From assembly GCA_964016885.1 (NCBI GenBank), contig CAXHJY010000934.1, forward strand, positions 1 through 60,590: a DNA stretch of 60,590 nucleotides, written 5' to 3'. Source of the DNA: Eledone cirrhosa (Eukaryota). The notes beneath the pieces were generated by a model. That model was not told the origin of the DNA. It saw only the letters and a program-made list of their open reading frames with translations, and made no database searches. Each line of letters opens with the position of its first letter. Position 1 is the first letter of the stretch. Made by a program: the position numbers and the translations under genes. This document shows, one piece after another, positions 1-60,590 of the stretch.

Positions 1-112
1 TGTGTGTATATATATATATATATATGTATGTATATATATATAGATATATATATATGTATGTATATATATATAGAGATATGTATGTATGTATATATATATA
101 TAGATATGTATG

Positions 113-158
<46 letters not shown>

Positions 159-168
159 GATATGTATG

Positions 169-235
<67 letters not shown>

Positions 236-1042
236 ATATATACATATATGTATATATATATGTATGTATATATATATGTATGTATGTATATATATATGTA
301 TGTATGTATGTATATATATATGTATGTATGTATATATATATAGATATGTATGTATGTATATATAGATAGATATGTATGTATATATATATAGATATGTATG
401 TATGTATATATATATAGATATGTATGTATGTATATATATATAGATATGTATGTATGTATATATATATAGATATATGTATGTATATAGATATGTATGTATG
501 TATATATATATATAGATATATATGTATGTATATATATATAGATATATATGTATGTATATATATAGAAATATATATGTATGTATATATATATATATATAGA
601 TATGTATGTATATATATATATATAGATATGTATGTATATATATATATATATATAGATATGTATGTATGTATATATATATAGATATGTATGTATATATATA
701 CATATATAGATATATATGTATGTATATATATATATATATATAGATATGTATGTATATATATACATATATAGATATGTATGTATGTATATATATATAGATA
801 TATATGTATGTATATATATATATATAGATATGTATGTATGTATATATATATAGCTATGTATGTATGTACATATATATAGATATGTATGTATGTGCATATA
901 TATAGATATGTATGTATGTCCATATATATAGATATGTATGTACATATATATAGATATGTATGTATGTATATATATATATGTATGTATGTATATATATATA
1001 TATATGTATGTATGTATATATATGTATGTATATATGTATATG

Positions 1043-1134
<92 letters not shown>

Positions 1135-1162
1135 TATGTATGTATATATATATATATGTATG

Positions 1163-1209
<47 letters not shown>

Positions 1210-1264
1210 GTATGTATGTATATATATATATGTATGTATGTATGTATATATATATGTATGTATG

Positions 1265-1299
<35 letters not shown>

Positions 1300-1398
1300 A
1301 TATATATATATATATCTATGTATGTATGTATGTATATATATATATATGTATGTATATATATATATATATATATCTGTGTATGTATGTATATATATATG

Positions 1399-1429
<31 letters not shown>

Positions 1430-1458
1430 CTATGTATGTATGTATATATATATGTATG

Positions 1459-1517
<59 letters not shown>

Positions 1518-1566
1518 ATATATATATATATATGTATGAATGTATCTATATATATATATATGTATG

Positions 1567-1625
<59 letters not shown>

Positions 1626-1640
1626 ATATATATATGTATG

Positions 1641-1697
<57 letters not shown>

Positions 1698-1954
1698 GTA
1701 TATATATATATATGTATGTATGTATATATATATATGTATGTATATATATATATATGTATGTATGTATATATATATATATGTATGTATGTATATATATATA
1801 TATGTATGTATGTATATATATATATATGTATGTATGTATATATATATATATGTATGTATGTATATATATATATATGTATGTATATATATATATATGTATG
1901 TATATATATATATATATGTATGTATGTATGTATATATATATATATGTATGTATG

Positions 1955-1985
<31 letters not shown>

Positions 1986-2016
1986 GTATGTATGTATGTA
2001 TATATATATATGTATG

Positions 2017-2047
<31 letters not shown>

Positions 2048-2122
2048 ATATATATTTATATGTATGTATGTATATATATATTTATATGTATGTATGTATA
2101 TATATATATATATGTATGTATG

Positions 2123-2183
<61 letters not shown>

Positions 2184-2332
2184 ATATATATTTATATGTA
2201 TGTATGTATATATATATTTATATGTATGTATGTATATATATATTTATATGTATGTATGTATATATATATTTATATGTATGTATGTATATTTATATGTATG
2301 TATGTATATATATATTTATATGTATGTATGTA

Positions 2333-2365
<33 letters not shown>

Positions 2366-2611
2366 ATATATATGTATGTATATATATATGTATGTATGTA
2401 TATATGTATGTATGTATGTATATATATATATGTATGTTATATATATATATATATGTATGTATATATATTTATATATGTATGTATGTATATATATATGTAT
2501 GTATGTATATATATATGTATATATATATGTATGTATGTATGTATATATATATATGTATGTATGTATATATATATATGTATGTATGTATGTATATATATGT
2601 ATGTATGTATG

Positions 2612-2644
<33 letters not shown>

Positions 2645-3009
2645 ATATATTTATATATGTATGTATGTATATATATATATATGTATGTATGTATATATAT
2701 TTATATATGTATGTATGTATATATATATATATGTATGTATGTATATATATATATATAGATATGTATGTATGTATGTACATATATATATAGATATATATGT
2801 AAGTATATATATATAGATATATATGTATATATATATATATATGTATGTATATATATTTATATATGTATGTATATATATATATGTATGTATGTATATATAT
2901 ATATGTACGTATGTATATATATATATGTATGTATGTATATATATATATGTATGTATGTATATATATATAGATATGTATGTATGTATGTATATATAGATAT
3001 ATATGTATG

Positions 3010-3070
<61 letters not shown>

Positions 3071-3585
3071 ATATATATAGATATATATGTATGTATGTAT
3101 ATATATATAGATATATATGTATGTATGTATATATATATAGATATATATGTATGTATGTATATATATATAGATATATATGTATGTATGTATATATATATAG
3201 ATATATATGTATGTATGTATATATATATAGATATATATGTATGTATGTATATATATATAGATATGTATGTATGTATGTATATATATATAGATATATATGT
3301 ATGTATGTATATATATATAGATATGTATGTATGTATGTATATGTATGTATGTATGTATATATATATAGATATATATGTATGTATGTATATATAGATATGT
3401 ATGTATGTATGTACATATATATAGATATGTATGTATATATATATAGATATGTATGTATGTATGTATATATATATAGATATGTATGTATGTATGTATATAT
3501 ATATATAGATATGTATGTATATATATATAGGTATGTATGTATATATATATATAGATATGTATGTATATATATATAGGTATGTATG

Positions 3586-3615
<30 letters not shown>
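1..3615. repeat. Compound (TA)n/(TATG)n/TAGA microsatellite array
   Basis: Directly visible low-complexity array; all overlapping Y/I/M/V/C ORFs are translation artefacts. Confidence 0.97.
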
Positions 3616-3616
<1 letters not shown>

Positions 3617-3617
3617 T

Positions 3618-3724
3618 CAACCGGAGGTATATGATTTTTAAAGCGATGAAATACCAATGAAGGTTGGAAAATCACTGACGAAGGACTATTTTTATCATAT
3701 GTAACCCATGTGCAACCACGCAGT
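3618..3724 (+). repeat. Dispersed ~110-bp repeat; second copy at ~36137-36243
   Basis: caaccggaggtatatgatttttaaagcg...ctgacgaaggacta...catatgtaaccc aligns with caaccagaggtatatgatctttaaagcg...ctgatgaaggacta...catatgtaaccc. Confidence 0.7.
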
Positions 3725-3832
3725 ATTCTTTCGTCTCATGTTTTTTATATATATATGTATGTATATATATATAGATATATATTTATTTATATATATATAG
3801 ATATATATGTATTCATATATATATATAGATAT

Positions 3833-4574
3833 ATGAAAGACAGACTGTATGATGCGTGTATCCGAACAGCAATGTTACATGGTAGTGAGACCTGGGCACT
3901 GAAGGTGGAAGACTTACGTAGATTAGAGAGAAATGAAGCCTGCATGCTCCGATGGATGTGTAACAGTAATATACGTGAACGACAAAGCATAAATGAATTG
4001 AGAGAGAGACTGAGCATAAGAGGAATCAAATGCTGTGTGCAGGAGAGGCGGTTGCGCTGGTATGGACATGTGATGCGTATGAAGGATGACATCTCCATAA
4101 AAAGGGGCAGAGCACTAGAAGTTGATGGAAACCGCGGAATGGGGAGACCCAAGATGACCTGGGATCAGGTGATTAAAGCCGACCTTACCCAATTACACCT
4201 CTCACAGGCAATGACACACGACCGTGACCTCGGGCGTCACGCAATAATACAGAGTACCCGACCTCCCATGGGTACAAGCTGAAGCATATAGACAATATTC
4301 CCCCACACCTCCCACCGCAAGGTGGTCGTGGAGGTGCCACGGCAAAAAAGCACCCAGCCCACACTCTAAAGTGGACGTGTAGGCGCCACGAAAAAGCACT
4401 CAGCACTCACTGTAAATAAGGTTGGTGTTAGGAAGGGCATCCAGCTGTAGAAATCAAGCCAAATCAGTTCCTGTATGAGCAAGGCATGGTCAGCCGACCA
4501 GACACTGCCCACAGCAGGACAACCCGTCTAGCCCATGCTAGCGTGGAAGAACGGACGGAAAACGGTGATGATGA
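3833..4574 (+). mobile_element. 5'-truncated RTE-clade LINE (ORF C-terminus, 3' UTR, (GAT)n tail)
   Basis: LYDACIRTAMLHGSETW...RRLRWYGHVMRM...GRPKMTW motifs; 3' UTR ggttggtgttaggaagggcatccagc; gatgatgat tail; flanked by TA tracts. Confidence 0.88.
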
Positions 4575-5163
4575 TATATGCATGTATATATATATAGATA
4601 TATATGTATGTATCTTTAACCATTTTAACCCTTTCACGCGCACGCGCGCTCTGCTGAATACCTCAGATATTCAAAACAACAAACAGCGGAGGACGCGTTT
4701 CGCACTTTTCCGACAGACAACCTTTCCCCCACCCCGGAAAAAAACCCCAGTTGATGGATGTGAATCAGAAATATATAGGGACAATTAAATCTCTCCCAAG
4801 GTAACTCTCACTCGTGTTCTTATTTTTATTTTATCCTTTATACTCTTTCCTTCATTCTTCTACACGTCTTATACACACCATGCATCTCAACGTACACCCA
4901 CTTACATCTCTCTCTCCACCACCGGATCTTGTTACCCGGAGATTTATCCATTTGCATTGTCGAGGCTTCCAAACGACTTAAAGATATTTACCTATTATTC
5001 CACAATGCTTCAAGCAAACTTCAATACTCTCTTATATGTATGTATATATATGTATAGATATATATGTATAGATATATATGTATAGATATATATGTATGTA
5101 TATATATATGTATAGATATATATGTATGTATATATATATATATAGATATATATGTATGTATGA

Positions 5164-5199
<36 letters not shown>

Positions 5200-5898
5200 C
5201 AAACACAACGTCTATAAGGTAACTAACATTTTTTTAATTAGAAACCTTAACTGTGGAAAGAATGAACTATGAAACACTTTCAACTATTCCTCTGTACACA
5301 AAATAACATAAGTGATCATTCATATTCTTGCATTTCATACGTTGTTGCCTCTCATCGGCGAATAACTACCTCTATCATTCTGGTATAGGAATGACATACG
5401 AATACAAAACATATTATACAAAATATTTGAAGTTTTAGTGACAAATCTTCGAAAATTGGAAGTAACAAATGTTTACGTTCCATATTTATTGAAAAGTTTG
5501 TTTTTTTAACTTGAATTAGCGATTGTTGAAAAATTAACTAAAAATGTCGGAAATATTTAAAATTTTGAAATATATTTTTATAAATACATATATTTGAAAA
5601 AACGTTTTTTGCCTTTCACCCTTTCGTAGTCGATAAATAAAGTACCGGTCCAGTAATGGGGTTAATTCTTCCTCTATTTCACGAAGAGATCGTCTGTTTT
5701 TCAGGCCCGGAGAGGAATGGTCTCTGCTAGGTTTAAAATACCCAAGTTAAAGTGTGTCATGACGGCGCCCTTTTGTCTCCACCTGGAGGTGGTGGGCTCC
5801 GCTAGGTTTAAAATACCCAAGTCACTCAGTGTGTCATGACGGCGCCCCTTCGTCTCCACCTGGAGTTGAGGGACGTTTACCTATAATTGTTACCTGTC

Positions 5899-6042
5899 GG
5901 GGTGGTGGGTTGGCAGAATTGGTGGGCCGTCGGTTAAAATACCATTGCAGTATTTGTTCTGGCTCTTTACACCCTGAATTATATCCCGCCGAGGTCAAAT
6001 TTGCATTTCATCTTTCCGGCGCGGATAATATAAAGTACTAGT
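5899..6042 (+). mobile_element. tRNA-derived SINE (MetaSINE-like core)
   Basis: tggcagaat head and cccgccgaggtcaaatttgcatttcatctttcc...ataaagtac core shared with copies at 6227, 8090, 57478, 58505 and 58800. Confidence 0.75.
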
Positions 6043-6045
6043 CAA

Positions 6046-6215
6046 GTCTAAAGTTTAAAGTCTGTCTCAAGCCCGGAGGCTCATCAGGCCATGTTCCATG
6101 GCGTTAAGCGACTGTGAGTACAATATTCGCCCCTGGACAACGCATAACCCAGCCTAGGAGTTGAACCCACAACGTTATGGTCGTAAGCCCCTTACCAGTA
6201 GGCCACGCACCTCCA
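6046..6215 (-). mobile_element. Internally deleted tRNA-derived SINE (family of 33384-33640)
   Basis: Reverse complement has tRNA-like head (gtggcctactggtaagg...gtgggttcaactcct) and 3' end atgagcctccgggcttgagacagacttt matching 33610-33640. Confidence 0.65.
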
Positions 6216-6226
6216 TGCTGTTAGAG

Positions 6227-6445
6227 TGGGGGATTGGCAGAATTGGTAGACCGTCGGTTAAAATACCATTGCAGTATTTGTTCTGGCTCTTTACACCCTG
6301 AATTATATCCCGCCGAGGTCAAATTTGCATTCTATCTTTCCGGGGTGGATAAAATAAAGTACCAACCAAGTACTGGGTTTGAATTAATCAACTTTACTAT
6401 TCCTCCAAATTTGCTGGTCTTTTGCCTAAATTACAAATCAATATT
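6227..6445 (+). mobile_element. tRNA-derived SINE (MetaSINE-like core)
   Basis: Near-identical to 5911-6040, continuing into the aagtactggg...ttgctggtcttttgcctaaa tail. Confidence 0.75.
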
Positions 6446-7039
6446 GGGTGAATGTACCAATTATATAACTAGTGGAGTACAAAAATAAAACAAAATAATT
6501 GGACATAGTTCTTTGGTTCTCAAAATAAAACCTAGAATACTGTGGTGGTTGTTAGTCACGAAGTAGACAGGCGTAAATATCACTTTCAAAATAAACGAAA
6601 ACCAAGACGCCTGTGACAATGAGGAATTTAGAAATTCTACACTTCGACTATGACTTCACATCATAATTATAGCCAATAGGGTTGGCTAAAGGTTTCGTTA
6701 CACACTAAATTACTTTCATGTAGTCAAATTGCACTTGAAGTTCAAATTGTTCAATGGAAAGTATCGATATTTCAATAATTGTTCATACAATTACGAAAAA
6801 TATTTTCCAATCAGTTGCATATGTAGGATATCCCATTGAAGGGAAATTTTACAGCTATTTTTAACAGATCGTGTGACCACGTAGATCTTATGTGGGGGAA
6901 CTCTTCACTTGCATTCAAATTTTTAACTTTTTATCAATGAAGTTTCTAAAATCTAATAAAAATGAGGCCTTAAACTTTAAAAACAAAACTAATTTATAAT
7001 AGAGTTATTATTGAAAATTCAACTGTCTTTTGTGGTTAT

Positions 7040-7330
7040 GAAAACGGAAAAGGAAGGGAAAGGCAAGGGCTCTAGGGTCACAGAAGAATGGGGAAGGTAA
7101 TAGGCTCTAAGCCTAGGGAGCGGTGGTATTGGGGCTGCGCCCCACGAACAAAACCACAAAAGCATTCCCGCGGACAATGGCCATGGACACCGGCTGCAAC
7201 AGCCATCCCACCTCGCGTGGCTCCTTCCTCAGACAGGCTGCTGACGTTCCGATCTTGCGGAGGAGCTTGGCAGTATGGGGTCCAAGTACGCCTGAGGTCT
7301 CGACGGCGACCAATATTAGTGACGTACTTA
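7040..7330 (-). mobile_element. 3' fragment of a CRE-like RLE non-LTR retrotransposon
   Basis: VAVETSGVLGPHTAKLLRKIG...EPREVGWLLQPVSMAIVRGNA resembles the C-terminus of CRE-type RLE ORFs (xAVETxGxxG...S.AIQRGNA). Confidence 0.7.
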
Positions 7331-7343
7331 TGAATTCAGTAAA

Positions 7344-7620
7344 GGCGCGAGGCTTTGTGGTTACGGTGTTGGTCTCAATTAGGAGTTCGACTCCTACACC
7401 GGGCGGCGCGTTGCGTCCTTAAGCAAGACACTTTAGTTCACGTTTCTTCAGTTGGAAAAATGAGTCGCAATGTCACTGATACCAAGCTGTATTGGTTTTG
7501 CCGTTCCCTTGGACAACATCAGTGACGTGGAGAGGAGAGACATGCATGCGTGGGCGACTGTTGGTCTTCCACAAAACACCTTGTTCAGGTATGCACTTTG
7601 GAGAGGTATAAACTCAAAGT
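7344..7620 (+). mobile_element. tRNA-derived SINE with CORE-like segment
   Basis: Box A/B-like head (ggctttgtggtta...gagttcgactcc) and gcgtccttaagcaagacactttagttcacg. Confidence 0.65.
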
Positions 7621-8089
7621 CAGTTATGGCTGAAGAGGGCTTTTAATATTTTTAAATTTCTAAAATGAAAAGTTTTATTCATTTTTTCCTTAATGCAAAT
7701 ACGTCACCACACGTTCTTATGTACTAGCAGTCCTCCCCTGCTCTAACACGACTTAAGGTATTTACTTTAGTTCTAGTTTTAAGTGCAAATTACACCGATG
7801 TTGATTTAGTTTTTCACTTTTTATAAGTCGATAATTGAAATACCCGTATGATGACAATTCAATTGATTATATCGCCTACCTTTCCAACATGATCTTTGCG
7901 CTTGGAAATAAATCAATATTTAGCCTCATCTTCCCTGCTTTATTTGGAGTTCAAATCAGTCTTGCCTATTATTTCTTCGGGATCGATGCAATATGTGACA
8001 AGTAATATTCAGTGATCAATTCCAGTGTACAATATATATACTATGCAAAACATAGTAATATTGTACTTTTACGAAAAGGATTCAATGCG

Positions 8090-8240
8090 GCAAATTGGCA
8101 GAGTCATTAGAACGTCAGATAGAATGTTTTGCGGTATTCGTCCCGGCTTTCTGAGCTCAAATCCTGCCGAAGTCAACTTTGCCTTTCGTTCTTTCGAGGT
8201 CGATAAAAAAGTACTAGTCCAGTATTGGGGCGTCGAATCT
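8090..8240 (+). mobile_element. tRNA-derived SINE (MetaSINE-like core)
   Basis: ctgagctcaaatcctgccgaagtcaactttgcctttcgttctttcgaggtcgataaaaaagtac. Confidence 0.7.
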
Positions 8241-8569
8241 TTCTTTATATCTTTTTCTCGCGCTCTCAGGCTGTGTTCAGATTTTGAGAGGAGATGAGCT
8301 CCGCCACACCGTATGTGACGACAGCGTCCCTACAACTCCAACAGAGTTACAGGTCCATACATACAAATAAAAGGATTCACAATTATAAAAGAGCATTAAT
8401 GAAAAGAAATTAAATTTAGAAGGTTTTTTTTATTTGCCTCAGCATAATACAAATCGTCAAAGATTTATTGCTTTCCACTTCAGAAAGGTTATGCATATGC
8501 AAATATACATGCTGTTGGATAGTTGTTGACTTTCCTGAGTTCATCTGCCCTTTGACAAGTTTCGTTTCT

Positions 8570-8850
8570 CAGGTTCCCAACCTTTTTTGCTCCATGCCCC
8601 ACCTCAACAACTAAAAAATGGTTATGACCATCTTTGATATAAAAACAAGAATTTAATTACTGTAATATAAAGTAGAAATCCTAGATGCAGCGGTGATCAA
8701 AATCAACTCCAAAGTGTAAACAAAATACTCGCAGGTGCCGCCAGATACACGATAACATGTGTAGACGAAGTGTAACTGTAAGTTTGGTCGTATTATATCA
8801 CTTTCAAATTGGCCCCCTGTGGGGCGTGCACCCAATGTTTGGAATCCCTG
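8570..8850. mobile_element. hAT-like MITE (degenerate TIRs)
   Basis: Ends caggttcccaa / tttggaatccctg; no clean TSD. Confidence 0.5.
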
Positions 8851-8896
8851 ATATAGATCTAGTAGCCAGAAACTGACTACGAATAATTATAAAAAC

Positions 8897-9046
8897 CAGG
8901 GTTTTTCAATGTTTTTTTCACTGTGACCCAAAGCAAGAACTACATTTCGTATTGCGGCCCATTTTTGTAAATTTTTTTAATGTCACGACTATCTTTATTC
9001 ATTTTGCGATCCACTAATGGATCGGCATCCACAGTGAAAAACCCTG
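8897..9046. mobile_element. hAT-like MITE
   Basis: 12-bp perfect TIR cagggtttttca / tgaaaaaccctg; partial 8-bp TSD ataaaaac / atctaagc. Confidence 0.65.
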
Positions 9047-9215
9047 ATCTAAGCCAATACAACCTACGCTTGGTCAGGCTGACAGCAGCTAAGTCGGTAA
9101 CTCCACCAAGCTTGTTAAGTGAAAGGAGTGACTTTTAAACACTCTTCTGATAACCATAAAAAGCCCTCCAACCTACCTACAAACATTCCATATTGTGTTG
9201 TTATTTCTGTTTACC

Positions 9216-9296
<81 letters not shown>

Positions 9297-9418
9297 ATAA
9301 TACACGAGAGAGAGTGTGTGTTCATCAATGTAGAGGGAAAACTACCAGTGTATGGAATCATAAATTACAGGAACCAACGCGAGTTTATGACACCGTTAAT
9401 CTATTTTGATATATATAT

Positions 9419-10361
9419 ATGTGTGGTGGAGGGTGCTCTGAAAGTACAGTAGCTAGAGTCAGAAGGGGGCGGAAAAAGTTCAGAGAGCTTATACCACTAT
9501 TGGCCGCTAAAGGTTTCTCTCTAAAAATGAAAGGCAGACTGTATGATGCCTGCACACGAACAACAATGTTACATGGCAGTGAGGCATGGGCATTGTGTGC
9601 AGAGGATCTGCGCAGACTGGAGAGGAACGAAGCTTGCATACTCCGTTGGATGTGTAATAGTAATATACGTGAACGGCAAAGCATAAATGAACTAAGTGAG
9701 AAATTAGGAATAAGAGGGATCAGATGGTGTTTACTCGAGAGAAGACTACGTTGGTATGGTCACGTGATGCGCATGAAAGACGACAGCTGTATAAAAAAGT
9801 GCAGGGCGATCAACATAGATGAAAGCTACGGAGTAGGCAGACCCAGAAAAACTTGGGACGATTTGATAAATTCCGACCTTACACACTTACACCTCTCCAA
9901 GACAATGTCACTGGACCGAGATCTTTGGCGCTACGCAGTAATACAGAAGACCCGCCTTGCCTAAGTACAAAGCGAAACCTACAGTCAGTAGGCACCTCTT
10001 AACCAAATATACACCCACATCCCACCACCCCTACCCCACCCCCATCTACACCACCCCTTTCTCTGTAAAGTTATGTTGCTACCACAACATCCAGTCCTAA
10101 ACAAATGATCGTGTAGGTGTCACGACAAAAAAAAAACACACAGTCCACGCTGTAATGTGGCCGTGGAGGTAACACGGTAAAAACCTCCCAGTCCATACTG
10201 TAAACGTGGTTGGTGTTAGGAAGGGCATCCAGCCGTAGAAAACCTGCCAGACATTCCTATACGAGCAAGACAACCAATCTTACCTCACGTGGGACAATTC
10301 CCGTCTAAACCCATACTAGCGTGGAAGATAGACGTCAAACGATGATGATGATGATGATGAT
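9419..10361 (+). mobile_element. 5'-truncated RTE-clade LINE (related to 3833-4574)
   Basis: GGGCSESTVARVRRGRKKFRELIPLL...LHGSEAW...RRLRWYGHVMRM...GRPRKTW; same 3' UTR blocks; (GAT)n tail. Confidence 0.9.
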
Positions 10362-10469
10362 ATATATATGGTTGACGACTGAGAGAAAGGAGTACTTAAT
10401 ACCGAAATAGAATTTTAGCATCCATTTATATTAAAGCTAAAAGGTGAGTCTTGTTACTCTGGAGTTTCG

Positions 10470-11436
10470 CCCGAAAGCGTAACAATAGACAAACTATCTG
10501 GTTCTCTTCTCCCTTCCCACTCAACGTTAAAACTAATGTAGGAAAAATTTGTTTAGCCCTCTTAGATAGACACTTTCCCATAGGTCACAAATACCGCTCC
10601 ATCTTTAACAGACACAAAGTAAAACTAGGGTACTCCTGCGCTAAGAATATGAAGGCTCACATCACCAACAGCCCTAAGAGCAACACCCACCAGAGTCCTC
10701 TTGCTGAAAGCCTGAAGCTTGTCCATATCAACAGCAATGCAACATACCCGCAGTAGTTTACGAAGCTGTGGTCACTTCCAACCGACCAAATCAACCACAG
10801 GAGGTCAAATCCTATGTGGGTATGGCGGAGGACCGATTTAAGGAACACTTCCTGAACCATCAGTCGACCTTTAGGTACCCGGACAAACGATGATCGACGA
10901 AACTCGCGAGCCATATATGGTCCCTCAAGGACTCAAGTATAGACTACTCCATTCAATGGAAAGCCATCACTAAGTCCAAGCCATACGCAAGGGGCAATCC
11001 GTCTTGTGGAATATGTATTGATGAACGGATAAATATTCTAAAGAGATTACGCAATAGCGATTGCCTAAACTCAAGAAATGAAATATTCACCCGTTGTCCA
11101 CATGTCTGGAAACACCTCTTACATAACTACAAAGCTCCGGATTGAATAACATCATCCTAATTTTTTTATCAACTAGAACCTTTCGGACTTTCGCTGTTAT
11201 CTCCCTTACACCTCTCGCCCGCAGTTTTGTATTGCCTGGGTGAAGTGACCGTTTCTGCGCATGCGCGTTCATACGGTTGTCCTTCCTGTTCCGTATAACC
11301 ATGACCATTACGATCCGAGGATCCGCTAAGGTGAAACAATTGTTCTCGGTATGGTGAACTAACTGTTGTGCTACCATTTCTATCTAACTCGTCCCATGGA
11401 CTGAGTGCTCTACCACTACGGATATTACCTTCCAGT
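10470..11436 (+). mobile_element. Decayed Penelope-like (Neptune-type) 3' fragment: linker, GIY-YIG, degenerate hammerhead, tail
   Basis: IWFSSPFPLNVKTNVGK...HFPIGHKYRSIFNRHKVKLGYS, VVYEA...YVG, CGIC...LNSRNEIFTRCPH across frames; ccgagga-tccgctaaggt-gaaac-aatt-gtt near 11315-11343; gagtgct at 11403. Confidence 0.82.
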
Positions 11437-11502
<66 letters not shown>

Positions 11503-11504
<2 letters not shown>

Positions 11505-11700
11505 CCACCTGGCTGTGATAGGGCTGATAACGTTGTTAGAACTCAATATATATAAAAGGCAAACACAAAGACACAAAACAATTAATGTTATTAGGCTCAT
11601 GCTTAGATGAAAGAGGGAAAAAAGAGTTCAACGTTTCGGACTTTAGCCCTTCGCTAGAAGATACAGTGGAAAAATAGAAAAAGAATTAGAAAAAAAAAAT
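11503..11700 (-). mobile_element. Putative PLE 3' end with degenerate hammerhead and tail
   Basis: Minus strand ctagcga-agggctaaagtcc-gaaacgtt (11630-11657); tail motif gagttct (11538-11544); abuts a TA tract. Confidence 0.45.
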
Positions 11701-12129
11701 CGGTAAAATGACAGGTAACTTAAGTGAACTATCTCATTTTGAAATGAAAGAAAGTCAGTTACAGTCGTCAAGGCAATACGTAAATAAGCCCTTAGAGACT
11801 TCTACGCTCAACTTGTTAGATTATTTTTCAGAGTCATAAACATGCGTTGAAGCAGTTAACTTTATGCTAATATATGTTCAAAATCCATTATTCGTTCAAC
11901 GGTCCTTAGAATATGCGCTTATTTATTTACAAGTGATATTGCCTGCATCTCCGGGAGTGTATTGCATAACAGACACAAATCTATGGCTAATAAATGTCTT
12001 ATATGTCAGTTATTCTGCCAGCCATTCACCGATGACGTTTATAATATTGTTACCAGTACATAACTTACTGCTTGGATAAATAAGGTCAGGCCACGTTGAC
12101 TGCCTTAGCTGACAGTGGAAGTGGGTTAG

Positions 12130-12146
12130 TATACGTGTGTGTGTGT

Positions 12147-12187
<41 letters not shown>

Positions 12188-12256
12188 TGCTCATACGAGT
12201 GCACATACACACACACACAACACACGCATTTACAAACACACACATATACGTGCGCG

Positions 12257-12352
<96 letters not shown>

Positions 12353-12441
12353 TGCTCATACGAGTGCACATACACACACACACACACAACACACGCATTT
12401 ACAAACACACACATATTCACGCACGCACGCGCACGCACACA
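12130..12441. repeat. (CA)n microsatellite with a duplicated ~65-bp unit
   Basis: gagttgctcatacgagtgcacatac...aacacacgcatttacaaac occurs twice (12184 and 12349). Confidence 0.9.
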
Positions 12442-14109
12442 AATCCTTCTTTCGTAAGACAATATTGAAAGGTGTTATATATTCGAAGGAGACGAATTAT
12501 CAGAATGGTTAGAACGTCAGATAGACTGCTTTCAGGTGAACGTTTATAGTGACCTACATTCTGATGTCTCTTGAATACATTCTCCGTACGTTGTTTGGCT
12601 CAGTTCAGCCAATCGCTACCAGCGTAGGGAAATGTATTTCAACTTCCGCCGAAAGGGAAAAATTCCCGCTTCTCTTCGAAAATCTCCCTCTTTGAATCTC
12701 GACACCGCCAAGGTAAACATCTTTTGATTTTGCTCAACAAACTTTCCAAAATGTAGCTATCGAACAATTACCGCCGCCGTGGCTTCTAACTTCAGCCATA
12801 GGTCTGCGTATTCTTTTACAGCATCTTAATTTGTTTTATTTCATTTCTTATAACATGTCAACACAGCTAACTCAACTTCTCATTTTTGTAAATAAATTAT
12901 ATATATAAAAAAAAACGTCGTAATGCCTTATGATGATATTTTCCACAACATTGCCTTGGACTGCTTCGGTTACTCTCTGTGATACAATACACAAACGAAT
13001 TTTAACTCTCTCAATTAACTCACAACCAAAATACTCGTTCTAAATTGGTAACCCCCGCCGCGAGAACATTTTTGAATATTCAGATCTGGAGAGGGATAGG
13101 CTCCGCCAGATTTATGTTGTGATGGCGCCCCAACGACTCTATCAGGAATGAAGAGTCCATGACATGGCATATTTTTAAAGACCTAACAGATTTATGAGAT
13201 AGAAGGTACACATACGTGACATTCCTTCGTCTGGATGTCATAAATATCACGCACTTGCCATTGAAAAAAACATTGTGTCCACCCAGAATGTTCTGAAGAC
13301 TCCACCCCTGCACCAAAGCTCGGCGACGGCCCTGGCTGTATCCAGGATCCTGTAATATTTAAAGGGCTCCAAATTTATTATAATTTTTTCTTTTGCTACT
13401 ATAATTAATGTTATATAGAATTACATAGAAACTAAGTAATATGATGGTTGCAGCCTCATGATGTCCATCGCCCCATGCCAGTAATTAGAGCAAGCAGGTT
13501 GTTGTTTTACTGGAAGGGATGTGGTATGGTTTTGAAGGATGTTTTTGAATTTAATTTATGGCTGGTGTCGTATGGTTTTGTGGGTAGGATTATGATTTGT
13601 CTTTGCTTGAGTTTGTTGATAGCATGGGCCTGGTTTAGATTTGTTTATCTTCTAGTTAAGGCATATTTGGTCTTATATATTATACCTTGACGCAAGTGCC
13701 TCGATGATATTTCAGCCAGAGTTCCCATGAAAGTTTAACCCACCCACTCTGGTTCCCAAAGTGTCATACAACGGAACTGAAACCAGAACCATGTAGTTGT
13801 GGAGTGAACTCTTTAACCACAATCACCATGCTTGTGTTCGTGTAAGAATTAAAAGAGAAACTCGAACAAGGACAAATTACGAATACAAATCAAATCGCTT
13901 TTATATCTTTTTGTTTCCATTTTTTCTCGTTTATGTTTTCTCTCTATAGAAAATATGTCAAACAAGTAAAACAAAAATGTGTCCATTGTTGACCTACAAA
14001 AGTAATTTATATTTAGTCTCCTGCTCAGATTTCGTGCGATTGTTTGTGTATTTGATTTCATTGTTAATTGGCTGGGAAAATACACATCGATATAAATAAA
14101 TAAACACAC

Positions 14110-14147
<38 letters not shown>

Positions 14148-14233
14148 ACACACATCCCCGGCACAATGGTAACTCATATCTATCTGTCTGTTTATCTATT
14201 TATTTACCACCAACATGGCTATGCTAAGAGTAG

Positions 14234-16525
14234 ATGGTCTACCCTACGGGTTTTACATAGGCATGCCGGACTTGTTCTCTGGCGTCCTCGAAGCCGTCTA
14301 CTGCAATTGGCAGCAGAACGGGAGAATTCCCAGTTCTGCAGGCAAGGGCGTAGTAGCGCTGATCAGGAAAGACGAGAACAAGGGGGACGAAATTAACAAC
14401 TTCAGGCCCATAACTCTGCTCAACACAGAGTTAAAGATTTTGGCCAAGGTGCTAGCGACGACGTTGGCGCTTGTCGTCGAGAACCTGGTAGGGAAAGCGC
14501 AAAAGTGTGCAATCCCGACCAGGTCCATACACGACAACCTCCACCTCATGCGATACATCATAGAGAGGGTGGGTAGTAAACCCGGCTGCAGTGGGGCTCT
14601 GATCAACTTGGATCAGTCTAAGGCATTCGATAGGGTCGACCATCGATACTTGGAAGCGGTTCTCAAGGCGGCCCGTTTCGGTCCCGTGTTCAGAGGATGG
14701 ATCGAGGCGATGCACACCAGCATCTGCTCGAGGGTCAAGGTGAACGGCTACCTATCAGAGCCGTTCGCAATCACGCGTTCCATTCGATAGGGGTGCCCTC
14801 TCTCCTCCATTCTGTATGTATTGACTCTAGAGCCACTACTGCGGAAATTGGAGCTGTTGCAGGGCATTCCTCTAGAACTGGGACTGCGCAAAGCGGCGTC
14901 GGCTTATGCCGACGACGTGACGGTAATGGTGTCGAGCACCTTGGAAATCGGGGTGATCGGCAACTTACTGAAAGAATACGAAACGCTGATGGGAGCAAAA
15001 CTAAACCCGCACAAGTCTGTCGGTTTGCAACTGGGTACGTGGAGAGGCAAACCGATGACGTCCGACAGCGTCGTTGGACGCTGGACAGACGGACCGGTGA
15101 AATTGCTCGGGGTCTGGTTCGGTCCAGACCTCCAGGTGGAGAAAAACTGGAACGAGGTCACGGCCAAGGTGTTTGCACTCACCCAGAAGTGGGCAGAGTG
15201 CAAACTGTCATTGAAAGGTCGAGCGGAGGTGGCGAACACTTTCATAGCGTCCGTCATCTACTACCGCTTGACTGTCGTGCCTTGTCCCCGTGAACACCTC
15301 GCTAAGATGGAACGCATGCTTTTCCAGTTTCTGTGGAAGAAGCAGGCTCCGCTGGTGAGGAGATCCGTCTGCTGTCAGCAACCTTCCAACGGAGGGCTGG
15401 GAATGCCGTGGCTGATGATGCGCAAACATGCGCTGAGGCTGCGGCATCTCCAGGTATTCTTCACCGACCCCAACCGGTGTGGGCACCGTTTGTGAGACAG
15501 GCTTTCCCACAGCTCGTCTTGCTGACGGAGCTGCAGTCCTGGGTCAAGAAAAGATCGAAAACGATGGGCGCCGGGCACATTGAATGCGCTCAGGCGCTCA
15601 CAGTCCTCTGGCAAGCGGGCGCAGCAATCAGTGGAGACTCCACTTCGACATTCTATAGAGGGATTGTACGTTACAAGGGCGACGACGTGCTCGAAGAGAC
15701 TCTGGGTGTCGAAGACGATGAGCTCACCAGTCTGTTTGGTAGGACTTTCCGCCCGGGACCTATGGACAACTTCCAGAGGTCCCTGGCCTGGCAGTGCTAC
15801 CGAGGAGCTCTACCGGTTCGTGACAAGATTTACAGGCACGGACGCCCCGGCAGGGATCCTTCCAAGAGGACGTGTCCAAGATGCGCGCAGGACATTGAAA
15901 CAGTCCTGCACGCAATTGTACACTGCCCGGGCGTAACCGACCTGTGGAACTATGCAGAACAACTGCTGTCGCGTATGAGACAAATACAGTTGACTGCCGA
16001 GTCCATAGTAAGGATCAAACCGCCAGCCTCTTTCAAAAACGAAAGAGAGGCGGTTTACCTCTGTACGGTGGCTATGGTGAAAGAAGTTATATGGTGGACG
16101 AGGTTGAGAGGACTGAGGACAGATGCCTTTCTCTCCGGACAACAATTGATTCCCTTCTTTAAGTATCACTTTAGAAGGAGAATCAGGGTGGAGAGAGAGG
16201 CACTGCACCCCAGTAAATTTACTGAAAGGTGGGTGAATGAAGCGAAAATGGTCCGAGTGATTGGGCCTTCTCTGTTTATAAGCCTGTAGGTTGAGGAAGA
16301 GAGCAAAAGGAAGAAAGGAGCACTTGCACAACACGCTCCTGGAGTTGAGGCTTGTTCTATCGACGGGGTATTAAACAACCCATTTGTGGCGCCTCCCCCC
16401 TATTGGGGATTTCGATTGTTGTAATTGTTTGTTTTTATAATTTTTACACGACTGTATGTAAAATCCCCGGCATGTCTTTGTATTGTCCCCTTTTCTTGTG
16501 CGCCCTTGTGGCTAATAAAGAAATG
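14234..16525 (+). mobile_element. 5'-truncated Tx1/L1-clade LINE, family A (RT, C-terminal CCHC, 3' UTR), disrupted
   Basis: DGLPY...NFRPITLLN...DQSKAFDRVDH...SIR*GCPLS...AYADDV...CPRCAQDIETVLHAIVHC; one stop and one frameshift; aataaa near the end; 41-bp flanking duplication. Confidence 0.93.
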
Positions 16526-16539
16526 TATCTATTTATTTA

Positions 16540-19500
16540 CCACCAACATGGCTATGCTAAGAGTAGGCTGTCTAAATGCGCGTGGCCTGGGATCAACTTG
16601 GAAGCAAGCAATGCTTTTAAATGACCTCAGGTCACAAGGTATAGATGTGATGGTTATTTGCGAGGTCCGGATCAGCAACGTGCGACAGCTGGCCCCCATC
16701 TTTGATGACTTTGAGATGCACGCATCTCTCTGTCAGCCCGGACGCGGGGGTGGGGTTTGTCGTTCTGCTGCAAAAACGTCTGGGTCTCACAACACAGACG
16801 GCACATTTGGACCCGGAGGGTCGACTAGTGGTTCTGGACCTTGGCAGTGGTGAAGGCGGAGCGTTTAGGCTGGTAGCCGTCTACGGCCCTTTCGGGTCAA
16901 CGCGGCCGGACTTCTTCCATCGTCTGGAGACTTTTCTAGGGACGTCCCGCTCCTTGCTATTAGTGGGGACTGGAATGGTATCCTAGATGCACGTTGGGAC
17001 TACATAGGGGCCTGTCTCGAAAGAGAGGGGTGTAACAGCCTCAAAGGGTTAATCGGTCGATTTGACCTGGCCGATAGATATCGACTAGATTTTCCGACTG
17101 CGCCAACCTGGACTTGAGCAGCAAACCGCAGCGGATCATCTAGGTCGTACCTAGATAGGTTCTTAGTTAGAAATAAGGATAAGGACTTTTTAAGTTGTCC
17201 AAAAATGCTCATGGTTGGCTATCCAGACCACAAATTAGTGACCTGCATGGTCAACCTTGACAGAACGCATAGACAGGGACCCGGTTACTGGAAGCTCAAC
17301 TTGTCCTTACCGGCAAGTAAGGCTTACAGGGACCAGATTAACACTTTAGTTAAGGAGCGGTTGACGGGCACCATCGTCAACAGCAGGTGGTGGGGATCTC
17401 TCAAAAGAGAGATTAGATTAGTCTCTATAGAATTTAGTAAGGAATTAGCCTCAAATAGAAATAGGAAGGAAAGGGAGTTGGTAGATAGTGTTGAAGAGGC
17501 AATTAGAAGCGGCGACGTGGCCAGAGTGCTAACGTCGAGAATGGCCCTGGGCCAGTTCTTCGACGCGAAACACGAAGGCTGCATCGTCCGAAGCAAAATA
17601 CGTGCTCTGGGAAACGAGGGGACCAAAGCTGATAGCTGGGCCCGCGTGACAGAAGCCAAAAGAGGGAGTAGATCTACTATCCGGTCTTTGCGAGACCAGG
17701 ATGGACGGGTGATCCTTGGACCTAAGCAGATGTGCGAGGCTTTTCAAAAGCACTTTGCCAGACTGTTCGGAAGGGACGGGGAACCGGTAGGGGAAGTGGA
17801 CTTCGGTCCATACCTCGACGGCCTGCCGCGTCTCTCGGACAGGGAGGCGAAGTCCTGCGAGGAGCCGATTTCAGCCGCTGAGATAGAGGACGTGCTGAGC
17901 CAATACGGCAAACGCAAATCCCCGGGTCTCGATGGTCTTCCATACGAACTATATCTAGCTATGCCGGACTTGTTCCCCGATCTCCTCGAGGCGGTCTACT
18001 GCAACTGGCAACAGAACGGGAGAATTCCCTGTGCTGTGACCAAGGGCGTAGTCACGCTAGTGAGGAAGGACGAGAACAAGGGTTACGATATAAATAATTT
18101 CAGGCCCATAACTCTGCTAAATACAGAGTTACAGATTTTGGCCAAGGTGCTAGCAAAGAGGTTGGCGCTTGTCTTGGGCAACCTGGTGGGAGATGCGCAG
18201 ACATGTGCTATCCCGTCCAGGTCCATCCACGACAACCTCCACCTCATGCGATACATCATAGAGAGGGTTGAGAACGAACCCGGCTTTGGTGGGGCCCTGA
18301 TCAACTTGGATCAATCTAAGGCGTTCGATAGGGTCGACCATGGTTACCTGGAGGCGGTGCTAGCGGCGGCAGGCTTCGTTTCAGAGGCTGGATCACTGCC
18401 ATGCACAGCAGCCGCATCTGCTCTAGGGTCAAGGTAAACGGCTACCTCTCGGAGCCGTTCGAAATCGCACGGTCCATCCGACAAGGATGCCCTCTCTCCT
18501 CCCTTCTGTATGTAATGACTCTAGAGCCACTGTTGCGGAAGTTGGAGTTGTTGCAGGGCATCCCGTTGGAACCGGGATTGCGGAAAGCGGTGTCGGCCTA
18601 CGCCGATGACGTAATGGTGTCGACGGCCTCGGAAATCGGGGCGATCGGCACCTTACTGGAGGAGTACGAAAGGTTTACAGGGGCTAAGCTGAACCGGGAC
18701 AAGTCGATCGGTCTGCAACTCGGCACGTGGAGGGGCAGATAGATGCCCTCCGATGGCGTCGTCGGGCGCTGGACGGAGGGCTCGGTGAAGTTGCTCGGGG
18801 TCTGGTTCGGACCAGACCTCCAGGTGGAGAAGAACTGGGGTGAGGTAACGAACAGAGTGTTTGCACTGATCCAGAAGTGGGCCGAGTGCAAACTGTCCCT
18901 GAAAGGTCGGGCGGAGGTGGCGAACACTTATATAGCGTCCGTCATCTACTACCGCATGACCGTCGTGCCTTGCCCAAGGGAAACGCTCGCCAAAATGGAG
19001 CGCGCACTCTTCCAATTCCTTTGGAAGAAGCGGGCTCCTATGGTGAGGAGATCCATCTGCTGTCAACACCCTTCGAAAGGAGGGCTGGGGATGCCGTGGC
19101 TAATGATACGTAAACACGCATTAAGGCTACGGCACCTCCAGTTATTCCTCACCGGTCAACCAGTGTAGGCCCCGTTTGTGAGGCGAGCCTTTCCCAGACT
19201 CGTCTCACTCACCGAGCTGCAATCCTGGGTCAAGCAAAGACCGAGAAAACTGGGCGCCTGGCACACCGAGTGTGCCCAGGCGCTCACGGCTCTCTGGAAG
19301 GCGGACCCGGCTGTCAGTGGAGAATCCACCTCGTCATTCTATAGAGGGCTGGTTGTTAGCAGGTGCGACGACGCCCTCGGAGAAGCCCTAGGCATGGAGG
19401 AAGACGAACTGGCCAACCTGTTTGGTAGGACATTCAGCCCGGGACCCATGGATAACTTCCAGAGGTCCCTGGCCTGGCAGTGCTACCGAGGGGCTCTGCC

Positions 19501-20241
19501 CGTTCGAGAAAAGCTCTACAGACACGGGCGCCCGCGTAGGGACCCCTCGAAAAAGATCTGTCCCAGATGCGTGTGCGACGAGGAAACCGTTGCACACACA
19601 TTGGTACACTGCTCGGGCATTGCCGATCTGTGGAGCTATGTCGAACAACTGCTGTCAAGGGTGGGACCGATCCGGTTGACCACCGAGTCTATTGTAACGA
19701 TCAAGCCACCTCCCCTCTTCAAAAACGAAGAAGAGGAGGTGTTTCTGTGCGTAATAGCCATGGCGAAAGAGGTTGTATGGTGGACGCGTCTGAAAGGACT
19801 GAGGTCAGACACCTTTCTCTCTGGCCAACAACTGGTCCGTTTCTTCCGATATCATTTCGGAAGAAGGATCAGGATGGAGAGAGAGGTACTGCACCCCAGC
19901 CGTTTTTATGAAAGATGGGTGAAAGTAGCGAGAATGGCCCATGTGAATGGGCCTTCACTCTACATCAGACTATAGGTGAAGAAGATGAAAGATCAAGGGA
20001 GCACCCCCTCTCTGTGCTCCTGGGGAGAAGGGTTGCACACTTTTTTCGGGGGTGTGTGCGACCCCCCAAGGCGCCTCCTCCCTATTGAGGATTTTGTTAT
20101 TAAATTTATTTTTGTTATATTTTATATATTATTATTTATATCTTGTTATTGCCTCCTCCTTATTAAGGACGCCTTTTTATGTAAACTCCCCCATTGTTCT
20201 TGTCCCACTCTTTGATGCCCTGGTGGCAAATAAAAAGAAAG
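16540..20241 (+). mobile_element. Tx1/L1-clade LINE, family B, complete but disrupted ORF2 (16548-19975); ORF1 absent
   Basis: APE motifs (CLNARGL, VYGP, SYLDRF, DHKLV), GPGYWKLN, RT (SIRQGCPLS, YADD), CCHC; several stops and frameshifts; 15-bp TSD ttatctatttattta (14192-14206 / 20242-20256). Confidence 0.93.
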
Positions 20242-20437
20242 TTATCTATTTATTTATCTATCTTGTTATATATTTCCTACCCACATGAAGTAGTCTTCCT
20301 CCATGATTAACGCATAAGTGTACTCTCTTATCGATTAAGTTCGTATTTTAACAATACAGACATAATTAAATTATTGAGTGAGTGAGGAAACGACCGAATC
20401 TGTATCAATTCTATTCGAAGGGCTTTATTCTATAATC

Positions 20438-20697
<260 letters not shown>

Positions 20698-20967
20698 CAA
20701 AAGTTCTATTTAAATTGTTGGGATACAGCAAGCAAATATTTTTATAACTGATATAAAGCACTCGACAAGTATTTGGAGTATATATCCTGATGTCTTCCAA
20801 AAGTAACGGTTGTATTTTGAAAGGGTACGTCAATGTTTATTTATAAAACTGGTATATATTGTATTTTGTCTGATGAAGGCATACCATAATTTAACATGGT
20901 ATCCTTGAAATATGTATAATAAAATATATATGGTTTTATAAATATAGTTTCCATTTGTTAATATCGT
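20698..20967. mobile_element. Non-autonomous PLE-derived insertion (minus-strand tail joined to a plus-strand hammerhead segment); family of 37081-37503
   Basis: 20698-20785 aligns with 37081-37165; 20838-20967 aligns with 37374-37503; TA tracts on both sides. Confidence 0.78.
20862..20926 (+). ncRNA. Type I hammerhead ribozyme motif
   Basis: Stem I tattttgt/ataaaata; CTGATGA 20870-20876; stem II aggcataccat/atggtatcctt; GAAA 20907-20910; short near-palindromic stem III ATATGTAT; cleavage triplet AUA; distal helix tttataaaac/gttttataaa. Confidence 0.8.
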
Positions 20968-21117
20968 ATATATATATATAATGTGTGTGTGTGTGTACGT
21001 ATGTATGCGTGTGTGTGCGCGCATATGTATGCGCGTGTGTGTATGTCGTACGTACAAGTGTCAATAAGTGAGTTTTTTTTGATTTGTTTTTTTTTGCGCG
21101 AGGACATAGAAATAATC

Positions 21118-24100
21118 GGGCTGGATGCCCGATCGCGCAGTTAAACCACTGGGAGTGAAGAACCCCTAGCCCTTGTCAGGGCATTCTTCTAGGAGAAGGC
21201 ATTTCAGGAAACTGGGTTAACTCCGACATAAAACCTGCGGCTCAGTAGTTACCGATGATGTTGATCTTTTCTTTTCGGGTTATAGCTACTGTCGCTCAGA
21301 GAGTGGGATTGGCTCAGTGCACAGTCTTTCCTCACTTTAAAAATATTCGTCACGCACAGGCATTGCACGAGTGCATTAATAATTATTATAATAGTTTACT
21401 ATTATTATTATTATTACTATTATTATTACTTTTTTTTTTTTTTTCCCATTCAATGATGTTCCAGAACAATATAAAAGAGATCATTGGCAATTTAGGTTCT
21501 GGAACAAAAAAGATAATTGGCAATAAGGGCAGCGGTCCCAGGTTATCACAGCCTGGGCCCGCTCGTCATCGTGCCATTGTAATAGAGCCAAACAAGGCAT
21601 TTAGTCTTGGCTGCTGGAACGTACGGACGCTGCTTGACAGGGATTCCTTGGAGCGTCCTGAGCGAAGGACCGCTCTTGTTGCAAAGGAGCTTCGACGTTA
21701 CGATCTTGACATCGTGGCTTTATCTGAGACGAGGTTAGCTGGAGATGGTCATCTTACAGAATTTTGTGGAGAATATACATTCTTCTGGAAAGGAAGAGAT
21801 GAAGGAACCAGAAGAGAGGCTGGGGTGGGATTTGCTGTTAAGACTGTACTTGTGAATAAATTAGAAGAATTCCCAGTAGGGATTAGTGAGCGTCTTATGT
21901 CCATGAGAATTCCGCTGGACAAAGGAAGATATGCGACCCTGGTGAGTGTGTATGCTCCAACTATGAATTCTGTCGATAAAGAAAAAGTGTCCTTTTACCA
22001 TGCCTTGAAAGGTGTTTTAAGAAATATCCCTCAGGCAGACAAAGTCATCGTGCTTGGTGACTTTAATGCTAGAGTGGGTAGGGATATTAACACATGGAAT
22101 GTAATCGGAAGGCATGGGGTGGGAAAGTGTAACAACAATGGTATGCTCCTGCTGCAGATGTGTGAGGAGCTGGATCTGTGTGTTACCAACACCATATTCC
22201 AACAAAAGAACAAATTCAAAACCACATGGATGTATCCTGCATCTAAGGAATGGCATCTTTTGGACTACGTCCTAGTCAGGATGCGTGACAGACGGGATGT
22301 GCAGTGTGTTCGTGCTCTTCGTGGAGCTGAGTGCTGGACGGACCACCGCCTGGTACGCGAAAAAGTGAAACTAATCACTAAACGTAAAATCCGGACTCCT
22401 GGTGTTGCCCTGCCCAAAAGATTGAATGCTGCTCGTCTTAAGGATAAAAATGTGAAGAGGACATTGGAAGAAGAGATGCAGGCTGCAGATCTTGGTGAGG
22501 ATTGGCCGATCCTTAAAAAGTCGGTTTATGATGTAGGCAGGCGTGTTCTGGGATTAGTGCAGAGAAAACATCAGGACTGGTTTAATGAGAATGATGTACA
22601 TATAGAAGACTTGTTGGCTGATAAGAGGCGTGCTCTGTCACGCTACTTGACGGCAAAACCACAGGAGAGGAATACGTTGCATGAGGAACTCAAGGATGTA
22701 AAATCACGTGTTAGGCGGAGTCTTTCTCAGATGAGGGATCAGTGGTGGAGTGAGAAGGCTGGTGAGATACAAACTGCATCAGATTCCAATAACACAAAGC
22801 TGTTGTACAGTCTCTTGCGTGAGGTTTATGGACCGTCTTCTTCTCTGGTGATACCGCTTCGCAGCAAGGATGGCAAAGAACTTCTTCGTGACTCACAAGG
22901 AATTCTACGAAGGTGGCGAGAGGACTTTGATGATCTTTTGAATCAGCCGTCTGTCGTCAGTGAAGATTTCCTCAATATCATTCCAGAAAGTCCTGTGAAA
23001 GTAGCTCTCGTAGAACCTCCGACGCTGGTGGAGGTTGCAGTGGCTATTTCGAAGCTGAACAGTGGAAGATCTCCAGGTATGGATGGCATACATGCTGAGC
23101 TCCTACAATATGGTGGTGAGAGACTCCTGCAACATCTTCACTCTTTGTTTGGCAGGATATGGGCTAATGAATCCGTACCTGAGGACTGGAGAGATGCAGT
23201 AATGGTGGTCTTGTACAAGGGAAAGGGTAACAGGAATGATTGTGGGAACTACAGAGGTATATCATTGCTTTCTGTCGTAGGGAAAGTTTTATGTAGGGTG
23301 CTTCTGGACCGTCTGCCGACACACATTGCAGATTGTGTTCTTCCTGAAAGTCAATCTGGTGTTCGTGCTGGACGCGGCACTACTGATATGATCTTCTCAG
23401 CTAGACAGCTCCAGGAAAAGTGCATGGAACAAGGCTTGGATCTGTATCAGGTTTTTGTCGATCTGACAAAAGCTTTCGATACTGTTAACAGAGATGCATT
23501 GTGGAAGGTTCTCCAGAAACTTAGTTGCCCTGATAAGTTCCTTGCTTTAGTTAGGTCTTTCCATGACGACATGAAGGCTTGGGTTAATGTCGGAGGTAGA
23601 ATGTCGGAGCCTATCTCAGTAAAAAATGGAGTGAAACAGGGGGATATTCCAGCACCGACCCTGTTTGCAATATACTTTGCAATGGTTTTCTGTATTGCAT
23701 TCAGGAATTGCGAGCATGGTGTTTACATCCGATATCGAAGCCCAGGCAGCATATTTAACATCAGGCGCTTTGCTGCGAAGACAAAAGTATTTACATCAAT
23801 CATAAGAGACCTCTTGTATGCAGATGATTGCGATCTTGTAGCGCACACAGAGAGTGATATGCAGCACATTTTGAATGCATTTTCTGACGCTTGCACTGCT
23901 CTAGGATTGACTGTCAGTCTCAAGAAAACCGTCGTCATGTACCAACCTGCCCCTGGTAAGCAGTACACTGAACTAAATATCGATGTGTATGGTAAACGTC
24001 TTGGAGTGGTTGATCAGTTTGTCTACCTGGGAAGCACTGTCAATCTATACAGCAACCTTGACAGTGAAATCTCACTTAGGATTAGGAAAGCAAGTGATGC

Positions 24101-25103
24101 TTTCGGAAAGCTAGAAAGGCGACTCTGGGGTCGGCGAGACATATGCAGGAGGACAAAGGTAAAGGTGTGCAGGGCATGTGTGCTCTCTTGTCTTCTTTAT
24201 GCCTGCGAGACCTGGGTCACATATCGACACCACCTTAAGCAATTGGAGCGTTTCCATCAGATGTGTCTCAGACGGATCTATGGCCTTCACTGGAGGGACC
24301 ACATCAGTGATGTCGAGATTTTGGAAAGCTCTATGTGTGACACTATAGAAGCTCTTGTGCTTAAGCAACGACTCCGTTGGAGTGGTCACCTTGCCAGGAT
24401 GAAGGATTTTAGAATACCAAAACAACTCTTTTATGGAGAGTTGGTTAAAGGAAAACGACCGCCACATAAACCAAAAAAGAGGTATAAGGATTCCTTGAAA
24501 GCCTCTCTGAAAGACGCTAACATCTCTGCTGATACATGGGAAAATATTGCTGCTGATCGTAATAAATGGAGAAAGACTGTATATGAGGGAAAAGTTGCCT
24601 TTGAGGCATCTCGAATCGCATACGAGAAAGTAAAGCGGGATGTGAGGAAGGGCATTGCTGTTGCACTTCCAGACGGCGAGGGTCCTCCTATGGTGCTGAC
24701 ATGCAGCGTCTGTGCGAGACTCTGCCTAAGCAAAGCTGGACTCGAAAGTCAGCTTCGCAGTCATAAAGTAAGACCAGTGGTTGACTACCAGGCTGCTGTT
24801 GGAGATGCTACTCATCATGCTTGCCAAACATGTGGTAGAGAATGTAAATCAGCAGGAGGGCTCAAGCGACATGCAAAAGTACACGAACTCCAAGCCCAGC
24901 CGACTATTCCCAGTGAATGTTTTGGTTGCCGACTCTGTGCAAGACATTTTAGATCATTGGCTGGGCTAAAAAGCCACATTCGATCGCAGCGCTGTTAGTT
25001 GCTATCGTGTGTGTGTGTGTATAGATATGCTTATGTGTGTGCGTGTGTGTGTATATATATATGTATATGTATATTTTTATTATTGTTGTCGTTATTATTA
25101 TTG

Positions 25104-25135
<32 letters not shown>

Positions 25136-25330
25136 GTTATTAATGTATGTGTGTATGTGTGTGTGTGTATATGTGTATGTATGTGTGTATGTATATATAT
25201 ATGTATATATATATATATATATATTTCTTTTTTTTTCTTTTTTTATTTATTTATTAATTTTTTTTTTCTGCTCGTGCAATGGCCATACTCGATAACGAGG
25301 GGGCAGCCATCATTTATGTATGTATGTATT
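21118..25330 (+). mobile_element. Apparently full-length RTE-clade LINE
   Basis: 5' UTR with cagggca...tctaggagaagg block; single APE-RT ORF; 3' stem-loop ggccatactcgataacgagggggcagcc followed by a (TATG)n tail. Confidence 0.88.
21453..24998 (+). CDS. RTE LINE protein: apurinic-like endonuclease, reverse transcriptase and three C2H2-like zinc fingers
   Basis: GCWNVRTL, ALSETR, VYAPT, GDFNARVG, LDY, TDH (APE); NYRGISLL, FVDLTKAFD, GVKQG, YADD, YLGS (RT); CxxC...H motifs x3; no stops or frameshifts; start codon uncertain (frame open from 21255). Confidence 0.93.
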   Translation: MMFQNNIKEIIGNLGSGTKKIIGNKGSGPRLSQPGPARHRAIVIEPNKAFSLGCWNVRTLLDRDSLERPERRTALVAKELRRYDLDIVALSETRLAGDGHLTEFCGEYTFFWKGRDEGTRREAGVGFAVKTVLVNKLEEFPVGISERLMSMRIPLDKGRYATLVSVYAPTMNSVDKEKVSFYHALKGVLRNIPQADKVIVLGDFNARVGRDINTWNVIGRHGVGKCNNNGMLLLQMCEELDLCVTNTIFQQKNKFKTTWMYPASKEWHLLDYVLVRMRDRRDVQCVRALRGAECWTDHRLVREKVKLITKRKIRTPGVALPKRLNAARLKDKNVKRTLEEEMQAADLGEDWPILKKSVYDVGRRVLGLVQRKHQDWFNENDVHIEDLLADKRRALSRYLTAKPQERNTLHEELKDVKSRVRRSLSQMRDQWWSEKAGEIQTASDSNNTKLLYSLLREVYGPSSSLVIPLRSKDGKELLRDSQGILRRWREDFDDLLNQPSVVSEDFLNIIPESPVKVALVEPPTLVEVAVAISKLNSGRSPGMDGIHAELLQYGGERLLQHLHSLFGRIWANESVPEDWRDAVMVVLYKGKGNRNDCGNYRGISLLSVVGKVLCRVLLDRLPTHIADCVLPESQSGVRAGRGTTDMIFSARQLQEKCMEQGLDLYQVFVDLTKAFDTVNRDALWKVLQKLSCPDKFLALVRSFHDDMKAWVNVGGRMSEPISVKNGVKQGDIPAPTLFAIYFAMVFCIAFRNCEHGVYIRYRSPGSIFNIRRFAAKTKVFTSIIRDLLYADDCDLVAHTESDMQHILNAFSDACTALGLTVSLKKTVVMYQPAPGKQYTELNIDVYGKRLGVVDQFVYLGSTVNLYSNLDSEISLRIRKASDAFGKLERRLWGRRDICRRTKVKVCRACVLSCLLYACETWVTYRHHLKQLERFHQMCLRRIYGLHWRDHISDVEILESSMCDTIEALVLKQRLRWSGHLARMKDFRIPKQLFYGELVKGKRPPHKPKKRYKDSLKASLKDANISADTWENIAADRNKWRKTVYEGKVAFEASRIAYEKVKRDVRKGIAVALPDGEGPPMVLTCSVCARLCLSKAGLESQLRSHKVRPVVDYQAAVGDATHHACQTCGRECKSAGGLKRHAKVHELQAQPTIPSECFGCRLCARHFRSLAGLKSHIRSQRC

Positions 25331-25437
25331 TAAAAAAAAGGATCGATTCACTTTCGTCAAATCGAACCGAGTATACAATGTTTTTGTCGGTCTTTCCAGT
25401 TGCTATGTACTATCTATCGGTCGCAACTCCGGGTAGA

Positions 25438-25547
25438 AGGAGCAACGTGAAATAAAGTGTCTTGCTCAAGGACATAACGCATCGCCCGGTCCAGGAATCG
25501 AATTCACAACCTCAAGATTGTGAATCCAATTCTCTAACCATATGACC

Positions 25548-25548
<1 letters not shown>
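25438..25548 (-). mobile_element. tRNA-derived SINE fragment (CORE-like)
   Basis: ggagcaacgtgaaataaagtgtcttgctcaagga...ccaggaatcgaattcac is the reverse of the 7344/33384 type. Confidence 0.65.
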
Positions 25549-25918
<370 letters not shown>

Positions 25919-25959
25919 CCCATATACTATACCGATTGTGCTGATATTTCTGTTTACCT

Positions 25960-25990
<31 letters not shown>

Positions 25991-25991
25991 T

Positions 25992-28900
25992 ATACAGTCA
26001 ATGCGATCAGTCGCATATTTTGGCGTGGGAGACTATTTATTAAATTTAAGATGAATACTATCTCCGACAGTAATGCCACAACTACAGTCATGTTGAATAA
26101 CTGGTTATTCTTCTAACTATATCTTCTGAAGACACCTTTTTTTCGAATTCGTAGAGACATCCGACTAAATACATAATTCATTTTACAAGGAGTTGCTACA
26201 AACAGCATGGCTGAACACAACATCAACAACAAAATTAAGGAAGTACCGAAGACAACCAACAAGAAAGGTAAACAAACTTTATTCAGTTGTAGCTACAGAA
26301 GAGACCGAAATTATAAATCGCATTTCTCTTGGAGTTGCGAACTTAAAAATGATTTATTTAATTGTTATAAAATGGCAAAAAACAATCCTTCCATTGGCTA
26401 TATGAACAGAATGAAGATACATTGGGACGAAATACACCCAGAGCTAAATCACTTAACAGCGAAACAATTACGCCAACAAGCGGCGTTTGTTGAACGTAAA
26501 AATAAGATAAATATTATTAATTGTAAGTCCCCCACAACAAACATGCGATCAACAACACATGCTACAGGTCGCCATGCTACTAGACTTCCTAGCAGCCAGG
26601 TCGAACAGTGCCTTGAAACAACTATACCTGTAAGAAACTTGACACCACCTGTACCATCTAAGTCTACCTCGAATGCTGGGGAAAACACTATCGATAATAA
26701 TATTAATCGAAGAAATAATAATAATAATCGCGAAAAAATTTGACACCACGTGTACCATCGGAGTCTACTTCGACTATTGTGGAAAATACTATCGATAATA
26801 ATAATAATCAAAAGTATAAACAATTGAAAATTTCCCTCAACAAAATCTTCCAGAGAGAAATTAATTCATGTATAAATATCTCTCTTGCTGAACGTATTAA
26901 AACAATATTATTTAATAAAAAAAAAAACAAATAATGAAATATTACGTGTTATTGACGAAATAGGGGATGAATATTTACGACAGATAAAACCCCCAACATT
27001 TTGGCAAATCAACGCCTGTTTATATGCCTTAGAAACGACAGTGAAGCATTATCTTGGTGATAGCAGAGATATTAACAAGAACAGAACACCACCAAAAATA
27101 CCATCATATATAACTAAAATAGAAAAAAAGATTGCTGACCTACGAAAAACCATAGGATATGTGACAATGCTTCTTACATGCAAACAAACACAAAACAAAC
27201 TCACTCCTCACCAACAAAGAGTGAAAAATAAAATAGAGACGATGTTTGGTAACAGTAGAACCAGAACTCTTCAATATAAGCTGATCACCGTCAAACAAGA
27301 ATTGAGAGCTGTTAGCGAAAAACGCCGATACCCGAAGAAGGTAGATGAGAGAAAAGTGCTTAATAAGAGATTCAGACGAAACCAAACATCAGTCTATAGA
27401 GATATGAAGAACAAAATAATAAGTGTCACTGAGGCCCCGACTAAATACATAATTCATTTTACAAGGAGTTGCTACAAACAGCATGGCTGAACACAACATC
27501 AACAACAAAATTAAGGAAGTACCGAAGACAACCAAAGAAAGACATAGATTCCTTTTGGATCAAAATATGGGGTGAAAAGAAGAATGTCAACCAAGATGCA
27601 GTGTAGCTAAGAGAAATCCGAAAGAACTATCGCTCCTACACTACAACAAAAACATACGAAATAAGTGAGGGTACTCTTGAGACTGTGATAGGAAAACTCC
27701 AAGATAAGAAAACACCAGGGAGAGACATGATTGTCGGCCACTGGTAAAAAAAAATGATATTCTATCGGAGGTATCTTACTGACATCTACCAACAAGTTCT
27801 TAAGGGAGATACACTTATACCAGAATGATTGACATTAGCACAAACATTACTGGTCCCCAAGAACAAAGACACCCACTTGGCAAAAAACTACCGACCCATT
27901 GCATGCCAGAACCTGATGTATAAGATGTATACAGCCTGCCTGAACCTATTCCTCCAAGATCACTGTGAAAATAATAACAACATCACAGATGAACAAGCAG
28001 CTGGAAAGAAAGGGGTTTGGGGATGTGCTGAACAACTCCTAATCGACAAAACTGCGATCTCGGAGGTGCGACAACTTAGGAGGAATATGGCTACAGTCTG
28101 GCTGGACTACAGGAAAGCTTTCGATTCTGTTCCCCACTCTTAGATGATAGAGGCCCTCCAACTTGCTAAAGTCCCAGACATTATTGTCAGAACCATAGAG
28201 AGGCTGTCCTCTTCTTGGGCTACTATCCTAGGGTTAAAGACAGAGAGGGAGGACTCTATTTTCACTGATAAAATAAAATATTGCAGGGGTATATTTCAGG
28301 GGGACAGTCTCTCTGTGATATTATTCATCTTGTCATTAAACCCCTTGTCCTTTCTGCTCAAGAAATGTGATCGATACATCATTGGCTCACAGGAGGACAG
28401 AAATACGAACCTAACCCATAATTTCTTTGTGGATGATCTGAAACTCTATGCCAAGAACATGGATGGGATGAAGAAAAATCTTGACCTGGTTACAACGTTC
28501 TCAAAGGATATAGGAACGGAGTTTGGCCAAGATAAATGCTCATACATGACTGTAGAGCGGGGAAAAACAACAACCCAATCAAGCAACATTGTCATCAATG
28601 GCCTAACTGTTTCACCGATATCTGATGAGAACTGCTACAGATACCTGGGGATAGATGAGAACATATCCTATAATGGTATCTGTAATAAAGAACGCGTAAC
28701 CAGGGAATACTACACCCGATTAAGAAAGATCTGGTCATCGGATCTCTCTGCGCAATACAAAACAGTGGCTCACAATGTGTTTGCTGTTCCTGTCCTAACA
28801 CCAACGTTTGGAATACTCAATTGGATGATAGACGAAATCCGAGCAGTTGATGTTGGAACTCGAAAAATACTAAACAACACCGGAAATATCCACATCAACA

Positions 28901-30216
28901 GTGACATAGACCGCCTTTACTTGAAACGTAAGCATGGAGGCAGAGGCCTAACATCAGTCCAGACAACATTTGAATGTCGCATCACATCTCTTCGACAACA
29001 TCTACGAACCTCGAAGCGTAGGAGCCCGTTTCTCGAGCAAGTCTATCTTCATGAATCAGATAAGATCATGAGAGTTGGGAAGGAACTCCTCGAGAGATAT
29101 TCCTTGTGTGATAATCAAAAACTCACACCCAGGGAAGTCGCTCAGCAGTATCGCAGTGAATCCATGGATGAAAAACTGCATGCTTATCAGCAAAAGATCA
29201 TGCATGGATATGTTTCCAGGAAGCTCCAGAGTGAGAGTAATATAGATAAGGAAAGTAGTCTATCTTGGACCAACAATCGCTATATTGGCTCCTACTTTGA
29301 AGGATACGCTTTTGCAATCCAAGAACAGGAGATTAACACGAAATACCTGATTCACAAAAGAGATAGGGATGCAGGCAAAACACCTACATGTGATAACAAG
29401 TGCAGACTCTGCAGAACTAACATCGAGGATATCACCCATGTCATCAGCAGCTGTCCAAAGATGTCATCGCGGTACTATTTACCTATGAGGCATGATGTAG
29501 TGGCCAAAACACTGTACAATGCAGTTCGTAAAAAGGATAGCCCCGATAATAAACACATTAAAAGCTTCAGCAATGTGGAAGACATCCATGTACATAATAT
29601 GAAAGAGTACTGGTGGAATGTTCCAGTAAAAACCCCAATAAAATGCAGGGATAACAGACCAGATATTATGATATGGGACAGGGAGAAGAAAGCATGCACA
29701 GTAGTGGAAATTAGCTGCCCAGCAGATGCCAATATAATATCAAAGATTAGCGAATAGGAGAATATTTATGCAGAACTGATGAGAAATCTGCAGATACTCC
29801 ACCCTGATTACACCTTCAGATTTATGCCTGTGATTATTGGGGCACTGGGATATGTTAGTAACTGCCTCAATACAAATCTTAAGAAGCTAGGCTTCACAGG
29901 AACAGAAAGAACACAACTAGTTAGGAAATTACAAGTACAATCCATTAATGTAACAGTAAAAATATGTAAAACATTCCAAAAATGTTGCATCTAATAACTG
30001 CATATACACATGTACAGATACAAAGCATATACACATGCACACATACAACTCAAAACATCCACATCCACACATACAATAACATCCATATCTACACATGCAT
30101 GCATACATAATCTACCTAGTTGATGTGTAAATTCCAATGAGATGTCTTGTGTCTATGTTAGAAACCGACTCTCTCTCTATTGGGAAAACTTTGTAAAATT
30201 ATAAAACCAGAAGAAC
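25992..30216 (+). mobile_element. Near full-length decayed R4/Dong-like non-LTR retrotransposon (RT and restriction-like endonuclease)
   Basis: NYRPIAC, WLDYRKAFDSVPHS, GIFQGDSLS, FFVDDLK, YRYLG, DRLYLKRKHGGRGL, CRLC..EDITHVISSC, RHD, RPDIMIWD..VVEISCP; multiple stops and frameshifts; (TACA)n on both flanks. Confidence 0.88.
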
Positions 30217-30233
30217 ATACATACATACATACA

Positions 30234-30315
<82 letters not shown>

Positions 30316-30319
<4 letters not shown>

Positions 30320-30722
30320 GAAAATGTGAAGTAGTTTCAGATGTTAAAATCCTTTATTGATAAGGCTGTAATACATATTTCAATGACGACAGTGGCCACG
30401 TGATTCTGCCCTAATTAGGGCTCGCATGAGAACGGGCGAAGGCTTCAAGAACATCATTGTCCGTTCCCTTGTCGTTTTAATTTGGATTGACTCGGGAACG
30501 TAACCTTATTATGTAAGAAGCTGTCTGATGAGATCATGGCACTGGTTAGGCGGAATCACGTGGCCACTGTCGTCATTAAAATATGTATCACAGCCTTATC
30601 AATAAAGGACTTTATCATTTGGAACTACTTCTCATTTTCTTATTCTAACCATACTCCGTTATTCCTATGTGGAATAAGTACGTTGAGTGCTTGAATTGAA
30701 TTGCATAAATATTTAACGTAAG
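30316..30722 (+). mobile_element. Small PLE-derived inverted-repeat insertion with hammerhead and tail
   Basis: IR ~30316-30412 / 30547-30644; gctgt-CTGATGA(30525)-hairpin-AAAA (GAAA in the inverted arm)-tatgta-TC-acagc; gagtgct at 30685; TA tracts both sides. Confidence 0.75.
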
Positions 30723-30740
30723 TATATATATATATATATA

Positions 30741-31523
30741 CTAGCAGAATGGTCCGGCGTTGCTCGGGATTTGCTATAGGGTTCTTATATATTTGATATA
30801 TATTTATCCTTATCGAACCTCGTGAAATAAATACGTTTGTTTATATTTTGTTATTGTGTATGCAAAAATATCTGTCCATAAATATATAATTATATATATA
30901 TATATATTAAAATAACAGACTAAAGTTTAAGCAAAGAATCACTGCTTTCACCCTTAACGGGATATTCTACCTAAAAGCAGTATGCAGTACACTAAGACTA
31001 ATTGATGTAATCTTTAGCCTTGTTTGTTTATATTTTGTTTTTGTGTATGCAAAAATATCTGTACACGAATATCTATATTAAAATAACATATTAATGTTTA
31101 AGTAAAGAATCGCTGCTTTCAACCTTAACGGGATCTTCTTAAACTAAAAAAATCAATCTGGAAAACAGGAAGACGATACTTTGGTTCGTGAAGACGTTCC
31201 CTGGCATAAGAATATATATACACACACAGACTGATCGCGTCATAATGACGTAATGCAGACAGTCAGGCATACAGACAGATATTATGAAGGCGCGACGTCA
31301 TATCTATGTATCTATCTAAAAAGAGAAAGACTAAGAGAAAGAGAAAGAGATCGCTAAATCGCCTAATGCGGTCCCTAGGGCATTGAAAATTTGAATTTTT
31401 TTGGCTCAAAACACTTCCGGGGTCATACGAGTTACATGTATAAAGTTTGAAAAAAACTGGTTGGGTACTTCTCGAGTTTTAGGGAAACAGACACACAGAC
31501 ATCCTCTGTTTTATATATATAGA
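30741..31523 (-). mobile_element. Non-autonomous Helitron
   Basis: Minus-strand 5' TCTATATATATAAAA and 3' hairpin cccgagcaacgccgg...ctgCTAG followed by T. Confidence 0.72.
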
Positions 31524-31603
31524 CTAGCAGAAAACCACCCACCGGGTGGTTTTCTGCTAGTATATATATATATTACATACACAGAAATGTATATATATAT
31601 TTC

Positions 31604-31634
<31 letters not shown>

Positions 31635-32098
31635 TACACACACAGAAATGTATATATATTTCTGTGTGTATATATATATATATTACACACACAGAAATGT
31701 ATATATATTTCTGTGTGTATATATATATATTTCTGTGTGTGTTTATATATATATATTACACACATACAGAAATGTATATATGTTTCTGTAGCACTCCTCA
31801 ATTCCCCCCCTCTCTCCCTCCCGCTATCCCCCTCTTGTAGTCTGTCTCTTTCTTTCACTCTCACTCTCTATCTACGCGTGCGCAAAAAACATTCGCACGC
31901 GCGCACGTGTTTTAGCGTCTATTCACTCTCTCTCTCTCCCTCTCTCCCTCCCGCTATCCCCCTCTCGTAGTCTGTCTCTTTCTTTCACTCTCACTCTCTC
32001 TCTACGCGTGCGCAAAAAACATTCGCATGCGCGCACGTGTTTCCACTATCGGACAGACAGACAGACAGAGAAATTGCTGGTTATATATTATAAGGAGA
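31524..32098 (-). mobile_element. Non-autonomous Helitron, head-to-tail with the previous one; internal minisatellite and ~126-bp tandem
   Basis: Minus-strand 5' TCTCCTTATAATATATAA; 3' cccggtgggtggttttctgCTAG; acacacagaaatg repeats 31570-31790. Confidence 0.55.
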
Positions 32099-32947
32099 TT
32101 ACATATACATATGTAACTATGTATATCATCATCATCATCCCCATTATATATATATATAATATGGGCCGAAGCCGAAAAAAATTTTGTTTGGCAGCTCTAA
32201 TTGCGCCTTAATTTTATTCAAAAAATTGTATACTAATATATTCGAATACCAGGCACTATTGGAATCAACAATAGCAGCGTCCTGAGGGTCATTACAAAAC
32301 ACAAATTCGCGAGAATTAGTGTTTAAGGCTTGGAAGGTGGTAAAAAAATCCACAAAATCTTCCATTCTTTTTTTAAAAAAATTTATTTTTAATAATATTT
32401 AAATAACTGGCGGTTAGAAAAAAATATTCCTATGAAATTTTAATCATACCATTAGGTGTGAATATGGAAATATTTTTTTATTGTCAAAACAAATGTTCAA
32501 AAGTTAAACTTCAATTTTTTGAATTATTTCCAATTTTTTCATGAAATTGAACACTGGACATTGGCTGCTGGAAATGGAAATTAAATCGTATTTAATTGTA
32601 TTTAAATTTCTAACCTTATTTTATTATTTATATTTTTTCAATAAGAAATAAAAAAAAACAACAAAAAAAATTGAAGAAAAAAATTGAACAAATCAAACGT
32701 AGGTTATGGAACTGCGCAATCTGATTAATAAATTACCTCATCAGCAGCAACCTTCTTCAAATGGTCCTTATTATCAGCAGCAACAACCACAAATTCAATA
32801 GCAACCTTCTTCAAACCACATGGTGTCAAGTCAGAACCGCCTCGAACTGGTTACTTCTGGCTTGTGCAAGGTGTCTCTATAGCAACCAGCGATTCCCTCG
32901 GCCTCAGTGACCAAAGTCAGTGGAGAGGGGAAGGTAATGTTTCTATA

Positions 32948-33109
32948 GCACGTGTTTTAGCGTCTATTCACTCTCTCTCTCCCTCTCTCCCTCCCGCTAT
33001 CCCCCTCTCGTAGTCTGTCTCTTTCTTTCACTCTCACTCTCTCTCTACGCACGTGTTTCCACTGTCGGACAGACAGACAGAGAAATTGCTGGTTATATAT
33101 ATAAGTAGA
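32948..33109 (-). mobile_element. Helitron 5' end fragment (family of 31524-32098)
   Basis: Aligns with 31903-32098; minus-strand TCTACTTATATATATAA terminus. Confidence 0.6.
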
Positions 33110-33112
33110 TAT

Positions 33113-33310
33113 ACGTTATTCCGGGTTGAATCGGAGGTAACCACAGTAAGTAAGGTACTCAATACATAGCAGCGTATAAAAGTTTTAATATAGATGAGAT
33201 TCTACAGGACTAGAACTGTTTCATTCTTTAGAAATCATCAGGAATTCATGATGATTTCTAAAGAATGAAACAGTTCTAGTCTCCTGTAGAATCTCATTTA
33301 TATTAAAAAT
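33113..33310 (-). mobile_element. Small PLE-derived inverted-repeat insertion with partial hammerhead and tail
   Basis: IR ~33183-33240 / 33249-33308; minus strand CTGATGA-tttctaaagaat-GAAAC...GTC; tail motif gagtacc (33154-33160). Confidence 0.65.
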
Positions 33311-33334
33311 TATATATATATATATATATATGTG

Positions 33335-33383
<49 letters not shown>

Positions 33384-33385
<2 letters not shown>

Positions 33386-33640
33386 GCACGTGGACTTGCG
33401 ATCATAATGTCGTGGGTTCGATTCCTGGGTTGCATGTTGTGTTCTTGAGCAAAACACTTAATTTCACGTTGCTCCAGTATACTCAGCTGAAAATGAGTAC
33501 CAGCAATAGCTGGGGGTTTAACCCTGCGATGGACTGGCATCCTGTCCAGACGGAAGTCTCGTACTCTCAGTCGCCTCACGCCATGAAACCGGGATAAGCA
33601 CCGGTTAAATGAGCCTTCTGGTTTAAGACAGACTTTAGAC
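33384..33640 (+). mobile_element. tRNA-derived SINE with CORE-like segment
   Basis: gtgggttcgattcc box B; ttgagcaaaacacttaatttcacgttgctccagtatactcagctg. Confidence 0.72.
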
Positions 33641-33651
33641 ATATATATATA

Positions 33652-34695
33652 CTAGCTGAATTACTCGCGCCTTGCTGCGTTTCACACAATTTTTTTTTGT
33701 AAGAAAATGTTGATTGATTTTAAATCAGTGATATAATTTTTGAAGAAAAACTTTGCATTTCAATATTACTTTATGTAAAATATAATGCATGAAAAATTGG
33801 AAAACATTATTTTTTGTAATCAATCAAATCAAAATTACATTATTAAATCTTATTCCTATTTTGTTTTTTGTAAATAATTTTTTTGAAAATATCAATTCAA
33901 AACTTGATCATTTCCTTTTTGTGTAAAGCATTATTTTCAAATTAGAAATTCAAAGTTTAATTATTGATTTTTTAACGTAATAAATACATAAAAATATGTT
34001 TCCTACTTTGTTCTAATGAAGAACTTCAGGGTAAACCACATTTCTTGTCTTTCTTTTGATTGGCTAAAATGTAGAGATATTTTGAAGTTCCAGTCCTTGA
34101 AACAGCCACATAAAACATACCATGACTGAAACATGGGTTTGTCAGATCTATACCAATAGTTTTGAAAGTTTGACCTTGACTCTTATTGATGCTCATGGCA
34201 AAGCGTGGCCTCACTGGGAACTGCAGCCTCTTAAATGTAAAAGGCAACTCGCTATCACTTGGTATAAGTGGAATCCTCGGAATGAGAAGAGCTTGACCTT
34301 TGTAAGCCCCGAATATAATGGTTGTTTCAATCAAGTTCTCATGCAATCTTGTTACAACACATCTTGTTCCATTTATTCGCCAACATTTTCACTATAGGGG
34401 GTTTAACCCCATTAGGGTGTCTTAATATTATTGAAATTTGCAGCAATTTTGTGAATAGGCATCATATCTTGTCATTTACCCATGGTTTAAATTTCATATA
34501 AATTGAAGGGGAAATATTTCCAGCGTGGGTTTTCAGCGGGGGTTTTAGCCCCCGGGGAACCCTTTGATTAAAATGAAATATACTTATCCAAGTACCCTGG
34601 GCAATGTAGTTTCAGAATATATATGGTTATGGGGATTTATCTCCAAAACCATAGGAGGAGTTCGTGTACAAAAAAACAAACAGACAGGAACTACA

Positions 34696-34705
<10 letters not shown>
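33652..34705 (-). mobile_element. Internally deleted Helitron retaining the PIF1 helicase C-terminus (34026-34380)
   Basis: LIPRIPLIPSD..LPFTFKRLQFPVR..AMSINKSQGQT..CFSHGMFYVAVSR; 3' hairpin cgcagcaaggcgcg...gCTAG. Confidence 0.88.
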
Positions 34706-34755
<50 letters not shown>

Positions 34756-34774
34756 TATATATACACCCACACAT

Positions 34775-35177
34775 ATTTCAAATTTCATACACTTAAAGCA
34801 GTTGACTTAATGGGTTTAACATTTCATTTTTTGACAAAACCTTTCTTGCTTGAAAATCTAATTCTCCTCTTTATTTTTCAGGTAAATAGCGAACTGATTA
34901 GACAACAGAAAGACATGGAACAACAGAATTGTTCCGCCATTGTTATTTTGGCGCGCGCAGGGCATACTGCCAATAAAATTGTAAAGTTGATGAAACTTCC
35001 AAAAGCAACAGTTTATCGTGTGTATAACCAATTTAAAGAAGAGGGAAAGATTGTATGAATGCGCGACCTTAGATTCGGGGTCCAGTTATGGCCACCACTG
35101 TATAGTGGAGGAGCCGTTTTAAAACTGGCCTCTTATCGCAAATACATTTTTTCCTTGACCTTTTATTTACGGATATC

Positions 35178-35182
<5 letters not shown>
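34775..35182 (+). mobile_element. Internally deleted Tc1/mariner-superfamily element (transposase N-terminal HTH, 34915-35058)
   Basis: MEQQNCSAIVILARAGHTANKIVKLMKLPKATVYRVYNQFKEEG; right end ...ggatatcctg|TA. Confidence 0.62.
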
Positions 35183-35212
<30 letters not shown>

Positions 35213-35256
35213 TTTACATATACATAAACTAGACAGAGCCATAGATATACATATAT

Positions 35257-35913
35257 ATGTGTGTTTTTGGCAACCATTCGCGGTGTGGCTCAATGCCGAA
35301 TTAATTAATTAAATAATCAACAATCAGAGAAATATACTAGAAAGTACGCCCATAGAATCATTTGATAAAATATATACAGTATTTCCTCTCCCAATCAGCA
35401 CAATCAACCACACACACAAAAAAAAAATCAATTAAACAAGGCCATAAGATTAAAAGGCACCTATGAAGAAACAATAGATAAATAAACATAGCTATTTATC
35501 CGCGATCAACAGCCACAGAATATTTACCAGTATTTCTAATAGCCCGTGGAAATCGATTAGATATATCGCCAACCATACACAATTAGGTACAAAATCAAAG
35601 TTAGAAGAAAAAATGTATATATGCTTATATACATTTTTTCTTCTAACTTTGATTTTGTACCTAATTGTGTATGGTTGGCGATATATCTAATCGATTTCCA
35701 CGGGCTATTAGAAATACTGGTAAATATTCTGTGGCTGTTGATCGCGGATAAATAGCTATGTTTATTTATCTATTGTTTCTTCATAGGTGCCTTTTAATCT
35801 TATGGCCTTGTTTAATTGATTTTTTTTTTGTGTGTGGTTGATTATGCTGATTGAGAGAGGAAATACTGTATATATTTTATCAAATGATTCTATGGACGTA
35901 CTTTCTTGTATAT
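35257..35913 (-). repeat. ~290-bp-arm palindrome with a one-sided tail (PLE-type architecture; no hammerhead core recognised)
   Basis: Arms ~35332-35621 / 35626-35913, loop tgct; tail with cattgagccac on the minus strand; ends in a TA tract. Confidence 0.8.
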
Positions 35914-36255
35914 ATATATATATACTGTATATATTTTCTCGCTCACATCTCACCCAGGTCAGATGGTCTTTATCTCTCGTCTATGATTTCACAGAACTTA
36001 AGTTCATAGATATCACGGACTTGTCTCTTCTCTTCCTCTCTTTCCGTTGCATTACCATCAATGTTTGTTTACATGTCTCGCTCGCTTCACCCTATTTTAC
36101 GTGTCCCAATAACTTTCTTTAGTTATTGCTCGCACCAACCAGAGGTATATGATCTTTAAAGCGAAGAAATACCAATTAAGGTTGGAAGATAACTGATGAA
36201 GGACTAGTTTTATTCATATGTAACCCATTTGTAACCTCGCAGCACGCCATTTTTC

Positions 36256-36311
<56 letters not shown>

Positions 36312-36509
36312 GGAAAATAGTAAAATCGAATCTCTGGCTGTTTGCAATTAAACTCGGCCTACTTATATGAAATGATGAGTTAGCAAAGCACTCGATAAGT
36401 TGGGGCCTTAGAGTGATAACATACGTTTAAATAGCTTGACAAATCGAACATTGTGCTAGGCGAATCTAACACACAATATATACCAAAGTAACGATAGAAC
36501 TAATCAGGT

Positions 36510-36569
<60 letters not shown>

Positions 36570-36573
<4 letters not shown>

Positions 36574-37035
36574 GAAGTTAATATGTCCAAGGGTACTAAG
36601 TACCCCTAGAAATACATAGGTTGTCTATGAATCAAGGTTGTTCAATGGTATTAATTTGACATACCAGAAATATTAAGATAAGCAGAACAAGCAAAATTCA
36701 ACCAATTTTTAAAAATAAATTAAAAAATATAATATAAATATTTACCTCTGCTAATGGCCCTTACTGATCAGTTTCGCTTTGTAAAACACCAAAAATTCAA
36801 TGGATATCTAATGGAAACCCAAAGTTCATCAGAGAAGCATTTTCCTTTCCTAGGGCTAAAGACCCAGGAACGATAAAATATATCGCCTACTGCCAGCTAA
36901 CACGGGTCTGATAAGGTCGTGAAAGTGACCCGTATGTGAACTGATCAGTAAGGGCCATTAGAAGAGGTAAATATTTATATTATATTTTTTTATTTATTTT
37001 AAAAAATTGGTTGAATTTTGCTTGTTCTGCTTATC

Positions 37036-37042
<7 letters not shown>
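36570..37042 (-). mobile_element. Small PLE-derived inverted-repeat insertion with hammerhead and tail
   Basis: IR ~36670-36773 / 36939-37042; tail 36570-36669; TA tracts both sides. Confidence 0.75.
36753..36841 (-). ncRNA. Type I hammerhead ribozyme motif
   Basis: Minus strand: aatgcttct-CTGATGA-actttg...caaagc-GAAAC-tgatca-GTA-agggccatt; palindromic stem III actgatcagt; A.C at the base of stem II. Confidence 0.72.
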
Positions 37043-37083
<41 letters not shown>

Positions 37084-37209
37084 AAGTTTTATTTAAATTG
37101 TTGGGTTACAACGAGTAAATATTTATAACTGATATAAAAGCACTCAACAAGTATTTGGAGTATATTTACGATATTAAATAAATGGAAACTATATTTATAA
37201 AACCATATT

Positions 37210-37275
37210 TATTTCATTATATATATTTCAGGGATATCATATTAAAAATATGGTATGCCTTCATCAGACAAAATA
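37210..37275 (-). ncRNA. Type I hammerhead ribozyme motif (left arm)
   Basis: Reverse complement of 37396-37461. Confidence 0.75.
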
Positions 37276-37395
37276 CAATATAAACAGTCTTATAAATAGA
37301 TAGATTTGACATACCTTACACTTCAACTTCCATTTAAATGGAAGTTGAAGTGTAAGGTATGTCAAATCTATCTATTTATAAGACTGTTGATATTG

Positions 37396-37461
37396 TATTT
37401 TGTCTGATGAAGGCATACCATATTTTTAATATGATATCCCTGAAATATATATAATGAAATA
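37396..37461 (+). ncRNA. Type I hammerhead ribozyme motif (right arm)
   Basis: tattttgt-CTGATGA(37404)-aggcataccatatt..aatatgatatccct-GAAA(37442)-tatata-TA-atgaaata. Confidence 0.75.
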
Positions 37462-37501
37462 AATATGGTTTTATAAATATAGTTTCCATTTATTTAATAT
37501 C

Positions 37502-37542
<41 letters not shown>

Positions 37543-37550
<8 letters not shown>

Positions 37551-37724
37551 AGAGTCAGGACCCCGACGGCTGAGGCCTTGCTGTTTCTACAGCTAGTTCT
37601 TGGAACTAGCTGTAGAAACGGCAAGGGGTCCTGACTCTTTATAATATAACCATACTCTACTACTCCAAGTATCGAGTACTTTGCTGATCAATAGTCTAAC
37701 CCGTTTCAAACTGAATCCATCCTG

Positions 37725-37727
<3 letters not shown>
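37543..37727 (+). mobile_element. Small PLE-derived inverted-repeat insertion (3' half of hammerhead only) with tail
   Basis: IR ~37543-37600 / 37603-37646; left arm minus strand GAAAC-agc...gcc-GTC; gagtact at 37674-37680. Confidence 0.62.
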
Positions 37728-37783
<56 letters not shown>

Positions 37784-37784
<1 letters not shown>

Positions 37785-38392
37785 TAGCAGCTGAGCCCGG
37801 TTGCACCCGGGGCCACTTTTTGTTAAGTTAATAATTTGAAAAATATTCCTTTTTTGTTTCTCTCTCTCTTTTTTCTGGGTTAGAAAATGATTAAAACGAA
37901 ATGTTTTACTTTGTGTGAAGTGTTAAGGTATTAGTTGATTTATTTATTATTTAACAATGGAATTTATTTATCTATTTATATATTTAATTATTGTCTATTA
38001 CCGGTTTCAGCATTTTTATGCAGTATAAAATGATAGTGAAATGTATTAGTGTGGTGTCGCACATGTTAAACAGAAGGTGCAGAAAGAATAATGTTATTAT
38101 TTACAAACAAGGTTTATGAAGTGAAAAGAAAAAAGAAAAAGGAAAAAAAAAACGTGCATAAGGTGGAACGTAAAAAGTCAATGTGGAAGAAAAAATAATG
38201 TTATTTACAAGCAAAGTCATTGAAGAATACATTTTCCTATTATTTTCTTTATTACTTTCTGCATTTAGATATCCTAAATAATTTTAAAAATTATGTTATG
38301 CAAAATTTAAATACCTTTTAACATCTTTTTTTTTTTTTTAAAGAAAATAGGGTTTGTCGAAAATTGTCGACTATTTTCTCTTTGCTACTGCT
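37784..38392 (-). mobile_element. Helitron 3' terminal fragment
   Basis: Minus-strand hairpin ccccgggtgcaaccggg followed by ctcagctgCTAG|T; 38224-38392 is shared (inverted) with 50359-50528. Confidence 0.6.
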
Positions 38393-38393
38393 G

Positions 38394-38459
<66 letters not shown>

Positions 38460-38513
38460 TAAAAAAATAATGAATAAAACAATGAAACAGTTCCTTATAT
38501 TAAACAAAAAAAG

Positions 38514-38668
38514 TTCATTATTTAACGATCGTTTCTAGGATATATATGTGTTAGAATTGGCATGCATATTCAACAGATCTATGTACAAAATTATACAAAA
38601 TTATACAAACTATCAAGATTAAATATACATACCAAACACACATATATGCCGTCTTCAGAAATAATGAA
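38514..38668 (-). ncRNA. Type I hammerhead ribozyme motif with long stem II (left arm)
   Basis: Reverse complement of 48642-48796. Confidence 0.7.
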
Positions 38669-39269
38669 ATATATTTATTGATAATAACAACAATTCAAAA
38701 TTTCAGGTCCGTTTGGGAACGGAGTTCAAATTGACCAATGAAAATACAAAAAATGTTATGCAGTTTGGTGTGTGTATATACATGTAATTAACTTCGTACA
38801 CATATTTATACAAAGATATATGCTCACATGCATACGCATGCCAAAAAGATGTATGCAAATACAAAAATTCAAGGCTAATGTCTCTGTAAGTTTATAATCC
38901 ACAGATAAAATGAGTATAGACACATAAATATGAAATAAATGTATACACATATTCACATACTCACACATATCCGTACACTCACACACACACGCGCGTGTAT
39001 GCATAAACATACACATAATTACGAACATACATACACACACACACCCCCACACACATATATATGTGGATATAGTATTATCATAAGCACATGGATATTAATG
39101 CTCGCACATAAACACTGCCACACACATTTAGATCAAGATACAGAAATTAGGTGGGAGGGAGGGAGAGGTCAGTATTCAACGGTTTCGGCAGACTGCTTAT
39201 TTATAGATGTATCTATAAACTTAGAAATAAAAAGAAAAGAAAAGAAAAAGAAAAAAGAAATATATCAAG

Positions 39270-39313
<44 letters not shown>

Positions 39314-39539
39314 TACACATACAACACACACACACACACATATATAAACATATACATATATATATACACACATATACACACATACATATATATATATACA
39401 CACATATATACACATATATACACACACACATATATACACACACATATATACACATACACGCACATATACATACACATACATACTTATATACATACAGACA
39501 TACACATACATACATATATATACACACATATACATACAG

Positions 39540-39570
<31 letters not shown>

Positions 39571-39780
39571 TACATACACACACATACATACTCATACATA
39601 GACATAGATATATATTCACACACACATACGCACTTACATATACGCATATATACAAATACATACGCATCCATATATCCGTATATACATACAAACACCACTA
39701 CACTCTCACACAACTCAGACATACAAAGAAAAAGGTATATACATATACACATATACACATATAAATAGAGATACATATAC

Positions 39781-39847
<67 letters not shown>

Positions 39848-40817
39848 CATATATGTACACACACATACACATACATACATACACATATACACACATACAT
39901 ATATAGTCACACACACACACACACCTACACATACATACACATACACATATATAAAGATATATATACACACACATACACACACACACATATATAATAAATA
40001 TATATATATATATATATACATATATATATACATATACATACACATATACATACATACATACACATACATACATACATATACACACATATATATACACACA
40101 TACACACATACATACATACACACACACATACATACACACACATACATACTCATACATAGACATAGATATATATTCACACACACATACGCACTTACATATA
40201 CGCATATATACAAATACATACGCATCCATATATGCGTATATACATACAAACACCACTACACTCTCACACAACTCAGACATACAAAGAAAAAGGTATATAC
40301 ATATACATATATACACACATAAATAGAGATACATATACACATATATATATATATACATACATATATATATATACCCACACACACATACAACCATAAACAC
40401 ACATACAAACACATACATACACACATATATACATATATATACACACACACAAAAACACACATACACATATATATTTACATATATATATATACATATACAC
40501 ACCTTCACATATATATATATACACATAAGTTATATTATAATAATAAATAATATATATATATACACATACAAATATATATATACATAGACATACATATATA
40601 TATACACACACTCACATATATATGTGCGCACACGTACACATATACACATACACACATATACACATAAACATATACATGTGCATACATGTACATACACACA
40701 TATACCCACATAGATACGAAGATACACATATATATAGAGAGACATACATATACATACACATATATACACACACATACATACACACATATATATACACACA
40801 CATACACGCCCACACAC

Positions 40818-40908
<91 letters not shown>

Positions 40909-42109
40909 ATCATACATCCTTATTTGCATGCGCATATATGTATTTTTATACTCAGATATAAACACCCAAACATATATACACCTACCTACATATATATTCA
41001 TACATACACGCTTACAAATACAGATAATAATAGTATGGGGGAAAGGGGGGGTGGAGAAGGGGATTATAGTAAATATATGTTTCAAGAAACATAGAATATT
41101 AATCTGTATTTGGATCTCAATATATGTTTTTACATAGTTTCAGTGTTAGGAAATGCAAGAAATAAGGCAAAATTATGCATGTCAATATAAGTATACCATT
41201 AATTATAGGTTAACTAAACTAAAGATAGTTAACATATTGATTTCTAAGGTGTAAATTAGTTAGGTTTATAATATTTGAAGCAGAATTTTGAAGTTAAATA
41301 GTAGTAGAGTATTAATTATAGTATAACTAAATTAAAATTATTAACGTTATGGTATCAATATTAGGAAATGAATTTAGTAATAGGGAAAAAACAAATAAAG
41401 TATTACATCGGTAGTAGAATATAAATTATAGGTTAACTAAATTAAAAATTATATATTAATTTCTATAGTATATGTTAATTAGGTATATAATAAATAAAAC
41501 AGATATTGTATTTTATCAATAGCAGAATATAATTATATGCAAACAGAAATCAAAATTAATACATATACATATACATATATATACATATATATATATACAC
41601 ATATATATACATACATACACATACATATACATACATACATATACATATTTTTTCAAAAATTGCAAAGAATATATTAACTAGGTATACATCCAAAACACAT
41701 CCCATTCTATGATTACATGACACTCTGCAATCCGTCTGTATTAGGATACTAATTTTAAGCCAATTAAATTAAATTTTTAGGTTGACTAAATTTAAAACCA
41801 AATTATAAATATATTTCTAAAATGTATATTAATTAGGTCTATAATACTAAAAATTATTTCTCTGTCATTGAATGCACGATATTTTGTTATATTTTATCTG
41901 TAAAGGAATTTTAATAAAGGGTTAAATAAATTAAAATTAATCTATAAATTAAATTACTAAGTATATATTAGTAATATTTAAAGGTTTTTCACAATTTATG
42001 ATTACACAATATTTTATATTCTCATCTGTAGTAGAATTTTAATTAAATTAAATTTATAGGTTAACTAACATTTAAATTAAATTATATATTAATTTCTAAA
42101 ATAATGTTA

Positions 42110-43937
42110 TTAATTAGGTTTATAATATTTAAATGTTTTTTTTAGTTTATGATTACACGATATAATTAATTCCTGTCGTTTATTTAATAGGATATCCTTA
42201 GATTTCATTATTTCAAATAGTTCTTGGGAACATAATCTACATTCATTTCTATTATTTTGATAAGGGGTGGCTCTTTTGAGCACACTCCAGGTCAAATCAT
42301 ATTCTATATTCTTATTTTTATAACTATTGATTTTTTCTGCTAGAGATGTTGTATTAGCCAGTGCGGCATTTTTAAAACTATGCTTGTGGGTATTAAACCT
42401 TGTCTTAAAATTGTTAGAAGTAGCTCCTATATATGAGCAAATAGAATCTTTAGTTTTAACATTACATTTATAGACTATGTTGTTAACAAGACAATTCCCT
42501 TTTAATGGGCAGTTTGCTTTGTTTCTACAGTTACAACCTTTCGTTAATTCTGTATTTGAGGAGATATTATGGTTAGTTTGATGTATTGGTGGTATACTTA
42601 TGGTTTTCTTACATTTATATGCATTATAGGCACTTATATTTTGTTTTATGTTATTTGTTGTTGAGTATGAGAATTTAACTGTAGACCTATTTAAGATTTG
42701 ATGGTATTTGTGGTTTGGCGGGAAGTTTTTCTCTAGGATATAAAAAAATTTTTTAGCAATATTATCCTTAATTTGTAAATTAAATGGAGCATTATACCAA
42801 GTAACCCGTCTATTACGGTTTCTATGTTGTTTATTATTTTTATTATTTTTATAGGTTGTATCGTGATGTTTACTAGGAGGATTAATGTTAATGATCTCAC
42901 CACAACCATTTTTAGTTATATTTGTAGATTTAGGTGTTTTATCTTTTTTATTAGGAGTTTTATTATTAATATTTATTAGAGTTGTATGATGAGTAGTTTT
43001 TTGAGAGTTACTATATTTTATATTAGAAGATTTGGTATTTTGGGGTATAGTGTGGGTGGCATTTAGGTGTGTACTTTTCATTTGGTGTTTGTTGGTAATA
43101 TTAGGTTGTATGTTTTTAGTATTTTTAGTAGAAGGTATATATTCTAATCTATTTTTGTGGCCACTTCTATCTAGAGCTTCGTTATAGAAGGTCGCATTTT
43201 TATCAAATACATCTTGGTTAGAAGAAAGGTTAGAAATTCTAAGTGATATATTATATGCAAGGTTTTTAAGGATAGATTTAGGGTGATTAGATTGTGAGTG
43301 TATGTAATGTAAGTTTTGGTTTGGTTTATGGTAAGGTTGGTAGATACCCGTAGCTAAATCTAAAGTTATATCTAGGAAATTTACTACTTTACTTGTTTTT
43401 TCAAAAGTAATATGAAGATTATAATAGTCTTTAAGGAAAGTTCTAATATGTTTTTTGTTTTTTTCTATTTCTGAAAGGCTAAGGTTGTTAGAAAGAAGAA
43501 GACAGTCATCACGATATAAACCACCTTTAAGGTGGGGAAAGGAGGCATTTATGTTGAAAAGGAGAAAGAGGCCCACAAGATCAGTAATTTGGGCGGAATC
43601 GCTTGAACCCATAGTAATATCAAATAGATTACTATATGTGTTTCTGGTCCAGTATTCATTCTGAAATTCAATAAGTGTTAGTCTAGCATGTGTAATAATA
43701 TTAATGTCATCCAAAGTCAAGTTAGATCTATTTTTAGCAAATATCAATGCTTTGTTCAGGAGTATAGGTGATATAGAAGAATAGTAATTATCTATATCAA
43801 ATTGTAGAAATGAAGCAGAAGATTTACATCTAATATTTTTAAACCAGTTAATTACCTGGGAGGTGTTTTCCCAGAGTGGTAAAATAACGTGTTTTCTTAT
43901 TTGTGGGATGACTCTATCCAAAATTTTTTTGCTAATT
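42110..43937 (-). CDS. 5'-truncated Penelope-like RT and GIY-YIG endonuclease
   Basis: FLQFDIDNYYSSI, ITMGSSDS, LYRDDCL, VNFLDITLDL (RT); TWYNAPF, CNCRNKANCPLKGNC linker; IVYKC...YIG...R..H, CRLC..E..LN...CNH (GIY-YIG); frame open but lacks its N-terminus. Confidence 0.92.
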
Positions 43938-45203
43938 AGTAAAGTAGTAAATTTCCTAGATATAACTTTAGATTTAGCTACGGGTATCTACCAACCTTAC
44001 CATAAACCAAACCAAAACTTACATTACATACACTCACAATCTAATCACCCTAAATCTATCCTTAAAAACCTTGCATATAATATATCACTTAGAATTTCTA
44101 ACCTTTCTTCTAACCAAGATGTATTTGATAAAAATGCGACCTTCTATAACGAAGCTCTAGATAGAAGTGGCCACAAAAATAGATTAGAATATATACCTTC
44201 TACTAAAAATACTAAAAACATACAACCTAATATTACCAACAAACACCAAATGAAAAGTACACACCTAAATGCCACCCACACTATACCCCAAAATACCAAA
44301 TCTTCTAATATAAAATATAGTAACTCTCAAAAAACTACTCATCATACAACTCTAATAAATATTAATAATAAAACTCCTAATAAAAAAGATAAAACACCTA
44401 AATCTACAAATATAACTAAAAATGGTTGTGGTGAGATCATTAACATTAATCCTCCTAGTAAACATCACGATACAACCTATAAAAATAATAAAAATAATAA
44501 ACAACATAGAAACCGTAATAGACGGGTTACTTGGTATAATGCTCCATTTAATTTACAAATTAAGGATAATATTGCTAAAAAATTTTTTTATATCCTAGAG
44601 AAAAACTTCCCGCCAAACCACAAATACCATCAAATCTTAAATAGGTCTACAGTTAAATTCTCATACTCAACAACAAATAACATAAAACAAAATATAAGTG
44701 CCTATAATGCATATAAATGTAAGAAAACCATAAGTATACCACCAATACATCAAACTAACCATAATATCTCCTCAAATACAGAATTAACGAAAGGTTGTAA
44801 CTGTAGAAACAAAGCAAACTGCCCATTAAAAGGGAATTGTCTTGTTAACAACATAGTCTATAAATGTAATGTTAAAACTAAAGATTCTATTTGCTCATAT
44901 ATAGGAGCTACTTCTAACAATTTTAAGACAAGGTTTAATACCCACAAGCATAGTTTTAAAAATGCCGCACTAGCAGAAAAAATCAATAGTTATAAAAATA
45001 AGAATATAGAATATGATTTGACCTGGAGTGTGCTCAAAAGAGCCACCCCTTATCAAAATAATAGAAATGAATGTAGATTATGTTCCCAAGAACTATTTGA
45101 AATAATGAAATCTAAGGATATCCTATTAAATAAACGACAGGAATTAATTATATCGTGTAATCATAAACTAAAAAAAACATTTAAATATTATAAACCTAAT
45201 TAA
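43938..45203 (+). CDS. Inverted, more truncated copy of the Penelope ORF (RT thumb and GIY-YIG)
   Basis: Translation identical to the minus copy from SKVVNFLDI onward except a 6-aa in-frame deletion (ANTTSL). Confidence 0.88.
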   Translation, partial: SKVVNFLDITLDLATGIYQPYHKPNQNLHYIHSQSNHPKSILKNLAYNISLRISNLSSNQDVFDKNATFYNEALDRSGHKNRLEYIPSTKNTKNIQPNITNKHQMKSTHLNATHTIPQNTKSSNIKYSNSQKTTHHTTLININNKTPNKKDKTPKSTNITKNGCGEIININPPSKHHDTTYKNNKNNKQHRNRNRRVTWYNAPFNLQIKDNIAKKFFYILEKNFPPNHKYHQILNRSTVKFSYSTTNNIKQNISAYNAYKCKKTISIPPIHQTNHNISSNTELTKGCNCRNKANCPLKGNCLVNNIVYKCNVKTKDSICSYIGATSNNFKTRFNTHKHSFKNAALAEKINSYKNKNIEYDLTWSVLKRATPYQNNRNECRLCSQELFEIMKSKDILLNKRQELIISCNHKLKKTFKYYKPN

Positions 45204-46404
45204 TAACATTATTTTAGAAATTAATATATAATTTAATTTAAATGTTAGTTAACCTATAAATTTAATTTAATTAAAATTCTACTACAGATGAGAATATAAA
45301 ATATTGTGTAATCATAAATTGTGAAAAACCTTTAAATATTACTAATATATACTTAGTAATTTAATTTATAGATTAATTTTAATTTATTTAACCCTTTATT
45401 AAAATTCCTTTACAGATAAAATATAACAAAATATCGTGTATTCAATGACAGAGAAATAATTTTTAGTATTATAGACCTAATTAATATACATTTTAGAAAT
45501 ATATTTATAATTTGGTTTTAAATTTAGTCAACCTAAAAATTTAATTTAATTGGCTTAAAATTAGTATCCTAATACAGACGGATTGCAGAGTGTCATGTAA
45601 TCATAGAATGGGATGTGTTTTGGATGTATACCTAGTTAATATATTCTTTGCAATTTTTGAAAAAATATGTATATGTATGTATGTATATGTATGTGTATGT
45701 ATGTATATATATGTGTATATATATATATGTATATATATGTATATGTATATGTATTAATTTTGATTTCTGTTTGCATATAATTATATTCTGCTATTGATAA
45801 AATACAATATCTGTTTTATTTATTATATACCTAATTAACATATACTATAGAAATTAATATATAATTTTTAATTTAGTTAACCTATAATTTATATTCTACT
45901 ACCGATGTAATACTTTATTTGTTTTTTCCCTATTACTAAATTCATTTCCTAATATTGATACCATAACGTTAATAATTTTAATTTAGTTATACTATAATTA
46001 ATACTCTACTACTATTTAACTTCAAAATTCTGCTTCAAATATTATAAACCTAACTAATTTACACCTTAGAAATCAATATGTTAACTATCTTTAGTTTAGT
46101 TAACCTATAATTAATGGTATACTTATATTGACATGCATAATTTTGCCTTATTTCTTGCATTTCCTAACACTGAAACTATGTAAAAACATATATTGAGATC
46201 CAAATACAGATTAATATTCTATGTTTCTTGAAACATATATTTACTATAATCCCCTTCTCCACCCCCCCTTTCCCCCATACTATTATTATCTGTATTTGTA
46301 AGCGTGTATGTATGAATATATATGTAGGTAGGTGTATATATGTTTGGGTGTTTATATCTGAGTATAAAAATACATATATGCGCATGCAAATAAGGATGTA
46401 TGAT

Positions 46405-46501
<97 letters not shown>

Positions 46502-47471
46502 GTGTGTGGGCGTGTATGTGTGTGTATATATATGTGTGTATGTATGTGTGTGTATATATGTGTATGTATATGTATGTCTCTCTATATATATGTGTATCTT
46601 CGTATCTATGTGGGTATATGTGTGTATGTACATGTATGCACATGTATATGTTTATGTGTATATGTGTGTATGTGTATATGTGTACGTGTGCGCACATATA
46701 TATGTGAGTGTGTGTATATATATATGTATGTCTATGTATATATATATTTGTATGTGTATATATATATATTATTTATTATTATAATATAACTTATGTGTAT
46801 ATATATATATGTGAAGGTGTGTATATGTATATATATATATGTAAATATATATGTGTATGTGTGTTTTTGTGTGTGTGTATATATATGTATATATGTGTGT
46901 ATGTATGTGTTTGTATGTGTGTTTATGGTTGTATGTGTGTGTGGGTATATATATATATGTATGTATATATATATATATGTGTATATGTATCTCTATTTAT
47001 GTGTGTATATATGTATATGTATATACCTTTTTCTTTGTATGTCTGAGTTGTGTGAGAGTGTAGTGGTGTTTGTATGTATATACGCATATATGGATGCGTA
47101 TGTATTTGTATATATGCGTATATGTAAGTGCGTATGTGTGTGTGAATATATATCTATGTCTATGTATGAGTATGTATGTGTGTGTATGTATGTGTGTGTG
47201 TATGTATGTATGTGTGTATGTGTGTATATATATGTGTGTATATGTATGTATGTATGTGTATGTATGTATGTATATGTGTATGTATATGTATATATATATG
47301 TATATATATATATATATATATTTATTATATATGTGTGTGTGTGTATGTGTGTGTATATATATCTTTATATATGTGTATGTGTATGTATGTGTAGGTGTGT
47401 GTGTGTGTGTGACTATATATGTATGTGTGTATATGTGTATGTATGTATGTGTATGTGTGTGTACATATATG

Positions 47472-47536
<65 letters not shown>

Positions 47537-47746
47537 GTATATGTATCTCTATTTATATGTGTATATGTGTATATGTATATACCTTTTTCTTTGTATGTCT
47601 GAGTTGTGTGAGAGTGTAGTGGTGTTTGTATGTATATACGGATATATGGATGCGTATGTATTTGTATATATGCGTATATGTAAGTGCGTATGTGTGTGTG
47701 AATATATATCTATGTCTATGTATGAGTATGTATGTGTGTGTATGTA

Positions 47747-47777
<31 letters not shown>

Positions 47778-48641
47778 CTGTATGTATATGTGTGTATATA
47801 TATGTATGTATGTGTATGTCTGTATGTATATAAGTATGTATGTGTATGTATATGTGCGTGTATGTGTATATATGTGTGTGTATATATGTGTGTGTGTATA
47901 TATGTGTATATATGTGTGTATATATATATATGTATGTGTGTATATGTGTGTATATATATATGTATATGTTTATATATGTGTGTGTGTGTGTGTTGCATGT
48001 GTAGATGTATATATATATATATATATATATTTTCTTGATATATTTCTTTTTTCTTTTTTCTTTTTCTTTTCTTTTCTTTTTATTTCTAAGTTTATAGATA
48101 CATCTATAAATAAGCAGTCTGCCGAAACCGTTGAATACTGACCTCTCCCCCCCTCCCACCTAATTTCTGTATCTTGATCTAAATGTGTGTGGCAGTGTTT
48201 ATGTGCGTGCATTAATATCCATGTGCTTATGATAATACTATATCCACATATATATGTGTGTGGGGGTGTGTGTGTGTATGTATGTTCGTAATTATGTGTA
48301 TGTTTATGCATACACGCGCGTGTGTGTGTGAGTGTACGGATATGTGTGAGTATGTGAATATGTGTATACATTTATTTCATATTTATGTGTCTATACGCAT
48401 TTTATCTGTGGATTATAAACTTACAGAGACATTAGCCTTGAATTTTTGTATTTGCATACATCTTTTTGGCATGCGTATGCATGTGAGCATATATCTTTGT
48501 ATAAATATGTGTACGAAGTTAATTACATGTATATACACACACCAAACTGCATAACATTTTTTGTATTTTCATTGGTCAATTTGAACTCCGTTCCCAAACG
48601 GACCTGAAATTTTGAATTGTTGTTATTATCAATAAATATAT

Positions 48642-48796
48642 TTCATTATTTCTGAAGACGGCATATATGTGTGTTTGGTATGTATATTTAATCTTGATAG
48701 TTTGTATAATTTTGTATAATTTTGTACATAGATCTGTTGAATATGCATGCCAATTCTAACACATATATATCCTAGAAACGATCGTTAAATAATGAA
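48642..48796 (+). ncRNA. Type I hammerhead ribozyme motif with long stem II (right arm)
   Basis: Stem I ttcattattt/aaataatgaa (10 bp); CTGAAGA 48652-48658; stem II atatatgtgt/acacatatat with a large loop; GAAA 48775-48778; palindromic stem III acgatcgt; triplet GUU. Confidence 0.72.
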
Positions 48797-48990
48797 CTTT
48801 TTTTGTTTAATATAAGGAACTGTTTCATTGTTTTATTCATTATTTTTTTAATATTTTATCTTGACTCTGTATTCCGTTTATCTTTCACCGAAAGTGATTT
48901 TTCATTGCATCTCTTCTTTCCATGATATCCGGACTACATTGAGTTCTTCATACGGATTGGACACTACCGTAAACTCTTGGTAGATTTATC

Positions 48991-49078
<88 letters not shown>

Positions 49079-49111
49079 CATATATATATATACATGTATA
49101 TATATATATAT

Positions 49112-49508
49112 AGCGGCGATGAATTAGTTTAGCGAGGTTTTTTATATGAAATATAATAAACAAAATAAAATAAACAAACAAGCAAATAAATAAATAAATA
49201 TATAGACAGACTGAATAAAAAATGGCGTAGACATACAACACAACAGGAGGAAAAAATATAACACCACTGACGATGTTGCAGATGTGCAACGAAAGATTTA
49301 TGTAAATTATGTAAACTATATATATGTGTTTGTGTCTATATTGTATCTGTATTATTTTTGACCGTCGGTCAGTCAATGGCAACATTGAGGACCGAGTAAG
49401 TTAGATCGCAGATATAAAAGACAGCGAGAAGCGAAAACCAACCACACAGTGAGTGTGTTCTGTTATTAATTCTGGCAATATTACGCAAATATGACCCTCC
49501 CCAAGTAT

Positions 49509-49512
<4 letters not shown>
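49112..49512 (+). other. Unclassified insertion between TA tracts with a hammerhead-like core
   Basis: CTGACGA(49267)-t-gttgca-gatg-tgcaac-GAAA(49291); stems I and III not convincingly formed. Confidence 0.4.
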
Positions 49513-49559
<47 letters not shown>

Positions 49560-49566
<7 letters not shown>

Positions 49567-50110
49567 TAAAATAACAGATTAAAGTTTAAGCAAAGAATCG
49601 CTGCTTTCACCCTTAACGGGATCTTCTGAAACTAACAAAGTCAATCTGTAAACGCAGAACTGGATATTTCAAAAAACGTTGCAACCGGAGGAAGACAGGA
49701 AGACGATACTTTGGTTCGTGGAAACGTTCGCTGGCGACCACCTAAGAGAACATTAGTCTACGACCTCTTTTATACCATAAACGTGGTTCTGTCTTTGCGC
49801 GTAAATGTTTTTCACCGCTCCTATTAATGACGTATTATTCGTTTTTTCCCGTTCTTCGCCAGCGAACGTCTCCACGAACCAAAGTATCGTCTTCCTGTCT
49901 TCCTCCGGTTGCAACGTTTTTTGAAATATCCAGTTCTGCGTTTACAGATTGACTTTGTTAGTTTCAGAAGATCCCGTTAAGGGTGAAAGCAGCGATTCTT
50001 TGCTTAAACTTTAATCTGCTATTTTAATAAATATTTGCTCTACGGTTCTTATATATTTGATATATATTTATCCTCATCGAGCCCTCTTTGGATTTTAGTC
50101 TTCAAATTTA
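49560..50110 (+). mobile_element. Small PLE-derived inverted-repeat insertion with variant hammerhead (CAGAAGA core) and tail
   Basis: IR ~49560-49736 / 49856-50033; cagatt..agttt-CAGAAGA-tccc gttaa gggt-GAAA-gca..tgcT-T-aaact..aatctg (49945-50018). Confidence 0.7.
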
Positions 50111-50117
50111 TTATTAT

Positions 50118-50164
<47 letters not shown>

Positions 50165-50169
50165 TATAT

Positions 50170-50247
<78 letters not shown>

Positions 50248-50358
50248 TCGTGAGTGAATAATAATATAATATTATTATTAATATTCGGTTCGTTTGCATG
50301 CTAACGGGCTCATAACACAATGTGTGTTTTTTCGATGACTGACGTCATTCTTTTGTTC

Positions 50359-51175
50359 CAGCAGTAGCAAAGAGAAAATAGTCGACAATTTTCGACAAAC
50401 CCTATTTTCTTTAAAAAAAAAAAAAAGATGTTAAAAGGTATTTAAATGTTGCATAAAATAATTTTAAAAATTATTTAGAATATCTAAATACAGAAAGTAA
50501 TAAAGATAATAATAGGAAAATGTATTCTACCAAAATTATAAAACATGTACAGTACTTCAGTTTATACAATGTTTTTAACTTTTTTCTTTGGAGCATATAT
50601 GAAGAGTTTGTGGGCGCTTCCTACTATGGAACATCCTACATACAACTGACCATATGAGAAACAGCCTCTTCTAGGTGAAGCCGTACAACCAGCAGGGTTT
50701 GACCTTGGTACTTGTTAATGGTCATTGTGTAACTGACTCTCACTAGGAATTGCAATCGAAACGAAAAGGGTCATCTGTTGGTATTAGCGGCATTCTAGGT
50801 ATAAATATGATGCATCCCTTACCACATCCACTGACGATTTCAGCTTCGATAATGTAATTCAATCATAACCATATGTGTCCCATTGCACACGCTTGGCTGA
50901 TCTAGGTTTCTGAGAAGCCTGATGACTGTGCCCTTATCCAATTCAAGGTTGTGTGGCGGCCTACTGGGCGGTTCCATACCTTTGAGAAATCCAACGGGAT
51001 AATGAACAATATCGTCCTCGTCGACAACTTCCGGGATCATTTGTGAGAGATTTCTGTTGATGGCATTGATGGTGATATTTGGGGTGGAGGGAGGATTGCA
51101 CTTTTATACAGCCATTCTTCGTTGGAATGGTGGATTTCGAAATTGGCGAACACTTGATTAATTAAGCTATCAACG
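50359..51175 (-). mobile_element. Decayed Helitron fragment: PIF1 helicase C-terminal half and 3' region
   Basis: YPVGFLKGMEPPSRPPHNLELDKGTVIRLLRNLD..VCNGT; QFLVRVSYTMTINKYQGQT; VGSAHKLFIYAP..VKNIV. Confidence 0.82.
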
Positions 51176-51209
51176 TATATGCATACGTGTGTGTGCGTGT
51201 GCGCGAGTG

Positions 51210-51254
<45 letters not shown>

Positions 51255-51269
51255 TATATATAAAAGTAT

Positions 51270-51625
51270 ATATGAAGTATTTCCGTCGGAAAGGTACAGG
51301 AAAAAAGAGTGCTCTATGTAGGCTACAGAGCTTATTAGTTATATAATAAACAACATAAGATAATTATTTCATTTACCAGTGGTTTCTTGACGGCAGATAT
51401 TTATATCTGTCTTCAGTCGTAAGAATGAATAAATAACATGGTGTTTTTATTAAATATGGATTTATTAAATCCATTTATTAAATCCATTTATTAAATCCAT
51501 TTATTAAATCCATTTATTAAATCATATTATTCTGACGACTGAAGACAGATATAAATATCTGCCTTCAAGAAACCACTGGTAAATGAAATAATTATCTTAT
51601 GTTGCTTATTATATAACTAAAGATA
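51270..51625 (-). mobile_element. Small PLE-derived inverted-repeat insertion with hammerhead, tail and a 13-bp tandem in the spacer
   Basis: IR ~51335-51425 / 51529-51620; about five copies of atttattaaatcc at 51459-51523; tail motif at 51307-51314. Confidence 0.72.
51524..51590 (+). ncRNA. Type I hammerhead ribozyme motif
   Basis: tatt-CTGACGA(51532)-c-tgaagacagatat aa atatctgccttca-a-GAAA(51569)-cc act gg-TA-aatga; the other arm has CTTACGA but a better stem I (ttcatt/aatgaa). Confidence 0.68.
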
Positions 51626-51665
51626 ATATATATATATATATATATATAAATGAAAATAGAGAAAT

Positions 51666-54487
51666 TAATCGTCGTCGCCCTTGTAACGTACAATCCCTCT
51701 ATAGAATGTCGAAGTGGAGTCTCCGCTGATTGCTGCGCCCGACTGCCAGAGGACTGTGAGCGCCTGAGCGCATTCAATGTGCCCGGCGCCCATCGTTTTC
51801 GGTCTTTTCTTGACCCAGGATTGCAGCTCCGTCAGCGAAACGAGCTGTGGGAAAGCCTGTCTCACAAACGGTTCCCACACCGGTTGGGGTCGGTGAGGAA
51901 TACCTGGAGATGCCGCAGCCTCAGCGCATGTTTGCGCATCATCAGCCACGGCATTCCCAGCCCTCCGTTGAAAGGATGCTGACAGTAGACGGATCTCCTC
52001 ACCAGCGGAGCCTGCTTCTTCCACAGAAACTTGGCGAGGTCTTCACGGGGACAAGGCACGACAGTCAAGCGGTAGTAGATGACGGACGCTATGAAAGTGT
52101 TCGCCACCTCCGCTCGACCTTTTAAGGACAGTTTGCACTCTGCCCACTGGGTGAATGCAAACACCTTGGCCGTGACCTCGTTCTAGTTTTTCTCCACCTG
52201 GAGGTCTGGACCGAACCAGACCCCGAGAAATTTCACCGGTCCGTCTGTCCAGCGTCCAACTACGCTGTCAGACGTCATCGGTTTGCCTCTCCACGTACCC
52301 AGTTGCAAACCGACAGACTTGTCCGGGTTTAGTTTTGCTCCCGTCAGCGTTTCGTATTCTTTCAGTAAGTTGCCGATCACCCCGATTTCCGAGGTGCTCG
52401 ACACCATTACCGTCACGTCGTCGGCATAAGCCGACGCCGCTTTGCGCAGTCCCGGTTCTAGAGGGATGCCCTGCAACAGCTCCAATTTCCGCAGTAGTAG
52501 CTCTAGAGTCAATACATACAGAATGGAGGAGAGAGGGCACCCCTGTCGAATGGAACGCGTGATTGCGAACGGCTCTGATAGGTAGCCGTTCACCTTGACC
52601 CTCGAGCAGATGCTGGTGTGCATCGCCTCGATCCATCCTCTGAACACGGGACCGAAACGGGCCGCCTTGAGAACCGCTTCCAAGTATCGATGGTCGACCC
52701 TATCGAATGCCTTAGACTGATCCAAGTTGATCAGAGCCCCACCGAAGCCGGGTTTACTACCAACCCTCTCTATGATGTATCGCATGAGGTGGAGGTTGTC
52801 GTGTATGGACCTGATCGGGATTGCACACGTTTGCGCTTTCCCTACCAGGTTCTCGACGACAAGCGCCAACCTCGTCGCTAGCACCTTGGCCAAAATCTTT
52901 AACTCTGTGTTGAGCAGAGTTATGGGCCTGAAGTTGTTAATTTCGTCCCCCTTGTTCTCGTCTTTCCTGATCAGCGTTACTACGCCCTTGCCTGCAGAAC
53001 TGGGAATTCTCCCGTTCTTCTGCCAATTGCAGTAGACGGCTTCGAGGACGCCAGAGAACAAGTCCGGCATGCCTATGTAAAACTCTTAGGGTAGACCATC
53101 TAGACCGGGTGACTTGCGTTTCCCGCAGCCGCCCAGAGCGTCCCGTATCTCAGTGTCCGTGATCGGTCTTTCGAAGAACTCGACGTCCGTGTTCGAGAGA
53201 TGCGGCAGGCCGTCGAGGTAGGAATTAAAGTCCATTGCCCCGTTCGGCTCACCGTCGTTCTGCTCAAACAGTCGCGCAAAGTGCCGCTGAAAGGCCGCGC
53301 ACATTTGCTTGGGGTCAAGTAGCACGCGTCCGTTTTGGTCTTTCAAAGACCGAATCGTGGACTTGTTGCCACTTTTTGCCTCCGCCACTCTGGCCCAGCT
53401 GACAGCTTTCGCTCCTTCGTTTCCTAGAGCACGTGTTTTGCTTCTGACCACGCAGACTTCGTGTTTCGCATCGAAGAACTGGTCCAGTGCCGTTCTCGAC
53501 ACTAACATTCTAGCCGCGTTGCCACTTCTAAGTGCCTCCTCTATCTTGGCTACTAGTTCTCTTTCTATTTTGTTTTTCTCTAAGGCTAACTCTCTGCTAT
53601 ACCCTATCGATTCTATTCTAATTGCTTTCTTGAGAGAGTACCACCATCTATTGTTGACGATGGCTCCCATTAACTGTTGCTTGACTAGTCTACTTCTCCG
53701 TTCACTGTCAGCTTTGCGTGCCGGCAACGACACGTTCAGCTTCCAGTATCCGGGTCCCTGTCTATGTATTCTATCACGGTTGACTAAGCAGACGACTAAT
53801 TTGTGATCTGAATAGGCAACTATGTGCATTCGTGGACAGCTTAACATCTCCTTGTCCCTTTCTCTAATGAAGAACCTATCTAAATACGATTTAGATGTCC
53901 CACTGCGGTTTGCCCACGTCCACTGTGGTGCAGTCGGGAAATCCAGTCGATACCTATCGGCCAGTTGGAATTGGCTGATTAAAGTTTTGAGGCTGTTGCA
54001 CCCCGCTCTACTGGGACATGCTCCCACATAGTCCCATCGTACATCTAGGATACCATTCCAGTCCCCCACTAAAAGTAAGGAGCGAGACGTTCCCAGAAAA
54101 GACTCTAGACGCTTAAAGAAGTCTGGCCGTGATTGCGATTGCCCGGTCGGGGCATAAACGGCCACCAGTCTGAAGGCTCCACCTCCAATACTGTTCACGT
54201 CTAGGACTACCAGTCTACCATCCGGGTCCAAGTGTACTTGCTGTACTTCGACGTCCAGGTTCTTCCGAAACATGACAGCCACTCCCCCTCCACCTCCTGG
54301 CTGACAGAGAGATGCGTAGATCTCAAAGTCGTCGAAGATGGGGGTTAGTTGCTGCCTGTTGTGGATCCTGGACTCGGTGATGGCTATCATCCATACTGTG
54401 TGACCTAAGGTCGTTTAAAAGTTGGCCCTGTTTCCAGGGCATCCCTAGGCCACGCACACTCACGGTTCCAACTCGTAAACTAGCCAT
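51666..54487 (-). pseudogene. Tx1 ORF2 (APE and RT), disrupted and 3'-truncated
   Basis: MASLRVGTVSVRGLG, AITES, VYAP, VGDWN, YLDRF, SDH, GYWKLN, PGLDGLP*, DQSKAFD, QGCPLS, YADD; stops, frameshifts and deletions. Confidence 0.9.
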
Positions 54488-54529
54488 GTTGGTGAAGAAA
54501 AGTTGGAGAAAAAGGACGAAAGGTGCACT

Positions 54530-56404
54530 TACCTTTTCGTTTCCTGGAGATCGGGTTGTTCAATCTCCATTTGGGTGCTGGATGGAGTGTTGGGTGGGGT
54601 GGGGAAACATTTTAACAGGACGCGGTTGATGGGTTTGTGGCAAGGGTTGCCCACGTCCTGTTAAAATTTATTTTTTAGGTCATTATAGGTTTCCATAGAA
54701 ACCCTTATAAGTTTAAGGTGTGGAGACGATTCTACCTTGACGAAAGTTTTGCCCTCCGTCTCCACCTTGGGGTTTTGGGAGATGACCTTCATCAAACTCT
54801 TGTTGTTTGTGTTGATGTATGCGTATTGTTGTTTGTGTTTTTGTTGTGTTGTTTTAGTTTGTTGTTCGTCCGGGAGTTTTCTTTTTATGGTGGGTGCTTG
54901 TGTTTGGGGTGGTGTTGGTGCTGGTTTTGCTGATAGGGGGATGTTTGACTGTGGTGTTGTTTGTGTCTGTGGTTGTGTGTTGGTGTTGGTGATTGGAGTT
55001 TTGGGGGTTTTGTGGTGTCTCTTTTTTTGTTTTTTAGATTTCCGCGGTTCTCCCTCTTCTTCACTTAAAGAAGGAGAAGCAGCTTCATCCGTCGAGGAAT
55101 AATCATCGTCAGGTGTGTGGGGTAGGGGTATGTTGTGTGGTGGTGGTGTTTCGGTGTGTGTGTTTGTGGTAGTGTTTGATGGAGTGGGATGGAGTGGGGC
55201 TGTGTTCTTCAGGGGTGTTGTCTCTGGTTTTTCTGTTGTTGTTGGTTGAGTGTCTATTTGTTTTGGTGTGGTTGCTCGTTTCGTCTGTCGTTGTACTTGT
55301 GGTGGTGGTGGTTGTTTTGGTCTTGGTGTTGGTAATAGTGTTTTTTAAATGATGTTGTTATTATGTTTGTGGACAAGACGCTTTTAGGTGTGCTGTGCGA
55401 CCACAGCGAAAGCAATGAAATTTTCGTTCTTCTACCGAAATGTTTATTTTGTTGTTATTATCTATGCCGACTCTTTCGGGTATTTTGGAGATTCTCTCCG
55501 GTTTCATTTACAACAGAATCTCCAAATCTGTACCCGCCCACCTTTGTCGAATAGATTTTCGTATCGAAAGAATCATGTCAGTTTCTGGCTCTACGAAGCC
55601 AGCCAAGATCCACCAGATGTTAATGTTTGGAGGTATGTTTTTTATTTTTATTTTTTGTGTCCTTTTTCCCATGTATGTAGGGAAAAAGGTGTATGCTTTT
55701 GACACCATTGGTGTCACAGAATGTTTTGGGGCAAGTGCCTCGCTTTTAAACAGTACGGAAACACTTCCGTACTGTTTTCCTCGCTGGAGAAAATCGACAT
55801 TTGCTAGAATTTCCTTGAAAGTATCTTCTATATCTGCTTGGCTAACAAATGTCGGCTTTCTTGTGGAATTTGACACAGTCCTAAAGGTGACTGATCTGCG
55901 AATTGTGTCTTCCTTTATTTCAAGGGGTGAGTTAATTCTAAACACACCTCTTTCTTCGAAAGTTACACATTTTCTCCCTTGCTGAAGCATATCACTTGCG
56001 TTGGAGATATCAAGATTTATAAAATCTTGTTTTTTGTTCACTGTTTCATCGAAAGACATTTTCTTTTTTTGTGTGGTGTTGCTGTTGTTGTTATCGTTGT
56101 TAGCCTCGGTGTTGGAAATCTCAGTTCCTTGTCGAGGTGAAACATTATGTGTATATGTATCTGTAGAGTTGTTGATGTCTTTTTCATGTGTATGATGTAT
56201 GTTAATGGGTTTAATTCCTGTGTTTTTCTGTGTGTTATTGTTATTTTTCTCCGCTTCGACGGTAGAAATTTTAAAATCTTCAAGTGGTAATATTTTTTCC
56301 TCTTTGTTGACAGTCGTATCTATGGCGACGTCCATAGTAGCAGAAGCAGATATAACGTTAATATCTGCCTCTTTCTCTCTCTTTTCTCTATTTACGTTCT
56401 CCAT
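54530..56404 (-). pseudogene. Tx1 ORF1 (gag-like: RRM-like region, CCHC knuckle, P/T-rich tail), frameshifted
   Basis: ORF 55508-56404, then in another frame KFHCFRCGRTAHLKASCP (CX2CX4HX4C, ~55370-55420); 3' boundary approximate. Confidence 0.75.
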
Positions 56405-56664
56405 CGTTCTTGTGTTGCTCAAGTTATATAGTTTGTAAAATCTGATATTTTAAAACAATTTTAAAAATAAAATTTTCGCCCGTACAGGGGCGAAAAATGG
56501 GATTACCACCCAGCTGACAATTCAGCTTGGGGGTTAATCTACAAAATGTTATGTTTTTTCAAACAATTAGTTCGTTTTTTTTGCATAGAAATTAACAAAA
56601 AAGCTTACCGGCGATGTTCCACACGTCAGGCAGAAAGATAAATAGATAGATATATAGATAGATT

Positions 56665-56800
56665 TCTTTATTTGCCACAAGGGCGCACAAGAAAAGGGGA
56701 CAATACAAAGACACATGCCGGGGATTTTACATACAATCGTGTAAAAATATTGAAACAAACAATTATAACAATCGAAATCCCCAATAGGGGGGGGGGGGGG
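56665..56800 (-). mobile_element. Tx1 family A 3' UTR fragment
   Basis: Reverse complement of 16395-16523; sits in a (GATA)n-like tract immediately upstream of the 51666-56636 element. Confidence 0.85.
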
Positions 56801-57477
56801 GGCACAAATGGATAGATAGATGGATAGGTAGATAGATACTGAGACATAGAGGGAGATAGAGAGACATTAAGTGAGTTAGAAAGAGAGTGTGATAGAGAGG
56901 CATAGATAGAGAGAAATGATATGAATGTATAGACCAGCAAGAGTACCTTCCACAGTCACTGTGCATTAAAATTCCCCCTTTTCTTCTCCCCATCATTCCG
57001 TGTTTGGAGAAAAAGTCGATTGCGAGCATGTTTGAGGTCAGATTAATTGAAAATACACGATAAACTTTAATTATTACCAATTTTACTTAATGTTGTTAGC
57101 GCTGAACGTACAAACAAACAAACTTCCTTTTTATAAGCATAGATACACACACACATCGTAAAGTCGTATCAGTTACACCAATCGTGCCTTTAAGCAATAT
57201 CTTGACATATCTTGACATAATCAGCCTGCTAAGTTTCATTAAAATGACGACGACGGCGAAGTTGGGGATAATGACAATAACGGTGATGATAGTCAGTCAT
57301 ATACCCAAATAATAGGGGTGGGGGGTTGGAAAATCGGTAATTATTCTAGGTTGCCTCCGTTGATTTGTTTAAAAACCAGAAGTAGTCGTTTAGTTTACAT
57401 ATTGAGACACCCAACACATCCTATTTATTTTATAACGTATGGGATTTCTAGTAATGTACTTTTTATTTACATATATA

Positions 57478-57590
57478 TAATTGTTTCTACTTTTGGCACA
57501 TGGCCAGCAATTACGCCAGTGCATTACTGGTACTTTATTTTGTCGACCCCGTAAGGATGAAAGGCAAAGTTAACCTCGGCGGGATTTGAA
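57478..57590 (-). mobile_element. SINE 3' part (MetaSINE-like core)
   Basis: Reverse complement of the 58530-58640 and 58880-58990 segments. Confidence 0.75.
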
Positions 57591-58504
57591 TGGCTGGATG
57601 TCTTAATTCACTACGTCTCCGGTATGTAGATATCTCGTGTTTACAGAAGTCCTCTCATGTCTCGAATAATCGCACCCCCCTCCTCCACGCTTATTAATTT
57701 TTCAGACATCCCCCGTTCTTATTCCAACCTCACCCCCACCGACTGCTTATTAAATTCTGCTAATCTATCTCCAATTATATTTTATTTTAAGTGGTAGCAT
57801 TCCTGCGACAATTAATTTTCTATATACGACTAATTCTGTTTTTTTTTTTTTTAAATCAACAGAGAGAACCTAGAAAAATTACTAATTTTTCTACCTCCAC
57901 TTATTCCAACCCCGCTATTATTTGGGACCCCAGAATAGCCAATTACATGTGGACAACTTATACTAAACCTAGTGAATAACCCATTGAAAATTCCTGGATA
58001 ATTATCTGTTGTTCGTGCAAGACTACATTAGTACATTTTGGAAATCCAGGTTATGCATGTCAGACATTTTGAAATGCTTGAAGAAGTTTGTGTTTTTTTG
58101 GTTTTTTTTTGTACCCTTCAAGTATTAGCTTACTTCCACATTGCAGGATTCAACAGACCTGCCAACCTCTAAAAATCCAAACAGGGAGTACCATGAAAAA
58201 AGTGCCCCCAAAACGGGGAGAAATGAGACAAAATGGGGAGATTTTACATAATGAAAACTATACATATTATCACAAGAGAAGAGACCTCTCACCCACTCCA
58301 AAGTCGGAGGGAGGGAGAGAGTTGATAGGTCTGGTTCAAGATACCATTCTGATTTCCCCAAACTCCTAGGAATGTCTTTAAGAGTGTCAAGAAACCGACC
58401 GTTCCGGTCACTAGGCTGTAATACCATAACTGCCACTCGCTGCTGCTGCTTAGGCGTTTATCATTGCTTATCATTTTAATATTGCATTACTTTCTACTAC
58501 AGCA

Positions 58505-58650
58505 TAGTTACGTCCCTTTACGATCTGAGTTCAAATCCCGCCGAGGTTGACTTTGCCTTTCATCCTTACGGGGTCGATAAAATAAAGTACCAGTAATGCA
58601 CTGGGTAATTGCTGGCCTTGTGCCAAAAGTAGAAACAATTATTTTCTACT
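58505..58650 (+). mobile_element. SINE (MetaSINE-like core), 5'-truncated
   Basis: gagttcaaatcccgccgaggttgactttgcctttcatccttacggggtcgataaaataaagtaccag. Confidence 0.78.
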
Positions 58651-58651
58651 A

Positions 58652-58793
58652 CAGGTAAAATTCCATTATAACGAATTTTTCAGTATAACGAAATTTTATT
58701 CAATCTCCGGCCACACGCTCAATGTGTTAGGTCGATTTCGTTATAAAGAATTTTTTTATACCCCGTAAATTTCGTTATAACGGAATTTTACTG
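58652..58793. mobile_element. pogo/Tigger-like MITE
   Basis: TIR caggtaaaattccattataacgaa / ttcgttataacggaattttactg; TA on both sides. Confidence 0.75.
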
Positions 58794-58799
58794 TATTGT

Positions 58800-59005
58800 A
58801 GGCGGTGGATTCGCAGTATCGGTAGAGCGTCGGACAACATGCATTGCGTCACTGAGTTACGGCCCTTTACGTTCTGGGTTCAAATCCCGCCGAGGTTAAC
58901 TTTGCCTTTCATCCTTACGGGGGTCAACAAAATAAGGCACCAGTAATACACTGCGATAATTGCTGGCCTTGTGCCAAAAGTAGAAACAATTATTTTCTAC
59001 TATTT
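58800..59005 (+). mobile_element. Full-length tRNA-derived SINE (MetaSINE-like core)
   Basis: ggcggtgga...ggtagagcgtcggac head, gggttcaaatccc box B, conserved core and tail. Confidence 0.8.
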
Positions 59006-59070
59006 TCCGTGTCATTTAAACGTACAAAATGGTGGATTTTGCACCAAAGAATGGCTTCCTCGAGCACTTT

Positions 59071-59262
<192 letters not shown>

Positions 59263-59729
59263 TACTCTTGTAAGAAAATAGTTCGCATGTCTGTGTGTAT
59301 TTCCTATTTCCTGATAGGAATGTGTTATGTTTGTAGGGTTGAAATTAGAATCGGAAGGACGGAGATATTATATAGAATTAATAGTGTTATGGCGGTGTTT
59401 GGTTCAAAGTTGTTCTGACAACGTTTGAAGCGTAGAAACGTAGTAATCGTTTGTGACGGGTTGGTCTAGTGTAAAGCTGGTAGTGATGGTGGTGGTGGTG
59501 GTGGGAGCTCCTATGAACAGTAAGAGAAATCCGGTACTGGAATTTTACTTCCGGTTTGAGACAACAGTAATAGCATGTACGACATGCATACTTTTGACGA
59601 TCTTGATGGACGATCTTGATGATGAAAACTGTTGGTGTTAGTATTGGCATCTGTGGTGGTGGTCTTCGTAGTAGTTGTAGTAGAGGCTTAGTTACAATTT
59701 TGTGTGTTAGTGATCTTGGTGGTAACTAA

Positions 59730-59774
59730 GGTGTTGTTGTTGTTGTTAGTAATAGTAGTAGTAGTAGTAGTGGC

Positions 59775-59825
<51 letters not shown>

Positions 59826-59840
59826 AGTGGTGGTGGTAGT

Positions 59841-59895
<55 letters not shown>
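59730..59895. repeat. (TAG)n/(TGG)n microsatellite
   Basis: Directly visible; flanked by two copies of gtgttagtgatcttggtgg. Confidence 0.95.
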
Positions 59896-60590
59896 AGGCG
59901 AGTGTGGTACATTGGTGTGTTAGTGATCTTGGTGGCAACCAAGGTGGCGGTGGTGTAGACTAGAGTAGATTAGTAGTGTTATAGTAGGGTTTGGTGTTGT
60001 GTTGGTGTGTGGTGAATGTTGTAAATCTTTGTGTTACTGCAGGTGTGGTAGAGTGATTAAGTAGTTGATTTCGCAACCATTGCGACCTGGGTTTGAAGCA
60101 TCTTGGACGAGTGTCTTCTTCCAGTCTTGGGGACAACCCAAGACTATGAAGAAAAAAAAGAAAAAGAAAGAAGGATCAGGCAACGAAAGAAACGGAGAGG
60201 GAGAGGGACAGTACTCTGTTTGAGCGGTGCTTCAGCCGCGCCCCGCGGAGAATGGCCAGAGACACCCTATACAACAGTTCCCCCACCTTACGAGTCTTCC
60301 TCCTCAAGCGGGTCACCGTCTTTCTGACTTTACGGAGGAGATGAGCTCTGCGGGGACCAAGAACGTCTGTGAGTTAAACACCCCAGAGGAAAACTGAGAG
60401 GAAACCCATCGGGTGGATTGTAACGGATAATTTAAAGAGTCAGCTATAATCACAGTCTGTGTTGTGTCGATTCTGAGTGAGGATTACATTAAGGGCACAC
60501 GCATCACAAAACATTCTATCCGACATTCTAACGACTCTGCCATTTCGCCGCCTTACATATGTTTATCCTGCATTTTTATTGTTGTTGTTT

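Follow-up and report, generated by a model that had tools for sequence, protein, structure and literature searches.

The window analysed here is a stretch of 60,590 nucleotides from Eledone cirrhosa (assembly GCA_964016885.1, contig CAXHJY010000934.1, positions 1 to 60,590 of the forward strand). Comparison of the window with itself reveals an inverted repeat (38451–43393 / 43938–48859) formed by two head-to-head, 5′-truncated copies of a Penelope-like element (PLE), in which the open reading frame (ORF) and a hammerhead motif are separated by about 3.4 kb of AT-rich repeats and microsatellites, hereafter referred to as the cargo. A sequence-only reading of the same DNA had placed the cargo at 45204–48641, between the ORF stop and the hammerhead, and we arrive at the same borders: the stop codon occupies 45201–45203, stem I of the hammerhead begins at 48642 and its core at 48652. 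The features of the insertion are listed in order of position.

38394–38453, no strand: (TA)n target run at the left insertion end
38451–43937, minus strand: left, longer 5′-truncated copy with ORF, 3.4-kb UTR, hammerhead and short 3′ end
38669–42109, minus strand: mirror copy of the 3.4-kb UTR (the cargo)
42110–43936, minus strand: open 608-codon ORF remnant, 5′-truncated, running from 43936 to its stop at 42110
43932–43939, no strand: head-to-head inversion junction with an 8-nt palindrome and a probable microhomology of 2–3 nt
43938–45203, plus strand: right copy, 3′ part of the ORF with an 18-nt in-frame deletion
45147–46130, plus strand: decayed tandem array whose ~140-bp unit begins in the last ~18 ORF codons
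45665–45754, plus strand: TATG microsatellite of 90 nt, inside the span of the element-derived array
46396–48030, plus strand: compound TG/TA/TATG microsatellite, ~1.63 kb
46946–47846, plus strand: direct duplication with a 556-bp offset (46946–47290 / 47502–47846)
48031–48097, plus strand: long run of pyrimidines that ends in AG and may be a 3′ splice site (not significant)
48642–48796, plus strand: predicted type I hammerhead (motif scan, folding)
48787–48859, plus strand: post-hammerhead segment up to the short 3′ end common to both arms, with a predicted hairpin that competes with stem I
48860–48993, plus strand: one-sided tail (long 3′ end), right arm only
48994–49112, no strand: (TA)n target run at the right insertion end

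The ORF of the left copy encodes, in this order, a reverse transcriptase (RT, from just before motif A), the thumb, an N/T/K-rich linker, a CxCX5C motif and a GIY-YIG-type endonuclease (EN) with CxxC and CxH, the motif labels having been assigned by reading the homolog alignment; the right arm repeats the last 1266 bases of this frame. A protein search with the ORF returned 148 homologs, which align over the RT and EN regions of proteins of 700–800 aa with E-values down to 1e-141, and the order of RT and C-terminal GIY-YIG endonuclease in a single ORF is that of the EN+ PLEs. A Pfam scan of the ORF protein reported 0 families, and neither the protein searches nor a look-up of protein clusters gave a close relative, the best identity being 48% among the best 120 of the 148 matches and 56% in another search. 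The Hydra clade is diagnosed by N-terminal RWK and DKT (not DKG) motifs, the CxCX5C and CxxC/CxH motifs, insertion into (TA)n and canonical hammerheads (Craig et al., 2021, PMC8557442). The CxCX5C linker and the CxxC and CxH motifs flanking a conserved E and N are all present in the query, while the N-terminal RWK/DKT region is missing from the truncated frame and the one DK[TS] match of the query is spurious, lying in the linker; among the homologs of at least 680 aa (n=53), DK[TS] is found in 53, DKG in 0 and RW[KR] in 34. Judged by its motifs, target and hammerhead, the element is a Hydra-clade PLE. A Naiad/Chlamys PLE, with an N-terminal endonuclease and no canonical hammerhead, is ruled out, as the endonuclease is C-terminal here and a hammerhead is present. 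The RT–EN linker measures 119 aa, compared with a median of 24 and a maximum of 72 aa in the 62 of 120 homologs in which it was measurable, among the matches listed. An N/T/K-rich in-frame insert (43080–42770, minus strand, ORF residues ~269–372) lies between the RT thumb and the endonuclease linker and recalls the Asn-rich inserts of Adineta Penelope elements.

Aligned in full (43938–48859 against 43393–38451), the two arms differ by 5 substitutions and 5 indels, three of the indels lying in (TA)n, a fourth in a TC-rich run and the fifth being the 18-nt deletion in the right-arm ORF; the claim that the whole interval is present in both arms therefore holds. The palindrome stops at the 3′ end of the element, where both arms end at the same point, ~72 nt beyond the predicted cleavage site. 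The left arm abuts directly on (TA)n, and the right arm continues into a one-sided tail of 134 nt that carries the hairpin motif of the clade and is followed by (TA)n. The element consequently reaches beyond the palindrome on the right, to ~48993, which corrects the earlier reading. The (TA)n runs at both ends correspond to the insertion preference of the Hydra clade and mask any target-site duplication. The head-to-head truncated arms are an instance of the tandem or inverted pseudo-LTR structures that PLEs form from 5′-truncated copies, and head-to-head copies occur at 5 of 13 loci of relatives (described below). The truncated left copy by itself measures 5.5 kb, whereas published Hydra-clade members are generally shorter than 3 kb (PMC8557442), a trait that is descriptive and not defining for the clade. 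The sequence-only reading had proposed that the cargo moved with the element, and the shared arm end past the cleavage site, the (TA)n ends and the extra tail on one arm all agree with this; an inverted duplication running past the element boundaries, which would speak against it, is not seen, because the arms stop at the element end. Most probably, then, the cargo travelled with the element. As the palindrome ends at the 3′ end of the element, with (TA)n on the left and a one-sided tail on the right, a later duplication at the DNA level is unlikely, and we think it probable that the insertion is recent, a Hydra-clade PLE with C-terminal GIY-YIG having been put into a (TA)n run as two 5′-truncated copies. 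By analogy with known PLE biology, these copies would have passed through an RNA intermediate, with start sites at the short and long ends.

A type I hammerhead near the 3′ end, as is characteristic of PLEs, was located by motif scan. It is predicted to consist of stem I (48642–48651/48787–48796, a perfect 10 bp), the core CUGAAGA (48652–48658), stem II (48659–48774), GAAA (48775) and a palindromic stem III, with cleavage predicted after 48786. None of 3000 dinucleotide shuffles of 48060–48859 reproduced the motif, and the region folds with a z-score of −4.8. Rfam reported no hammerhead at 48642–48796 at the gathering threshold, and with an E-value threshold it gave only sub-threshold matches, nearly all of them microRNA and snoRNA models on low-complexity sequence, again with no hammerhead. 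Stem II spans 116 nt, as opposed to 12–31 nt in 13 relatives, and has a C-A pair at its base, a position occupied by U-U in 3 of the 13 relatives and commonly so in the published Hydra hammerheads of the supplement to PMC8557442. In the 3′-extended RNA, the hammerhead conformer is predicted to lie 5 kcal/mol above an alternative fold in which a downstream hairpin out-competes stem I; given this disadvantage and the C-A pair, activity of the ribozyme is not assured. The ribozyme of Poseidon_Ac is described as protein-assisted and dispensable for insertion in vitro (PMC11167929). The competing hairpin (48787–48833) would sequester the 3′ strand of stem I and could turn the ribozyme off once the 3′ end has been transcribed.

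The tail contains a hairpin of the form RCTC-stem-loop-stem-TT-GAGY (48864–48944), including the TT bulge found in relatives, with a loop of 63 nt against 2–7 nt in relatives. The same hairpin directly follows the short end in 4 of 12 ends of relatives, and within the window it occurs in the left arms only of two further inverted pairs, 37083–37503 and, in a relaxed form, 51274–51629. Its strict form arose in 3 of 5000 shuffles, a count that is optimistic because the motif was defined after the candidates had been seen; taken alone, the hairpin is not unusually stable (z −0.96). A one-sided tail is itself a PLE feature, and the one observed here is longer than the 30–40 bp described. Short and long ends are accounted for, in the work on Poseidon_Ac, by two sites at which RT starts, both of them downstream of the hammerhead (PMC11167929). 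A search for the N-terminus of the ORF in the tail gave no HMM match.

For comparison we used 13 loci (L001–L013) of distant relatives (36–45% identity), found by a scan of genome-collection contigs. The distance from the stop codon to the hammerhead core is 3448 nt in the present element and 79–193 nt in the relatives (median 124; 13 ORF ends at 10 loci), that is, the UTR is 18–44 times as long as theirs. This count left out L010 and L013, which had no C-terminal match, the second L003 arm, where only 112 nt of contig follow the stop, and L004, which was missed by the strict scan but shows a core ~140 nt beyond its stop. Counting by eye gives stop-to-hammerhead distances of about 50–220 nt for the six Hydra consensus sequences of File S7 (PMC8557442), and one L008 copy has a 3′ end that, by eye, is nearly identical to the published Hydra-2_Amil consensus. 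The 13 loci hold Hydra PLEs of animal type, which carry hammerheads and are flanked by (TA)n; they are situated on contigs of bacterial MAGs (six of them from one MAG), and these PLE-bearing contigs are probably host contamination.

The cargo begins with diverged AT-rich repeats, which had been noted at 45204–46170; they are real, but start earlier, at ~45147, inside the ORF. Five units of the array are significant (77–88% ungapped identity) and two, U4 and U6, are not. Units 2, 3, 5 and 7 each match the 57 bases of unit 1 that are coding (z 4.5–7.5; 0 of 500 shuffles each), and on this similarity the first ~0.95 kb of the cargo is made of element-derived copies of the ORF end and not of host DNA. 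The units differ from each other by 12–23% while the 608-codon ORF stays open, for which the probability of acquiring no stop with 10% neutral change is ~2e-4; on these grounds the array has probably been carried by an element under active selection. The compound microsatellite, described earlier as ~2 kb, is present, although the main block is shorter (46396–48030) and is preceded by the separate 90-nt tract at 45665. Every tract in the main block is TG on the sense strand of the element, and seven pure (TA)8+ runs are included. The internal duplication at ~556 bp could be reproduced: 154 rare 14-mers recur at offset 556, the dominant repeat spacing, as compared to 12 at the next offset, and its core of 345 nt contains 14 mismatches and no gaps (96% identity). 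Tracts of alternating purines and pyrimidines make up 37.5% of the cargo versus 11.6% of the window outside the arms, a figure that falls to 5.2% without the first 3.9 kb of the window. Fixation by reverse transcription of ADAR-type A-to-G editing was considered as a source of the TG bias and is not supported, as the host array at 1–3616 shows the same pattern and, among the arm differences, 0 of 5 substitutions are A/G.

The motif scan detected no CUGANGA core in the cargo, nor was a tail hairpin found there, from which it follows that no relic of an earlier 3′ end is discernible. A core at 45285, at +82 relative to the stop, was considered as the remnant of a proximal hammerhead, but it is only one of five one-mismatch cores and is sufficiently explained by chance, the chance expectation of such a core in the usual window being ~0.2 by hand estimate. 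The ~140-bp units were likewise dismissed as retrozyme or partial-tandem copies, being too short and lacking the core that each tandem unit of a non-LTR retrozyme array carries. Where 3.4 would be expected, 45204–48625 contains no AATAAA on the sense strand (P 0.03; four hexamers were tested, this being one), which counts weakly for a native UTR. This result does not discriminate between a native UTR and a captured one, since the ORF itself contains 6 AATAAA and read-through is needed by both.

The surroundings of the insertion are rich in related structures. PLE 3′ ends of a second family, equipped with hammerheads and located in (TA)n, occur at 37083–37503 and 20697–20966, the former being a miniature inverted pair with the long end on its left arm and sharing the stem II base with the hammerhead at 48652. 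At 51274–51629 a third family is present as two PLE 3′ ends in inverted orientation. Their hammerheads are of Hydra type (51416, minus; 51539, plus), the tail is found on one side only, and a 13-bp x5 tandem repeat lies immediately upstream of the right hammerhead. Tail-like hairpins are found at 37654 (plus) and 36414 (minus). A ~105-bp repeat at 3618–3723, which recurs at 36136–36242, has a CUGANGA word and no complete hammerhead; it follows a compound TATA/TATG microsatellite of at least 3.6 kb (1–3616). Further palindromes or foldbacks, many of them beside (TA)n, lie at 35332–35913, 36670–37042, 33175–33316, 49559–50034 and 30908–31205. A 170-bp inverted pair (38224–38393 / 50359–50528, 96.5% identity) encloses the insertion site; it may belong to an older foldback element, as its terminal repeats, and no target-site duplication was seen there. 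LINE-type RT ORFs occupy 14173–20126, 51670–54494, 21249–24998 and 26177–29757, and Pfam RVT_1 confirmed three of these frames. We take several related copies to be L1/Tx1-like, the frame of 1249 codons with APE and RT to be RTE-like and a broken element to be R4-like. Such a set is consistent with the combination of RTE, L1-Tx1, R4-like and Penelope elements listed for Octopus vulgaris. Within the 60-kb window, no third copy of the distinctive cargo anchors was found.

On balance we favour the view that the 3.4 kb between stop and hammerhead are the family's own 3′ UTR or pseudo-LTR, which has probably grown for the most part in place, because the AT-rich repeats copy the element's own ORF end, no relic of a proximal 3′ end is left and the other cis-elements are enlarged as well. 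The anatomy and boundaries of the insertion, the element origin of the first ~0.95 kb and the enlargement of the other parts can be read directly at the locus. On these we infer that sibling copies would share the UTR and that 46130–48640 would likewise have arisen in place. Growth may have proceeded by tandem duplication of the ORF end into ~140-bp units, microsatellite slippage and a later duplication of 556 bp, and the same lineage would also have lengthened stem II, the tail hairpin and the RT–EN linker. As reverse transcription starts downstream of the hammerhead, everything upstream of it would be copied, and each insertion reaching far enough would leave behind compound microsatellite, ~1.7 kb of it, including new (TA)n runs. 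Against growth in place stands the segment 46130–48640, which has no traceable element origin and a host-like look, its TG/TA make-up matching the array at 1–3616.

The capture of host DNA, as in Adineta vaga Pen1, we regard as a possible, if doubtful, origin of this segment. The proximal 3′ end would have been lost in an ancestor and ~2.5 kb of microsatellite-rich host DNA (46130–48640) read through to a downstream solo end of the element's own family, which would have supplied the hammerhead and the RT start; the spacer would then be specific to the copy or sub-lineage. In Pen1_Av, unique spacers of 0.9–1.5 kb precede the 3′ pLTR and differ between copies that are 90% identical (PMC3846280). 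Solo PLE ends are dense in this region, with two other families contributing five more hammerheads within 60 kb, and the central cargo resembles host arrays in composition. Yet neither a relic core nor a tail hairpin remains near the stop, the first ~0.95 kb derive from the element and the distal hammerhead and tail are themselves enlarged. There is also no flank match to the family at 20870/37404 beyond the core and the stem II base (upstream and tail z −0.2 to 0.9); capture of the hammerhead from that neighbouring family is not supported, since the flanks are not significantly similar.

In a special case of the native UTR, the cargo would for the most part be a spliceosomal intron that the pseudo-LTR has retained. 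It would be removed by splicing from the mRNA of a tandem copy further downstream but kept in transposition, and microsatellites would have enlarged it in the manner of host introns. PLEs do retain introns, and the one described in the literature for D. virilis sits in the pLTR and ends at helix I of the hammerhead. The cargo offers one strong polypyrimidine+AG site on the sense strand, at 48090, and none antisense; however, 8 such sites turned up when both strands of 46 kb of other sequence were scanned in the same way, which makes one in 3.4 kb unremarkable, the site lies 550 nt upstream of helix I and the donor-like words fall mostly within the microsatellite. We consider an intron very unlikely.

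Long palindromes are a known class of artefact. The cargo could in principle be no more than flanking sequence, with a PLE ORF on one side and an unrelated hammerhead on the other, brought into both arms by a later inverted duplication at the DNA level or an assembly or amplification chimera, for which the 170-bp inverted pair outside the arms might be cited, but this is highly improbable: that pair is more diverged than the arms (6 differences in 170 versus 5 substitutions in ~4900), 1.5 kb of DNA without a match lies between it and the right arm, the short end of the element is where the arms terminate, a tail follows on one side and (TA)n borders both, the layout is repeated at 37083–37503, 51274–51629 and in relatives, and the 18-nt deletion distinguishes the arms. 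On its divergence and the gap we rejected the 170-bp pair as part of the arm duplication, and its 96.5% identity and 1.5-kb separation suggest an older feature and not one that the duplication overran.

Several known systems share parts of this architecture. Hydra-clade PLEs as described in PMC8557442 agree in the order of RT and GIY-YIG, the CxCX5C linker, the CxxC and CxH motifs around conserved E and N, a hammerhead near the 3′ end with a short palindromic stem III, the (TA)n target, the inverted 5′-truncated copy and the one-sided tail, and they differ in that stem II, the tail loop and the linker are several-fold longer in the present element. Pen1_Av and Pen2a_Av of Adineta vaga (Arkhipova et al., 2013, PMC3846280) likewise have a long spacer (0.9–1.5 kb) between ORF and 3′ pLTR, an Asn-rich insert between RT and EN and palindromes at inverted junctions; they belong, however, to the Penelope/Poseidon clade and their spacer is unique, copy-specific and attributed to host capture, whereas the present one is 2–4 times longer, built of repeats and partly derived from its own ORF end. 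Transfer of host DNA of up to 4 kb by PLEs is reviewed in PMC6431247. In Litopenaeus vannamei, recent Penelope copies (>98% identical) carry microsatellites along, and transposable elements have been proposed as carriers of simple sequence repeats (SSRs) (Commun Biol 2021, PMC7878876); in the present element the SSR has one particular place, between the stop codon and the hammerhead. Poseidon_Ac (Frangieh et al., 2024, PMC11167929), of a different clade, resembles the present element in its AT-rich targets and, as far as the analogy carries, in two RT starts with short and long ends, and differs in a tail of 30–40 nt against ~134 nt here. Inverted arms, long spacer, Asn-rich linker and carriage of SSRs thus each have a published precedent, and we found no report of a multi-kb Hydra-clade UTR in the open-licence literature.

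The element is a Hydra-clade PLE with a hugely long UTR and a concerted enlargement of its RNA elements and linker, an extreme form of known PLE behaviour. A single event deposited two copies of a ~1.7-kb compound microsatellite at this site, with seven (TA)8+ runs in the right arm, and it is for this one locus, with its two copies, that the spreading of microsatellites by a PLE is demonstrated. A wider extrapolation is decidedly tentative and, in our estimate, rather unlikely to hold in full: an active Hydra-clade family of ~6 kb, inflated in UTR, stem II, RT-start hairpin and linker, would have (TA)n as its target and, with every copy, bring along seven new (TA)n runs and 1.7 kb of compound microsatellite, feeding itself in a loop that would produce a measurable share of the complex microsatellites of the genome together with its own future targets, with the 116-nt stem II hiding the ribozyme from standard descriptors. 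The locus bears on the tolerance of PLEs for long 3′ UTRs, as one 18–44 times the length of those of relatives goes along with an open ORF and an apparently recent insertion. In their enlarged form, the hammerhead and the tail hairpin are variants made by nature and show which parts of PLE 3′ ends are under constraint, and they imply that searches with descriptors or Rfam overlook some PLE ribozymes. If sibling copies share the UTR, the family would provide a datable and countable test of transposable elements as microsatellite carriers in a microsatellite-rich genome; if they differ, host capture of the Pen1_Av type would extend to the Hydra clade, at a scale of 2–3 kb.
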